Source: Acidimicrobiales bacterium (GTDB lineage Bacteria > Actinomycetota > Acidimicrobiia > Acidimicrobiales > Bog-793). Taken from it: a stretch of 48,648 nucleotides of DNA. The stretch spans positions 1-48,648 of the forward strand of contig JBAVUF010000160.1 in assembly GCA_049696635.1 (NCBI GenBank), written 5' to 3'. The stretch's first letter is position 1, and the number at the start of each line of letters is the position of its first letter. The position numbers and the translations under genes were made by a program. This document shows, in pieces, positions 1 through 48,648 of the stretch. The notes below the pieces were generated by a model. The model saw only the letters and a list, made by a program, of their open reading frames with translations, did not search any database and was not told where the DNA came from.

Positions 1-962
1 GCCTTCAGCAGTCCGACCCGCCGGGTGCCTTCCGCGAGGCGGCTCCCGACGAGGACCGCCACGCTCGCGAGTGCGAGCAGGCCGAGCAGCACGGTGCCGG
101 TAAAGAGGAAAGCTTGGTCGGTGCGCAGGTAGCCGGCGTCGTCGTAGGCGACTGCGGTCCATGGGTTGAGGAAGGGCGTCGTGGTGTCCACGGGGCCGCC
201 CTTGCTCTGCTGGAGTCCGTTGCTGTAAGCGTTTGCAAATGCGTCGACCGCGCGTGGTGACGCGTCGGACAGCTTGAGGTTCGAGATGTATGAGACCGGG
301 TCGGCCTTGGTTGCGAGGCTTCGCGCCGTCGCCTCGGTGGCCCAAATCAAGCTGTTGCCCGGAAAGCCACGGAACGCCGACGTGACGGCGAAGCCGACTA
401 CACGGAAGGGGTGACCGTTCAGCGAGATCGTCTGGCCGAGACGCAAGTTCGCCGTCTCGGCAAAGGAGCGCTCGATCACCACGCCCCCAGGTCGGAGCCA
501 CGTCCCATCGGTCACCTTGGGCTGGTCGACGGCGGCCACGCCAGACTCACGCCCTTCGACCTGCACTGATGTATCGATGTCCGTGCTGGCCATGTCGACG
601 CCGACCGGCCCGTTGTCGCCCACGATCGGATAGGGGCCGCTGTCGGCCACCACCCCCTTGGCATGGTTCAGCGCCACGAGCGCGGCGAGGTCCGCCGGCG
701 ACGTCACGCCGGTGTAGGGGTCATTTGCACTCTGGGCCACGACGTCGGGCCCATTCGTCGCTGACATGGTCTGTTGATAGGGATTGCTGTTCACGCCGTT
801 CAGCGCGAAGGCCAAGGAAAGCACGGAGGTGGCCGCTGCAATCGCGACCACGAAGAGGATGGCTTGGGCGACATGGTGCCGGAGATCGCTCGCTGCGAGA
901 CGGGCGAACAGCAGCGCGCGTCCCCTTGCTCCATGGCGTCGAGTGCCCCTCTGTTGCGTCAT
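1..962 (-). CDS. ABC transporter permease, FtsX/MacB-like (N-terminal part; runs off the left edge of the window)
   Basis: Absent from the supplied ORF track because no stop lies in the window. My minus-strand translation from ATG 962-960 gives MTQQRGTRRHGARGRALLFARLAASDLRHHVAQAILFVVAIAAATSVLSLAFALNG (TM1). A long extracytoplasmic stretch follows (..WLRPGGVVIERSFAETANLRLGQTISLNGHPFRVVGFAV..), then a second TM (LFTGTVLLGLLALASVAVLVGSRLAEGTRRVGLLK). A GAAGGA Shine-Dalgarno sits a few nt upstream, and the gene lies directly downstream of the ABC ATPase gene. Confidence 0.8.
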   Translation of the reverse strand, partial: MTQQRGTRRHGARGRALLFARLAASDLRHHVAQAILFVVAIAAATSVLSLAFALNGVNSNPYQQTMSATNGPDVVAQSANDPYTGVTSPADLAALVALNHAKGVVADSGPYPIVGDNGPVGVDMASTDIDTSVQVEGRESGVAAVDQPKVTDGTWLRPGGVVIERSFAETANLRLGQTISLNGHPFRVVGFAVTSAFRGFPGNSLIWATEATARSLATKADPVSYISNLKLSDASPRAVDAFANAYSNGLQQSKGGPVDTTTPFLNPWTAVAYDDAGYLRTDQAFLFTGTVLLGLLALASVAVLVGSRLAEGTRRVGLLK

Positions 963-985
963 GGCGTCCTTCGTTAGTTGATCGG

Positions 986-1735
986 TCACGACAGCCGCTC
1001 CCACTCGGCGAAGGTGCCGAGGTGCCCGTGCGAACCACCGGTGAGGTGTGTCTCGTCAACAAACGTGCCGTCGCGCATCGAGATCAAGCGGTCCGCGGTC
1101 GTGGCGATCCGCTCGTCGTGGGTGACGATTACCAAGGTGAGACCCTTGACTCGCAAGCTCTCCAATAGTCCGAGCACTTGGAACGCCGAAGCACTGTCCA
1201 AGTTGCCGGTCGGCTCGTCCGCAAGCACAATCGCCGGGTCATTCACGAGCGCTCGCGCGATCGCGACGCGTTGACGTTGGCCCCCGGACAGCATCGAGGG
1301 AAGGTGTCGCGCGCGATCCGCGAGGTCGACCTCTTCGAGGAGGGCATTGGCGCGTGCGCGAGCCTCGCTCGGCGAATAACCGGCGAGGAGGGCTGGTAGC
1401 TCGACGTTCTCCTGAGCGGTGAGCTCGTCCATCAGGTGGAAGGCTTGGAAGACAAATCCGATCTCGTCGCGGCGGAAGTACGCGAGGGCGCGTTCGGAGA
1501 GCTCCTCGACGCGTCGTCCCGCGACCGTCAGCTGACCAGCGCTCGGACGATCAAGACCGCCGATCAGGTGGAGCAGCGTTGATTTGCCACAGCCGCTCGG
1601 GCCCATCACCGCCACGGCTTCACCGCGGATCACGTCGAGATCGACCGAGTCGAGCGCGCGCACCAAGCCTTCGCCACTGCCGTAGTCCTTGCGCAAACCC
1701 TTGGCGTGCACGAGCACGGTGGTCGAGTCGTTCAT
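986..1735 (-). CDS. ABC transporter ATP-binding protein (MacB/LolD-like)
   Basis: Walker A GPSGCGKST, ABC signature LSGGQRQRVAIARAL, Walker B IVLADEPTGNLD and H-loop VTHD. The start overlaps the upstream PadR stop (ATGA at 1732-1735). Confidence 0.95.
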   Translation of the reverse strand: MNDSTTVLVHAKGLRKDYGSGEGLVRALDSVDLDVIRGEAVAVMGPSGCGKSTLLHLIGGLDRPSAGQLTVAGRRVEELSERALAYFRRDEIGFVFQAFHLMDELTAQENVELPALLAGYSPSEARARANALLEEVDLADRARHLPSMLSGGQRQRVAIARALVNDPAIVLADEPTGNLDSASAFQVLGLLESLRVKGLTLVIVTHDERIATTADRLISMRDGTFVDETHLTGGSHGHLGTFAEWERLS

Positions 1736-2259
1736 TTCGCAGTACCCCGTTTCGTCCAGGTCATCTCGCAGGCTTGCAACCAGCGCAGATCGGCTTGCAG
1801 GCGCAGCACGATGCCCTCGAGGAGCAACGCCGCGTCGGAATCCTTTGCCTCTTCCATCACCGCGCGCCCCACTTCTCGGAGACGCCGCAGGAGGTCGCGA
1901 CGTTGCGCGTCGATGAGGCTGATCGGGTCGGCGAGCGCGCCATGCGCGGCGGCGATGAGCTTCATGTGGAACTCGGCGAGGTCTGGCCGCGGCCAGCTCA
2001 CGTCCGACATCCAGGCCGTCACCCGCTCCTGTCCGTCAGGAGTGAGGCAGTAGACCTTGCGATCGGAGCGCTGGGTCGGCGCTTCGAGCCGCTGAACGAA
2101 GCCACCCTTCTCCAACCGGGAGAGGGTGACGTACATCTGTGCTTCGTTGATCCCTTCAGCCACCGGTCCAAGAGCCTGAGCCAGACGAGTCCGCAGCTCA
2201 TACCCGTGGGACGGCTCCTTCGCCAGCATCGCCAGTACGACTTCCTGCTGCACTCTCAA
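1732..2259 (-). CDS. PadR family transcriptional regulator
   Basis: Winged-helix PadR pattern: LAKEPSHGYELRTRL...MYVTLSRLEKGGFVQRLE...DRKVYCLTPDG. The track start is TTG at 2259, directly abutting GGAGG. GTG at 2253, 6 nt after GGAGG, is the more plausible start. It is the first gene of the padR-ABC ATPase-permease operon. Confidence 0.9.
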   Translation of the reverse strand: MRVQQEVVLAMLAKEPSHGYELRTRLAQALGPVAEGINEAQMYVTLSRLEKGGFVQRLEAPTQRSDRKVYCLTPDGQERVTAWMSDVSWPRPDLAEFHMKLIAAAHGALADPISLIDAQRRDLLRRLREVGRAVMEEAKDSDAALLLEGIVLRLQADLRWLQACEMTWTKRGTAK

Positions 2260-2302
2260 CCTCCCCTAACGGTTTAGTATACTAAACCGTTAGGGGAGGT
2301 TG
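2257..2302. promoter_or_regulatory. 46-bp perfect palindrome in the padR / marR divergent intergenic region (probable operator)
   Basis: CAACCTCCCCTAACGGTTTAGTATACTAAACCGTTAGGGGAGGTTG equals its own reverse complement, checked base by base. Its left arm contains the padR Shine-Dalgarno and start region. The function is inferred. Confidence 0.6.
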
Positions 2303-2376
2303 GTCAAGGTCGGTTTCCAACCTTCCAGGCGGTCGGCGAAGGTGCGAAGCCTTAGTGACCCACGCGGAACATCACC

Positions 2377-2892
2377 TTGCGATGCATCGCCAGCAGATGT
2401 ATCGTAACCGATGTGAATGCACAAGATGTCTTCCAACTCGGTCGGTGGCTGATGAAGATCGGCGAAGAAGCAATGCGTCCAAAGGGTGCTCCGGCCACCG
2501 CTCCGGGCGCGCGGCTGATCTTGATGAACGTCTTTGCATCGCAAGAAAGTTCCATCAGCGAGATTGCAACCCAGACGGGTCTGCCGCAGAGCTATGTCTC
2601 CGAGACGGTGGCAAAGTTCCGTGACCTCGGCGCCTTTGAAACTCGGTCCGATCCCTCTGATGGGCGTCGGACCCTTGTGCGAGTGAGCGAGAGCATTCCA
2701 AAAAAGGTCGCGCAGTTGGGTTCGGTGTCGGCAGATCAGGCGCTCATCGAAGCATTCGGGGAAGTCGATTTGGCAAGGGGGATGGAACTCGTCGCCGGTC
2801 TTGATGCGGCAGCCACCCAGTTGAAGACGACGCGAGGCCGACCCGGTTCGCCAGCGCATCGAATTGCTAGCGCGGGCGATGGCGAGAAGTAA
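2377..2892 (+). CDS. MarR family transcriptional regulator
   Basis: A wHTH segment typical of MarR: SISEIATQTGLPQSYVSETVAKFRDLGAFETRSDPSDGRRTLVRVSE. The true start is uncertain; GTG 2413 or ATG 2452 would give a more usual length of about 146-160 aa. Confidence 0.8.
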   Translation: MRCIASRCIVTDVNAQDVFQLGRWLMKIGEEAMRPKGAPATAPGARLILMNVFASQESSISEIATQTGLPQSYVSETVAKFRDLGAFETRSDPSDGRRTLVRVSESIPKKVAQLGSVSADQALIEAFGEVDLARGMELVAGLDAAATQLKTTRGRPGSPAHRIASAGDGEK

Positions 2893-3122
2893 TGCACGGG
2901 ATGTTGGGAGGTCTTCGCCTCTATTTCATTCGCGTTCATCCGGTCGTACGAGTGCTTCTTGGTTTCGGGCTTGTCGTTGTTGGTATTGGAATGCTGGTGG
3001 TCGGCGCAGGACATGGCCCAGGACTCATCATCGTGGGCTCGGTGATTGTGGTTGGAACGATTTCCAGTGTGCTGAGCGCGATGCGTGATCGTCGAATTGC
3101 CAAGCGCCACGACCGAGCATGA
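2892..3122 (+). CDS. small hydrophobic membrane protein (hypothetical)
   Basis: The 76-aa ORF has two hydrophobic helices (VVRVLLGFGLVVVGIGMLVVGAG / LIIVGSVIVVGTISSVLSA). Its ATG overlaps the MarR stop (TAATG). I recognise no homology. Confidence 0.45.
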   Translation: MHGMLGGLRLYFIRVHPVVRVLLGFGLVVVGIGMLVVGAGHGPGLIIVGSVIVVGTISSVLSAMRDRRIAKRHDRA

Positions 3123-3178
3123 CGAATGGCACGGGCGCGTTGGTGGGTAGACGGTCTGAAATAGGCCGCAGCACGTAG

Positions 3179-5143
<1,965 letters not shown>

Positions 5144-5183
5144 ACCGAGGTTGGAGTTCAGAGCACGATGACAGGAGGTCTCG

Positions 5184-5513
5184 ATGCCAAAGTTCCTCAC
5201 GATTGGCTACGGCGATCAGGCTGGCTACGACCGAACGGGCGAGGAAGTGAAAAATGCGGCCCACGCACATGATGCGGAGCTCCTTGCCAGCGGAGCGCTG
5301 ATGGCCCGTGCCGGGGCACCGGTACAAGTGCGCAATCACGAGAACGCAGGTGTTCAGACACAGCTGGTTGCCTTTATGCAGTCGGAGCTACCGATCGCAG
5401 GATTTATGGTGATCGAGGCAACCAATGCCGACGAGGCAATCCAACTCGTTGCGAAGACCCCGTGCGCAGTTGCTTACGGCGTGGTCGAGGTTTGGCCGCT
5501 TGTGATGTCGTAG
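5184..5513 (+). CDS. YciI-like (YCII/DGPF domain) protein
   Basis: 109 aa with family-typical N- and C-terminal patterns: MPKFLTIGYGDQAGY...ELLASGAL...GFMVIEATNADEAIQLVAKTPCAVAYGVVEVWPL. GGAGG lies upstream. Confidence 0.75.
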   Translation: MPKFLTIGYGDQAGYDRTGEEVKNAAHAHDAELLASGALMARAGAPVQVRNHENAGVQTQLVAFMQSELPIAGFMVIEATNADEAIQLVAKTPCAVAYGVVEVWPLVMS

Positions 5514-5692
5514 GCGCGCTGCTGATGCTGGTTCCGGGCGAGCATCACCTTGGTAAAAAATGCCGCCCGGATCGTCGCTCGTCGTGGTAGCGCACGCTAC
5601 GACAGGCCCGTATCAGATGGACATAATGGACAAAGTGCCCAACGGAACCGCACGTGAGAGATTTATAGGCGTCTACCTGGACGTTTCCCATA

Positions 5693-5738
5693 ACCTTGCC
5701 AAGGTGAGGGTCGCGGGTTCGAGTCCCGTCGTCCGCTC
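5693..5738 (+). repeat. tRNA-Gly(GCC) 3' half, copy 1 (att-core-like; not a complete tRNA)
   Basis: ACCTTGCCAAGGTGAGGGTCGCGGGTTCGAGTCCCGTCGTCCGCTC. It reads as anticodon loop TTGCCAA, then GGTGA, variable loop GGGTC, T arm GCGGG/TTCGAGT/CCCGT, and acceptor 3' strand CGTCCGC plus T. CCA follows at 5738-5740. No GCGGACG acceptor 5' strand or D arm lies upstream. Confidence 0.8.
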
Positions 5739-5745
5739 CAAAAAC

Positions 5746-7184
5746 GGGTCTTCGGATTCTGGCGGGGGTCGAACGTGTTCATCGAACGACGATCGATCCG
5801 AGCACCCGCCAGTTCGGCTTGCCTGCATAGAGCAACGCCCGGATCCGGTAGTTCTCGAAGTTCCTGAAGCCGAAGCCGATCCGCTTGATGCGCTTCACAA
5901 GATTGTTGAGCGCTTCGGTCGGTCCGTTGCTCACCTTGGCGAGGTGGTAGTTGCAGATCTTGTCGAACCAGCGCTCGATCGTTTTGCCGAGACGCTGGAT
6001 CTCGGGTGGCATCGCCTTCTTGAGACAGTGGGACACGAGCTCTGAGAGCAGCTTTTTCGCCTCGTCGGCATCGTCGGTCTTGTAGAAGTCACGCAGGCGC
6101 TCTTTCACCCGATAGGCGATCGCCACCTCGGCACCCGGATCGCCGAGTGCGAGCAGCGACCACAGGCGCTCGCTCCGCTCTGTGTCGAGCTTCTCCTCGC
6201 CCATTAACAGCGTCCGCCTCACCCGATACAAAGGGTCGTCTTTTCGCCCGCGGTGATGGAGCTGTTCGATCTGCACCCGCCGGCGGATCTCGTCGAGACA
6301 ACGATTGGCGAGTGAGACGGCGTGGAAGGAGTCGACCACCTGGTGAGCCTTCGGCAGAACGACCGAGTAGACCGCCGCGTAGGTGGCCGACATGTCGAGT
6401 GCTCCGAATCTGATTCGCTCCTTCCAGCCCTTTTCCTGCTTGTGCAAAAAGCCCGCCACCTCGGTGAAGTTGCGCGAGGGCAGGATGTCGATGATCTGGT
6501 GGTGCTCGACGTCACAGACGGTCGTCGCGTAGTCGCGATGACTGTGGGATGAGAGCTTCACGAACGAGGTCTCGTCTAATCCGATCGCCGTCGTCTTGTT
6601 CAGCCGCTTGCGATCCGCCGCCAAGAGCGCTTTGCCGTAGGTGGTGACGGCGTCGTTCACGGTGTGCCAGTCACAGTCGAGCTCTTTTGCCACCTCCGAG
6701 ACCGTCCGTCCGCCGCCGACCTGCATCGTCGCCCACTTGGCGGCCCGGGTCGTGAGCAGACAGTTCTTTGCCGCGATGCGGTGGTCTTTGAGGACGAATG
6801 ACCTCCTTTCACAGTCCGGTTCGACGCAGCGCATGCGGTGCTTTTTCCACGAAAGGCGCATCGGCGTGCCATAGACGGGGAGATCGATGTAGGTGACGAC
6901 GGGACGCTCTTTCACCTCGGTGTGACCACGACAGGAGGGGCAGCGGACGTCGCCAACTACCTGCTCGATCAGCAACTCGACGTCCGGCCCGCGGCGTTTG
7001 TAGTGCAGGACCCGGACGTCTTTGAGGCCCACCAGCGCCTGGAGGATCTCGCTAGCGTGCGTGAGGACGAAGGTGCTTCGTGTTTGGTTGGTCACACTCC
7101 AAGCTTGGAGCGCCTTCGTTTCACTTTTCGAACCCGGCCCGAGCGCGGGCTAGCCGCTAACTCCCCGCTGAGATCCGAAGACCC
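5746..7184 (-). mobile_element. ISL3-family insertion sequence, apparently intact (1439 bp)
   Basis: The terminal inverted repeats are GGGTCTTCGGATTCTGGCGGGG (5746-5767) and the reverse complement of CCCCGCTGAGATCCGAAGACCC (7163-7184); the outer 12 nt are identical. The element is flanked by an 8-bp direct duplication CCAAAAAC (5738-5745 and 7185-7192) and carries a single transposase ORF. Confidence 0.9.
5779..7095 (-). CDS. ISL3 family transposase
   Basis: 438 aa. It has an N-terminal zinc-ribbon CPSCRGH...C..PDC and ISL3 blocks: GLDETSFVK, ALDMSATYAAV, QVVDSFHAVSLANRCLDEIRRRV, NGPTEALNNLVKRIKRIGFGFRNFENYRIRALL. Confidence 0.95.
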   Translation of the reverse strand: MTNQTRSTFVLTHASEILQALVGLKDVRVLHYKRRGPDVELLIEQVVGDVRCPSCRGHTEVKERPVVTYIDLPVYGTPMRLSWKKHRMRCVEPDCERRSFVLKDHRIAAKNCLLTTRAAKWATMQVGGGRTVSEVAKELDCDWHTVNDAVTTYGKALLAADRKRLNKTTAIGLDETSFVKLSSHSHRDYATTVCDVEHHQIIDILPSRNFTEVAGFLHKQEKGWKERIRFGALDMSATYAAVYSVVLPKAHQVVDSFHAVSLANRCLDEIRRRVQIEQLHHRGRKDDPLYRVRRTLLMGEEKLDTERSERLWSLLALGDPGAEVAIAYRVKERLRDFYKTDDADEAKKLLSELVSHCLKKAMPPEIQRLGKTIERWFDKICNYHLAKVSNGPTEALNNLVKRIKRIGFGFRNFENYRIRALLYAGKPNWRVLGSIVVR

Positions 7185-7192
7185 CCAAAAAC

Positions 7193-7275
7193 TCGCAGGT
7201 CACACTCGCAGGTCACACTCGCAGGTCACACTCGCAGGTCACTCGCAGGTCACTCGCAGGTCACTCGCAGGTCAG
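7193..7275. repeat. tandem array: 3 x TCGCAGGTCACAC (13-mer), 3 x TCGCAGGTCAC (11-mer), 1 x TCGCAGGTCAG
   Basis: Read directly from the sequence. There are seven head-to-tail copies of the core TCGCAGGTCA. The array starts immediately after the right target duplication of the IS, so before the IS insertion it began 8 nt after tRNA-half copy 1. Confidence 0.95.
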
Positions 7276-7332
7276 GGGCGGGTCAGGGCACCGTTTTCGT
7301 TTCCTCGCGCCGTGGGTCCATTTAGCGCAGTC

Positions 7333-7425
7333 CATATAGCGCGATGTCTGGCGGGTCCTGGGACTTGACACATATAGCGCGATGCGAGGCAGTTGGAATT
7401 GACCTGGAATTGACCTGGACGTTTC
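7333..7425. promoter_or_regulatory. second repeat cluster upstream of the AEP-helicase gene
   Basis: CATATAGCGCGATG occurs twice (7333-7346 and 7371-7384). TGGAATTGACC is tandem x2 (7394-7415). ACCTGGACGTTTC follows at 7413-7425 and matches 5675-5687 at 13/13 positions. The function (origin, arm sites or operator) is inferred. Confidence 0.5.
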
Positions 7426-7726
7426 GATGCGATCATCACTACGCACAGGTTTGATGCCGGATCCCCCTGAGCGGTCAGCCGCACGATTTCAATCTTCAGC
7501 TGGCGCACTGTGGTGATGACGTCCGACTTGGTAGCGGTTCGTAACCGTTCCACGAAGACCGACCACGCGAAGCTCTGTGCCGGCCACGTTACTGAGCTTC
7601 GTGTCCGGAGCTGCATCGCCGCCTCACCGCGGTGAGCGCCAAGCACAGGATGGACAAAGAGCTTCATCGAGCACCACCTGAAGCTCCACCTGGGGCGACC
7701 CTCAAGAGGAGCGATCCGCGGGCTGC

Positions 7727-10147
7727 GTGACGCGAGAATGTCAGGTGGTGAAGGCGCCAAGTAGTCGAGACGGCGCAGTGGACGAAGTTGTCGCGGCTTT
7801 ACGGCTCCGCATTGTCGAGCTGGAGGCTGAGAACGCGCGATTGCGACAGCTTCTCGATCACGACCACGCAAATCGCGGGCGATCCATCGCAACTTGGAGC
7901 CCGCGGCTCGTTGACCTCTCGCCATCGATACAGCGAGCTCCGGTTGACCACACCTCATCTCCGGCGGAAAAAGTCGCGCTCTTTCGCTCGCTTTTCCGGG
8001 GTCGCGAGGACGTCTACGCGATCCGCTGGGAGAACGCCAGGACCGGAAAGCACGGCTGGAGCCCAGCAGTGCGCGGTGGTGCAGCGAATGCTCGCAGACC
8101 GGACAGAGAGCTACTGCCGCTCACTGATGACGTCGTCACCGGTCATCTCCGCGGCGAGATCGAGATCGGCATGTATCCCCTTCTGCGCGATGACCATTGC
8201 GCCTTTCTCGCCTGCGACTTCGACGGCGCGAGCTCGGTGCTCGATGCCCTTGCCTTTCGCGACGCGGCGACCGCATCGGGCGTACCTTCCGCGATCGAGA
8301 GGTCTCGATCGGGTGCGGGCGCGCACGTCTGGATCTTCTTTGCCCAGCCCGTTCTGGCTGCGGACGCGCGGCGGATCGGCTTTCACCTCCTCCGGGAGGC
8401 GATGGCGGCTCGGGTAGAGCTTGATCTCTCGAGTTACGACCGTTTCTTTCCTGCGCAGGACCTACTGCCGAAGGGGACTTACGGAAATCTCATCGCGCTT
8501 CCGCTCCACAGTCGGCATCGTCGGCACGGCGCAACGATTTTCCTGGACCCAAAGACGCTTGATCCCTACGGCGATCAGTGGGAATTTCTTTCGTCGCTCC
8601 AATTGATGTCTGCCGAGCAAGTTGGCTCACTGGCGGCGCAGCTCGAGGATGTCGGAGCCGGACCGGAGGCCGCCACGTACCGCCGGTCGCGACTTGCGAC
8701 GGCGAATGACGTCAAGCCACCAGAGCGAGTGGTCGCGAAGGCCGGCGCGATGCTCGTCATCGACCGAATTGGACTTCCTCCCGCATTGGTCGCGTCACTC
8801 AAGCACCTAGCGTCGCTGCACAACCCGAAGTTCTACGAGAACGAGAGCCTCCGGTTCTCGAACCACGACACGCCGCGCTTCATTCGTTGCTACCAGGAGA
8901 GCCTCGGTGAGCTACTCGTGCCTCGAGGCCTCGAAGAACAGGCAAGCGCGATCGTTCAAGCAGCGGGGAGCCGTCTCGAGGTCCGCAAGGATGCGCCGCG
9001 AGCACAGCCTCAAGGCTTCGAGGTCAGCATCGCGCTGACACCAGAACAACAACGCGCGTTCGATGCGCTCGCCGGCCACGACCTCGGGGTGTTCGTCGCG
9101 CCGCCCGGAGCTGGCAAGACAGTGCTCGCGTGCGCGCTGATCGCCCATCACGACACACCAACCCTTGTGATCGTCGACCGCACGCCGCTCCTCGATCAGT
9201 GGCGAGCGCGTCTCAGCTCGCATCTGGGGCTCTCGGCAAGAGAGATTGGGCAATTGGGCGGCGGTCGCGACCGTCAGATCGGCAAGGTCGATCTCGCGAT
9301 GGCACAGAGCCTTGCTCGACGAGAGGACCTCGATGAACTCACGGCCGGCTACGGCTTCGTCGTGGTCGATGAGTGCCATCACGTCCCGGCGGTCACGTTT
9401 GAACGATGCGTTCGGCAGATACCCGCACTTCGATGGCTCGGCCTGACTGCGACGCCGTACCGCCGTGACGGATTGCAAGGTCTCATCAACATGTACTGCG
9501 GGCCGACGCGCGATGACGCGACCAAGCGTGACGCCCGCAGAGAGGCAATGCGGCTCCATCTGGTCGTTCACGAGACCCGACATGCTGAAGTCGATGACGG
9601 GCTCGGTATCCAGGAGACCTTTCGGCTGCTGGTCCAAGACGACGATCGCACCGATCAGATCTCTGCCGACGTGGTCGCCGCCAGAGATCGCGGGCGCAAT
9701 TCACTCGTCCTGACACAGTGGACGGAACATCTTGAGAGGATCGTCGAGTCACTCAATCGAAAGGGCGTCCAGGGCTTGGTACTCCGCGGGGGTATGGGCA
9801 AGAAGGCACGGGCAGCGGTCGTCGATCGTCTTACCGAGATGGGACTCGGCGCGGGCGAAGTACTCGTGGCGACCGGTGGCTATCTGGGCGAAGGTTTTGA
9901 CTGCCCGCAACTCGACGCGCTCTTCCTCGCGTTTCCGATCGCCTACAAGGGGCGGCTCATTCAGTACGTCGGTCGGGTCATGCGCGTTGCGCGTAGGAAA
10001 ACGGTTGTCGAGGTCCACGACTATTTGGACCGACAAGTGCCGGTGCTCCAACGGATGCACGGGAAGCGACTTCCCGTTTTTCGCGATCTCGGCTTCTTGT
10101 CGGCAGACTCCCAGCTCGAGGGCGCCCGCCTGCCCGGGGTTAGGTGA
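7727..10147 (+). CDS. archaeo-eukaryotic primase (AEP/PrimPol-like) domain fused to an SF2 helicase
   Basis: 806 aa. AEP motifs: LACDFDGAS (D164/D166), SGAGAHVWIFF (H200), SSYDRFFPAQD..YGNLIALPLH. Helicase motifs: APPGAGKT (Walker A), VVVDECHH (DECH), LGLTATPYR, QYVGRVMR. The N-terminus is heptad-like (LRLRIVELEAENARLRQLL). The exact start is uncertain (track start GTG 7727). Confidence 0.85.
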   Translation: MTRECQVVKAPSSRDGAVDEVVAALRLRIVELEAENARLRQLLDHDHANRGRSIATWSPRLVDLSPSIQRAPVDHTSSPAEKVALFRSLFRGREDVYAIRWENARTGKHGWSPAVRGGAANARRPDRELLPLTDDVVTGHLRGEIEIGMYPLLRDDHCAFLACDFDGASSVLDALAFRDAATASGVPSAIERSRSGAGAHVWIFFAQPVLAADARRIGFHLLREAMAARVELDLSSYDRFFPAQDLLPKGTYGNLIALPLHSRHRRHGATIFLDPKTLDPYGDQWEFLSSLQLMSAEQVGSLAAQLEDVGAGPEAATYRRSRLATANDVKPPERVVAKAGAMLVIDRIGLPPALVASLKHLASLHNPKFYENESLRFSNHDTPRFIRCYQESLGELLVPRGLEEQASAIVQAAGSRLEVRKDAPRAQPQGFEVSIALTPEQQRAFDALAGHDLGVFVAPPGAGKTVLACALIAHHDTPTLVIVDRTPLLDQWRARLSSHLGLSAREIGQLGGGRDRQIGKVDLAMAQSLARREDLDELTAGYGFVVVDECHHVPAVTFERCVRQIPALRWLGLTATPYRRDGLQGLINMYCGPTRDDATKRDARREAMRLHLVVHETRHAEVDDGLGIQETFRLLVQDDDRTDQISADVVAARDRGRNSLVLTQWTEHLERIVESLNRKGVQGLVLRGGMGKKARAAVVDRLTEMGLGAGEVLVATGGYLGEGFDCPQLDALFLAFPIAYKGRLIQYVGRVMRVARRKTVVEVHDYLDRQVPVLQRMHGKRLPVFRDLGFLSADSQLEGARLPGVR

Positions 10148-10288
10148 CGACGTGGTCCAAACAGATTGCACCGCGCCATGGAGAGTTCGACTTCGTTGCG
10201 GTCGATCTGGCGCGGCCGGAAGCGAGGAGAGACGGGCTCTGCGCGTTGGTATCCCGTTTCGAACGCGTGCTCTGCATCACCCGTAGAT

Positions 10289-10855
10289 TCAGAGGAGAAC
10301 TGCTCCGAGTGCGTCCGCGGTCCTCGGAAGTCCGCGCTGACGAACAATGTCGATCGCGTCCGTCATCGTTGTGGGTGGTTTGCGAAGATCGTTCACTTGC
10401 TCTTGGAACACTGTCGCGACAACTGCGGGATTGAGATCGAATAGTCCCAACACGAACTCGTCCGGATGCACGGCTTCGATGTCGAACGGAACCAGTGCCT
10501 CTTCGGGGAAATCCGAGAGGTTCTCGGTAACGATGGCTTGGGCTTGCGCCTTGATTGCACAGGCAACGACGTGACGATCCTTGGGGTCTGGAAGGACGAC
10601 CGCGTCGATCAATTGCCGGAAGTCCGTCACGAGGCAGTCGGCCACTGATTCGTTCATCATCTCCCGTGTGCGTTGCAAGCGATGTTCGTCGAGATCGGGC
10701 CGCCGGCGCAGAATCGACCGCACCATTTCGTCCAGAATCTCGTCGGACCGGTGGGCACGGAAATTCAGCTGCCGCTTGGTCGCGCAGCGGATTAACAGAT
10801 CTCGGATTGCTGGATCGTGCAGCACACAGGCGTCGTAAACGACGACGTAGGCCAC
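10289..10855 (-). CDS. PIN-domain protein (putative toxin ribonuclease)
   Basis: 188 aa. The N-terminal VVVYDACVL, the PDPKDRHVVACA block and the TENLSDF block match the usual PIN acidic-residue spacing. It lies 8 nt downstream of a DNA-binding partner gene. Confidence 0.75.
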   Translation of the reverse strand: MAYVVVYDACVLHDPAIRDLLIRCATKRQLNFRAHRSDEILDEMVRSILRRRPDLDEHRLQRTREMMNESVADCLVTDFRQLIDAVVLPDPKDRHVVACAIKAQAQAIVTENLSDFPEEALVPFDIEAVHPDEFVLGLFDLNPAVVATVFQEQVNDLRKPPTTMTDAIDIVRQRGLPRTADALGAVLL

Positions 10856-10863
10856 GAACCGAC

Positions 10864-11334
10864 CTACGACTTGTAAAGGCCGAGCTCTTCCGCCTCCCGT
10901 GTCAACGTGCGTTGCCTCTCGCGGCGTTGTTCCTCGTCCGCTCGTTGGTAAGCCAGAAGATCGGCCAGCCGAACCCGGCGGTGCGTGCCGACCTTCCGGT
11001 AGGGAAGGGCACCCGCTTCGAGGAGACTGATTAGATAAGGTCGAGAGACGTTGAGCAGCTCCGCTGCCTGTTGCGTGGTGAGTTCTTGATGAACCGGAGC
11101 CACCACAACCGCGTTGCCCCTCGCAAGCTCGTCGAGCACATCGATGAGGAGCCTGAAAGCAGGTGCGGGGATGTTTACCTTCGTCTCAGGTGCATCGTCG
11201 ACCACGAGCACGACGCGTCCGGACGGTGTCGGGTGGCGTCGTAGGTGGGTTGCCAACGCCTCGGCAGCGTCGGCAGCCCAGGCAGTGGTCTCATCATCTG
11301 GGATTGTCAGGTCTTGCAAATTTACGGCGGGCAT
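10864..11334 (-). CDS. excisionase-type HTH DNA-binding protein (putative antitoxin of the PIN gene; alternatively an Xis)
   Basis: The C-terminal HTH is LTTQQAAELLNVSRPYLISLLEAGALPYRKVGTHRRVRLADLLAY. I chose ATG 11334 (MPAVNLQDL). The 218-aa track ORF extends upstream into the tRNA-half region, and that extension is unlikely to be coding. Confidence 0.7.
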   Translation of the reverse strand: MPAVNLQDLTIPDDETTAWAADAAEALATHLRRHPTPSGRVVLVVDDAPETKVNIPAPAFRLLIDVLDELARGNAVVVAPVHQELTTQQAAELLNVSRPYLISLLEAGALPYRKVGTHRRVRLADLLAYQRADEEQRRERQRTLTREAEELGLYKS

Positions 11335-11540
11335 GTCGCGAGTCTGACACAGGGATATATCAAACGCAATAGACGAAACAAACGAATCAGACGAAACCGG
11401 GTCGGTCAGGTCACCGAACGCCAGCACGTAGCAGACCCGTCTACAACAAGGCGCAGGTATTCGGGCCACCTCGGTGGACTGTCGGGGCGACTCAGCCGCC
11501 CTCCAGGCCGCGCAAGGCAACTAGCTGGACGTTCGCAAGC

Positions 11541-11612
11541 ACCTGCCAAGGTGAGGGTCGCGGGTTCGAGTCCCGTCGTCCGTCGTCGTCCGTCGTCGTC
11601 CGTCGTCCGCTC
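11541..11612 (+). repeat. tRNA-Gly(GCC) 3' half, copy 2, with an internal microsatellite expansion
   Basis: ACCTGCCAAGGTGAGGGTCGCGGGTTCGAGTCCC, then GTCGTCC GTCGTCGTCC GTCGTCGTCC GTCGTCC, then GCTC. Relative to copies 1 and 3, one T of the anticodon loop is missing and 27 nt are added inside the acceptor strand. Confidence 0.8.
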
Positions 11613-11613
11613 G

Positions 11614-11905
11614 ATGTCCGTATCGGTCTGAGTATCGGTCTGAGGTGACCCGGATTGATTCCATGGCCGAGATGCTCTTTGAACTCCTCCATGTGTCAGC
11701 CGTTGTGAATGAGGATTGTGGCCCAGATGTGGCGCAGGTCGTGAAACCTCAAGCCTTCGGGTAACGCATTGGCGACTCGGCCCTCTTCAACTGCCCTCAT
11801 TCGAGCCTTGCGAACTGCAGGGCGAAAATGTCGGCCATTGAAATTCTTGTAACGAAGTGGTCGGATTGAAATACGTCTATCAAGCTGTTCGGTGGTTACG
11901 AACAC
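11614..11905 (-). pseudogene. tyrosine recombinase (phage-type integrase) remnant: C-terminal catalytic part only, with an in-frame stop
   Basis: The remnant reads ...LPEGLRFHDLRHIWATILIHNG-TGA(11696-11698)-HMEEFKEHLGHGINPGHL. Box II (HxLRH) and LGH are present. The N-terminal two thirds, including box I, are missing, and no catalytic Tyr context is recognisable. The reading frame runs on into tRNA-half copy 2. Confidence 0.7.
11620..11643. repeat. tandem 12-mer GTATCGGTCTGA x2
   Basis: Read directly. It lies 7 nt after copy 2, inside the 3' end of the integrase remnant. Confidence 0.85.
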
Positions 11906-11992
11906 CGAGCGGACCTTGGTGCGGCTTTCCTCTCGAGCTGACGGACGATTAAGACCGACCGCATTGTCAGGGATCTGGAGCGCGAAACTGAA

Positions 11993-12928
11993 TCAGTCAA
12001 TCGACGACTCGGGTCCTGATGTGTCGGATCTCCAATCGACGTCTGACAGTTCGGCCAGGGCAAGGACCAGAGCATGGGTGCCCTTTTGGCCCCGCCCTTG
12101 TCCACTCGCGGCGATGTAAAGCTGCTCGGCGAGGGCGAGCCCGGGCAAAGAAAGGTTCATTCGGCGAGCCTCACCAAGCGCGATGCCAAGATCCTTGACG
12201 AAGTGCTCAATCTTGAATCCGGGCTCAAAGTCGCCTCGTAGAACGCGTGGACCGTAATTGGTAAGGGAAAATGACGCAGCTCCTCCGCTGCCAATCGTGT
12301 CGATAACCCTTGAGACGTCCAAGCCTGCCCGGAAGGCATATAGCAATGCCTCGCACACCCCTACCATGCCGGAGGCGATCGCGATTTGATTGACCACCTT
12401 TGTGTGCTGACCAGCACCCGGTCCACCTTCGAATGTCGCCTTGCCGAGCCGCTCGAAGATCGGTCGGGCCTGGTCGAACACTTCTTGCCTCCCACCCACC
12501 ATGATCACCAACGTCGCGTTGCGAGCGCCGATGTCTCCTCCTGAGACCGGGGCATCGAGAGAGTCGACGCCCTTGAGCAAGGCTGCGTCGTAAATCTCTC
12601 GTGCGAGCTGTGGCTCGCTCGTTGTCATGTCGATGATCGTCGTTCCCGCTTTCGCCGAGCCGAGCACTCCTCGGTCTCCGAGGATCACCTCGCGGACATC
12701 GGCTGGATATCCGACCATCGTCACCACCACAGCCGCGCCGTCGGCCGCTTCTTGAGGGGATTCACACCACTGTGCGCCCGCGTCGATCACGACCCGAGCT
12801 CGCTCCCTGGTCCGATTGAAGACTCTCACGGGATAACCGGCAGCTAGTAGGTGCAGGCACATCGCGGCACCCATCACGCCTGTGCCGATCCACGCCACGC
12901 TCGATCTCTCTTCGCTCACCACGGTCAC
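11993..12928 (-). CDS. NAD(P)-dependent beta-hydroxyacid dehydrogenase (3-hydroxyisobutyrate dehydrogenase family)
   Basis: 311 aa. It has the N-terminal Rossmann motif VAWIGTGVMGAAMCLHLLAAGYPVRVFNRT, DAPVSGG, and the GAGQHTKVVNQ family blocks. Confidence 0.9.
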   Translation of the reverse strand: MTVVSEERSSVAWIGTGVMGAAMCLHLLAAGYPVRVFNRTRERARVVIDAGAQWCESPQEAADGAAVVVTMVGYPADVREVILGDRGVLGSAKAGTTIIDMTTSEPQLAREIYDAALLKGVDSLDAPVSGGDIGARNATLVIMVGGRQEVFDQARPIFERLGKATFEGGPGAGQHTKVVNQIAIASGMVGVCEALLYAFRAGLDVSRVIDTIGSGGAASFSLTNYGPRVLRGDFEPGFKIEHFVKDLGIALGEARRMNLSLPGLALAEQLYIAASGQGRGQKGTHALVLALAELSDVDWRSDTSGPESSID

Positions 12929-13110
12929 TTCTCCCGAGGTCTCCTTTCAGGCGTGCTGCACTTCAATGATGAGTCCACGTCTATCCGATCAATACTTATA
13001 CGCGACGAAGCTTGAAGGTTTTGCTGGCTGCATCAAAGACAGGTCAACAACGACTTGCGAGAAGTGCCCACCTGAAGCGCGCATCGTTGGTCACTCCTAA
13101 AGCAGGACCG

Positions 13111-13433
13111 TTACCCGTTACCCCAGCCCTGCGCTTCGGCGGCGGTAGCGGACCGATGTGTGAAACCGGCGGGGATTGGAGCGTTTAGCAGAGCGCGGTT
13201 CGCTTCGGTCGCGGACAACCAGTGGAACTCGCCCTGCGAGACGATCTTTCCGTTGACTCTGACCGCCAGCCGTAACGGGAGGTACTCGTCGAATCGACCC
13301 AGAAGTCAAGAGACGTGTTGCCAGGGCTCGAAGACGTGGCCGTAGACGAGAGTTCGGTGGCCCGCCGCCCATTGATGATGGTGTTGCCGACGATCGCGAC
13401 GATGCCGCTCTTCAGATAGTGCTCGATGACAGA
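13111..13433 (-). pseudogene. frameshifted C-terminal remnant of an unidentified gene
   Basis: Coding-looking pieces lie in three minus frames: KVASVIEHYLKSGIVAIVGNTIING, then RTLVYGHVFEPWQHV, then RFDEYLPLRLAVRVNGKIVSQGEFHWLSATEANRALLNAPIPAGF...GWGNG-stop (13111-13113). No start is present, and I cannot name the family. Confidence 0.3.
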
Positions 13434-13457
13434 CGCGACCTTTTGCGACACGCCGCG

Positions 13458-13669
13458 CGCTGGGAGAACACCCGCAGCGGCAAGCACGGTTGGAGCCCTG
13501 CGGTGCGCGGCAGCGTACAGAGCGCTCGCAAGCCAGATCGAGAGCTACTGCCGCTCGCAGATGACGTCGCTACGCTCAGGTTGTCGGCGATAACGAGATC
13601 AGGATGAGTGCCCTGCTGCGAGATGATCGTTGCGACTTCCTTGCGAGCGACTTCGACGGCGCTGGCTCG
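13458..13669 (+). pseudogene. decayed fragment of a second AEP-helicase gene (paralog of 7727..10147)
   Basis: RWENTRSGKHGWSPAVRGSVQSARKPDRELLPLADDV matches RWENARTGKHGWSPAVRGGAANARRPDRELLPLTDDV at 29/37 positions. After a frameshift, LLRDDRCDFLASDFDGAGS matches LLRDDHCAFLACDFDGASS at 15/19. Weaker resemblance may continue to about 13760. No helicase part follows. Confidence 0.75.
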
Positions 13670-13836
13670 GACCCGTACAGGTTTCCCGCGGCGGCAATCA
13701 CCGTATCTTCGCTCTCGTTCGACGTGGACGCGGCGAAGGTCCGTCACCGCGCCGAGCACGTCGTGAACACCGTCCGCGATATCACTCGATCGCTCGGCGC
13801 CCCCTCACTCGGACGCGCGTCATAGACATACAGCCC

Positions 13837-14646
13837 GTGGCGCTCTCACCTGAACGGCGGGACCAGGATCTCGAGCGCCTCGTCGCCCGCCCGCTCGATG
13901 TCCTCGTCGTCGGCGGGGGGATCACCGGGGCTGGTGTGGCGCTCGACGCGGCCAGCCGCGGACTGTCGGTCGGCATCGTCGAGGCGCGCGACTGGGCGTC
14001 CGGCACATCGAGCCGTTCGAGCAAGCTCATCCACGGCGGTCTTCGCTACTTAGAGATGCTCGACTTCCGCCTGATCCACGAGGCCCTGAAGGAGCGCGGC
14101 CTGTTGCTCGCGCGGATCGCGCCGCACCTCGTCCAGCCGATCGCGATCCTCTATCCGCTGCGTCGGCCCGTGATCGAGCGGGCGTATGTCGGCGCGGGTG
14201 TCGCTCTATATGACCTACTTGCCTCGTCGAGCGCAACGACTAGGGGCCTGCCTTTCCATCGGCATCTCTCCCGGAACAGCGCGCTCAAGGTCGCCCCAGG
14301 CCTTCGGCCCGGCGCCCTCGCGGGCGCGATCGAGTACTACGACGCCCAAGTCGACGATGCCCGCTTCGTCATCGAGACCGTGCGCACCGCGGTCGCGCTT
14401 GGTGCGATCGCAGTGAGCCGCGCAGAGGTCCTCGGGTTCGCCCGAGAGGACGGGCGCGTCGCGGGGGCGGTTGTTCGCGGCCTTGAGAGCAGAAACGAGC
14501 ACCACGTTCGCGCTCGCACCACCGTTGTCGCGACGGGACCTTGGACCGAGGAGACCGAAGCGCTCGCCGGCCACGAGCACGCCGTGCGGGTTCGGCCCTC
14601 GAAAGGCGTCCATTTACTCGTCCGCCGGGACACGGCGGCAAACTGA
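13837..14646 (+). pseudogene. glpD: glycerol-3-phosphate dehydrogenase (FAD, GlpD-type), N-terminal half only
   Basis: From GTG 13837 it reads VALSPERRDQDLERLVARPLDVLVVGGGITGAGVALDAASRGLSVGIVEARDWASGTSSRSSKLIHGGLRYLE ... RPSKGVHLLV, then a stop after about 270 aa. The usual C-terminal half is absent; only frameshifted traces may remain to about 14780. Confidence 0.7.
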
Positions 14647-15018
14647 ACTGGATAGTCGAGCGCACGACGCGTGTGCGCCGCCCGCGGCGAGGTGTCTACG
14701 TTTCTCGCCCCGTCGCGGGCGTTTCCGTTCGGGACAAACGGCGCGCGTTCTAGTCCATGCCGTTCGTCCCGGATACTTCTGAACGATTACTTGAAGACAA
14801 TTACTCGGCCCTCGTCTCGTCTACTCAGTCGCTTGGCATTGCGTTAACTTCCAGTTCACTGCCTGGCTCCCCCCGAACAACGGATGTCCATCTGGAGAAT
14901 GATGGAAATTCAATCCCTGCGGACGATGACAGACGATCTTCGCCAGCTCACGATGGAGTGAGGCAAGAACGGAACATATAAGTTCCGAGCATGCGGATGA
15001 GCTGAGCTGGAGGCAACG

Positions 15019-16395
15019 GTGATCAATCGCCTGACATCTCGGCACGGTCGGAGTGTGGTGCGTTACTTGGCGGTGGGTCTCGCGCTGACTGTGGCGACCG
15101 CCGTCAGCGCGGCGGATCCTGCGACGACTGCGTCTGCCTCTTCCAAACCGGCCCGTAGCTCGACCGCCGACTGCAGTTCGCTGGCGACCTGCTACACACC
15201 GCACGATCTGCAAGTCGCCTACGGCATCCTGCCGTTGCTCGACCGCGGGATCAACGGCAGAGGCGAGACCATCGTCCTCCCCGAATTGGCTGAGCCGCAG
15301 TTCCCGCTTCCGACGAGCGACATTCGCCAAGACCTCGCCGCATTCGACAAGTTGTTCGGCCTCACGCGGGCGAACCTACGGTCGGTGACGACCCTTGCCC
15401 CCGGGGCGTCACCGTGGCTGGCAAATGGCGAAGAAGTGCTCGACACCGAGGTGGTGCACGCCATCGCGCCGGGGGCCGCGATTGTCGAAGTCCTCGTCCC
15501 CGCAACCTCTCTCAACAGCATCGCAAATGCGGTTGCTGCCGCCGTCTCGGCAGTGAAGCTCGGTTCCTCGCTCGGGGGAGTCATCTCGATCAGCGCCGCT
15601 GGTCAGACCGGCGGTGAACACTGCGACACCCATTCCCAAGTCGCCGCGCTGCACGCGGCCTTGCAACTCGCCGCGAAGGAACACGTGACGGTGGTCGCTG
15701 CATCCGGCGACGTCGGAGCCGTCGGCGAACCCTGCCAATTGATAAAGGGCTTGATCGGAGGTGTTTTCGCCCCGGTGAAAGAGGTCAACTTGCCGGCTGA
15801 GGATCCACTCGTGCTCGCCGCCGGAGGGACGACCCTAACCCTCAACCGCAAGACGGGCGCTTATGAAGGCGAAGTCGCTTGGGGGCTGCCATTCGGAGAC
15901 CCGGGCACTCAGTTCCAGGGGTCAGGCGGCGGCCTCGGGCACGTTTTTTCCCGGCCCGACTATCAGAACGGTGTGCCCGGCATCGGCGCGTACCGGGGGG
16001 TGCCTGACGTGGCCGCGAACGCCTCCCCGAGTCCCGGGTTTCCGGTTGTCACGAGCACCCGCAGCGGCCAGTACATGATCACTGGCCACGGAGGCACGAG
16101 CGCGAGCGCCCCGACGTGGGCAGGCATTGTCGCTCTGGCCAACCAGTATGCCGGGCGCCACCTGGGCTTCGTGAACGCGGCGATCTACCGCATCGCCCGC
16201 AGCCCCCTTTACCACAAGGCGTTCCACGACATCACGAACGGGAACAACTCGGTCAGTTTCCCGCCGAAGACGATCAAGGGCTACCGAGCGACATCGGGAT
16301 GGGACGCCGTAACGGGCTGGGGCAGCCCCGTCGCAAGCGCGCTCGTACCCTTGCTCGTTCGTGACGTCCATCCTGACGACGCCAACGGACTGTGA
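15019..16395 (+). CDS. secreted S53 (sedolisin/kumamolisin-type) serine peptidase
   Basis: It has a signal-like N-terminus and the sedolisin blocks GEEVLDTEVVHAIAPGA, ASGDVGA and GGTSASAPTWAGIVALANQ. GGAGG lies 5 nt upstream of GTG 15019. Confidence 0.85.
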   Translation: MINRLTSRHGRSVVRYLAVGLALTVATAVSAADPATTASASSKPARSSTADCSSLATCYTPHDLQVAYGILPLLDRGINGRGETIVLPELAEPQFPLPTSDIRQDLAAFDKLFGLTRANLRSVTTLAPGASPWLANGEEVLDTEVVHAIAPGAAIVEVLVPATSLNSIANAVAAAVSAVKLGSSLGGVISISAAGQTGGEHCDTHSQVAALHAALQLAAKEHVTVVAASGDVGAVGEPCQLIKGLIGGVFAPVKEVNLPAEDPLVLAAGGTTLTLNRKTGAYEGEVAWGLPFGDPGTQFQGSGGGLGHVFSRPDYQNGVPGIGAYRGVPDVAANASPSPGFPVVTSTRSGQYMITGHGGTSASAPTWAGIVALANQYAGRHLGFVNAAIYRIARSPLYHKAFHDITNGNNSVSFPPKTIKGYRATSGWDAVTGWGSPVASALVPLLVRDVHPDDANGL

Positions 16396-16487
16396 GAAAC
16401 ATTGTGACGTGCGAAGCGACCCGACCGCTCTGTCATCGCGCCGTAATTGTGAACAATCAATTGGGTTCTATTAAACGCGAGTCGTGT

Positions 16488-16792
16488 TCACTCGAACTCC
16501 TCCGGGGCGTACCCTCCCACCAGGCGCCCGCATTCGTTCAAACTGGCTATGAAATGGGGCGAATGCGACGCAGCGTTCGGAAATACCGGCTTTAGTGATA
16601 TCGAACACAGGCCCATAGGAATCGGTTGGTGGGGTCGGGGAAATTCGGCACCCCATGGGAGCGCATGCACCGGGCGAGCTTCAGGTCGCCGTTCAGCACC
16701 TGTTGCACCAGGGCGCGTGGGCAGTCGCTGTTCACCATGCATTGGTGTTCTTGTTGTTGGATCGACCCCCTCGCGGGCGCGGATGAACACAC
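16488..16792 (-). pseudogene. frameshifted small Cys-containing protein gene (CMRSHGVPNFPDP family, function unknown)
   Basis: One frame gives ...LKLARCMRSHGVPNFPDPT. A second frame continues ...SPHFIASLNECGRLVGG. Together they resemble a motif pair I recall from small secreted actinobacterial proteins. No signal peptide is present. Confidence 0.35.
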
Positions 16793-16825
16793 TGCTTAAT
16801 TGTGCAGATATATGTGCGCGATTAG

Positions 16826-17269
16826 TCAGGCACCAGCTTCGAGACGCTCCTTCAGCCGCCGCTGGTCTTGTGGCACCAATTTTCTCGACTGGCTTCGTGC
16901 TATCGGCGCTACGAGCTTGCCGAGCAAACCGTGTCCTTGAAGGTCGAGTTCTATGGTGACTCTTGAACTGCCTGTCCCGACAGGATCGACGGTCACCGTT
17001 CCGACAGGTCGCACTGGTCCGTTCGTGCCTTTGAAGGAAGCCCTTCTCGGAGGGTCGTGCTCCGTGATCTCGTACGTGACGCTCCGCTTGCCACCTGGCA
17101 CCTTGCGGACGTCTGTTACGCGGGTGCCAACGCGCGTGGGTCCATCGGTTTCTTTCTTTGAGCTAACGATCTGGGACTCAAATTCGCCGTGTCGTTCTAG
17201 CTGATCGAGATAGGCGAACACGTCCGCAGGAGTACGTGCGATCTCCACACTGTTCACGATCTTTGGCAT
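16826..17269 (-). CDS. SRPBCC (polyketide cyclase/START-like) family protein
   Basis: MPKIVNSVEIARTPADVFAYLDQLERHGEF...YEITEHDPPRRASFKGTNGPVRPVGTVTVDPVG fits the SRPBCC pattern. I prefer the internal ATG 17269 over the track start 17392. Confidence 0.75.
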   Translation of the reverse strand: MPKIVNSVEIARTPADVFAYLDQLERHGEFESQIVSSKKETDGPTRVGTRVTDVRKVPGGKRSVTYEITEHDPPRRASFKGTNGPVRPVGTVTVDPVGTGSSRVTIELDLQGHGLLGKLVAPIARSQSRKLVPQDQRRLKERLEAGA

Positions 17270-17484
17270 GTTCGTGAGCGTGACGGTTGGAACATGAAAA
17301 GTCAATAAGGGATTAGGAGGCGGCGTAGGTTCCACAGCTATCTGTCTCCGATTAATAGAGTTCAAGTAAATGCGGAAGTCTTCGCAATCCACGACAGACA
17401 GTTCGTCTGGTGGATGCCGATTCGCCGTCGGCGCTCGGCTCCGGGAATCGGGTGCAGTCGACTTCCGAGAGCAAGACTGTGCGA

Positions 17485-17958
17485 ATGACGAATCCCAGCT
17501 ACTCAGAGTCGACCGTGATCGCCCGTCCGGCAGAGTTGCTCTATGACATGGTCTCCGACGTCACTCGAATGGGCGAATGGAGTCCAGTTTGCAAAGCCTG
17601 CTGGTGGGACGAGGGCGATGGCCCCCGAGTGGGTGCTCGGTTCACAGGTCGCAATGAGACCTCTGAACGAACGTGGGAAACACGTTCGGAAGTCGTGGCG
17701 GCAGATCGAGGGCGCGAATTCGCGTTTGTCGTTGGTGACTCATGGGTTCGTTGGGGCTACACGTTCACCCCGGATGAAGGTGGGACGAAGGTCACTGAGT
17801 CATGGGAGTTCCTCCCGGCTGGTATCGCACGATTCGAGCAGCGATTCGGTGGTGACGCTCTCGCCCAGATTGCTGATCGAACCGAGGCTGCCCATCAGGG
17901 GATTCCAGCGACCCTTTCTGCAATCAAGAGGGCAGCAGAATCGGGTGGCGCTACGTGA
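17485..17958 (+). CDS. SRPBCC family protein
   Basis: MTNPSYSESTVIARPAELLYDMVSDVTRMGEWSP...WETRSEVVAADRGREFAFVV...WGYTF fits the family. I prefer ATG 17485 over the track start 17410. Confidence 0.75.
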   Translation: MTNPSYSESTVIARPAELLYDMVSDVTRMGEWSPVCKACWWDEGDGPRVGARFTGRNETSERTWETRSEVVAADRGREFAFVVGDSWVRWGYTFTPDEGGTKVTESWEFLPAGIARFEQRFGGDALAQIADRTEAAHQGIPATLSAIKRAAESGGAT

Positions 17959-18189
17959 TCGTGCAGATATGTGAGTTCATTTAATTCAGTTCAAGTAAAC
18001 GCAGGTCCGGCGACTGCACAGCTGCACAGCTGCGCGTCAAGCGCTAATGCGAGCCATTCGTAACGTGCTCGCGACAAAGCTTCCGACGAGAATCGGGTCA
18101 TCGCAGAGAGAGCTAACCGATCGGGTCGCCACGAGCATCCGCACGACGAGCCGAACCGTCACGATGACGAGCACGGTTTTGGCCACTTT

Positions 18190-18420
18190 TTGCGCGACTT
18201 GATCGCACCTCACTCGCACGACGCAACCGACTCACTCGATCAGGCGCTCGAATCCAGCACCGATGGGATTCGAGCGGTTGCCTTGTGGCTCGTCATTCTC
18301 CTCGTCACGGCCGGGATCGAAGCTCTCGTCGTGGCGGCGACCGGATCGGTAGCCCTCCTCAGCGACACTCTTCACAATGCTGCCGACGCGCTAACAGCCG
18401 TGCCGTTGTGGCTCGCGTTC
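18190..18420 (+). pseudogene. cation diffusion facilitator (CzcD-type) transporter, first ~77 codons only
   Basis: ...HSHDATDSL...GIRAVALWLVILLVTAGIEALVVAATGSVALLSDTLHNAADALTAVPLWLAFTL is a CDF TM1-TM2 region including the HxxxD-type motif. The gene stops being CDF-like exactly where tRNA-half copy 3 begins. Confidence 0.7.
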
Positions 18421-18466
18421 ACCTTGCCAAGGTGAGGGTCGCGGGTTCGAGTCCCGTCGTCCGCTC
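18421..18466 (+). repeat. tRNA-Gly(GCC) 3' half, copy 3
   Basis: 46/46 identical to copy 1. With the two preceding nt (TC) it makes a perfect anticodon arm, TCACC-TTGCCAA-GGTGA. The 3' end reads ..CCGCTCGA, so no CCA is encoded. No acceptor 5' strand or D arm lies upstream; CDF coding sequence is there instead. Confidence 0.8.
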
Positions 18467-18536
18467 GAAGAACTCCCAGCTCAGAAGCCTAATTCAGCAT
18501 CGTTTGAGGCATTGATTTGCGGATAACGGTCCTTCT

Positions 18537-18569
18537 TGACCCAACTGTGACCCAACTGTGACCCAAACG
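18537..18569. repeat. tandem 11-mer TGACCCAACTG x2 plus a degenerate third copy TGACCCAAACG
   Basis: Read directly. It lies 70 nt after copy 3. Confidence 0.9.
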
Positions 18570-18745
18570 AGTCGCCGAGGCAAGCGCTAACGGGAAAGTT
18601 CGGCGAGAGCATCGGCGATCATTCGATCTCGGTCCTCGGCATGATCACCGGCGAACGATTTTCCCAGGCAGTTGGCGAGCTGAGAAGATCTGGGGTGCGC
18701 CGTGGTGGGAAGCCGGAGTACTCGAAGACGTCCGAGAAGGACGCC

Positions 18746-18925
18746 GTGACGAAAACCATCTCCGACGCAGATTCGCGACACCCCGTCAACTGCAGCTTCT
18801 GTGGCAAGTCGCAGAATCAGGTCAAAAGGATCGTCGCTGGACCCGATGATGTTTACATCTGCAATGAGTGCGTCGATCTCTGTTTGTTACTAATGGCCGA
18901 ACCATCCGATGGCGCCGGGACATAA
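18746..18925 (+). CDS. stand-alone ClpX-type C4 zinc-finger protein (or N-terminal remnant of clpX)
   Basis: [31 protein letters not shown] matches the ClpX N-terminal zinc-binding domain, with the CxxC...CxxC spacing. No AAA+ module follows. I prefer GTG 18746, preceded by GAGAAGGA, over the track start 18641. Confidence 0.55.
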
Positions 18926-19141
18926 ACGTAGATCAGCTCGTCGTCGGCATACTCGGGCGCAATTAGTCGATTGCCGAATCCGCTCACCGTTTGATAATGC
19001 CTTGGTGGGGTGACGCCGACGTGTCGTTGGTGGGCACTCGATAATCGGTGGGTGCGCTCCGTGTAACTGCATCCTTAATCAACTTGCCGTCGTGCTGATG
19101 GAGGCTGGGGAAGGAAGGTCCTCCGGAGCAAAGGCGCTCAA

Positions 19142-19612
19142 CTAACTCCTGATCAGATACAGCTCGACCGTGCCGCTGTTCGAGTTGACGACGTTCAGTT
19201 CCTCACTCCAGCCGTTGCCGAAGTTCTTCGTGTGCTTCCCAGGTGCACCGGAAGTGAACACGTTGTTCGTCCAGGTTCCTGCGGACTTGCCGATGTAGTA
19301 ATCGGCGAGCGCAATCATCGTGATGCCGCCCATCAGCAACTGATCACTCGTGGCGTTGTCAATGTGCAGATACCACAAAGAGATCCCTTTCGGCGCTGCA
19401 AGCGCCTTCCAGGCCATGCCTTCCTCGTTAATGGCGCACGTTCCGTACATTGCGTGGGCGCCGTCGTCAGTTACGGACCGCCAGTGCAAGCCGGGGACGT
19501 TCGCATTGATCTTCGCCTGTTCACTCGACACGTTTGTCGAGGCTCCCGCTGTCGTCACGGCAAGCATCAACGTCATGCCCACGATGACGAGTCCTACGAC
19601 GAATTTCCTCAT
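19142..19612 (-). CDS. secreted hypothetical protein
   Basis: 156 aa with a clear signal peptide (MRKFVVGLVIVGMTLMLAVTTAGA). I recognise no family. Confidence 0.6.
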   Translation of the reverse strand: MRKFVVGLVIVGMTLMLAVTTAGASTNVSSEQAKINANVPGLHWRSVTDDGAHAMYGTCAINEEGMAWKALAAPKGISLWYLHIDNATSDQLLMGGITMIALADYYIGKSAGTWTNNVFTSGAPGKHTKNFGNGWSEELNVVNSNSGTVELYLIRS

Positions 19613-19849
19613 CTCTGCTCCTGCACAGAACGCTCGTTGATAGCTCTGAAGGACCTCAATTTAAGAAGTTGCGTTTCGTCAACGATGATCCAGCGAGTAT
19701 GCGAGCGCATCGGCAATTTTGAAGATGAGGGAATGCGAACCGCAAGTCCCTATTCAAACGAGGGATTTCACGAAGAGCATCGACTCGACTACGGAATGTG
19801 CTCTTTGTGATCGAAACCTCGCCGTGTCTGCGCTAGCGAGAAGATTGAT

Positions 19850-20017
19850 TTACAAGACGCTGACCAACAATAAAAGTACGAGCGATAGCACGATGATTAC
19901 GACAAGAACAGCACGCCACGGATGGCGGCGTCGAGGAACGTCCTCGTGATCATCGTCCCAGTCCCAAAGATCGGGGTCCTTCGGGTCCCGGGGTACGGGA
20001 CCCACGGGCGTCGGCAT
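19850..20017 (-). CDS. small single-pass membrane protein (hypothetical, 55 aa)
   Basis: Below the track's size cut-off. My translation is MPTPVGPVPRDPKDPDLWDWDDDHEDVPRRRHPWRAVLVVIIVLSLVLLLLVSVL: an acidic N-terminus followed by one TM. Its ATG lies 6 nt after the stop of the upstream 147-aa ORF. Confidence 0.3.
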   Translation of the reverse strand: MPTPVGPVPRDPKDPDLWDWDDDHEDVPRRRHPWRAVLVVIIVLSLVLLLLVSVL

Positions 20018-20023
20018 CGACCG

Positions 20024-20467
20024 CTAAAGGTCGATCTCGATCGACTGACCTTGCCATTCGACCGTCAACGACTTTGCGTCCGTGTGCGCATGCTCATCTT
20101 CGGACTTCGAGGGAACGAAAAACCTCCTACCCGCCAACTCGCCAGCCGCTTTTCGCTCGAAATCACTCAGTGCCGACACGTGTTGAGGCCCACCTTTGAA
20201 CGAAACCTTTACGATCGCACGTTCTCGGCCGCGTCGAATTGATTCGCCGAGTGGTCGCATTCGGACTCTCGCAGACTTTGCGGAATAAGGACCCGGCCGT
20301 GCAACCGTGGGACCTTCGACAAGTTCACCGACATCGGGAACACCAGAGAGACGCCACATCACTTCGATGCCATCGTCGTAAAGCAATACTCCGACGACAC
20401 GGAACGTAATTCCTTGTGAGGTGAGAGTCTCCGAAGGTCCTGAGATGGCCTTTAACGGGTGCGCCAA
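20024..20467 (-). CDS. hypothetical protein (147 aa)
   Basis: An ORF with no recognisable motif. The TTG start is uncertain. Its 5' end abuts the truncation point of the serine-recombinase fragment. Confidence 0.45.
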   Translation of the reverse strand: MAHPLKAISGPSETLTSQGITFRVVGVLLYDDGIEVMWRLSGVPDVGELVEGPTVARPGPYSAKSARVRMRPLGESIRRGRERAIVKVSFKGGPQHVSALSDFERKAAGELAGRRFFVPSKSEDEHAHTDAKSLTVEWQGQSIEIDL

Positions 20468-20794
20468 GTGCTCGGAGCGATCTCGCAGTACGAGCGTGCC
20501 GTGATCAAGGGCCGCATGATGGCGGGCAAAGCGGCAAAGGTCGCAAGTGGCGGCTACGGCGGTGGCAGACCGGCGTTCGGCAAAGCGGCGAAGGACAAAT
20601 CATTCGTCGGCGACATTGAGGAGCGCCAGACGATCGAGCTGATCCGTCGACTTCGTAGCGAGCGATTATCGCTGCGCCAAATTGCCGGATATCTCGAACA
20701 GGCGGGGCTGCACTCGAAATCAGGGCAACACTGGTACCCAACACGGGTAAAGCGAGTGCTCGACAGAACTAGCGACGCAAGATCAAAGTCTTGA
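20459..20794 (+). pseudogene. serine recombinase fragment (end of the resolvase domain plus part of the recombinase domain; catalytic N-terminus missing)
   Basis: RQVLGAISQYERAVIKGRMMAGKAAKVASGGYGGGRPAFG matches the E-helix end of the resolvase domain. LIRRLRSERLSLRQIAGYLEQAGLHSKSGQHWYPTRVKRVL matches the recombinase-domain HTH. The catalytic Ser region is absent. Confidence 0.7.
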
Positions 20795-20947
20795 AGTCAG
20801 CGACCCCGCTCGCTACGACTAGTTCGATTTGCTCAACTTGAGTTGGCTCTTTCGAGCTAATTCCAACCTTTTTCTTTCTCTTCCCACTACGACGACGTCA
20901 AACTCCAACGAGTTGGGGCTCCCCAACAAGAGAGAAGGAATCGGACA

Positions 20948-21670
20948 ATGGGCATACGTTCAGCGCAACACTTCAGAATACGAACTGGAGCGCAAAACCT
21001 AAAGGAGCGACCTGCGCCACTGCGGAAGGGGTTGCTCATTGCCGCTGCAGTACTTATAACCGGACTCGTCGCCATCCCAACTACAGCACTTGCGTCCGAT
21101 CGGGGTACCCACAATGGCGACCATCACCACGGTAAGCAGCAGAACGGCGAGCAGCACAACGCCCCAGGATTGAGCTATCCGTGGGTCTACACTTTCGACA
21201 ACAACAGCGGGCCAGACTCTGGCTACTGCACCAGTTACACGAATGCTTGGGCGAACGACAGGTACTCACGCACGTTCGTTGTTATCCCGCAGGCGAACGG
21301 CAGCTATCTCGTCGACGAAAGCTTTACGGGAACATTTGTCACGATCGCTGGTAATCCACAACCGAACGCTTCGCCTTGCGGGGCGACAGAGACAGGTGGC
21401 GTGAAAGGTAACTACGTCGGCACTGAATCCTTTACGATCAGCGGACCGGTGGAGTTCAATCCCGACGCCACGTGCGTCGCATGCAATGCGACTACGACAA
21501 ACTCGTCATCTGCCGAGGCTGGTAATGCCACCTTCGTGGCAGCGTTCTTCCCTGGCGGCACGTACAGCGGAGTCGGTAACTTCGACTTCCGGTACACGAC
21601 GAATCACGACGGCTCGTGGATCGATTCGATCGCTACTCCACAAGCTTCGAGCGGTAACATCACCGGCTGA
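20948..21670 (+). CDS. secreted hypothetical protein (His/Gln-rich N-terminal region)
   Basis: 240 aa with a signal-like segment (LLIAAAVLITGLVAIPTTALA) followed by NGDHHHGKQQNGEQHN. A terminator hairpin follows the gene. I recognise no family. Confidence 0.6.
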   Translation: MGIRSAQHFRIRTGAQNLKERPAPLRKGLLIAAAVLITGLVAIPTTALASDRGTHNGDHHHGKQQNGEQHNAPGLSYPWVYTFDNNSGPDSGYCTSYTNAWANDRYSRTFVVIPQANGSYLVDESFTGTFVTIAGNPQPNASPCGATETGGVKGNYVGTESFTISGPVEFNPDATCVACNATTTNSSSAEAGNATFVAAFFPGGTYSGVGNFDFRYTTNHDGSWIDSIATPQASSGNITG

Positions 21671-21692
21671 CGCTCAGACAGCTTCGTAACCG

Positions 21693-21735
21693 AAATCCCC
21701 CGGTCTCGTAATGGAGGCCGGGGGATTTTGTTTTA
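21693..21735 (+). terminator. rho-independent terminator
   Basis: AAATCCCCCGGTCTC-GTAATG-GAGGCCGGGGGATTT followed by TGTTTT, 23 nt after the stop at 21670. Confidence 0.7.
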
Positions 21736-22447
21736 CCGTCGCACGAATCAAGGCGGGCGCCTTCATCCCACGAACGACTGATTCGGAGCTTTGTGCGAAG
21801 ACGGGCACCATGTTCCGCCCTTGTCCTTCTGGCCCATCAGCCGCCTCCGATCGATGACCGATCAAGCCGTTTACGTCAAAACCGCACTCAAGGGCAAGCA
21901 AGAGTCGTCTGTCAATTCTGCGATCACTTGAACGCGATGCCACTAGTTGAAGGGTTGGTGACCAACAACTACAAGATGCTTCGAAGTCTGTCTGAGTTGG
22001 CGGCGATCTGTTCGACGCACCTGACGATCGTGGCGATACAGCGACTCGGCGACGACGCGACGCGCGCGTCGGGGGCGATCCTTCTCGATCTTCCTGGCAT
22101 CATGCGTCGTCGTAAACCTGGCACAGCACAAGTCTCTTGGATGCGGCCAAGAGATCCGGCTCCTCAAAAGCCATGGGATGTATTCAAGTTGGCAGCGGTT
22201 CGCGCGAAACGTGATGCGGTCGAACTGTACGACGAGTTGAGGGTCACAACAGCCGAGAGGCTCGTGGAGGGCGAGCTAGCTGAGAAGCCCAGCCTGGTGC
22301 GATCTCTTAGATAAGAGCCAGGACCGGGCTCTCCTCGAGTTAGCCGCGCGTTTCGACGCGCACGCGGAGCAGCGGATCACGATCTCCAATGGGAAACACC
22401 CGGTTGGGACTTTCGTCCCATTAACTGTCCTCCCCGAAAAGGTCGTA

Positions 22448-22987
22448 TTGAAAGGCACAACTCTCAAAAGGAGGCTTCCGCCAATGAGCGAGCGACCGGA
22501 AGCACAAACGGCGACGCGAGGTGGCGAGCAGAGCGCCGCGATGTCGCGGGCCACGCAAGAGCTTCTAAGGCTGATTCCGAAAGCGGACGGATGCGCCGTC
22601 CTACTCGTCGTCGAAGACCAATTGGTCGAGGCATGTCGAGCAGGCAACCTTGGCGAACCCGAGCAGGGCCGATTGGGCATCAATGAGAGCCTGTCCGGGC
22701 TTGCATTACTAAGCGGCTCGGCTTTCCGCTGTGACGACGCCGCAGAGAGCCCGTTCGTCGACCACTCCACGACCAGGCGACTCGGCGTCGCCTCCTTTGT
22801 GAGCGTTCCATTGCGGGATGGAATTCGAGCGGCCGGAGTTTTCATTGCAGCTTCGAAAGAGCGAGCAGCATTCAACGATCGCGACGTCGAGATCCTCGGT
22901 CGCGCCGCCCACTCATTGGAGGACGAACTCGCGCCTCGCGCGAGGAGGATGCGACGCTTCGCGCGCGGTAAGCAAGGGCTTGCGTAA
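22448..22987 (+). CDS. GAF domain protein
   Basis: ADGCAVLLVVEDQLVEACRAGNLG...SLSGLALLSGSAFRCDDAESPFVD...GVASFVSVPLRDGIRAAGVFIAASKERAAFNDRDVEILGRAAHSLE is a GAF-like pattern. The start is uncertain; ATG 22484 is possible. Confidence 0.6.
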   Translation: MKGTTLKRRLPPMSERPEAQTATRGGEQSAAMSRATQELLRLIPKADGCAVLLVVEDQLVEACRAGNLGEPEQGRLGINESLSGLALLSGSAFRCDDAAESPFVDHSTTRRLGVASFVSVPLRDGIRAAGVFIAASKERAAFNDRDVEILGRAAHSLEDELAPRARRMRRFARGKQGLA

Positions 22988-23288
22988 TCTCTCCCCGGAC
23001 CGGCGGGCAATGGGTCCGGCGTAATCCTGCACTATTAATCAGTGTCCACCTGCTCGTCGCGAGTGTCTCCCACCGGGCGCAGCACTTAGAGGGCACCCTG
23101 GCCGAACCGCTGCCCGGGTGACCTTCACTGACTCGCTTGTTCGGCTCCCCGGCGTGCCGCGGCGACAAGTTCTGCATTCCGGCCCTCGTCACCCACGATG
23201 TCCCGCTCATACTGCGAGAGGTCCTCGTCGATTCCGACGAGCCGGAACACCTGCCCTCCCGGAGCCTGGAAGTAGACGCCGGGCTTGA

Positions 23289-23321
23289 CAACTAAATCAA
23301 CTAACATGATAGATTTAGTTG
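23289..23321. promoter_or_regulatory. AT-rich inverted repeat and possible promoter at the pstS start
   Basis: CAACTAAATC (23289-23298) and GATTTAGTTG (23312-23321) are 10-bp arms 13 nt apart. TTGACA at 23285-23290 and ATAGAT/TAGATT at 23309-23315 would place a transcription start at about the pstS ATG (23322), which would make the mRNA leaderless. This is inference only. Confidence 0.3.
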
Positions 23322-24497
23322 ATGAGGGCAATCCGTCCCTTCCTACCTGGGAACGCAGTGCCCCATCCCCTGGTGGTACCGACCATCGTCTTCCTCCTGG
23401 TTTTCTCGTCGATCATCGGCCCAGCAGCCGCCGCGCCGCAGGTGCGCCATGGCCGAAAGCCCGCCGGCGGAGTACTCACCGTGAAGACCGATACGTCGAC
23501 AAACGCTGCGGTGACGCTCGACGGAGCCGGAGCAAACTCGATCGAACCATTCTTCGAGCCGGTTTTCTACGACTACCACGCAAAGAACCCGAAGACGACG
23601 ATCAACTACAACCCGGCGGGAAGCAGCGTCGGAGTCAGTGACATCCAGCAGGAGACGGTCGACTTCGGTGATTCCGAGATCCCGATGAACGATCTCCAAC
23701 TCGCGCAAGCGCGCGATCCGAGCGTCCTTCAAGTGCCGGTGGATCTTGGAGGAGTGGCGGTCAGCGTCAACATCCCGGGGCTGAAGAAGCGCCTGGACCT
23801 CGATGGTCCGACACTCGCCGACATCTTCGACGGGACGATCACGAACTGGGACAGCCCGCAGATCGCGAAAGTGACAGGGATCTCCAACCTGCCCAATCTG
23901 CCGATTGTCCCGGTGCACAGGGCTGATGCCTCAGGCCCGAGCTACGACCTGGACGATTACCTGTTCAAGACGGCGCCAACGTGGAATGCGACACTCAAGA
24001 CGACGACACCGTCAAGGTCATGGCCGCTGACCAGGATCGGTGTCGGCGAGCAACTGAACTCCGGCGTCGCGACCTACATCAAACAGACACCGGGCGCCAT
24101 CGGGTACCTGGAGTACGCCTATGCGCTTGAGGCGGGCTTCACGTGCGCAGCGATCAAGAACCGCGCCGGTGATTTCGTCACTCCATCAGAGCAGTCGATC
24201 GCGGCGGCTGGCGCACACAACGACAGGCTCACCGCCTTCAATGCCTCGATCGTTTACGAGCCGGGAGCAACCACGTACCCGATCGCGAACTTCAGCTGGG
24301 CACTCATCCTTCGCCGACAGACAGACGCGGCCTCCGGAATCGCTCTAGGAAAGCTCTTCTTTTACGTCGTCAATCAAGGACAGAAACTCGCCGGCAAGCT
24401 CGGGTACGCGCCCTTGCCGCCAAACATCACCAAGATCGCGATCCGAACGCTCGAGCGACTCGAGGGGCCTTCGGGCGCTCCCTTGTTCTCGAGCTGA
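23319..24497 (+). CDS. pstS: phosphate ABC transporter substrate-binding protein PstS
   Basis: It has a signal-like N-terminus and the PstS blocks GAGANSIEPFF, NYNPAGSSVGV and VDFGDSEIPM. It is the first gene of a pstSCAB cluster. Confidence 0.9.
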   Translation: MMRAIRPFLPGNAVPHPLVVPTIVFLLVFSSIIGPAAAAPQVRHGRKPAGGVLTVKTDTSTNAAVTLDGAGANSIEPFFEPVFYDYHAKNPKTTINYNPAGSSVGVSDIQQETVDFGDSEIPMNDLQLAQARDPSVLQVPVDLGGVAVSVNIPGLKKRLDLDGPTLADIFDGTITNWDSPQIAKVTGISNLPNLPIVPVHRADASGPSYDLDDYLFKTAPTWNATLKTTTPSRSWPLTRIGVGEQLNSGVATYIKQTPGAIGYLEYAYALEAGFTCAAIKNRAGDFVTPSEQSIAAAGAHNDRLTAFNASIVYEPGATTYPIANFSWALILRRQTDAASGIALGKLFFYVVNQGQKLAGKLGYAPLPPNITKIAIRTLERLEGPSGAPLFSS

Positions 24498-24541
24498 ATC
24501 GGCGACGCATCGACGTTTCCGAATCCCACCAGAACTTCGCC

Positions 24542-25534
24542 ATGAGCGTCGCTTCGATTCCCACACGCGAAAGGGCGCGTCACGCCCTCGATGCGCGAAG
24601 AGGCAGGCGGTCGGTTGGACGCTTCTACGGCCTCGCGCTGCGGGGAGCAATCGGCATCTTCGCCGCAATGCTCATCGCTCTTGTCCTCAGCCTCGTCCTC
24701 GACTCGCGCCAAGCGTTCGCGCACTCTGGGATCGGCTTTCTCTGGTCGGCAACGTGGAATCCTGCCGCCAACTCGTACGGGGCTGGTCTCCTCGTCGTCG
24801 GAACGGTGGTGACGACCGTGATCTCGTTGGCGATGGTCGTCCCGGTCGGACTCGGCGCGGCGATCGCCCTTGCCGAGATCGCGCCACGCTGGATCGCCGC
24901 TCCACTTTCGGCGGCAATCGAACTCCTCGCCGCGGTTCCGAGCGTCGTCGTCGGCCTGTGGGGACTGCTCGTTCTCTCGCCCCTCGCTGCACGTGACGTC
25001 GAGCCCTTCCTTCGGTCGATCCCAGGGCTCGGATGGTTCTTCCGCGGCGTCGCGTACGGCCCGAGCATCCTGCTCGCCTCGTTCGTGCTTACGGTGATGA
25101 CACTGCCAACCATGGTTGCCCTCAGTCGGAGAGCGATCCTCGATGTCCCGGTCGACGACCGGGAGGCGGCGCTCGCCCTCGGAGCCACGCGGTGGCAAGC
25201 CACCAGGAGAGCCGCGCTGCCGGCAGCCCGCTCTGGCATCCAGACCGCGATCACGCTTGCAACCGGTCGCGCGCTCGGGGAGAGCATCGCCGTGGCGATG
25301 GTGATCGGAAACAACCCTTCGATACCCCACTCGCTGATCGCTCCCGGGGCGACGCTCGGCTCAGCGATCGTCAATGAATTCGCCGAATCGAGTCCCGGGC
25401 TCGGCACGAGTTCGGTCATCGCGTTGGCGCTCGTTCTGCTCATCCTGACGTTGGTCGTCAATCTCGGAGGTCGGGCGCTCATCCGCGCCCGCAGCGTTTC
25501 CAAAAAACCGCGTGCTCGCGGCTTGGTTGCCTGA
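24542..25534 (+). CDS. pstC: phosphate ABC transporter permease PstC
   Basis: A multi-TM protein with an EAA-type loop (REAALALGATRWQATRRAALPAARSGI), in the position expected within the pst operon. Confidence 0.9.
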   Translation: MSVASIPTRERARHALDARRGRRSVGRFYGLALRGAIGIFAAMLIALVLSLVLDSRQAFAHSGIGFLWSATWNPAANSYGAGLLVVGTVVTTVISLAMVVPVGLGAAIALAEIAPRWIAAPLSAAIELLAAVPSVVVGLWGLLVLSPLAARDVEPFLRSIPGLGWFFRGVAYGPSILLASFVLTVMTLPTMVALSRRAILDVPVDDREAALALGATRWQATRRAALPAARSGIQTAITLATGRALGESIAVAMVIGNNPSIPHSLIAPGATLGSAIVNEFAESSPGLGTSSVIALALVLLILTLVVNLGGRALIRARSVSKKPRARGLVA

Positions 25535-26405
25535 GATGACGCTGACCACGGCACCACTCCGCGAGACGGTGCGCGCTTCTGCCGAGCAATCGCTGCGACG
25601 ACGTCGCCTCCTTGGACGATTCGGACGGGTGGCCTGCCTAGGGCTCCTACTCCTCTGTCTCGCGCCGCTCGTCGCCGAGCTCGGCTACACCGCCTATCGA
25701 GGGATCGCCGGACTCTCGCTCGCCTTCCTCACGCATCCGCCAACACCTCCAGAAGTCCCAGGCGGCGGCATATCGACAGCGATCATTGGATCGGCGGAGG
25801 TCATCGGACTGGCGCTAGTCGTCGCAATACCGGTCAGTCTGCTCGCCGCTCTGTACCTGCGGGAGCACCCGGGACGTGCATCGACGGTGGTCGGTTTCGG
25901 TGCCGATGTGCTGACGGGAGTCCCCTCAATCGTCGTTGGCATCTTCGCCTATGCCGTCATCGTCCGGACGACCCATCACTTTTCCGATTTCGCCGCGAGC
26001 TTCGCGATTGCCGTGCTGATGACGCCGATCATGATCCGAGCCAACGACGCCGCCCTGCGCTCCGTTCCGACAGACCTTTGGGAGGCGGGAATCGCTCTCG
26101 GAGCGCGCCGATCGAGCGTGGCACGCCGAGTGGTTCTTCGTGGTGCGCTCCCAGGTCTTGTTGTCGGCAACCTGCTTGCCATCGCGCGCGGCATCGGAGA
26201 GACCGCCCCGCTGCTCTTCACGGTCGCGGCACCGACCGCGGTGATGACATTGCTCATCTACGCGGACAGCACACAAGCGTTCGCCTCCGCACAACAGACC
26301 GCCTGGTCGACAGCCTTTGTTCTCCTTGCGTTCGTCGTCATGCTCAGCATCGCCGCACGAGTGATCGCTGCGGTGCTCTCGAGAAACGCGAGGCCCGCTA
26401 GGTGA
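25512..26405 (+). CDS. pstA: phosphate ABC transporter permease PstA
   Basis: A multi-TM protein with [27 protein letters not shown]. It overlaps the pstC end and the pstB start (GTGA). Confidence 0.9.
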
Positions 26406-27322
26406 CCGAGAACGCAGTTCGAGGAGCGACGACAACAGATCTCATTGCCCCGCGATCGCCCGATTCGAGTGCGTCACCGTCGGTCCTCGGTGCTCTCGCG
26501 CGCGCTTCGCACGAAAGTGACGGCACTCTGCCATCTTCAGATCCGAATAGCCATGGCCGGAACCTCCTGCTCGAAGACGTCAGCGTCTCCTTTGGCGACG
26601 CCGTCGCAGTACGCGACGTCACATTGCAGATTCCGCCACAGCGGGTAACCGCTCTCGTTGGCCCATCCGGATGCGGAAAGACAACCCTGTTACGGGCGAT
26701 TAACCGTCTCCACGACCACACGAGTGGGATCGTGCGAGGTTCGATCCGCCTCGGCGAGATCGACGTGTACGGAGCCGGCACGGCACCGGAGCTGATCCGC
26801 AGACACATCGGGATGGTGTTCCAACGTCCGAACCCGTTCCCGACGATGAACGTCTTCGACAATGTCGTTGCCGGACTGCGGCTGAACGGAATTCGCGACA
26901 AGGCACTACTTCGCGAGGCGGGCGAACTCGCGCTGCGCCGTGCTGCGCTTTGGGACATCGTGAAGGACCGCCTCCGGGAGCCCGCGGTAAGGCTGTCAGG
27001 CGGCCAACAGCAGCGCCTGTGCATCGCCAGGGCGCTCGCTGTAGAGCCGGATGTCCTCTTGCTGGACGAGCCGTGTTCGGCGCTCGACCCGGTTGCGACG
27101 GCAAAGATAGAGAATCTGATGCGAGACCTCTCACGAGAAGTGACCATCGTTCTCGTCACGCACAATATGTTTCAGGCGGCGCGAATCTCCGATCTCGCAG
27201 CAGTCTTTCTGATGGGCGACGATCGAGTCGGCGAGCTCGTCGAGTGTGGGACGACGCAAACGATCTTCAACGAGCCCTCCGATCCGCGAACAAAGGCATA
27301 CGCGGAAGGTCGAATCGGCTGA
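26402..27322 (+). CDS. pstB: phosphate ABC transporter ATP-binding protein PstB
   Basis: [55 protein letters not shown] and VTHNM. It has an N-terminal extension of about 45 aa, so a later start is possible. Confidence 0.93.
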
Positions 27323-27351
27323 ACCGACCCCTGTGATCCGCAAGCGGACCG

Positions 27352-27650
27352 CTACCAGCGTGATGCCGGAAATTGTCGCTCTCGGGCACGAAGTGTCAAC
27401 TCGATGTTTTCGACGTTGAGTGCCCATCCCCGCGAAGTAGTCGAGGCCGTGAACGCCTGGCCGTCGTCTTGACCGCTACGCAAGCCCATCAGCACGATGT
27501 CGGGCTCGAGCTCGGCAGCAAGGGTGAGTGCCTCTTCCCCGTCGGAAGCCGGGCCGACCACCTCCTCCGCGTCGATCAGCCCAAGCAGCAAGACGAGACC
27601 TTCGCGTACGACGCGCTGGTCGTCGCGTCTAATTATGCGCCGTTGAATTC
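27352..27650 (-). pseudogene. response-regulator receiver-domain remnant (NarL-type N-terminus, no start, no output domain)
   Basis: ...RRIIRRDDQRVVREGLVLLLGLIDAEEVVGPASDGEEALTLAAELEPDIVLMGLR resembles the first ~55 residues of NarL/LuxR-type regulators. No ATG/GTG lies at the expected position, and the frame ends without an HTH. Confidence 0.4.
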
Positions 27651-27670
27651 CGGCAAAATGAATGTTTCCC

Positions 27671-29197
27671 TCAGTCGTAGTGGCGGAGCAACCTCCACGT
27701 TGTCGTCCACCGCAATCGCAGCCCGCTACAGAGGTAGACGTGGCCGCCCCACTCCTGATTGTGCAGTCCGGCCGCATTGCGCAGCGTCGCGACGATTCGC
27801 ACCTTCGTGAAGAACTTGCGAAGGTACGTACCGTAACCCGTCACGTTGCGCGGACCCGGGGCGACAGCGACGACTTCGGTCGGGCTCGGGCTCCCCACGC
27901 CCCACCACCATTCGCTGTTCTGATCGCTGAGCGCGACCGGGAGACCGGTGCCGCGGCCGAGTTCGTTCAGCGCGCCCGCCTCTCCGTAATTGTTCGTGAC
28001 GATGAGCGCGTGGCGTCGGACTGGGGACGGCAAGGAGTGCCAGACGATGTCGACCGTGTGCACCAACTCCGGCCAACCGACGGATTCCCCGCCCACCTGA
28101 TTGATGCCGTATGTCCAACCCGAGTCGGCGGCGGGAAGGACCGGCAGCACGATCGGGAGCGCCGCGACCACCGACACGACGAGTCCCGCAGCGAGCTCGC
28201 GCACGTGCGTCCTCGACTCGAGCCAGTGGTCGATCGCGATCGCCCCGGCGGCGAGCAACGGCACGTACGCGCCGGCGAGGTAATAGATCTTGCTCCCCGT
28301 TGTGACGGCGAAGAAGACGAACAGCATCGCGTAGGACCACACGAGACCGCGACCCACCGATGTACGCGATCGCCACAGCCAACGCAGACCAGCAATCCAG
28401 ACTGGGATGAGGACGAAGGCCGACATGATGAGCTGTCCGACGATCCATGTCGCGACCTTCCCCGCCCCTCCGTTCTCGGCGTTGAGGTCTCTGGTCATCG
28501 TGAGCGTCGCCCATCCGTGGTTCGCCTGCCACCAAAGGTCGGGAACGGTGCAGATGAGCGCGATCGCGCAACCGGCAGCGAACCAACGATTCGACACGAG
28601 CCGATGACCACGGGCGATGAGGATCCCGACGATCAAGCTGAGCGCGAAGAATCCGATGCTGTGTTTATTCTCCAGACCCACGCCGAGCACCACGCCCGCG
28701 GGAACCCACCAGCGTGGATCCCCGGTGCGCTCGACCCGGAGGATGAACAGATACAGAAGGGGCCACGCCAGGAGGTCGAACGCCGTCGGACCCATCAAGT
28801 GGTCGATGGCGAGTAAGGCGGGCATCGTCGCTGCCCCGATCGCTGCCACCAGCTGCGGTCTTTGACCCCCTCCGAGCTCACGGGCGAGGAGCCCCCCGAC
28901 CACGACGGTCGCAGCCCCGGCGAGCGCTGGCCACAGGCGCAGCCCAGAGACCGACACGCCGAACAGCTCCAATGAGAGCCGCGCCACGAGCGGCGTGAAG
29001 ATCGGCTGATCGACGTAACTCAACTGCAGGTGGCGAGCACAGTCGAGGAAGTAGAGCTCGTCGCGGTGGAACCCGTAGAAGGGAGAGACGAGCATCAACA
29101 CCGCGAACACGACGCCTCCGACGACGTAGACACGGCGATCAAAGCGCGGACGCTCCGGCCACGAAGAGGAGTGAGCGGGTTTAATTGCAGGAATCAT
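27671..29197 (-). CDS. GT39/GT83-like (ArnT/PMT-type) membrane glycosyltransferase
   Basis: 508 aa and polytopic. The N-terminal loop FHRDELYFLDCARHL with D/E motif and the overall topology are as in dolichyl/undecaprenyl-phosphate sugar transferases. Confidence 0.8.
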   Translation of the reverse strand: MIPAIKPAHSSSWPERPRFDRRVYVVGGVVFAVLMLVSPFYGFHRDELYFLDCARHLQLSYVDQPIFTPLVARLSLELFGVSVSGLRLWPALAGAATVVVGGLLARELGGGQRPQLVAAIGAATMPALLAIDHLMGPTAFDLLAWPLLYLFILRVERTGDPRWWVPAGVVLGVGLENKHSIGFFALSLIVGILIARGHRLVSNRWFAAGCAIALICTVPDLWWQANHGWATLTMTRDLNAENGGAGKVATWIVGQLIMSAFVLIPVWIAGLRWLWRSRTSVGRGLVWSYAMLFVFFAVTTGSKIYYLAGAYVPLLAAGAIAIDHWLESRTHVRELAAGLVVSVVAALPIVLPVLPAADSGWTYGINQVGGESVGWPELVHTVDIVWHSLPSPVRRHALIVTNNYGEAGALNELGRGTGLPVALSDQNSEWWWGVGSPSPTEVVAVAPGPRNVTGYGTYLRKFFTKVRIVATLRNAAGLHNQEWGGHVYLCSGLRLRWTTTWRLLRHYD

Positions 29198-29201
29198 GCC
29201 A

Positions 29202-29228
29202 TACGTACTTGACGTACGCTACGTACTT
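29202..29228. promoter_or_regulatory. three ACGTAC boxes at 9-bp spacing between the glycosyltransferase gene and the Phd-like gene
   Basis: TACGTACTT-GACGTACGC-TACGTACTT. ACGTAC occurs at 29203, 29212 and 29221, 17 nt upstream of GTG 29245. An operator role is inferred. Confidence 0.4.
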
Positions 29229-29244
29229 CGCGAGGATTTGTGCA

Positions 29245-29664
29245 GTGGAAACCCTGACCACCTTTGACAGCTTCACCGAGGCCCGAGACCACCTGAAAGA
29301 GGTGCTCGACGCAGCCGAGGAGGGCCGACCCGTCGTCGTGTCGCGATCGGACACCCGGGCGGCGGTCGTCGACGCCGATCGTCTTCGAAGCCTCATCGCC
29401 TCGCAGCTCCCTTCCCACGCCCAGCTCGTGGCGGAGGCCGAGGGGTGGTCCGCTTTCCTCCCTGGGATCCCGGTTGCCGCTGATGGGGCGACCTATGTCG
29501 AGGCGCTCGACGAGCTCGTTGATGCTTTGCAGGAGTACGCCGCTGACTGGAACGACCACCTGCGGCACGCACCCAATCACAAGGGCAACTGGGCGCTAGT
29601 GCAACTCGTTTCATTGAGCGACGACGACCAGCTGAAGGAGTGGCTGGTCAGCGCTGCGGCGTGA
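29245..29664 (+). CDS. Phd/YefM-type antitoxin-like protein with a C-terminal extension
   Basis: VETLTTFDSFTEARDHLKEVLDAAEEGRPVVVSRSDTRAAVVDADRLRSL matches the Phd/YefM N-terminal fold pattern. The stop overlaps the next gene's GTG (GTGA). Confidence 0.65.
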   Translation: METLTTFDSFTEARDHLKEVLDAAEEGRPVVVSRSDTRAAVVDADRLRSLIASQLPSHAQLVAEAEGWSAFLPGIPVAADGATYVEALDELVDALQEYAADWNDHLRHAPNHKGNWALVQLVSLSDDDQLKEWLVSAAA

Positions 29665-30089
29665 CGAGCAGGCCGGCACCGACTCGCGCCGACCACGAGA
29701 AGTTCTGCGAAGAAGAAGGTTGGGAGAAGGTCCGCGACTCACAGGGGCGAACCGGGACCCATCACGTCACTTACGAGCTCTATCTGGCCGACGGAAGGAT
29801 CCTCCGCACGCGCATCTCGCATCCCCCGGACCGCACCACGTACGGCGCCGCCATGTGGTCGCACATCTTGCGGGATCAGCTCTCGATCACCGAGGCGGAG
29901 TTCTGGGCGTGTGTAAAAGAAGGTGTCGTGCCCGCTCGCGGTCAACCCGCGACCGCGAAAGAGGCGTTGCCCGCCGAGCTCGTCCATCTCCTCGCGACAC
30001 GCGTGCGGTTGTCGGACGATGAGATCGCTCAGATGACAAAGGAGCAAGCTGTAGCCCGCTTACAGGAGTATTGGACGACAGGGTCTTGA
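29661..30089 (+). CDS. HicA-like (YcfA family) putative toxin
   Basis: HEKFCEEEGWEKVRDSQGRTGTHHVTYELYLADGRILRTRISHP resembles the HicA pattern (GF..vR..GSHH.y....gr...i..H). It is translationally coupled to the upstream antitoxin-like gene. Confidence 0.5.
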   Translation: MTSRPAPTRADHEKFCEEEGWEKVRDSQGRTGTHHVTYELYLADGRILRTRISHPPDRTTYGAAMWSHILRDQLSITEAEFWACVKEGVVPARGQPATAKEALPAELVHLLATRVRLSDDEIAQMTKEQAVARLQEYWTTGS

Positions 30090-30326
30090 CTGTGTCGCAA
30101 CCCTTTTCGGACCGGTAAACCATCCGAGGGCAGATTTCGGCGGCGTCGGCGTGCTGGCGCTCGACGATGACGAGGATCCGAACAGCTATGGCCGATCCGA
30201 CCCAGCGATACGAGCGGCGGTCGGGTTCTCCTTCGAGTGCATGTTGGTGCCGACGCTCGTTCAGCGCGCGTAAGGGAACCGCCGGATTGCAACGCCCGGG
30301 CAGTAGGTGGACAGGTCGCGAGCCGA

Positions 30327-31955
30327 TCAGATCAGTTCGGGCACCATCTCGATCGCGCCACAGGGACACTCCGCGACGCAGATGCCACAACCTTTGCAGT
30401 AGTCGTAATTGAACTCGTACCGCTTGCCCGAGCCGAGCTTCGACACGGCATTGTCAGGACAGACGCCATAGCAGTTGTCGCAATCAAAGCAGTTGCCGCA
30501 CGACATGCACCGTCTGGCCTCGAACAGCGCGTTCGACTCGTCGAAGCCCGAGACGACCTCGTCGAACGTGCTCTGGCGGCGGGCGAGCTCGAGTTCCTTC
30601 TGGATCTGCTTCGGAGCATCGGAGTAGTACCAGGTATTGAGGCGTTCGAAGCTCGCCAGCGAGTGCCGCTCGAGCGGCGGCGCCTTCCCGCCTCGCAGCC
30701 AACGGTCGATCGCGCGAGCGGCCTTTTTGCCATGCCCGATCGCGACGGTCGCGGTCCGCTCCGAGGGAACCATGTCGCCGCCGGCGAAAACGCCGGGACG
30801 GCCAGTCATCATGTCCTCGTCGACTTCGAGCGTGCCATCGGTGATCTCGATACCGCTCAGGTGTGCGAGACCCGAAAGGTCGGGCTCCTCCCCCAACGCG
30901 AGTACGACTGCGTCGGCACCGAGCTCGCTGAACTCGCCCGTCGGCTGGGGAAAGCCGGTCTCGTCGAGCGCCATCTTTTCGACAACGATCTTGTCGGGCG
31001 AGAACTCGGCGATCGTCGAGAGCCAGCGAACGGTCACTCCCTCGGAGAGCGCCTCTTCGAACTCGACCGCATGCGCGGGCATCTTCTCCCGATTACGCCG
31101 ATAGACGATGACGGTGTCGGTCGCCCCGAGGCGACGGGCGGTGCGTGCCGCGTCCATCGCCGTGTCGCCGCCGCCGTAGACGACGACCCGCTGACCGATC
31201 TCGAAGGGCACGGAGTCTTCCGTGCTGCGCAAGAGATCGAGCGCGTCGATGATGCGAGCGGTGTCGGCGGCGGGAATCGCCGTCTTGCGCGAGAGCTGCG
31301 CCCCGAACGCCAAGTACGCGGCGTCGAACTGCCCGACAGCCATCTCTTCTTCGACGTCTGCGACACGATGGCCGCACGTGATCTTGACCCCGAGCTCTTC
31401 GATGCGGGCGATCTCAAGGTCGAGGATTTCGCGAGGCAGTCGGTAGCGCGGGATCCCGTAGCGCATCATGCCGCCCGGAGCCGACGACGACTCGAGGATT
31501 TCGACGTAGTGTCCGAGCCGCAGGAGGTGATACGCGACCGACAAACCCGACGGACCCGAACCGACGACGAGCACCCGCTTGCCGCTCTTTGTCGGGGGCG
31601 GGGCGAAGCTCCATCCCTTTTCGATCGCGTTGTCGCCGAGGAATCGCTCGACGGCGTGGATGCCCACCGCTTCGTCGAGCTGACCACGGTTGCACGCCGT
31701 CTCACAAGGATGGAAGCAGATCCGGCCAGACGTCGCGGGAATCGGGTTGTCCTCGACGAGCGCGCGCCACGCCGACTCGTACTTCGCTTCTTCGGCCAGG
31801 TACAGCCAGTGCTGGATGTTCTCTCCCGCCGGACAAGCGTCGTTACACGGCGGCATCCGATCGACATAGACGGGCCGCTCGACGCGCCACGAGCCGGTCT
31901 TGTTCGCCCGACTCGAGCCGACCTCCAAGGTGATCGCGAAATCGTGTTCGCTCAT
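30327..31955 (-). CDS. GltD-like NAD(P)H:flavin oxidoreductase fused to a C-terminal 2x[4Fe-4S] ferredoxin (PorD-like) domain
   Basis: The N-terminus carries CNDACPAGENI and CFHPCETACNR. It has FAD and NAD(P) Rossmann motifs (VLVVGSGPSGLSVAY and VVVYGGGDTAMDAAR). The C-terminus carries CMSCGNCFDCDNCYGVCP and YCKGCGICVAECPCGAI. The start overlaps the porB stop (ATGA). Confidence 0.85.
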   Translation of the reverse strand: MSEHDFAITLEVGSSRANKTGSWRVERPVYVDRMPPCNDACPAGENIQHWLYLAEEAKYESAWRALVEDNPIPATSGRICFHPCETACNRGQLDEAVGIHAVERFLGDNAIEKGWSFAPPPTKSGKRVLVVGSGPSGLSVAYHLLRLGHYVEILESSSAPGGMMRYGIPRYRLPREILDLEIARIEELGVKITCGHRVADVEEEMAVGQFDAAYLAFGAQLSRKTAIPAADTARIIDALDLLRSTEDSVPFEIGQRVVVYGGGDTAMDAARTARRLGATDTVIVYRRNREKMPAHAVEFEEALSEGVTVRWLSTIAEFSPDKIVVEKMALDETGFPQPTGEFSELGADAVVLALGEEPDLSGLAHLSGIEITDGTLEVDEDMMTGRPGVFAGGDMVPSERTATVAIGHGKKAARAIDRWLRGGKAPPLERHSLASFERLNTWYYSDAPKQIQKELELARRQSTFDEVVSGFDESNALFEARRCMSCGNCFDCDNCYGVCPDNAVSKLGSGKRYEFNYDYCKGCGICVAECPCGAIEMVPELI

Positions 31956-32965
31956 CGTCTGCCCTCCGTCGTGCTTGCGTCGACGAGGTCGTACACCTCG
32001 ATGTTGCGATCGGCCATCTCCTGCAGCCGATCGATCACGTCGGCGCGTCGGTTTGGCTCAAAGAGGTGACGGAAGCGTCGTTGCAGGCGGAGGTAGTCCT
32101 CGACGGGTGCTCGCTTGCGGATCGGGCTCGCCTCGAGCACTTCCCCGTAGGCCGCCTCGTACACGGGGAACAGCCCCGTCTCGTGCGCGAGCCGGGCGAT
32201 CTTGATCGTGTCCGACGACTCCGATCCCCATCCCAAAGGACAGGGGACGAGCACGTGCAGGTAGCGAGCCCCGCGGATTGACATCGCGCGGTGCACCTTG
32301 GTTTCGAGATCGTGGAGGTCGGCGACCGTCGCCGTTGCCACGTAGGGGATGCCGTGCGCGACCGCGAGTCGGGGAAGGTCCTTTCCCTGCCCGAACACAT
32401 TGCCGGGCTCGGGTCCGACCGCCTCGGTGGTCGCCGTGCGCGCCGCCGGCGGGGTCGCGCCCGAGCGCTGCACCCCGGTGTTCATGTAGGCCTCGTTGTC
32501 GTAACAGACGAACAGCACATCGTCGTTGCGTTCGAACATCCCCGATAGACAGCCGAAGCCGATGTCGACGGCCCCCCCGTCGCCAGCTTGCGCGACGACG
32601 CGCGTCTCTTCGTCCCCGCGCGCCTTCAACGCCGCGGCAACACCGGTCGCGACTGCGGCGGCGTTGCCGAACAGTGAGTGCAGCCATGCGACCTGCCAGG
32701 AGGTCTCGGGGAACGGTGTCGTGAAGACCTCAAGGCATCCGGTCGCGTTGACGACGAGGAGTTTCCCGTCCGTAGCGTCGAGCGCCGCGTCGAGCACGTA
32801 ACGCGCGCCGAGCGCCTCCCCGCACCCCTGGCAGGCCCGATGCCCCGCGATCAGCGCGTTCGGACGACGCCGTTCGGACTGCACCGTGCGCTGGCGCGGT
32901 GGGAGCAACCGGTTGCCGACCGCGAAGCTTCCGACTTGGTAGAACTTCACGCCCGTCTCTCCCAT
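31952..32965 (-). CDS. porB: 2-oxoacid:ferredoxin oxidoreductase beta subunit (TPP-binding)
   Basis: CQGCGEAL, GDGGAVDIGFGCLSGMFERNDDVLFVCYDNEAYMNTGVQRS and PYVATATV. I prefer ATG 32965 (MGETGVKFYQ) over the track start 33109. Confidence 0.9.
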   Translation of the reverse strand: MGETGVKFYQVGSFAVGNRLLPPRQRTVQSERRRPNALIAGHRACQGCGEALGARYVLDAALDATDGKLLVVNATGCLEVFTTPFPETSWQVAWLHSLFGNAAAVATGVAAALKARGDEETRVVAQAGDGGAVDIGFGCLSGMFERNDDVLFVCYDNEAYMNTGVQRSGATPPAARTATTEAVGPEPGNVFGQGKDLPRLAVAHGIPYVATATVADLHDLETKVHRAMSIRGARYLHVLVPCPLGWGSESSDTIKIARLAHETGLFPVYEAAYGEVLEASPIRKRAPVEDYLRLQRRFRHLFEPNRRADVIDRLQEMADRNIEVYDLVDASTTEGRR

Positions 32966-32979
32966 CACGTCACCCCCGC

Positions 32980-34233
32980 TCAGACCGTTCGGCTCGCCTG
33001 TCGGCGCACGTCGGCAAGGACGCGATGCGCGCTCGGCGGCAGCCGCGGATCGAGCGACATCCGTTCGAGCTCTCGATCGACCACACCTCGATCGAGGTCG
33101 AGGAAGCACATTCCGTTGAGTTCTCCGCGGCTCGCATCTTCGAACACCCGACGTAGCGACGACTCACCGATCGCCCGCCCGCCAAGGCCCGCGATGACGG
33201 TGTGCACGGGCGTCCCCTCATGCGCAACGACAGCACCGACATCTGCCCCGAGGAAGCCCTTCGCGCCAATGGCGAATGCCTTTTCGACGACGATGACACG
33301 AGACGCGCCCGCGAGGACGTCTGCGAGCTCATCCAGGGGGAACGGGCGAAACGTCGTTAGCGAGATGACACCGATACGCGCGCCGTCGGCGCGCATCGCG
33401 TCGACTACGTCTTTGATCGTCCCAACTACCGACCCAAGGGCAACAACGATCGTCTCGGCGTCGTCGCAGCGATAGGCGTCGAACAGTCCGCCGCGCGCCC
33501 GCCCGACGACCTTCCCGTATTCGGCCGACAGCTCCGGGATCCGCTCAAGTGCCTCGAGCTGGCGGGCGTGCGCGAGATAGCGGACCTCGGTGAAGGCCTC
33601 AGGCCCGACCATCGACCCGATCGACGCCGGACGCGCCCAGTCGAGCTCCTCATGCGGCGTGAACGAAGGCAGAAAACGGTCGACCTGGTCTTGATCGGGG
33701 ATGTCGACGCGCTCGACAGCGTGGGTGAGGATGAACCCATCCATGCACACCATGACGGGAACTGACAGCTCCTCGGCGAGCCGGAACGCCTGTACATGCA
33801 GATCTACCGCGTGCTGGTTCGATTCGGCGAACAGCTGGATCCAGCCTGAGTCCCGAAGCGCCATCGCGTCGCTGTGGTCATTCCAGATGTTGATCGGCGC
33901 ACCGATCGCGCGATTCGCGACGGTCATCACGATCGGCAGTCCGAGCCCCGACGCGTTATACACGGCTTCCGTCATGAACAGCAGACCCTGGCTCGCGGTC
34001 GCGGTGTACGCCCGCGCGCCCGTCGCCGAAGCTCCGATCGACACGGACATCGCCGCGAACTCGGACTCGACGTTGACGAACTCGCAGGGCGAAAGACGAC
34101 CTTCCTTCACGAGCACGCCGATGCCTTCGATGATGTGCGTCTGGGGCGAGATCGGATACGCGCAGACCACCTGTGGCCGGCAGAGCGCCACCGTCTCCGC
34201 GATCGCGCGGGAACCTTCGATCTCACGAAGCAT
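32980..34233 (-). CDS. porA: 2-oxoacid:ferredoxin oxidoreductase alpha subunit
   Basis: MLREIEGSRAIAETVALCRPQVVCAYPISPQTHIIEG...YTATASQGLLFMTEAVYNASGLGLPIVMTVANRA. I prefer ATG 34233 over the track start 34332. Confidence 0.9.
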   Translation of the reverse strand: MLREIEGSRAIAETVALCRPQVVCAYPISPQTHIIEGIGVLVKEGRLSPCEFVNVESEFAAMSVSIGASATGARAYTATASQGLLFMTEAVYNASGLGLPIVMTVANRAIGAPINIWNDHSDAMALRDSGWIQLFAESNQHAVDLHVQAFRLAEELSVPVMVCMDGFILTHAVERVDIPDQDQVDRFLPSFTPHEELDWARPASIGSMVGPEAFTEVRYLAHARQLEALERIPELSAEYGKVVGRARGGLFDAYRCDDAETIVVALGSVVGTIKDVVDAMRADGARIGVISLTTFRPFPLDELADVLAGASRVIVVEKAFAIGAKGFLGADVGAVVAHEGTPVHTVIAGLGGRAIGESSLRRVFEDASRGELNGMCFLDLDRGVVDRELERMSLDPRLPPSAHRVLADVRRQASRTV

Positions 34234-34834
34234 CGTGACTGCCCACCATCTCTCTCGCCGCCGCCTGGAACTCCTCGGCCCCGATCCGATACGCCTCGCG
34301 CGTCGCGGCGACGTTGCTCGAGGCGGACGCACCTGAGAATCGCTCCTCGATGGCCCTAATCACTGCGGGTAACGAGACAATCCCGGTAACCGCAGCGAAC
34401 CCACCGAGCAAGACCGCGTTCGGCAACGGCCGGCCTAGGTGCTTGAGCGCGAGCTCGGTCGCGCCGATCGCGAGGAGATGGCCCGACGGCAGGCTCAACG
34501 CCAGTGTGCCCAAGCCGACCTCGATGATCGGTTTTGAGGTGTTGATGACGACGTAGCCGTCGGTGCTGAGACCACTGAACAGCCCCGGTTGTCGGAGCAG
34601 CGTCGGGTCCTGGATGATCAGCGCGTCAGGTTCCGTGATCGGCGAACGAGTTCGGATCTCTTTGTCGTCGATGCGACAGAACGACACGACCGGTGCCCCG
34701 GTTCGCTCCGAACCGAAGGTGGGAAAGGCTTGCGAGAATCGTCCATCGTCGAACGCGGCGACCGCGAGCAGCTCCGCGGCAGTCACGACGCCCTGTCCAC
34801 CCCGGCCATGGAAGCGAACTTGGAACATCGTCAC
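34223..34834 (-). CDS. porG: 2-oxoacid:ferredoxin oxidoreductase gamma subunit
   Basis: MFQVRFHGRGGQGVVTAAELLAVAAFDDGRFSQAFPTFGSERTGAPV. It overlaps the porA start by 11 nt. Confidence 0.9.
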   Translation of the reverse strand: MTMFQVRFHGRGGQGVVTAAELLAVAAFDDGRFSQAFPTFGSERTGAPVVSFCRIDDKEIRTRSPITEPDALIIQDPTLLRQPGLFSGLSTDGYVVINTSKPIIEVGLGTLALSLPSGHLLAIGATELALKHLGRPLPNAVLLGGFAAVTGIVSLPAVIRAIEERFSGASASSNVAATREAYRIGAEEFQAAAREMVGSHDAS

Positions 34835-35053
34835 CTTTCATCGACTCGGTCGCGAGCAAACTCGCAACGGAACTCTTCGTGCTCATAGTTGCGATAAAAG
34901 ACGCCTCCGACTAGGGCCGATGGTCCTTGCGGCGGTCGCGACGATCACCTGGCTAGCGAGCCGTTCCGCCCCGAGTCGGTGTCGATCGACCCGGGCTGCG
35001 TGTCGGACCTAGAGCTCGCAACCTGCCTTCGACATCGAGCCGCAATTCAGTTT

Positions 35054-36070
35054 CTAAAACTCAACGGCTTCAAAGGGCGGATCAGATTCGTCAAGGTGTG
35101 CCGCAAGCTGCTCTTCGGTTAAGAGGCCCGGTTGTGATCCAAGCTCGTGTGAGACGCTCATTACGTTGACCGGAGGCCGACGAAGCGCGTCGCGCAACGA
35201 CAGCGAGCGAATGAGACCAGAAAGAAACGTCGCGCCGAACGCATCATCAACGCCAGTTCGATCTAATGGAGCGCTTGAATCCGGAAATGGCGGCACGCGG
35301 TACCTTTCGGCGCGGTTGCTGACGGCTCCGGCGCCTCGCTCGTCCCATACGACTGCGCACCTGCAACCGAGATCGAGGAGTGCATCTAGGAGCTTCGTGT
35401 GATCGAGGTTTCCCGTACCAGCAAGAGCGGCAGCTGCTGATTCGCTACACAGCACAACGTCCGCGCGGGCATAAAGGCGAGCCAGCCGATCGACGCCCGC
35501 GCCGATCTGATAGGTGCCGGGTTGGAAAGCCAGCTTGACCCTCGGGTTCTCCTCGAGCCAGTCGGCGATCAGATCCTGGTAGTCAAATGCGTTAGGACCG
35601 AGAGAGCTGAGATAAAGCCACGCCGGTATCTCGCTTGGCCGCAAGTGCGGCCAGTGATACTCGAATGCTTCGTGGCGGACCAAGATTGTCCGTTCCCCAC
35701 GAAACAGCAGCACGAAATTCTGGTTCGTATGCACCGTAGAGTCCACATGGATTAGTCGCGTGTCAATGCGCTCGGCGTGGAGCGAGTTGAGTAAGTCGAG
35801 CCCAATGTGGTCGTGTGCGAGAAAGCTCGCGAGCCCGACCCGAAGGCCGAGCCGCGCGAGTGCTACTGCGGTGTTCGAGCCGCTGCCACCGATGACTGTC
35901 GTCGGCTCTCGGTCGTAGGGGAATTTGGCTCCCAGCGGAATTTCGAGCCAGCGGTTGCTCTCGTCGCTGTGCTCTCGTGCGATGTTCTCGGGCAGTCGGA
36001 TGAACGTATCAGTGGCGACGTCGCCAAGACTCACGACGTCAAAGCGCGGAGAGGATGTGACGAAGGTCAT
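35054..36070 (-). CDS. PfkB-family carbohydrate kinase
   Basis: It has the N-terminal DVVSLGDVATDTF, GGSGSNTAVALARLG, and C-terminal TGVDDAFGATFLSGL (the DTxGAGD-like motif, here divergent). Confidence 0.8.
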   Translation of the reverse strand: MTFVTSSPRFDVVSLGDVATDTFIRLPENIAREHSDESNRWLEIPLGAKFPYDREPTTVIGGSGSNTAVALARLGLRVGLASFLAHDHIGLDLLNSLHAERIDTRLIHVDSTVHTNQNFVLLFRGERTILVRHEAFEYHWPHLRPSEIPAWLYLSSLGPNAFDYQDLIADWLEENPRVKLAFQPGTYQIGAGVDRLARLYARADVVLCSESAAAALAGTGNLDHTKLLDALLDLGCRCAVVWDERGAGAVSNRAERYRVPPFPDSSAPLDRTGVDDAFGATFLSGLIRSLSLRDALRRPPVNVMSVSHELGSQPGLLTEEQLAAHLDESDPPFEAVEF

Positions 36071-36657
36071 GCCCGCTCACCACCAACCGAGTGTTTTCTA
36101 GTACTTTGTGACGTTCGAGAAGTCCACGACGAAATGTCGAGTTGTCCGTTCCAGCGAACACCGTGTTGAAAGCGCCGCTGCGCTGGTAGGTCTGAAGGTT
36201 GCCAATCGGAGCGCGCGTGGCGGTCACTCGGGTGAACCTGTCGTGTGCCGTGGTCACGGACCTTGGACCCAAGAACGCGAATTGACTCGATCAATTCTCG
36301 ATTCCGAATGCTCTTCGGGACCACCGTCGCGCCGGCGTCGAGAGCTACAAGCTCTTCTGCGATTGAGATCGTTCCAATATGAAGAATCAGCGCGATGTCG
36401 ATTCCAGACTGCGCTACCGCGCGACAAAGGTCGATACCGCATCGGGGCAGACGACCGTCGATAACGGCTACATCAGGTGCGCAAGAGAAGATTGCCTCTT
36501 CGGCTGCCTCTATCGTGCCGACGGCAGACACCACTGTGAAGCCTGCGTCGCGGATTAAGTCGGCGAGCAATGCTCGTTGTTTCTCATCGACTTCGACCAG
36601 TACCACCCGGATCGGCGGGCCAAGGTCCTGCATGCCGAGCATCGTGCATCGCCACAT
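36067..36657 (-). CDS. single-domain response regulator (receiver) with an uncharacterised C-terminal tail
   Basis: IRVVLVEVDEKQRALLADLI...PDVAVIDGRLP...ATVVPKS gives a receiver pattern. The first acidic pair is atypical (VD/E rather than DD). About 60 C-terminal residues are low-complexity. The stop overlaps the PfkB start (ATGA). Confidence 0.55.
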   Translation of the reverse strand: MWRCTMLGMQDLGPPIRVVLVEVDEKQRALLADLIRDAGFTVVSAVGTIEAAEEAIFSCAPDVAVIDGRLPRCGIDLCRAVAQSGIDIALILHIGTISIAEELVALDAGATVVPKSIRNRELIESIRVLGSKVRDHGTRQVHPSDRHARSDWQPSDLPAQRRFQHGVRWNGQLDISSWTSRTSQSTRKHSVGGERA

Positions 36658-36889
36658 CCGGCAGGACTAGAGGATAAGGGCTCGACCTCCCTGTGCTGCG
36701 ACACACAAACAAAGGCTCCGCCGCCGCGCTTCATCGGGCAGGCAAACGATTCTTGGGCTGACGTGACCTTCGCCCCTGGGATGGCGAGCCCTCTGTTGCC
36801 ATCCTTGATATGGAACGCGCGCGTGAGCGCCCGGTCGATCGCGGCAGGTAGAGCGCCCGTTTCTACCTCGTTGGCTCGCGATGGGATGT

Positions 36890-37081
36890 TCAGGGGGATT
36901 CGGGACCCATTTGCTCCGGGTCATCCAGCAGGACTCCAACTTCACGTGCTTCTTCAATGTCGAGGGGGTATTGATCGTCGTCGCGATCGTCGTCGAAGTC
37001 GATCTCGCTATCGCCGAAAATGGGTTCATATTCCTCTCGTCGGCAACCTACGAATCCCGAGTCACTCCATGCCAGCTCCAT
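36890..37081 (-). CDS. small highly acidic protein (hypothetical)
   Basis: 63 aa: MELAWSDSGFVGCRREEYEPIFGDSEIDFDDDRDDDQYPLDIEEAREVGVLLDDPEQMGPESP. No family is assigned. Confidence 0.35.
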   Translation of the reverse strand: MELAWSDSGFVGCRREEYEPIFGDSEIDFDDDRDDDQYPLDIEEAREVGVLLDDPEQMGPESP

Positions 37082-37391
37082 GCCACCTCCTCCTCATGCT
37101 GAGCGAACTCTGCTCACCTCTCATGTAGACCGTATGGCTATGGGCGCCATAGAGCCAATAGTCCCGACTTGATTCATCTCTGAGTTGGTATTTGGAGGTT
37201 CGGACGCGAAGTGTGCGCAACTTTTTCGTAAGACCGCGTTGCTTGCGAACAGTGTCAGCATCGACCCCGACCGTGGGAATCCAACGCCGATGGGACTCCA
37301 TTACGCCCCGATCCGTAGCCGAGCGACTGGGGCAGAGGTCTGCAAAGGCGCGATCGGAGCGATCCGTCCACTCGAGCTTCCGATTACACCA

Positions 37392-38384
37392 TCAGCACAC
37401 CGTGAGCCGCCGAGCAACGTCGATTAGCTGCTGAGGAACGGCTCGTGCACCTTCTGCGACCGCGCCGAGCGGCGCCAATCGGACTTGTTCGTCAAGAACG
37501 CTCGTCATCGTGTCGAATGCACGGTCGTGCGCCGCTTCGAGTGCCAACACGCCGAAATTCGTCGCAAGCAAACGGTCGCTGGCAATGGGAGCACCACCCC
37601 GTTGCACATGACCCAGCACAGTAAGTCGCGTTTCGAAGCCAGTTCGCGCCGCTAGGCCTGTTGCGACGAAGTTGCCCCTCGACTCGCGCACTTCTTCAAG
37701 CTCATTCACGAATGTCGCGCCCTCGGCAACAACGACAACCGAGGAGGTGGATCCGGCATCGTGGCGCTTTTGAATCGCCTTCGTCAAAACATCGAGGTCG
37801 GTCAGCCGTTCGGGAACGCAAATCGCATCTGCGCCCGAAGCGATGCCTGCACTCAATGCGAGCCAGCCTGTGGCGCGACCCATGACTTCCACGACCATCA
37901 AGCGGTCATGGCTTTCACCCGTCGTGTGCACTCGATCAATCGCGTCGGCCGCGGTCGCGACAGCAGTGTCGAACCCGATACAGCGACGCGTTCCCATGAC
38001 GTCGTTATCGATCGTCTTTGGAACACCGATTACTGGCAACCCTGCGAGCGCGAGGTTATGAGCGGATCCGAGCGTTCCATCCCCACCAACGACAATGAAC
38101 ACATCCAGTCGATAGAGCTCGACGGTCGCGCCAACTGCGGCGACACCACCTTCGTGTTCATCTGGATGGAAGCGAGCGGTCCGAAGAATCGTCCCGCCGC
38201 ATTGAAGAATTCCTTTGGTGGCGGAAGGGGAAAGTTCGTAACCATCGCCTTCGACGACGCCGCGCCACCCATGATGAAACCCGATCACATCATCGCCCTC
38301 TTGCTCAGCGACACGTACGACGGCGCGAATCGCTGCATTCAATCCTGGGCAATCACCGCCGCCTGTGAGCAATCCAATGCGCAT
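37392..38384 (-). CDS. pfkA: 6-phosphofructokinase (actinobacterial type; ATP versus PPi dependence not resolved from sequence)
   Basis: MRIGLLTGGGDCPGLNAAIRAVV, VVGGDGTLG, GVPKTIDNDV and MGRATGWLAL. GGDG is as in ATP enzymes, while PKTIDND is as in PPi or actinobacterial enzymes. Confidence 0.9.
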   Translation of the reverse strand: MRIGLLTGGGDCPGLNAAIRAVVRVAEQEGDDVIGFHHGWRGVVEGDGYELSPSATKGILQCGGTILRTARFHPDEHEGGVAAVGATVELYRLDVFIVVGGDGTLGSAHNLALAGLPVIGVPKTIDNDVMGTRRCIGFDTAVATAADAIDRVHTTGESHDRLMVVEVMGRATGWLALSAGIASGADAICVPERLTDLDVLTKAIQKRHDAGSTSSVVVVAEGATFVNELEEVRESRGNFVATGLAARTGFETRLTVLGHVQRGGAPIASDRLLATNFGVLALEAAHDRAFDTMTSVLDEQVRLAPLGAVAEGARAVPQQLIDVARRLTVC

Positions 38385-38586
38385 GACCTGTCTCCACTAA
38401 AATCAGTCTCGATCTGAGATTGCTCACCGCGAAGGACATGCAGCCAGAGCCAAAGGTCCCGTCCATCGAAATGTGCCGACACCCGACACCGGCGTGAGCA
38501 CTCACATACCCGGCGCGTGCCGTTCGGCCCTAGCTGGAGCGGCGTCGGCTAGCAGAGGATGAACCGTCGAAGGAAGGACCCCGAGA

Positions 38587-41322
38587 ATGGTCGACCTACA
38601 AGACAACGCGCCGTCTGCCGGGGCCTTCCCAACCGCGTGGGAGTTCGATGCTCTCCTAATGGACGGCAGGGCGATTCGCATTCGCCCGATTCGAGGATCT
38701 GACGCACCACGGTTGATCGCCTTCCACCGGCACCTGTCGCCGGAATCGATCTACCACCGGTATTTCCGCTTTTATCCGGAACTTTCAGAAAATGATGCCC
38801 GTCGCGACGCGGAGGTCGACTACCGGGACCGCATGTGTTTCATCGCCGAACTCTCTGCGGATCTCGTCGGATTTGCAAGTTATGAACGACTGTCCTCCGA
38901 CGCTGCGGTGGCGGAGATTGGGTTCTGCATTGCCGACGAAGTTCAGCACCGTGGAGCAGCAACTTTGCTGTTCGAATCGCTCGCCGCCTACGCACGGCTT
39001 TTTGGAATCAATCGGTTCGTCGCAGAAGTGATGTCCGACAACATCGCGATGTTGGACGTGTTCGGCGCGAGCGGACTTGAGTCGCGCCGGATGCAAAAGG
39101 ACGGTACGTGGTATCTCGACATCAGCCTAAATTCGACCCGCCGCTTCACCGCTTCCTGCGATACGCGCGAGGCCATCGCGGAGGCAGCGAGCATGACAGC
39201 TATCCTCCAACCTGCCTCGATCGCCGTCGTCGGTGCGAGTCGGCGGCCCGGCAACGTCGGACATGAAATCGTGCGTTCGTTGCTCGCGGGTGATTTTGCG
39301 GGAACCGTCTACCCCGTCAACCCACACGCCGATGCGATCTGCGGCGTTCCCGCGTGGCCAACTTTGTCATCGATACCAAGGCTGATCGACCTCGTCATCG
39401 TCGCGGTACATCCGACGAAGACTCGAGACGTCGTGAAAGAGTCAGCCGCAATCGGCGCACGAGGAGTCGTGATCGTCTCGGCTGGATTCGGTGAAACCGG
39501 CCTATCCGGGGAGGCTCTGGAGGGCGAAGTACTGGAAATCGCACGACGTTCCGGCATGCGGGTCGTCGGTCCCAATTGTCTTGGCGTTGTTAACACCGAC
39601 GACGACACGCGCATGAACGCGACCTTCGTCACGCTCGATTTGCTTCCCGGGCCGCTTGCCTTGATCTCCCAATCGGGAGCTTTGGGACTCACTCTGGCGC
39701 AACAAGCACGATCAAGACATCTTGGCTTGTCGATCATGGTTTCGATCGGGAACAAACTCGATGTGAGCTCCAACGACATCCTCTGTTTCTTGGAGCGCGA
39801 CGAGCGAACATCGATTATCGCGCTTTATCTCGAATCGTTCGGTAATCCGCGTAAGTTCGGCCGCATCGCATCACGGATTGGAAGAACAAAGCCGATCGTT
39901 GCTCTGACGGCGGGTCGTAGCAGCGCTGGAGTTCGTGGCGCACGTTCACACACGGCGGCCGCCGCAACGTCAGACGTTGTCGTAACCGCGCTGATGAATA
40001 AAGCAGGGGTTATCAAGGTCGACCGGTTAGAAGAGCTGTTGGACGTCTCGAGTGCGCTGCTGACCGGTCGTCTGCCGAAGGGCAACCGAGTTGCTCTCGT
40101 TGGAAACTCCGGCGGACCGCTGATACTTGCTGCGGACGCGTGCGAATCGCATGGCCTGATCGTGCCCGAGTTCTCCGCCGACACTCAGGCGATATTGAGA
40201 GACGCCACGGGACCAACCGCCGCAGTCGGAAATCCCGTCGACCTCACCGCCGACGGCACCGCGGAAGGGCTGGAGCAATCGATGGCGGCGGTCGTAAACG
40301 ACGACAGCATCGACTCCTTGGTCGTCGTGATCACCGGTCTTCCGATGCTCTCTCCTCGCGACGTCCGAAGCGCCGTCGAAGGGGTCGCAGCCAAGACCTC
40401 GAAACCCGTGCTTCTTTGCATTCTCGGCGATCTCGGCGATTTTGGCGGTTCCGACGAAACCGAAAGCCGAAGCTTCGCCGAGATCGGGACTCCGGAACGG
40501 GCGGCCACTGCGCTTGCCTATGTCTCTCGTTACGCCGAGTGGCGCGCTCTTCCCTCCGACGCTGCTCCTGATGACTTGAAAGCCACTTCCGTCTCAAACG
40601 CGGTCGTGGCTACCTTGTTGGACCATCGTCCGAGCGAAGGTTGGCTCGCATTAGACGAGGCGGCTCGACTGCTGCAGTCATGCGGAATCCCGATGTTGCC
40701 GACCCTTGGAGCAGACGACGTCGCCAACGCGATCAAAATCGCAGATTCCGTCGGCTACCCGGTGGCACTCAAAGCACGCGCGGGAACGATCGTGCACAAG
40801 TCCGACGTTGGAGGGGTGGCGTTGGGACTCCGGAACGCGGAGGAAGTGCGTGATGCCTACGTTCGCATGGAGGCGAACCTCGGTCCGCGAATGGGCGGCG
40901 CCGTTATCCAGCAGATGGCGCCAAACGGTGTCGAGGCAATTGTCGGGGTGGCGACGGATCCGAGCTTCGGCCCCGTTGTCATGGTCGGTCTCGGTGGCAT
41001 TCTCACCGACCTTCTTGGTGACCGAGCCTTTGCCGTGCCGCCGCTCGATGAGAGCGCCTGTGATCGAATGGTCTCGTCGCTTCGCGCCTCTCCGTTGCTC
41101 GATGGATATCGCGGCGCCGCCGTTGTTGACCGCGCAGCGCTCGTTCATGTTGTTCGACTTGTGAGCCAGCTCGCCGACGAGGTACCAGAACTCGCGGAGC
41201 TCGACCTCAATCCTGTGGTTGTCCATGCCGGAGGCGCCGTCGTCGTCGACTGCAAACTCCGGTTCAACCAGGCACCCGTCGGCCCAAGTCCCTTGTTCCG
41301 AGCTCTCCGGGCTCGCCGTTAG
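38587..41322 (+). CDS. GNAT acetyltransferase fused to an ADP-forming acyl-CoA synthetase-like module (Pat-like, GNAT-first architecture)
   Basis: The N-terminal GNAT reads IRPIRGSDAPRLIAFHRHL...IADEVQHRGAATLLFESLAAYA. A CoA-binding domain follows (IAVVGASRRPGNVGHEIVRSL...VYPVNP), then succinyl-CoA-ligase-like domains, then an ATP-grasp (GYPVALKARAGTIVHKSDVGGVALGL). Confidence 0.9.
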   Translation: MVDLQDNAPSAGAFPTAWEFDALLMDGRAIRIRPIRGSDAPRLIAFHRHLSPESIYHRYFRFYPELSENDARRDAEVDYRDRMCFIAELSADLVGFASYERLSSDAAVAEIGFCIADEVQHRGAATLLFESLAAYARLFGINRFVAEVMSDNIAMLDVFGASGLESRRMQKDGTWYLDISLNSTRRFTASCDTREAIAEAASMTAILQPASIAVVGASRRPGNVGHEIVRSLLAGDFAGTVYPVNPHADAICGVPAWPTLSSIPRLIDLVIVAVHPTKTRDVVKESAAIGARGVVIVSAGFGETGLSGEALEGEVLEIARRSGMRVVGPNCLGVVNTDDDTRMNATFVTLDLLPGPLALISQSGALGLTLAQQARSRHLGLSIMVSIGNKLDVSSNDILCFLERDERTSIIALYLESFGNPRKFGRIASRIGRTKPIVALTAGRSSAGVRGARSHTAAAATSDVVVTALMNKAGVIKVDRLEELLDVSSALLTGRLPKGNRVALVGNSGGPLILAADACESHGLIVPEFSADTQAILRDATGPTAAVGNPVDLTADGTAEGLEQSMAAVVNDDSIDSLVVVITGLPMLSPRDVRSAVEGVAAKTSKPVLLCILGDLGDFGGSDETESRSFAEIGTPERAATALAYVSRYAEWRALPSDAAPDDLKATSVSNAVVATLLDHRPSEGWLALDEAARLLQSCGIPMLPTLGADDVANAIKIADSVGYPVALKARAGTIVHKSDVGGVALGLRNAEEVRDAYVRMEANLGPRMGGAVIQQMAPNGVEAIVGVATDPSFGPVVMVGLGGILTDLLGDRAFAVPPLDESACDRMVSSLRASPLLDGYRGAAVVDRAALVHVVRLVSQLADEVPELAELDLNPVVVHAGGAVVVDCKLRFNQAPVGPSPLFRALRARR

Positions 41323-41509
41323 CACCAATCGAAGACGCCGCTAGACGGCCTGCTTCTTGAGCTAGGCAGAGTTATCTAACTCTTCTCTCACAACAGGCAG
41401 CGCGTCGTTGGTTTTGACGGATACCCGGCCTCGCGATTTGATGCCCCCGACATGCGACGTTGGTACAGCGCTTACCATTTAATCGTGTGCGGTTGGGCGG
41501 TAACTGGCC

Positions 41510-42997
41510 ATGACGAGCGGACCTGAAGGAGACCCCGGGCAGCTGCTCGGGGCGATCTTTTCGGCGAGCCCCGATGGAGTCGTCGTGATCGACAAGTCGG
41601 GAACAGTCGTGTTGTCGAGCCCAGCCATCACGTCCCTTTTCGGCTACTCCCCAGAAGAGCTCGTGGGCGCTTCCGTGGAGACCCTGCTTCCGCTGGACCG
41701 GAGAGCGATTCACGCTGAGCACATCACGCACTTCTTCGAGGCGCCCCACCCGCGTCAGATGGGAGCCGGTCTCGAACTTGCTGGCCGAAATCGCGACGGC
41801 GTCGACTTCCCGGTGGACGTCAGCCTCGCACCGGTTCGTGTGAGAGGCCAAGTGTACGTGGCCGCCTTCGTTCGCGACGCAAGCGAACGTCAGCGAGCAG
41901 TAGAGCGGCTCAACGCGGTTAACGAGATCACACAGCAGCTTCTCAGTGGAGCGAGCGCCGGCGAGATCTTTCCCATCGTCGCCGCGCGAGCACGCCACCT
42001 CAATCGTTCGGATGCTGTGTGGATCGTCCTTCCGAGCCGCGGGGGCAGCGGCGAGCTTGAGATCGCCTCCGTCGACGGGCCGAGCACCGAGATCCTCCTC
42101 GGATTTACCTTGTCGCCAGAGAGCAGCCGATCTGCCGGAGTGATGCGCACCGGCCGGTCCGACGTGATCGACGACTTGTCTCGCGCGACGAACGTTCCCC
42201 CGCAGTGCGCGTCACTCGATCTCGGGCCTGGCCTCTACGCGCCACTCGTCGCAAAGGAGAACCGACTCGGCGCCCTCGTTTTCGGACGAGTGCACGGGGC
42301 ACCCGCGTTCTCGCCGCTCGACATCGCCTTCGCCGAAGTGTTTGCAAGCGCGATCGCTACCGCGATCGAGCTCGGAGACGCGCGCCATGAGATCGACCAG
42401 CTCGGCATCGTCGCGGAAGAAGAGCGAATCGCTCGCGATTTGCACGACACGGTGATCCAACAGCTCTTCGCAATCGGTATGTCTTTGCAAGCGACGAGAG
42501 GCAGCGTCCCGGGCGCGCCTGGCGAGCGAATCGACGCTGCGGTGGACAATCTCGACGATGTCATCAAGGAGATTCGAAACACGATCTTTCGCCTTCCCGG
42601 GCGCGAAACCGCAATCGGGGGGCTACGCGACGAGATGTTACGAATCGCCGGGCGCTACGGAGAGGAGCTGGGCTTCATACCACGGGTGGGTTTTGACGGG
42701 CCCGTGGACGTGGCGGTTCCGGACGTCGTGATCGAACAATTGCTGCACGTGTTCGGGGAGGCGATGTCGAATATCGCCCGCCACGCGCGAGCGACGTCCG
42801 CGGAGTCGGTGGTCACGGTGGCAGACGGATTCGTCACCCTCTCGGTAACCGACGACGGTGAAGGAATCACCGATGAGCCGTCAGCAGGAAATGGTCTTAG
42901 GAATATCGAGCGGCGCGCGACCGACCTCGGTGGCACGAGCAGCGTTCGTCGTCGCGACCCGCGTGGCACGATCATCGAGTGGCGCGTACCGGTCTGA
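41510..42997 (+). CDS. PAS-GAF sensor histidine kinase (HisKA_3 / NarL-partner type)
   Basis: PAS (PDGVVVIDKSGTVVLSSPAITSLFGYSPEELVG), a GAF region, the H-box EEERIARDLHDTVIQQLFAIGMSLQ, and the ATPase G-box GNGLRNIERRATDLGG. Confidence 0.9.
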   Translation: MTSGPEGDPGQLLGAIFSASPDGVVVIDKSGTVVLSSPAITSLFGYSPEELVGASVETLLPLDRRAIHAEHITHFFEAPHPRQMGAGLELAGRNRDGVDFPVDVSLAPVRVRGQVYVAAFVRDASERQRAVERLNAVNEITQQLLSGASAGEIFPIVAARARHLNRSDAVWIVLPSRGGSGELEIASVDGPSTEILLGFTLSPESSRSAGVMRTGRSDVIDDLSRATNVPPQCASLDLGPGLYAPLVAKENRLGALVFGRVHGAPAFSPLDIAFAEVFASAIATAIELGDARHEIDQLGIVAEEERIARDLHDTVIQQLFAIGMSLQATRGSVPGAPGERIDAAVDNLDDVIKEIRNTIFRLPGRETAIGGLRDEMLRIAGRYGEELGFIPRVGFDGPVDVAVPDVVIEQLLHVFGEAMSNIARHARATSAESVVTVADGFVTLSVTDDGEGITDEPSAGNGLRNIERRATDLGGTSSVRRRDPRGTIIEWRVPV

Positions 42998-43004
42998 CGA
43001 GTTG

Positions 43005-43460
43005 TCAGTCTCCGCGAACGATGACGACCGGACTGTGCGCGTGCGTCGAAAGGAACTCGCTGACGGACCCGAGCAACATGCCCGCGAATTCACCGTGGCC
43101 CCTGCTGCCGACTACGACGAGTGATGCGGTACGCGATGCCTCGACGAGCACGAGCGCGGCATATCCGCGCAAAACCTTCCGCGCGACCTGTGGCGCTCGA
43201 TCGGGGCCTAGCGCCTTTTCAATGCTTTCGACAAGTATCTGCCGTCCGTCGTCTTCGAAGTCCGTGACGCTCGGCAACGGAGCGAGGACACCGAAGCGTC
43301 TGGGCCACTCCCACGCGTAGATTGCAACAAGAGGGTGCCCCATCTGGCGCGCGTACTCCGCAGCCCATTCAAGCGCACGACGAGACGAGTCCGATCCATC
43401 GACCCCGACGACGACGGCGCCGGGGACGTCAAGTTCGCTCTGCTCTGCATGGTTCGCCAT
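43005..43460 (-). CDS. universal stress protein (UspA family)
   Basis: VVVGVDGSDSSRRALEWAAEYA ... LVVVGSRGHGEFAGMLLGSVSEFLSTHAHSPVVIV. I prefer ATG 43460. Confidence 0.85.
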   Translation of the reverse strand: MANHAEQSELDVPGAVVVGVDGSDSSRRALEWAAEYARQMGHPLVAIYAWEWPRRFGVLAPLPSVTDFEDDGRQILVESIEKALGPDRAPQVARKVLRGYAALVLVEASRTASLVVVGSRGHGEFAGMLLGSVSEFLSTHAHSPVVIVRGD

Positions 43461-43756
43461 CACGTTCTGTTCGCCTCCACGTACGCGCACGAACACATGC
43501 CGCGCACATACGTCTCAGATTGAACGCCTGGCGCGAAGATCCGCAAGGGCCATAAGTCACCGTTCGTGCCGACGATGGCGAAGGAACCGCCGTCATCTTC
43601 AGGATGGAAAAACGTGAACCTTTGCTGTCGCCAAAATCATTGACTCATTCGAACCCAGATTGGGGACGGCGTTTGCGAAATCGCCCACACCCCGAGGGAG
43701 AAGCGGTCCTGTCCAGACCAATCGAGTCGTTTCTCGAGCACGAGTGGCGATGAAAG

Positions 43757-44413
43757 CTATTCCGGTTCGGCGTAGGAGGGCCGTGAGTGTTGCTCAGCGC
43801 GCACGGCGAATACGGCGGCTTCGGTTCGGCGCTTCATCCCCAGCTTGAGCAGGACATTGGAGACGTAGTTCTTCACCGTCTTTTCGGCAAGGTAAAGCTC
43901 GGCCGCGATATCGCGGTTTGTCTTGCCTTCGGCGATCAGGCTGAGAATCCTCCGCTCCTGGGGAGACAGACGGTCGAGCAGCGTGTCGCTCCGCTCACCT
44001 CGGAGTCGTTCCCTCGCGCGAGCGACGAGCAGCGGGTCGAGGAGCGATTCGCCACGAGCTACCCGGCGAACCGAGCCAACCAAGTCGGTGCCGCGGATCT
44101 GTTTGAGCACATAGCCCGATGCCCCGGCCAGCACCGCGCCGAGGAGGGCTTCGTCGTCGGAGAACGAGGTCAGCATGAGACAGGCGACATCGGGAGCAAT
44201 CGTCCGGATCTCTCGGCAGACCTCGATCCCGTCTCCGTCGGGAAGGCGCACGTCGAGAATTGCCACGTCTGGTCGACACGCAGGGATCCGCGCGAGTGCT
44301 TCGGCTGCCGTGGACGCCTCGCCGACGACTTCAAGATCGTCTTCCGCGGAGAGGAGCTCGTACACGCCTCGTCGCACGACCTCATGGTCGTCGAGCAGGA
44401 ACACTCCGGTCAT
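43757..44413 (-). CDS. NarL/LuxR-family response regulator (DevR/DosR-like architecture)
   Basis: Receiver (VFLLDDHEVVRRGV...PDVAILDVRLPDGDGIEV...MLTSF) plus LuxR HTH (LSPQERRILSLIAEGKTNRDIAAELYLAEKTVKNYVSNVLLKLG). I prefer ATG 44413 over the track start 44602. Confidence 0.9.
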   Translation of the reverse strand: MTGVFLLDDHEVVRRGVYELLSAEDDLEVVGEASTAAEALARIPACRPDVAILDVRLPDGDGIEVCREIRTIAPDVACLMLTSFSDDEALLGAVLAGASGYVLKQIRGTDLVGSVRRVARGESLLDPLLVARARERLRGERSDTLLDRLSPQERRILSLIAEGKTNRDIAAELYLAEKTVKNYVSNVLLKLGMKRRTEAAVFAVRAEQHSRPSYAEPE

Positions 44414-44822
44414 GCGCGCCACGTCCTTGATCCGTCCACCGTAGACATTCTGTCGATCTTCACGGCTGTCTCTTCCAGGCATCCAGGGCCGAAGGTCCCT
44501 AGACACCTCAGCATGTTGGCCACATTTTCGTAAACCTATCCGGCGTTTATGAGCTTTATGACGCCGACGAGATCGGCGTGCGCGAACGGTAAGGGGTCGC
44601 AACCAAGATCAGCCAACCGATCCGAAGATCATCGCAGTCTGCGCGCCGCCGCGGTCACTGTGAGCCCGCAGCGGATTGCGGTGAGATCCCCCAAAAGCCC
44701 TAGGACCTACGGCCTACCTGACTCGTGACTTTCGACCCTTACCGCGCTGCGTGTGTTTCCGGCACGCTTGCATCACGTACGCATTTACCTATCGGCTGAT
44801 GCGTTGAGAAAGGGGCAGGAAC

Positions 44823-45437
44823 ATGCGTAGGAAGACGTTCGACCTGATCCTGACGAGTGGAGGGGCGCTAGTGGTCGTTGTCCTCCTCGCCGCAGGTGCA
44901 TTGGCAATGTGGGGCTACTCGTACTCGAACACGTCGGTGAGGAACCAACTCGCCGCCCAGCAGATCTTCTTCCCGGCGAAGGCGGCCTTTGCACATCCGA
45001 AGGCCGGAACAGAGATCACGCCGGCGATGACGAAGACCGTCGAGCCGTACGCCGGTCAGCAGGTCTTGAACGGCCAGCAGGCGGCGGTGTACGCGAACGA
45101 CTTCATCGCCGTTCACCTATCAGAGATGCCGTACCACGGCGTCTATTCGTTGGTGAGCGGGGCGGCTCGTGCCGCGAAGCCGGGGTCAACACAGGCGACG
45201 ACGCTCGCCGCGGTCGAGACGACCGTGTTCCAAGGCACGACGCTGCGTGGCCTGCTGCTCGAAGCGAACGGCTTTTGGACCTTCGGTCAGATCGCCCTTT
45301 GGGCGGGCATCATCGCGTTCATCTTCGCGGGCGTGATGGCCTTGATGACCGGACTCGGCGTCTGGCACCTGCGGAAGGTGTCGGCGGCGGAAGAAGTATT
45401 CCCGAGGCTCTACAAGGAAGCGTCCAAGGCCGCCTAG
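44823..45437 (+). CDS. membrane protein (N- and C-terminal TM helices, hypothetical)
   Basis: 204 aa with TM segments GGALVVVVLLAAGALAMWGY and IALWAGIIAFIFAGVMALMTGLGVW. No family is named. Confidence 0.6.
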   Translation: MRRKTFDLILTSGGALVVVVLLAAGALAMWGYSYSNTSVRNQLAAQQIFFPAKAAFAHPKAGTEITPAMTKTVEPYAGQQVLNGQQAAVYANDFIAVHLSEMPYHGVYSLVSGAARAAKPGSTQATTLAAVETTVFQGTTLRGLLLEANGFWTFGQIALWAGIIAFIFAGVMALMTGLGVWHLRKVSAAEEVFPRLYKEASKAA

Positions 45438-45768
45438 GGACGAGGTGTCCGGGGGTCGAAAGGCCCTCGGGACCGAGAAGACCCCCTCGTCTTCTCGATC
45501 TGCTGCGCCGGTTCCGAGCAGGACGCTCGGGCCGGCGCAGCAGCGCGTCACCTCCCAGCGCAGCGCGACGACCGCTCTCTTTGATTCGGTCTATTTGGCA
45601 CCGAAGGCCAGAGGTTGAATGTGTGATCCTCTCTGAGCCGGAGACGAGAATTGAGCGAACTCGTGGAAAAGCGGTTCGACGCCGTGCGCTCGGCGAGGGA
45701 GAAGGTCAAGCGATCCGACTGACCGCGCTACGGCTTGAATCGATCCGTCCGCTCAGAACCGCCCGTTG

Positions 45769-46146
45769 CTACTTGCTGATGCGCGCCTGCAGGATTCCCT
45801 CGACCGAATCGGGATCATCCGGCGAGATCGTCGGGACGATACGGCCGAAACCCCTGTGGATCTCGAGCGCCAACGTCTTGCTCGGGCGCATCGGATCGAG
45901 GTTCCACCAGTGGACAAAGTCGCCTGATCCCCAGATTCGCCACTTCCCCGTGAGGGCGGACATTTGTCTCCGTTCTACGGAGCGAATTTTCGTGTAGGGG
46001 ATCTTCTTCGATCCCCAGAGGTAGTACCAACGGATGATCAGTTGGTGTTCATCACAAGCGATGCGGCCGTCGTCGTAGAGCACGGAGCCATTGTTACGGG
46101 CTCGAGCTACGCGAGTCCCCGACTCGATCCTTGGATTGGCTCGCAC
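45769..46146 (-). CDS. small hypothetical protein
   Basis: Only the C-terminal ~125 codons of the 271-aa track ORF look coding: ..VLYDDGRIACDEHQLIIRWYYLWGSKKIPYTKIRSVERRQMSALTGKWRIWGSGDFVHWWNLDP... The upstream part overlaps the APH-like gene in another frame. The start may be GTG 46146 or GTG 46083. Confidence 0.5.
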   Translation of the reverse strand: MRANPRIESGTRVARARNNGSVLYDDGRIACDEHQLIIRWYYLWGSKKIPYTKIRSVERRQMSALTGKWRIWGSGDFVHWWNLDPMRPSKTLALEIHRGFGRIVPTISPDDPDSVEGILQARISK

Positions 46147-46183
46147 GAAGAGCTTGACGCGTGCTAGCGGTCTGCCGCGATCG

Positions 46184-47278
46184 CTACGCGCCGATGCTTT
46201 CGAGACGCCCCGCCGCCGTGGCCGCGAGCGCGGGGACGATCTGTTCGAACCTGGCGGCGCGCGCGTCCTGCGCCGGTAACTCGCCACGGATGAACCGCCC
46301 GTAGATCGCCTCACAGAACACCGTCGCCTTCCACAATGCGAGGGCTTCGAACCACGGCAGATCGTCGAGCTGAATTCCGCTGCGTTCGGCATAGCGCGCG
46401 ACGAGCTCTTCGCGCGTTGGGAACCCGGGAAGAGCCGTGACCGGGGAGGTGCCGAGCGGGCTCGGCGCGCCTCCGGGTTCCGAGTACGTCGCGAGGAGAT
46501 AGCCGACGTCGGCTCGCGGATCGCCGATCGCGCCCATCTCCCAGTCCAAGACGGCGACGATCCGCTCCGGCCGTTCGAGAGCAACGATCATGTTCCCGAG
46601 CCGGTAGTCGCCGTGCACGACGACCGGGCCGAGCGGTTCAGGAAGCGACGCGTACAGCCGCTCGCCGACCCGCTCGACGATCGGAAGCGCCCTGGTGGCG
46701 TTGACCTCCCACAGCCCCGAGAAGCGACGCACCTGGCGTTCGAGATAGCTCCCCGGCCGGGCGAGTGGGGCAAGCGCCGGTGACGAGACGTCCGCGGCGT
46801 GGATCTCGATGAGCACGTCGACGAGATCCGCCCCCAAGCGACCGCGGGCAGCCTCCTCGTCGAGTCCACGAGGAAGCTCGCTCGTGACAACGAACCCTTC
46901 GATGAAGTCGGCCACGTAGAACGGCACGCCGAGTAACGAGGGGTCTTCGCATACCGCGCGGATGCGCGGCACGCGTATGCCGAGCGGTTCCAAGGCGCGT
47001 TGCAGTCGTGCTTCGCGGACGACGTCGTGCGCGGTGGGAGGAAGCGGCGGACGCGGCGGGCGGCGGAGCACGTAACGGGCGTCACGGCGCTCAACGAGGA
47101 AGGAGAAGTTCGAACCACCTCCTTCGCCGATGCGCGAGACGCGAACCGGCCCCGCGCCGAGGTCCTGGTCGTCGAGGAAGTCCCGCAGGACCTCGAGCAC
47201 GATGAGCGGCGAGCGCTCGCAGCGCGCCGCTTCGGCCGCGGTCTCGACGACTTCGGGCGCGCTGGAGCCGGCGTTCAA
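46184..47278 (-). CDS. phosphotransferase (APH/choline-kinase-like) family protein
   Basis: Brenner-type catalytic loop VVHGDYRLGNMIV and VLDWEMGAIGDPRADVGYLL. The TTG start overlaps the LLM gene stop. Confidence 0.85.
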   Translation of the reverse strand: MNAGSSAPEVVETAAEAARCERSPLIVLEVLRDFLDDQDLGAGPVRVSRIGEGGGSNFSFLVERRDARYVLRRPPRPPLPPTAHDVVREARLQRALEPLGIRVPRIRAVCEDPSLLGVPFYVADFIEGFVVTSELPRGLDEEAARGRLGADLVDVLIEIHAADVSSPALAPLARPGSYLERQVRRFSGLWEVNATRALPIVERVGERLYASLPEPLGPVVVHGDYRLGNMIVALERPERIVAVLDWEMGAIGDPRADVGYLLATYSEPGGAPSPLGTSPVTALPGFPTREELVARYAERSGIQLDDLPWFEALALWKATVFCEAIYGRFIRGELPAQDARAARFEQIVPALAATAAGRLESIGA

Positions 47279-48201
47279 GCGTGCGCTGCGAACGCGTCAA
47301 TCGCTGCCGAAAGGTCGGCACGGGGTGCGATCGGAGTCACGACCGCGGTGGTTATGCCGGCATCGGCGAAGGCGCGTAGTCGGGCGCGTTGCTCTTCGAA
47401 CGAACCCAATAAGAAGATCTCCCGGACAAGTTCTTCGGGCGCACGTTCGAACGCCGCTGCGCGGTCGCCCGCCTGCCAGGCGGCCACGACGGGCTCGAGC
47501 GATTCTCCCCACCCGAGCCAGCGGAAGTACTCCGTGTACACCGGGACCGTCGCGTAAGCGAGGAGAGTCCGTTTCGCGACGACGAGCGCCTCGTCTATCG
47601 GTCCAACCACGGAGAAGAAACGGCAGGCGAGCTCTTTGTCCGGCGATGCGAACGTCTCAACTACGGTCGCCACGCTCGACAGCGGCAAGAAGTTGGTGAA
47701 CGCGCCGTCGGCCAGCTCTGCCGCGAGCTTCAGCATCCGGGGGCGAAGTGCGGCGATCACGATCGGCACCGGCCGCTCGGGAGGTTGTGCGAGGCGGAAT
47801 CCCCCGTCGCCCCGTTCGCCGGCGAGCACCCGCTTCAGGTATCCGACGGTTTCGCGCATCGTTTCGAGTGGGCGTTCGAAAGCGATCCGGTTCCAGTTTT
47901 CCACGATGACGTTCGAAGACGTGCCGAGGCCCAACACGAACCGACCACCGCTCAGCTGGTCGAGCGCCGCGGCGGTCTGGGCGAGCAGCGCGCGCCCGCG
48001 AGTGAAGACGTTCAGCACGCCGCTCGCGAGGCGAAGGCGGCTGCTGTTCTCTGCGGCGACGGCGAGCGGGGTCACACCGTCGAGATTGACGGATTCTTCC
48101 GACCACACGCTGTCGAACCCGGAAACTTCAGCCTGCCGGACAAGATCTGCAAGCTCGGACAGAGGGACGTCCCGAAACGGGATCGTGAGGCCGATTCGCA
48201 C
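47275..48201 (-). CDS. LLM-class (luciferase-like) flavin/F420-dependent oxidoreductase
   Basis: MRIGLTIPFRD...GFDSVWSEES...GRFVLGLGTSSNVIVENWN ... a typical LLM pattern. Confidence 0.85.
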   Translation of the reverse strand: MRIGLTIPFRDVPLSELADLVRQAEVSGFDSVWSEESVNLDGVTPLAVAAENSSRLRLASGVLNVFTRGRALLAQTAAALDQLSGGRFVLGLGTSSNVIVENWNRIAFERPLETMRETVGYLKRVLAGERGDGGFRLAQPPERPVPIVIAALRPRMLKLAAELADGAFTNFLPLSSVATVVETFASPDKELACRFFSVVGPIDEALVVAKRTLLAYATVPVYTEYFRWLGWGESLEPVVAAWQAGDRAAAFERAPEELVREIFLLGSFEEQRARLRAFADAGITTAVVTPIAPRADLSAAIDAFAAHA

Positions 48202-48221
48202 GGTCGCTTACTGTAAGCCGC

Positions 48222-48648
48222 GTGTTCCCGACGACCGCCATCGTCACCGGCGGCGCGTCTGGCATCGGAGCCGCCGTTACGAACCTTTTGCAAAACGAAG
48301 GTTGCGCCGTGCGCGTCCTCGACCTCGCCACAGGATTCGACGTCGACGACCCACGGGCCTGGGAGCAGGTCGGACCCGTCGAGTTCGCGTGCCTGAATGC
48401 CGGAGTGACGACCGGCGAAGGCGACATCGCGAAGCTCACCGATGACGCGTACCGGCGCATCCTCGGCGCGAACGTGAACGGCGTCGTGTACGGCACGCGC
48501 CGGATGGCGCAGGTGATGACCGGTGGGGGGGCCGTCGTCGCCACCGCTTCGCTCGCCGGGCTGACGGCGCTTGCGACAGACCCCCTCTATTCGCTCACGA
48601 AGCACGCAGTGGTCGGATTCGTCCGCAGCGTCGCGCCGTCGCTCGAGG
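48222..48648 (+). CDS. short-chain dehydrogenase/reductase (SDR), N-terminal part; runs off the right edge
   Basis: Absent from the ORF track because no stop lies in the window. My translation from GTG 48222 is VFPTTAIVTGGASGIGAAVTNLLQNEGCAVRVLDLA...NAGV...ATASLAGL...YSLTKHAVVGFVRS. It shows the TGxxxGIG, NAG and YxxxK motifs. Confidence 0.8.
   Translation, partial: MFPTTAIVTGGASGIGAAVTNLLQNEGCAVRVLDLATGFDVDDPRAWEQVGPVEFACLNAGVTTGEGDIAKLTDDAYRRILGANVNGVVYGTRRMAQVMTGGGAVVATASLAGLTALATDPLYSLTKHAVVGFVRSVAPSLE

Follow-up and report, generated by a model that had tools for sequence, protein, structure and literature searches.

How three copies of the 3' half of a tRNA-Gly(GCC) came to lie on the same strand of one contig, none joined to a 5' half, is the question raised by this locus. 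The initial annotation read them as attachment-site cores of tyrosine-integrase elements in a decayed tandem pile-up. Our analysis of the window, by which we mean the whole stretch of 48,648 nucleotides, supports this: we put at roughly 80% the probability that the three blocks are attachment-site cores of small integrative elements forming a tandem array, here decayed. The integrase remnant beside copy 2, the bracketed loci in relatives and the intact tRNA of a related genome, L005, carry the case. Feature coordinates are collected in Table 1.

Table 1. Features of the half-tRNA array, with positions in the window.
Feature	Position	Strand	Details
Element-arm (P-arm-like) remnant left of copy 1	5667..5692	+	contains CTGGACGTT
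Copy 1, tRNA-Gly(GCC) 3' block / att core	5693..5738	+	exact 46-mer; CCA directly after
ISL3-family insertion sequence	5746..7184	-	transposase 5779-7095; DDE_Tnp_ISL3 E = 3e-59; directly after copy 1
Tandem 13/11-nt repeats (ACTCGCAGGTCAC, about 7 copies)	7191..7285	+	TRF score 126
AEP primase-polymerase + XPB-like SF2 helicase gene, 789 aa	7778..10147	+	unit 1 hallmark gene
PIN_3	10289..10855	-	Pfam and NCBIfam
HTH_17 excisionase-type DNA-binding protein	10864..11520	-	Pfam and NCBIfam; start uncertain
Element-arm motif left of copy 2	11515..11540	+	contains CTGGACGTT
Copy 2 of block	11541..11612	+	anticodon loop minus one T; 27-nt decamer expansion in acceptor strand
12-nt tandem repeat (GTATCGGTCTGA, 2.1 copies), right of copy 2	11620..11644	+	
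Tyrosine integrase C-terminal remnant	11640..11863	-	HDLRH...LGH; in-frame stop; upstream truncation by dehydrogenase gene
Second AEP-helicase gene fragment, 213 bp	13458..13670	+	equivalent to residues about 82-153
Cation-efflux (CDF) gene, N-terminal 77 codons	18190..18420	+	Pfam Cation_efflux; protein alignment; cut exactly at copy 3 left edge
Copy 3 of block	18421..18466	+	exact 46-mer; no CCA; marginal false tRNA call
11-nt tandem repeat (TGACCCAACTG, 2.7 copies), right of copy 3	18537..18566	+	
Large serine recombinase fragment, low-GC remnant right of copy 3	20459..20794	+	Pfam Recombinase/Resolvase

The initial description of the blocks proved accurate. The exact 46-mer ACCTTGCCAAGGTGAGGGTCGCGGGTTCGAGTCCCGTCGTCCGCTC is found at two sites on the + strand of the window, copies 1 and 3 (0 expected, 100 shuffles), and copy 1 does continue with CCA. 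In copy 2 the anticodon loop reads TGCCAA against TTGCCAA, and the 27 extra bases in its acceptor 3' strand form an array of the decamer CGTCGTCCGT (3.4 copies). Reading the block as the 3' part of a tRNA-Gly(GCC) is right as well; at 8932-9006 of L005 an intact tRNA-Gly(GCC), scoring 74.2 bits, consists of GCGGACGTGGCTCAGTGGTAGAGCATC followed by the window's block at 45/46. None of the three copies in the window is a working tRNA, copy 1 receiving no ARAGORN call and an Rfam tRNA score of only 19.8 bits. The 46-mer is no dispersed element repeat: at least 120 stretches matched it in our scan, and among the 80 loci fetched for classification 75 are intact ordinary tRNA-Gly genes and five are orphan halves.

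Between copies 1 and 2 lies unit 1 (5739-11540), matching the first of the proposed elements (about 5.7-11.6 kb), with an ISL3 insert, an AEP-helicase gene and a PIN/HTH pair, and without an integrase. The ISL3 element ends in 22-nt inverted repeats (5746-5767 and 7163-7184) and is flanked by an 8-bp target duplication, CCAAAAAC, at 5738-5745 and 7185-7192; the 13/11-nt repeats beyond it adjoined copy 1 before the insertion, and are candidate arm-type integrase sites or origin iterons. The AEP-helicase protein matches PF22548 AEP-TOTE (E = 3e-77), ResIII and Helicase_C in Pfam, and a PADLOC PrimPol model (1.5e-83). From their sequences the PIN_3 and HTH_17 proteins are likely a toxin-antitoxin pair forming the accessory module of unit 1, and the pair stands beside AEP-helicase genes in six other loci. 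Copies 1 and 2 do share the upstream similarity that had been remarked, though only over a short stretch (about 18 of 26 bases), and it is explained as an element arm; CTGGACGTT occurs in the window only at 5677, 7415 and 11525 (0.42 expected), and the motif recurs at other orphan copies. To the left, homology of the yciI gene with relatives stops at 5520. The comparison of flanks that had been proposed yielded no empty site: relatives of the flanking yciI have unrelated neighbourhoods, with no tRNA there.

The integrase remnant that had been described as abutting copy 2 is genuine, with a Pfam Phage_integrase match (E = 6.2e-6, 26.5 bits), a local profile match (E = 7.5e-5) and tblastn matches from seven independent integrase queries, at 11650-11860 on the - strand. 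It adjoins copy 2 in the same geometry as the intact tRNA and integrase in L032 and L164. Apart from this fragment, unit 2 retains only the 213-bp AEP fragment, which is 79% identical to 8024-8237 and 73% identical to L001. The region from 13.7 to 18.4 kb looks like ordinary cellular genes and ends in a truncated transporter gene, so copy 3 is probably a separate junction rather than the right end of unit 2; of the other boundaries initially drawn (11.6-18.4 and 18.5-21.7 kb), the one at copy 3 therefore probably does not close unit 2. Right of copy 3, the serine recombinase fragment is 33% identical to the recombinase of L003. Short tandem repeats lie right of all three window cores and of the L001 core, the latter a similar 11-nt array at the same offset as at copy 3; the three window repeats differ, as expected for arms of distinct elements.

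Homologues of the AEP-helicase number at least 7,737 (8,000 candidates scored), and those named come from Actinomycetota/Acidimicrobiia MAGs. Across 80 homologue loci, tRNA T-arms have a density of 1.17 per 10 kb up to 3 kb from the gene, compared with 0.06 per 10 kb at 3-6 kb. At ten loci the gene is bracketed by 40-50-nt repeats of tRNA 3' halves (Gly-CCC, Pro, Met, Arg or Thr), in some cases together with a complete tRNA and a neighbouring integrase, and 16 of 18 intact tRNAs have their 3' end towards the gene. The intact tRNA-Gly(GCC) with acceptor GCGGACG that the initial annotation proposed to look for is present in a relative: in L005, whose helicase is 76% identical and is the closest genome-collection homologue among the matches listed, it lies with the same block 1 kb upstream of the gene. 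The array reading is also supported by L001 and L003, which part company just past the block. Many relatives carry units of helicase and toxin-antitoxin genes that lack an integrase and have perfect repeats.

Given the directly observed repeats, remnants, insertion sequence, comparative bracketing and intact tRNA in a relative, we infer the position of the crossover and the order of events as follows. The attP of small elements of about 4-6 kb in Actinomycetota would duplicate the 3' portion of a tRNA gene; in this case the copied stretch of tRNA-Gly(GCC) would begin at position 28/29, within the anticodon stem, and run a few bases past the 3' end. A tyrosine integrase would exchange strands at the 5' edge of the identity block, where the anticodon stem would supply the inverted core sites; each integration would therefore rebuild the tRNA and leave a displaced half-tRNA at the far end, and repeated integrations would give a tandem array with half-tRNAs between the units. 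The AEP-primase/helicase of unit 1 presumably replicates the excised circle. Unit 1 would then have lost its integrase and gained ISL3 while keeping the AEP-helicase and PIN/HTH genes, and decay of unit 2 would have left the two fragments. Copies 1 and 2, with an element arm on their left, would accordingly be internal or attR-type junctions. The broken coding sequence that had seemed odd at copy 3 is explained as a junction at the crossover edge with a truncated transporter gene. Such a junction points to a secondary-site or illegitimate recombinase event, but right of it the intact transporter gene of the relative L215 does not clearly resemble the anticodon loop, and a secondary-site event is therefore putative. 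The tRNA-proximal end of the array, with the 5' half and the first unit, would be off the contig, having been deleted or rearranged away or lying beyond the contig end; loss, rearrangement, secondary-site insertion or assembly error are each possible causes of the missing 5' half. Against the array reading, no copy in the window sits inside a complete tRNA and intact recombinases are likewise absent, so mobility here is putative.

It is possible, and we hold this tentatively, that unit 1 and like units in relatives are not decayed full elements at all but att-flanked cassettes that lacked an integrase from the start, mobilised in trans when a co-resident element with the same tRNA target supplies its integrase (hitch-hiking or satellite). 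Simple decay does not obviously predict units that lack an integrase yet have perfect repeats, as in L004, L010, L034, L078 and L083. Units in four of these (all except L078) are 3.7-4.8 kb long with 40-45-nt repeats that are 100% identical, hold only a helicase and a TA/Abi module with less than 300 nt to spare, and have no integrase within 10 kb around them; the PIN/HTH module recurs, and in unit 1 integrase queries find no trace, including in the roughly 540 nt between core and helicase. Against this, full elements with an integrase beside the helicase exist, adjacent tyrosine integrases being intact in L024, L027, L032 and L048, and the integrases of L017 and L079 are intermediate, frameshifted ones, so that decay is directly observed. 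Perfect 40-nt repeats, moreover, limit age weakly, and the helper element was not found.

It is unlikely that the array is partly an assembly artefact, in which the assembler passed through the 46-53-nt block, a sequence that the genuine tRNA-Gly genes of this genome and other members of the community also contain, and linked flanks that no cell has side by side. The window spans an entire contig of a metagenome assembly, metagenomes often contain the block, and L001 and L003, identical until 5 nt past the block and then divergent, resemble graph branches at it; as the block is common to the cell's own tRNA genes, joins across it are putative. However, the left junctions cannot come from shared k-mers, because neither the arm motif (copies 1 and 2) nor the transporter (copy 3) shares any with the tRNA. 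The integrase and AEP remnants sit where the array model predicts, L001 and L002, which were assembled independently, are in agreement, and long-read MAG contigs hundreds of kb in length (L017, L024) contain comparable orphan arrays.

That copy 3 is the locus's original tRNA-Gly gene, now a pseudogene with a damaged 5' half, is very improbable. ARAGORN calls a tRNA at 18394-18466, Rfam scores it at 30.3 bits (gathering score 29), 10 bits over copy 1 and far from the intact relative, and GCCGTTGTGGCTC is similar to GCGGACGTGGCTC. A finder thus does call a tRNA here, on the face of it the outcome named beforehand as fatal to the att-core reading, but the call falls: the D arm is absent, two acceptor pairs are broken, the stretch folds into no cloverleaf (z = -0.9), and its supposed 5' half, the 27 bases upstream of copy 3, is truncated cation-efflux sequence coding for the conserved motif ...TAVPLWLAF, with DNA homology to the intact gene of a relative (L215) ending at 18419. 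In an array on the + strand, besides, the original tRNA would be expected at the left end, whereas copy 3 is at the right. Finally, a functional role of the half-tRNA within the unit, serving the AEP-helicase or PIN nuclease as primer, origin hairpin, decoy or recognition RNA, is an alternative already thought less likely and is hardly credible. In its favour, seven loci have a T-arm 210-285 nt beyond the stop codon of the helicase gene, copies 1 and 3 are perfectly conserved, and the AEP domain resembles CRISPR-associated primase-polymerases. Against it, relatives' halves come from at least five different tRNAs in either orientation to the helicase gene, the block has the limits of a classic att site, from the anticodon stem to the tRNA 3' end, copy 2 carries mutations in its loop and acceptor, and at 46 of 81 loci T-arms are absent within 3 kb.

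The decayed att-core array resembles several known systems. Prochlorococcus tycheposons and related tRNA-island elements integrate site-specifically at tRNA gene 3' ends, are flanked by partial tRNAs of about 40 nt, form tandem units with only partial tRNA between them after successive integrations, leave fragmented integrases and stray partial tRNAs, and often carry primase/helicase replication genes, a minority using large serine recombinases (bioRxiv 10.1101/2020.12.28.424599). The window shares the 3'-end integration, partial-tRNA flanks, tandem units, integrase fragments and primase/helicase genes, but it comes from Acidimicrobiia/Actinomycetota, its hallmark gene joins an AEP to an XPB-like SF2 helicase, and it has neither intact integrase nor full tRNA; the likeness is one of organisation. 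Bacterial AEP genes of the PrimPol-PV1 supergroup, some helicase-fused, have been surveyed on elements integrated between direct repeats, mostly in tRNA genes, by tyrosine or serine recombinases (Kazlauskas et al., 2018; PMC5862659). Integration at tRNA genes, repeat boundaries and helicase fusion are common ground, whereas the window protein matches the AEP-TOTE and CRISPR-associated PrimPol models. TOTE conflict systems are glossed, in a preprint citing Aravind et al. (2022), as TPR, OB, TBP, Effector (bioRxiv 10.1101/2025.09.15.676423). Despite the shared AEP domain, no TPR, OB/cold-shock or TBP protein stands beside the window AEP gene or recurs in the 80 loci; the gene stands alone with variable TA/Abi modules. 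Streptococcus ICEs accrete with integrase-less cis-mobilisable derivatives (CIMEs) at one att site, likewise giving att-bounded tandem arrays with some units that have no recombination module of their own, although the window has no conjugation genes and trans-mobilisation is putative. The island is of an ordinary kind, though the element family around its primase-helicase gene is widespread and little described.

The 46-nt block occurs exactly, on the forward strand, at positions 5693-5738 (copy 1) and 18421-18466 (copy 3), with 0 occurrences expected by chance, and the altered copy 2 (11541-11612) was recovered as first described, with one T missing from the anticodon loop and 27 nt added to the 3' strand of the acceptor; this expansion consists of 3.4 copies of CGTCGTCCGT (Tandem Repeats Finder). 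The block, present three times in the window, spans tRNA position 28/29 to position 73 or beyond. The initial annotation took it to be the 3' part of a tRNA-Gly(GCC), and this is borne out by a related Acidimicrobiales genome at L005, one of a set of comparison loci most of which hold homologues of the AEP-helicase gene (primase-polymerase plus XPB-like SF2 helicase) of the window: L005 8932-9006 is an intact tRNA-Gly(GCC) gene (74.2 bits with the Rfam tRNA model) that reads GCGGACGTGGCTCAGTGGTAGAGCATC and then the block at 45/46 identity, the single difference lying in the T-loop. Because this gene carries it, the predicted acceptor strand GCGGACG does exist, though in a relative. A metagenome scan matched the 46-mer in at least 120 stretches; among the 80 loci fetched from these, ordinary intact tRNA-Gly genes account for 75 and orphan halves for five. 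The 46-mer is no dispersed repeat peculiar to the elements.

That no copy rebuilds a tRNA also holds: ARAGORN and Rfam find no intact tRNA gene in the 48.6-kb contig. ARAGORN does report a tRNA at 18394-18466, over copy 3, where Rfam gives 30.3 bits, slightly above its threshold of 29, but this sole call is false. In the Rfam alignment the D arm is deleted over 11 positions and two acceptor pairs are broken; the sequence has no cloverleaf fold, its minimum-energy structure being devoid of an acceptor stem, whereas the L005 gene does fold in this way; and the bases upstream of copy 3 are coding, their translation (...LHNAADALTAVPLWLAF) being the conserved second helix of cation-efflux transporters. 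Copy 3 was rejected as a functional tRNA-Gly(GCC) on these grounds, and copy 1 reaches an Rfam score of 19.8 bits versus the 74.2 bits of the real gene. At 18406-18420 the transporter coding sequence GCCGTTGTGGCTC resembles the acceptor/D 5' strand of tRNA-Gly, GCGGACGTGGCTC; this likeness lifts copy 3 about 10 bits over copy 1, hence the marginal calls.

The data fit classic tRNA-targeting integration, and the view that the blocks are tyrosine-integrase att cores in a tandem pile-up of decayed elements is supported by an integrase remnant, a second AEP fragment and bracketed relatives. In such a process the identity block would begin at the crossover edge, within the anticodon stem, and extend to the 3' end of the tRNA, every integration would duplicate it, and serial integrations would give rise to tandem units; direct repeats corresponding to the tRNA 3' part, from the anticodon arm to or past the 3' end, are present in the window. 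Homologues of the AEP-helicase number at least 7,737 at E <= 1e-10 (8,000 candidates scored), the named sources among the matches listed being Acidimicrobiia and other Actinomycetota MAGs. We analysed 81 loci, namely the window and 80 of the 84 fetched, leaving out two redundant and two tandem-copy loci. Within 3 kb of the gene tRNA T-arms are enriched about 20-fold (density per 10 kb: 1.17, compared with 0.06 at a distance of 3-6 kb and 0.05 in the gene itself), and 35/81 loci have one within those 3 kb. Ten loci carry 40-50-nt direct repeats on both sides of the gene which are tRNA 3' halves, the tRNA varying by locus (Gly-CCC, Pro-GGG, Met, Arg-ACG or Thr-GGT). Where an intact tRNA lies near the gene, its 3' end faces the gene in 16 cases out of 18, the geometry of tRNA 3'-end integration, and one of the repeats lies within an intact tRNA gene in relatives (L004, L005, L032, L038, L048, L083), not in the window. 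A tyrosine integrase stands between core and AEP-helicase in L024, L027, L032 and L048, and in frameshifted form in L017 and L079; at L164 a tRNA-Gly(GCC) is followed at once by an integrase. Intact integrases thus adjoin the cores of five relatives, whereas the window has a C-terminal remnant at copy 2 only.

Several further observations concern these relatives. Decay is under way in some, the integrase and/or helicase being split by frameshifts (L017 7192-8441 and 10055-12268; L079 4609-5949), and two helicase copies or fragments are no more than about 5 kb apart at L015 1855-6713 (a 264-nt repeat of 94% identity) and L060 6451-12316, which are likely to be tandem elements of one family. The closest AEP-helicase homologue in the genome collection is that of L005 (76% identical), with the intact tRNA-Gly(GCC) 1 kb upstream, and metagenome homologues are closer still, at up to 84% identity. 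A 75%-identical homologue is found in two contexts, L001/L002 versus L003; L001 and L003 share 99.98% identity until 5 nt beyond the block and are unrelated from there on, whether through an insertion polymorphism or through branching of the assembly at the repeat. L003 encodes a 553-aa large serine recombinase (12586-14247, minus strand) whose last ~29 codons are antisense to the tRNA half, the branch from L001 falling at 12674. No conserved neighbour of the AEP-helicase suggests itself as a novel recombinase, the surroundings being variable toxin-antitoxin, Abi, Fic and AAA modules with occasional integrases, and tandem iterons upstream of the gene were rejected as a family trait, since the short repeats follow att cores. 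The viral-contig scan returned only distant full-length homologues (33-41% identical), in roughly two dozen contigs predicted to be viral or proviral (IMG/VR, L216-L239).

Features of the window, from left to right
Feature	Position	Strand	Remarks
Left flank			ABC transporter, PadR, thiC with TPP riboswitch, yciI
ISL3-family insertion sequence	5746-7184		Directly after copy 1; DDE_Tnp_ISL3 transposase, E = 3e-59
Tandem repeat, ~7 copies of ACTCGCAGGTCAC	7191-7285		Directly abuts copy 1 once the insertion sequence is removed
AEP-helicase, 789 aa	~490 nt beyond the 7191-7285 repeats		AEP primase-polymerase domain fused to XPB-like SF2 helicase
Small ORF, then PIN_3 + HTH_17 pair	Between AEP-helicase and copy 2	Pair on opposite strand	
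12-nt tandem repeat	Right of copy 2		
Tyrosine integrase remnant	11650-11860	-	Matched by seven different integrases from related loci
Second AEP gene fragment, 213 bp	13458-13670		79% identical to the first AEP gene
Ordinary-looking genes	~13.7-18.4 kb		DAO oxidoreductase, S8-like protein, two SRPBCC proteins, truncated transporter
11-nt tandem repeat	Right of copy 3		
ClpX-zinc-finger mini-protein	18641-18925		Low-GC stretch
Apparently secreted proteins	19142-19612; 20948-21670	-; +	No family match; low-GC stretch
Large serine recombinase fragment	Right of copy 3		Low-GC stretch
Right flank			GAF protein, pst operon

Unit 1, between copies 1 and 2, is interrupted by an ISL3-family insertion sequence, for which transposase, terminal inverted repeats (22 nt, 82% complementary) and an 8-bp target duplication (CCAAAAAC at 5738-5745 and 7185-7192) are all present. 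At the same spot in L005, immediately following the CCA of the tRNA-Gly block, lies an ISL3-derived insert of ~700 bp (9012-9712), suggesting that ISL3 elements have a target preference for the site just past this CCA. The PIN/HTH pair of unit 1 recurs in six loci. The upstream similarity reported for copies 1 and 2 amounts to ~18/26 positions and includes CTGGACGTT, which also occurs at 7415; arm-like sequence also precedes orphan copies in L001, L114 and L120, and the shared stretch is element arm beside the core. Each core is followed by a different tandem repeat, which suggests three distinct elements, not duplicates of one.

The integrase remnant that the initial annotation placed against copy 2 is genuine: some 70 C-terminal residues are preserved (HDLRH...LGH, with an in-frame stop), matching Pfam Phage_integrase at E = 6e-6 and 26.5 bits, slightly below the 27.1 cut-off, and a dehydrogenase gene replaces the remainder. 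Thirteen integrase queries and a local profile detected no integrase traces in unit 1 or right of copy 3. Positions 17000-22000 have 55-58% G+C versus 60-68% elsewhere, and this stretch seems to be left over from a different mobile element.

The arm on the left of copy 1 makes this copy an internal or attR-type junction, and therefore the tRNA-proximal unit is missing; deletion, rearrangement, a unit past the contig end and mis-assembly are all possible causes. No empty site can be defined for the flanks of the window because the close homologues of yciI (77-86% identical) are set among unrelated genes with no tRNA, DNA homology with them ending 7 nt past the stop codon. Orphan-only arrays also surround the homologues in L010, L017, L024, L034 and L079, in flanks of 4-5 kb beyond which a distal tRNA may lie.

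Copy 3 is, as had been noticed, fused to a broken CDS: it joins a cation-efflux gene whose DNA homology with a relative's gene (L215) reaches 18419 and then ends, which puts the junction no more than 2 nt from the block's left edge. Strand exchange would be expected at just this place, and such exactness speaks for a recombinase acting at a non-tRNA site rather than for random deletion. Right of the junction point the relative's transporter gene has no convincing anticodon-loop-like sequence, the missing 3' part of the gene is not in the window, and ORF 19142-19612 does not match the ORF beside the transporter gene in L212. Secondary-site integration at this copy is only inferred.

Both flanks of the island look chromosomal. 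In the left one, a perfect 46-bp palindrome (CAACCTCCCCTAACGGTTTAGTA / TACTAAACCGTTAGGGGAGGTTG) at 2257-2302, between the PadR gene and ORF 2290-2859, may act as an operator or as a bidirectional terminator. The TPP riboswitch (3297-3418) is absent from the default scan because its 52.1 bits fall slightly below the Rfam gathering score of 54.3; given its position, the thiC ORF (3182-5143) is too long at its 5' end. Since thiC adjoins a core in L001 as well as in the window, it was considered as possible cargo of a core-bounded unit; this was rejected, there being neither a second core nor a shared flank in support.

Five relatives (L004, L010, L034, L078, L083) have units of 3.7-4.8 kb in which the AEP-helicase is accompanied by nothing but a toxin-antitoxin or Abi (AbiE) module; their tRNA-half repeats of 40-45 nt are 100% identical, and neither an integrase nor another recombinase lies within 10 kb. 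Unit 1 of the window belongs to the same type. These units are either decay products or cassettes mobilised in trans. A broader proposal, which we consider improbable, is that AEP-helicase and toxin-antitoxin units with perfect tRNA-half repeats and no recombinase form a distinct, widespread cassette class in Actinomycetota, moved in trans by the integrases of other elements, with orphan halves as reusable landing pads. If true, it would account for the recurring arrays without an intact tRNA; in a more radical version, the primase-helicase would use the half-tRNA hairpin as an origin or priming site. The lesser alternative of the initial annotation, that the half-tRNA is itself a functional part of the mobile unit, is unlikely, as the tRNA identity differs between relatives, the half occurs in both orientations relative to the gene, 46/81 loci have none within 3 kb of the AEP-helicase, and copy 2 is mutated in loop and acceptor.

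Nor do two labels attached to the AEP domain (Pfam AEP-TOTE, E = 3e-77; PADLOC PrimPol, 1.5e-83) describe the locus. A TOTE conflict system, which a preprint expands as TPR, OB, TBP, Effector (bioRxiv 10.1101/2025.09.15.676423, citing Aravind et al., 2022), is an operon with TPR-OB and TBP proteins beside the effector, whereas the ORFs neighbouring the AEP-helicase of the window include no TPR-OB (cold-shock) or TBP-domain partner and no such recurrent cluster appears in the 80 genome loci; the Pfam name denotes a domain family, not a TOTE system here. The domain likewise matches CRISPR-associated primase-polymerases, but their CRISPR-Cas setting is absent, with no cas-family match in the ORFs of 1-29 kb and no CRISPR-like array anywhere in the window.

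The phenomenon itself is already described: AEP genes have been reported on integrated elements at tRNA genes (Kazlauskas et al., PMC5862659), and Prochlorococcus islands contain tandem elements split by partial tRNAs, with fragmented integrases (bioRxiv 10.1101/2020.12.28.424599). For the window the value is mainly one of annotation, 5.7-22 kb being a decayed island rather than a tRNA locus. More generally, the very large AEP-helicase family is a marker of small elements that target tRNA genes in Acidimicrobiia and other Actinomycetota, groups for which few descriptions of mobile elements exist. Many of the units have no recombinase; should mobilisation in trans be confirmed for these, they would offer a useful model of defence or addiction cassettes hitch-hiking on tRNA att sites.

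Follow-up and report, generated by a model that had tools for sequence, protein, structure and literature searches.

A stand-alone gene of the IEE (IS-excision enhancer) family in a small decayed tRNA-Gly-related island of an Acidimicrobiales bacterium

In the window, i.e. the whole stretch of 48,648 nucleotides from an Acidimicrobiales bacterium analysed here, one gene is, judging from its sequence, a distant relative of IEE, the IS-excision enhancer of Escherichia coli O157:H7, and a member of a family that is already characterised. Its product would be a stand-alone, mobile-element-borne protein in which a Z1568-like AEP polymerase is coupled with a DNA-dependent, XPB-like ATPase of SF2, a reading to which a probability of about 0.7 can be given, with both the activities and the role in IS excision attributed by homology to IEE. 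The original prediction of an uncharacterised gene devoid of experimental work does not hold, as the IEE family has been studied genetically and biochemically and the window protein is a full-length homolog. IEE (ECs1305) has an AEP domain of the Z1568-like family; its genetic definition goes back to Kusumoto et al. 2011, as cited in later work (PMC9943667; bioRxiv 10.1101/2023.06.07.543989), and its biochemical characterisation to Calvo et al. 2023 (PMC9943667). [quoted passage not shown] The protein behaves in vitro as a Mn2+-dependent DNA polymerase capable of microhomology-mediated end-joining (MMEJ) and a DNA-dependent ATPase devoid of unwinding activity, and no primase activity was found by Calvo et al. 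(PMC9943667).

The gene and the domains of its product are as follows:
7727..10147, plus strand: IEE-family gene (AEP polymerase and XPB-like SF2 ATPase), 806 codons from the first GTG
7958..8626, plus strand: AEP (Z1568-like / AEP-TOTE) polymerase domain, aa 78-300 (PF22548, PDB profile match, residue mapping onto IEE)
8726..8989, plus strand: aa 334-421, conserved alpha/beta module separating AEP domain and ATPase core (conservation, predicted fold, Foldseek)
9029..10096, plus strand: SF2 ATPase core with two RecA lobes, aa 435-790 (ResIII and Helicase_C, profile and fold matches)

As claimed originally, the gene is intact, with an open frame of 806 codons beginning with GTG, and all the catalytic and motor motifs are located at the residues first given for them. 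The GTG at 7778 is probably the true start, yielding a product of 789 aa, since the database gene call begins there, aa 1-17 show no conservation and the N-terminus of E. coli IEE falls nearby. The N-terminus, described as heptad-like, corresponds to a long helix (aa 14-42) in the structure prediction, the LRAENxRL motif of which is kept across the family and in E. coli IEE in alignments; the N-terminal block then follows (F90-RGREDVYAIRWE...GKHGWSPA114). Profile searches back both halves of the AEP-SF2 fusion, namely PF22548 on the one hand and ResIII with Helicase_C on the other hand. Against E. coli O157:H7 IEE, the window protein aligns as a collinear single HSP (aa 32-790 vs. 13-775, 38% identity, E=2e-156). 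As a side observation, just 38% identity to the characterised protein speaks against an IEE role here.

Regarding the AEP domain, the Pfam profile search returned PF22548 (AEP-TOTE) over aa 81-300 with E=3e-77 and 259.6 bits for a cutoff of 27, and the best PDB profile match of this half is the CRISPR-associated PrimPol (7NQD/7NQE/7NQF, E=4e-15). Motifs A (hDhD), B (sxH) and C (hD) of the IEE family are all present, the conserved segments being D164-F-D166, S195-G-A-G-A-H200-V-W, S235-S-Y-D238-R-F-F and G253-NLIALPLH261. The experimentally defined residues D142, D144, D216, H178, Y128, K451 and R735 of IEE (PMC9943667) map onto D164, D166, D238, H200, Y150, K464 and R750 of the window protein, which designates D164, D166 and D238 as metal ligands, alongside H200, and Y150 as sugar-selector. 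All of them but Y150 are invariant in 77/77 family members, IEE included; Y150, aligned with IEE Y128, is a sugar-selector Tyr of the IEE type rather than the His of rNTP-preferring AEPs, and is invariant in a 50-sequence alignment (A1) as well as in the pairwise alignment with IEE.

The C-terminal half exhibits the Pfam domains ResIII (aa 435-579) and Helicase_C (aa 652-754) together with the SF2 motifs G461-AGKT465, D548-ECH551, T574-ATP577 and Q746-xxGR750-xxR753. The motif I Lys (K464), the DExH motif II (DECH 548-551) and the motif VI Arg finger (R750) align with K451, DECH and R735 of IEE. Both sequence profile and fold relate this half to XPB, RadD, UvsW and dsDNA translocases, a likeness that fits with IEE having an ATPase without unwinding. 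Between the two halves, the stretch originally called a linker of about 170 aa does separate the AEP domain from the motor, but it contains a conserved alpha/beta module at aa 334-421 and is not unstructured. Column conservation of this module (0.60) is on par with the enzymatic domains and its fold is mostly predicted with confidence, except for the low-confidence loop 372-386; it probably corresponds to the XPB N-terminal accessory domain, as suggested by archaeal XPB alignments (Foldseek) covering its full length.

If the window protein works in the likely manner of its homolog, E. coli O157:H7 IEE, its AEP domain would be a Mn2+-dependent, dNTP-preferring and error-prone polymerase, tolerant of primer/template dislocation, and its SF2 domain would grip duplex DNA and juxtapose two 3' ends. 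Acting together, the two would permit microhomologies to be annealed and then extended and, where the transposase of a circle-forming (copy-out-paste-in) IS is at work, IS excision and adjacent deletions would ensue. The physiological role of IEE itself is debated, between the joining of ends after cleavage by the transposase and strand switching during copy-out.

Around the gene, the following features were delineated:
5693..5743, plus strand: copy 1 of a tRNA-Gly 3'-half (att-like repeat), left bracket (repeat analysis)
5738..7192, minus strand: ISL3-family insertion sequence (Pfam DDE_Tnp_ISL3, E=3e-59; inverted repeat; junctions from sequence)
7191..7283, no strand assigned: tandem array, 3 x 13 nt and 4 x 11 nt of ACTCGCAGGTC(AC), then degenerate copies (TRF period 13, 6.9 copies)
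10289..10855, minus strand: PIN_3 domain protein, putative toxin of a TA-like pair (Pfam, E=1e-9)
10864..11520, minus strand: HTH_17 DNA-binding protein, putative antitoxin or excisionase-type regulator (Pfam, E=2e-12)
11544..11610, plus strand: copy 2 of the tRNA-Gly 3'-half, right bracket (39 nt exact, 11544-11582)
13449..13669, plus strand: remnant, with a frameshift, of a second IEE-family gene, covering aa 97-170 (tblastn)
18394..18466, plus strand: intact tRNA-Gly(GCC), source sequence of the att-like repeats (ARAGORN)

The IEE-family gene, the PIN/HTH pair and the ISL3 element form a small decayed tRNA-Gly-related island, on which no integrase is recognisable. The tRNA-Gly 3'-half occurs in three copies in the window, for 0 expected by chance; copy 1 shares a 46-nt identity with the intact tRNA-Gly at 18394, and at the 3' end of copy 2 a 10-nt unit is repeated in tandem about three times. 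ARAGORN found no intact tRNA at 5693 or 11544, the sole intact tRNA-Gly being that at 18394, and the location of partial copies upstream of it is a non-canonical arrangement. The repeat field announced upstream of the gene is there as the tandem array at 7191-7283, with further short direct repeats at 7333-7417, and so is the convergent PIN/HTH pair downstream, both genes lying on the minus strand; the HTH_17 gene probably starts some 40 codons into its ORF. The decayed second copy is also real (62-68% aa identity with E=1.6e-21 by tblastn, 79% nt identity, a frameshift), and the gene does stand alone, as no replication, conjugation or partition gene was seen among the ORFs scanned over about 10 kb around it. 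It is not the only large intact gene of the element, since the bracketed segment also holds the intact ISL3 transposase (5779-7095, 438 aa). The ISL3 element, with inverted repeats at 5746-5767 and 7163-7184 and an 8-bp target duplication (CCAAAAAC) at 5738-5745 and 7185-7192, came in later, as a secondary insertion that separates the att-like repeat from the tandem array, and lies 540 nt upstream of the IEE-family gene. ISL3 is counted among the circle-forming IS families (bioRxiv 10.1101/2023.06.07.543989), which makes this neighbour a point in favour of the IEE reading. Against it, the families with which stimulation of excision by IEE has been demonstrated are IS3, IS1 and IS30, and do not include ISL3. 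The copy present here, being intact and flanked by its target duplication, bears no excision footprint, an observation that goes against an IEE role at this locus.

Homologs with the same architecture number more than 7,700 in many phyla, a spread matching the broad distribution of IEE, Actinobacteria included, reported previously (bioRxiv 10.1101/2023.06.07.543989). Neighbourhoods were sampled at 81 loci, with all-vs-all clustering of 4,025 flanking ORFs. As no neighbour cluster was found in more than 13 of the 81 loci, there is no conserved partner gene and a multi-gene system was rejected. The contexts are rich in mobile elements and the neighbours are mostly toxin-antitoxin (TA) and Abi-type genes, less so IS elements, with families such as AbiE, PIN, Fic, Schlafen/AlbA_2, NYN, WYL and restriction-modification. 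A PIN_3 cluster lies directly upstream of IEE at 6 other loci, and HTH_17 homologs of 177 aa occur with PIN_3 and IEE at 6 loci. An HTH-PIN-IEE order exists in the cultured Mycobacterium kyorinense, and att repeats were mapped at three related MAG loci. Transposases are not among the recurrent nearest large neighbours, so no enrichment in IS beside the homologs is claimed. Islands bracketed by tRNA repeats were recognised at 21/81 loci; they are usually integrase-less and some consist of a TA pair and IEE alone. In Actinomycetota, such islands have a median size of 4.6 kb, target tRNA-Gly, tRNA-Pro and tRNA-Met among others, and carry IEE as their main cargo, sometimes beside a TA pair. In Proteobacteria, copies are found within Tn3-family elements (tnpR-iee-tnpA), directly downstream of tniQ, and next to three tandem tyrosine recombinases. 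Together, the tRNA-bracketed islands of Actinomycetota and the transposition modules of Proteobacteria make it conceivable, if rather doubtful, that genes of this family are dedicated mobile-element accessory factors rather than host genes. In that event, polymerase and end-synapsis activities would process the intermediates that many classes of element form in recombination or transposition, or else IEE would maintain or trans-mobilise CIME-like mini-islands; its role would be wider than the excision of IS3, IS1 and IS30.

The IS-excision reading has to be weighed against a general enzyme for double-strand break or gap repair, acting by microhomology end joining of the Pol-theta/LigD type, for which IS excision would be one visible consequence and which mobile elements would carry for their own or the host's benefit. 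Gap filling and limited strand displacement by IEE in vitro, in addition to MMEJ (PMC9943667), the similarity of the ATPase to the repair proteins XPB and RadD, the dual role in replication and repair of AgaPP, an unrelated MGE-derived PrimPol (PMC11724360), and the fact that the commonest neighbours of the homologs are not IS elements all point that way. Yet the strong phenotype in E. coli is IS-specific and transposase-dependent, mutations in host repair genes have only marginal effects (bioRxiv 10.1101/2023.06.07.543989) and the patchy distribution on mobile elements is unlike that of a core repair gene, which leaves a general repair function unlikely. An effector of the TOTE type, or a single-gene one, sensing or attacking phage or plasmid nucleic acid is more improbable still. 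The original prediction had, on the strength of comparative genomics, tied this widespread fusion family to conflict systems, as indeed do the Pfam domain name AEP-TOTE, also used by RefSeq, and the abundance of AbiE, PIN, Fic, Schlafen/AlbA_2, NYN, WYL and restriction-modification genes nearby; the best PADLOC match is moreover the profile "PrimPol, CAS-associated" (E=1.5e-83). However, TOTE stands for TPR, OB, TBP and Effector (Aravind, Iyer and Burroughs 2022, as cited in PMC12458937), and Pfam detected no TPR, OB (cold-shock-type) or TBP domain in the ORFs scanned between 1 and 22 kb of the window, nor do these domains appear among the 25 commonest families of 132 flanking ORFs, where families seen at least 2 times were listed. 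A conserved partner cluster is missing across the 81 loci, PADLOC has no system model for the full protein beyond the CRISPR-associated PrimPol profile, an anti-phage phenotype of IEE was not found in the literature searched, and TA neighbours are just as typical of mobile-element maintenance. The presence of TOTE partners was rejected, as none turned up among the window ORFs scanned and none is recurrently linked at the 80 related loci sampled. A CRISPR-associated PrimPol is not indicated either: the curated CAPP model NF040561 was not passed (82.8 bits for a cutoff of 200), no cas gene occurs among the window neighbours scanned and no CRISPR-like array in the first 22 kb. The suggestion of a single-gene anti-MGE effector was nonetheless the closest in spirit, insertion sequences being what IEE acts upon, although IEE is no demonstrated means of defence. 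Side by side with the IS-excision reading, it may be observed that homolog neighbours of mainly TA/Abi type and the assignment to conflict systems by domain curators speak against an IEE role here.

The other function proposed at the outset, replication initiator of an integrative element, here taken as initiator or primosome of the small island with the 11-13-nt array as iterons or origin, has very little left to commend it. The gene does lie between tRNA-derived att-like repeats, a 7-copy array with a periodicity of about one helical turn is found 440-540 nt upstream and replicases in which an AEP is fused to a helicase are typical of mobile elements (PMC5862659). It is nevertheless contradicted by the phage, plasmid and transposon contexts as well as by IEE being devoid of unwinding and, according to Calvo et al., of primase activity. 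In 50,697 phage records, tblastn retrieved no full-length homolog, only matches to the helicase half at 24-30% identity, and a phage origin was rejected. The plasmids that carry copies measure between 47 kb and 1.4 Mb, and several of those inspected, pESA134_1 and pLS1-1 included, have a replicon type of their own assigned; the replicon is IncF-type in two of those inspected, and pDSJ06 has an annotated IncFII RepA. A plasmid Rep was rejected on these grounds. Copies in Tn3 (tnpR-iee-tnpA) and beside tniQ sit in elements without autonomous replication, and the motor is an XPB-like SF2 ATPase, not a hexameric SF3 or DnaB-type helicase. As upstream arrays of at least 3 copies exist at only 4/81 loci (TRF), iteron arrays are not general to the family and were discarded as a feature of it.

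With the identification as IEE, a function that is backed by the literature and can be put to the test takes the place of a speculative new defence system and, as this function entails loss of IS and adjacent deletions, it bears on the IS load of the genome and on island decay. The identification also brings out a naming conflict, Pfam and RefSeq using "TOTE conflict system AEP" where experimental papers speak of "IEE", so that anyone relying on automated annotation can overlook what has been characterised; the RefSeq family name of E. coli IEE is itself the name given to the family of the window protein. Besides, the recurrent mini-islands of TA and IEE and the placement in Tn3 or next to TniQ are leads towards the debated physiological role of IEE.

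Among known systems, CAPP of Marinitoga (7NQD/7NQE/7NQF) is the solved structure nearest to the AEP half, but its partner is Cas1/Cas2/RT whereas the C-terminal partner here is an XPB-like ATPase. With TOTE systems, the window protein shares an AEP domain of the Pfam family named after them (PF22548); unlike theirs, it is a stand-alone effector with a fused SF2 ATPase, without TPR, OB and TBP partner genes. As in pRN1 ORF904, D5-like/DUF3987 primase-helicases and PICI Pri-Rep, an AEP is fused to a P-loop NTPase and borne on mobile elements, but the ATPase of the window protein is of SF2 (like XPB, RadD and UvsW) and not SF3/DnaB-like. Also unlike these replicative fusions, no PriCT or Zn-binding domain was detected in the window protein, the family is not the Rep of its carrier plasmids and the characterised member, IEE, does not unwind DNA. 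As for IEE itself, it is enterobacterial and belongs to a large island with tellurite and urease genes and DUF3987/YfjI and Gp2-type neighbours, whereas the closest relatives of the window protein are in Acidimicrobiales MAGs and its island is a tRNA-Gly-related remnant of about 4-6 kb with a PIN/HTH pair. Both are nonetheless encoded by a stand-alone gene that an integrative island carries in a region containing IS, both fall in the same length class (786 aa for IEE, 789-806 aa for the window protein), both combine an N-terminal helix, a Z1568-like AEP domain, an accessory module and an SF2 ATPase, and the residues defined mutationally or structurally in IEE are all kept in the window protein.

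The AEP-SF2 fusion gene occupies an open frame of 806 codons at 7727-10147 (+), which begins at GTG and from which residues are numbered here. Direct reading of this frame retrieved every motif of the original prediction in its place, namely the AEP motifs DFD (164-166), SGAGAHVW with H200, SSYDRFF and GNLIALPLH, the SF2 motifs GAGKT (461-465), DECH (548-551), TATP (574-577) and QYVGRVMR (746-753), as well as the N-terminal block FRGREDVYAIRWE...GKHGWSPA. Pfam profile searches bear out both the AEP and the SF2 halves, with PF22548 'AEP-TOTE' at aa 81-300 (E=3e-77, 259.6 bits against a cutoff of 27), ResIII at aa 435-579 and Helicase_C at aa 652-754. Translation probably starts at GTG 7778, since the product called in the database has 789 aa, residues 1-17 are unconserved in a 77-sequence alignment, and the IS-excision enhancer of Escherichia coli O157:H7 (IEE, ECs1305) aligns from about that point.

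More than 7,700 proteins share this architecture of ~790 aa, in Actinomycetota, Nitrospirota, Elusimicrobiota, Binatia, Acidobacteriota, Verrucomicrobiota and Proteobacteria, with Mycobacterium, Nocardia, Arthrobacter and Pseudonocardia among the cultured carriers; the closest relatives of the window protein (75-76% identity) come from Acidimicrobiales MAGs. Of 5,426 complete E. coli genomes, 521 carry a homolog, O157:H7 included; in RefSeq this E. coli protein goes by 'TOTE conflict system archaeo-eukaryotic primase domain-containing protein', and matching through the literature identifies it as IEE. With BLASTP, the window protein and O157:H7 IEE give a single collinear alignment (aa 32-790 vs 13-775, 38% identity, E=2e-156), which covers the N-terminal LRAENARL helix and the inter-domain region. 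IEE residues D142, D144, H178, D216, Y128, K451 and R735 correspond to D164, D166, H200, D238, Y150, K464 and R750 of the window protein; six of these, all but Y150, are invariant in the 77-sequence alignment, to which E. coli IEE and homologs from plasmids belong, H551 and R753 each have one deviating sequence there, and Y150 is invariant in the 50-sequence alignment A1. Every feature of IEE membership that can be read from sequence is present. The window gene adds a new, distant member to the known, experimentally characterised IEE family. The original prediction was right about the architecture, the stand-alone status and the hint at a conflict system, but wrong in calling the system uncharacterised.

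IEE itself is a protein of 786 aa combining a Z1568-like AEP domain (residues 1-290) and an SF2 helicase-like domain (PMC9943667). It increases the excision of IS629 and of other IS3-, IS1- and IS30-family elements by orders of magnitude, with a strict requirement for the transposase and with accompanying adjacent deletions (Kusumoto et al. 2011, as reported in PMC9943667 and bioRxiv 10.1101/2023.06.07.543989), and these two reports mention homologs in many phyla, including Actinobacteria and Verrucomicrobia. Biochemically, it is an error-prone, dNTP-preferring, Mn2+-dependent DNA polymerase, for which D142/D144 are essential and where Y128 replaces the rNTP-selecting histidine; it shows primer and template dislocation, joins 3' overhangs by microhomology-mediated end joining with both domains needed, and has a DNA-dependent ATPase (K451) devoid of unwinding activity (Calvo et al. 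2023, PMC9943667). Of note, the naming is conflicting, as RefSeq and Pfam use 'TOTE conflict system AEP domain-containing protein' or 'DEAD/DEAH box helicase' against 'IEE' in the experimental literature, and in PADLOC the AEP domain of the family appears solely as CRISPR-associated PrimPol.

In an AlphaFold2 model built from 50 homologs (mean pLDDT 80.5, pTM 0.66), residues 14-42 form a long helix at the N-terminus and residues 49-66 a disordered spacer, the AEP domain is modelled with confidence, and there are two RecA lobes. Between the AEP domain and these lobes, what had been taken for a linker of unknown function contains a folded alpha/beta module (aa 334-421, with a low-confidence loop at 372-386), which counts as a domain since it is conserved to the same degree as the enzymatic domains (0.60 vs 0.63-0.68, 77-sequence alignment). 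Judging by alignment lengths, it probably corresponds to the XPB N-terminal accessory domain. A PDB profile search and Foldseek agree in placing the C-terminal half nearest XPB (archaeal XPB, TFIIH), UvsW, RadD and dsDNA translocases (e.g. ISWI, INO80 and FANCM), and the AEP half nearest the Marinitoga CRISPR-associated PrimPol (7NQD/E/F), in line with the HHpred results of Chandler et al. for IEE. An XPB-like translocase fold is in keeping with an ATPase gripping duplex DNA without unwinding it.

The neighbourhood was established by Pfam scans of ORFs in the first 22 kb of the window, together with large ORFs elsewhere.

Genes and tRNA-Gly(GCC) 3'-half copies around the window gene
3182-5143, thiC, followed in gene order by a YCII-like ORF (weak match)
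5693-5743, partial tRNA-Gly(GCC) 3' half (copy 1)
5779-7095, minus strand, ISL3 transposase
7727-10147, plus strand, AEP-SF2 gene
10289-10855, minus strand, PIN_3 gene, convergent with the AEP-SF2 gene
10864-11520, minus strand, HTH_17 gene
11544-11582, partial tRNA-Gly(GCC) 3' half (copy 2)
Past HTH_17, in order: 3-hydroxyisobutyrate-dehydrogenase-like gene, DAO-family oxidoreductase, S8 peptidase, two SRPBCC proteins
18394-18466, plus strand, intact tRNA-Gly(GCC) gene with the third copy

Among the ORFs scanned in these 22 kb, none is a replication, conjugation or partition gene, so the gene does stand alone; the large ORFs scanned in the rest of the window are housekeeping genes. Around and beyond the intact tRNA-Gly, the stretch 17000-22500 has a lower GC content (0.55-0.58 vs 0.62-0.68 elsewhere) and several ORFs without Pfam match, and may be another island. 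Besides, thiC and the IEE homolog are no more than a few kb apart both here and in a 75%-identical relative (L001, thiC at 12511-14346), in a different order and with a different IS in between.

Three other readings of the gene have to be considered. TOTE stands for TPR, OB, TBP and Effector, as spelled out in PMC12458937, and a TOTE system was rejected for the window gene since these partners are missing: Pfam found none of TPR, OB or TBP among the ORFs scanned in the window, and when the nearest flanking ORFs with 200 aa or more (132 ORFs) were scanned in a batch, the 25 commonest families included AbiEii, integrases, AlbA_2/HATPase_c_4, Fic and PD-(D/E)xK but no TPR, OB or TBP family. Neighbour clusters reach at most 13 of the 81 loci (the window and 80 homolog loci). 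The TOTE name belongs to the domain family, and the gene itself to no TOTE system. That the gene would be a replicon initiator is not supported: no full-length homolog occurs in 50,697 phage records; the 98 full-length plasmid matches listed come from plasmids ranging in size from 47 kb to 1.4 Mb, among which pDSJ06 has an annotated IncFII RepA and other inspected ones are assigned replicon types of their own; the ATPase is SF2 and not SF3 or DnaB-like; and upstream tandem arrays are rare (4/81 loci). A role in defence draws on the toxin-antitoxin or Abi-type genes that often adjoin homologs and on the PADLOC scan foreseen in the original prediction, whose best match is the CRISPR-associated PrimPol profile; no PADLOC system model fits and the literature examined yielded no anti-phage phenotype of IEE, and this role is considered improbable.

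Regarding the island carrying this IEE-family gene, a 39-nt perfect direct repeat (5697-5735/11544-11582), corresponding to the 3' half of tRNA-Gly(GCC) and with 0 matches expected by chance, encloses the IS, the repeat field and the IEE, PIN and HTH genes. Copies 1 and 2 have a common non-tRNA left flank, CTAnCTGGACGTT, and therefore look like element end/att core junctions. Both lie upstream of the intact plus-strand tRNA, a layout that is non-canonical for tRNA-integrated elements and likely results from a rearrangement, whereas a relative with 75% identity (L007) has the canonical one, where an intact tRNA-Gly is followed by an integrase gene and IEE, with a partial copy of 51 nt at a distance of 15.2 kb. 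At the end of copy 2 (11574-11610), about three tandem 10-nt units derived from acceptor-stem sequence (CGTCGTCCGT) look like a slipped-strand-type expansion at the junction. The ISL3-family IS, the sole IS among the ORFs scanned in the window, is complete (5738-7192), with 22-bp inverted repeats (5746-5767 and 7163-7184) and an 8-bp target duplication, CCAAAAAC. It is a clean secondary insertion, placed precisely where the tRNA-like repeat and a tandem array meet; before it, this array of 11-13-nt units (7191-7283) lay directly against the att-like repeat. This array comprises 3 x 13 nt and 4 x 11 nt, ACTCGCAGGTC(AC), and is followed up to 7417 by the short direct repeats CATATAGCGCGATG and GGAATTGACCT, each present twice; comparable arrays upstream of a homolog occur in L021, L025 and L039 only. 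In the adjacent segment, a frameshifted IEE-family fragment (13449-13669, aa 97-170, 79% nt identity) is compatible with the decay there of a second island that carried IEE.

Across the family, immediate neighbours vary and toxin-antitoxin-type pairs recur, namely HTH_17-PIN_3 (6 loci and the window), TacA-GNAT (8 loci), Gp49/HigB-HTH (6 loci) and, at further loci, AbiEi/AbiEii, RelE/ParE and VapBC. Taking exact direct repeats of at least 25 nt with a tRNA T-loop signature around IEE as the criterion, bracketed islands were found in 21 of the 81 loci (repeats of 25-55 nt, median island size 4.6 kb), only 3 of the 21 having an integrase-cluster member inside. Several contain one labelled toxin-antitoxin pair and IEE, nothing else, such as the 3.7-kb TacA-GNAT-IEE island of L042, L045 and L049 (8.9-12.6 kb) and the 4.1-kb HTH-PIN-IEE island beside tRNA-Met in L057, L065 and L074 (8.4-12.6 kb). 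In L042, an integrase lies immediately outside the bracketing repeat, a hint at tandem arrays and at mobilisation in trans.

Proteobacterial homologs on plasmids lie within or next to further mobility modules (L086, 8361-12268; L087, 8361-14298; L089, 4976-10454; L097, 3778-7415; L090, 7896-13975). The homolog lies between tnpR and a Tn3-family tnpA, or the DUF4158 N-terminal fragment of the latter, in Pantoea and E. albertii, directly 3' of tniQ in Sphingobium and Sinorhizobium, and next to three tandem tyrosine recombinases in Paracoccus. In O157:H7, iee follows an inovirus-Gp2-type gene on an island that also has an integrase, IS elements and urease genes. At the E. coli loci L092 (9283-12361), L093 (9283-12361) and L094 (7271-10356), which represent chromosomes and one plasmid, the 'inovirus-type Gp2 protein' gene is always ~155 nt upstream of iee and is preceded by DUF3987/YfjI and HTH genes, an arrangement suggesting a conserved island backbone.

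No description of the toxin-antitoxin, att-bracketed mini-island and transposition- or mobility-module patterns was found in the IEE literature examined, and the remaining interest lies in their recurrent link with IEE. They are the basis of a less likely reading, in which IEE-family genes would be accessory factors dedicated to mobile elements. These patterns leave the identity of the window gene unchanged: like O157:H7 IEE, its product most likely combines microhomology-guided polymerase and end-synapsis activities, which would be predicted to promote transposase-dependent IS excision and deletions.
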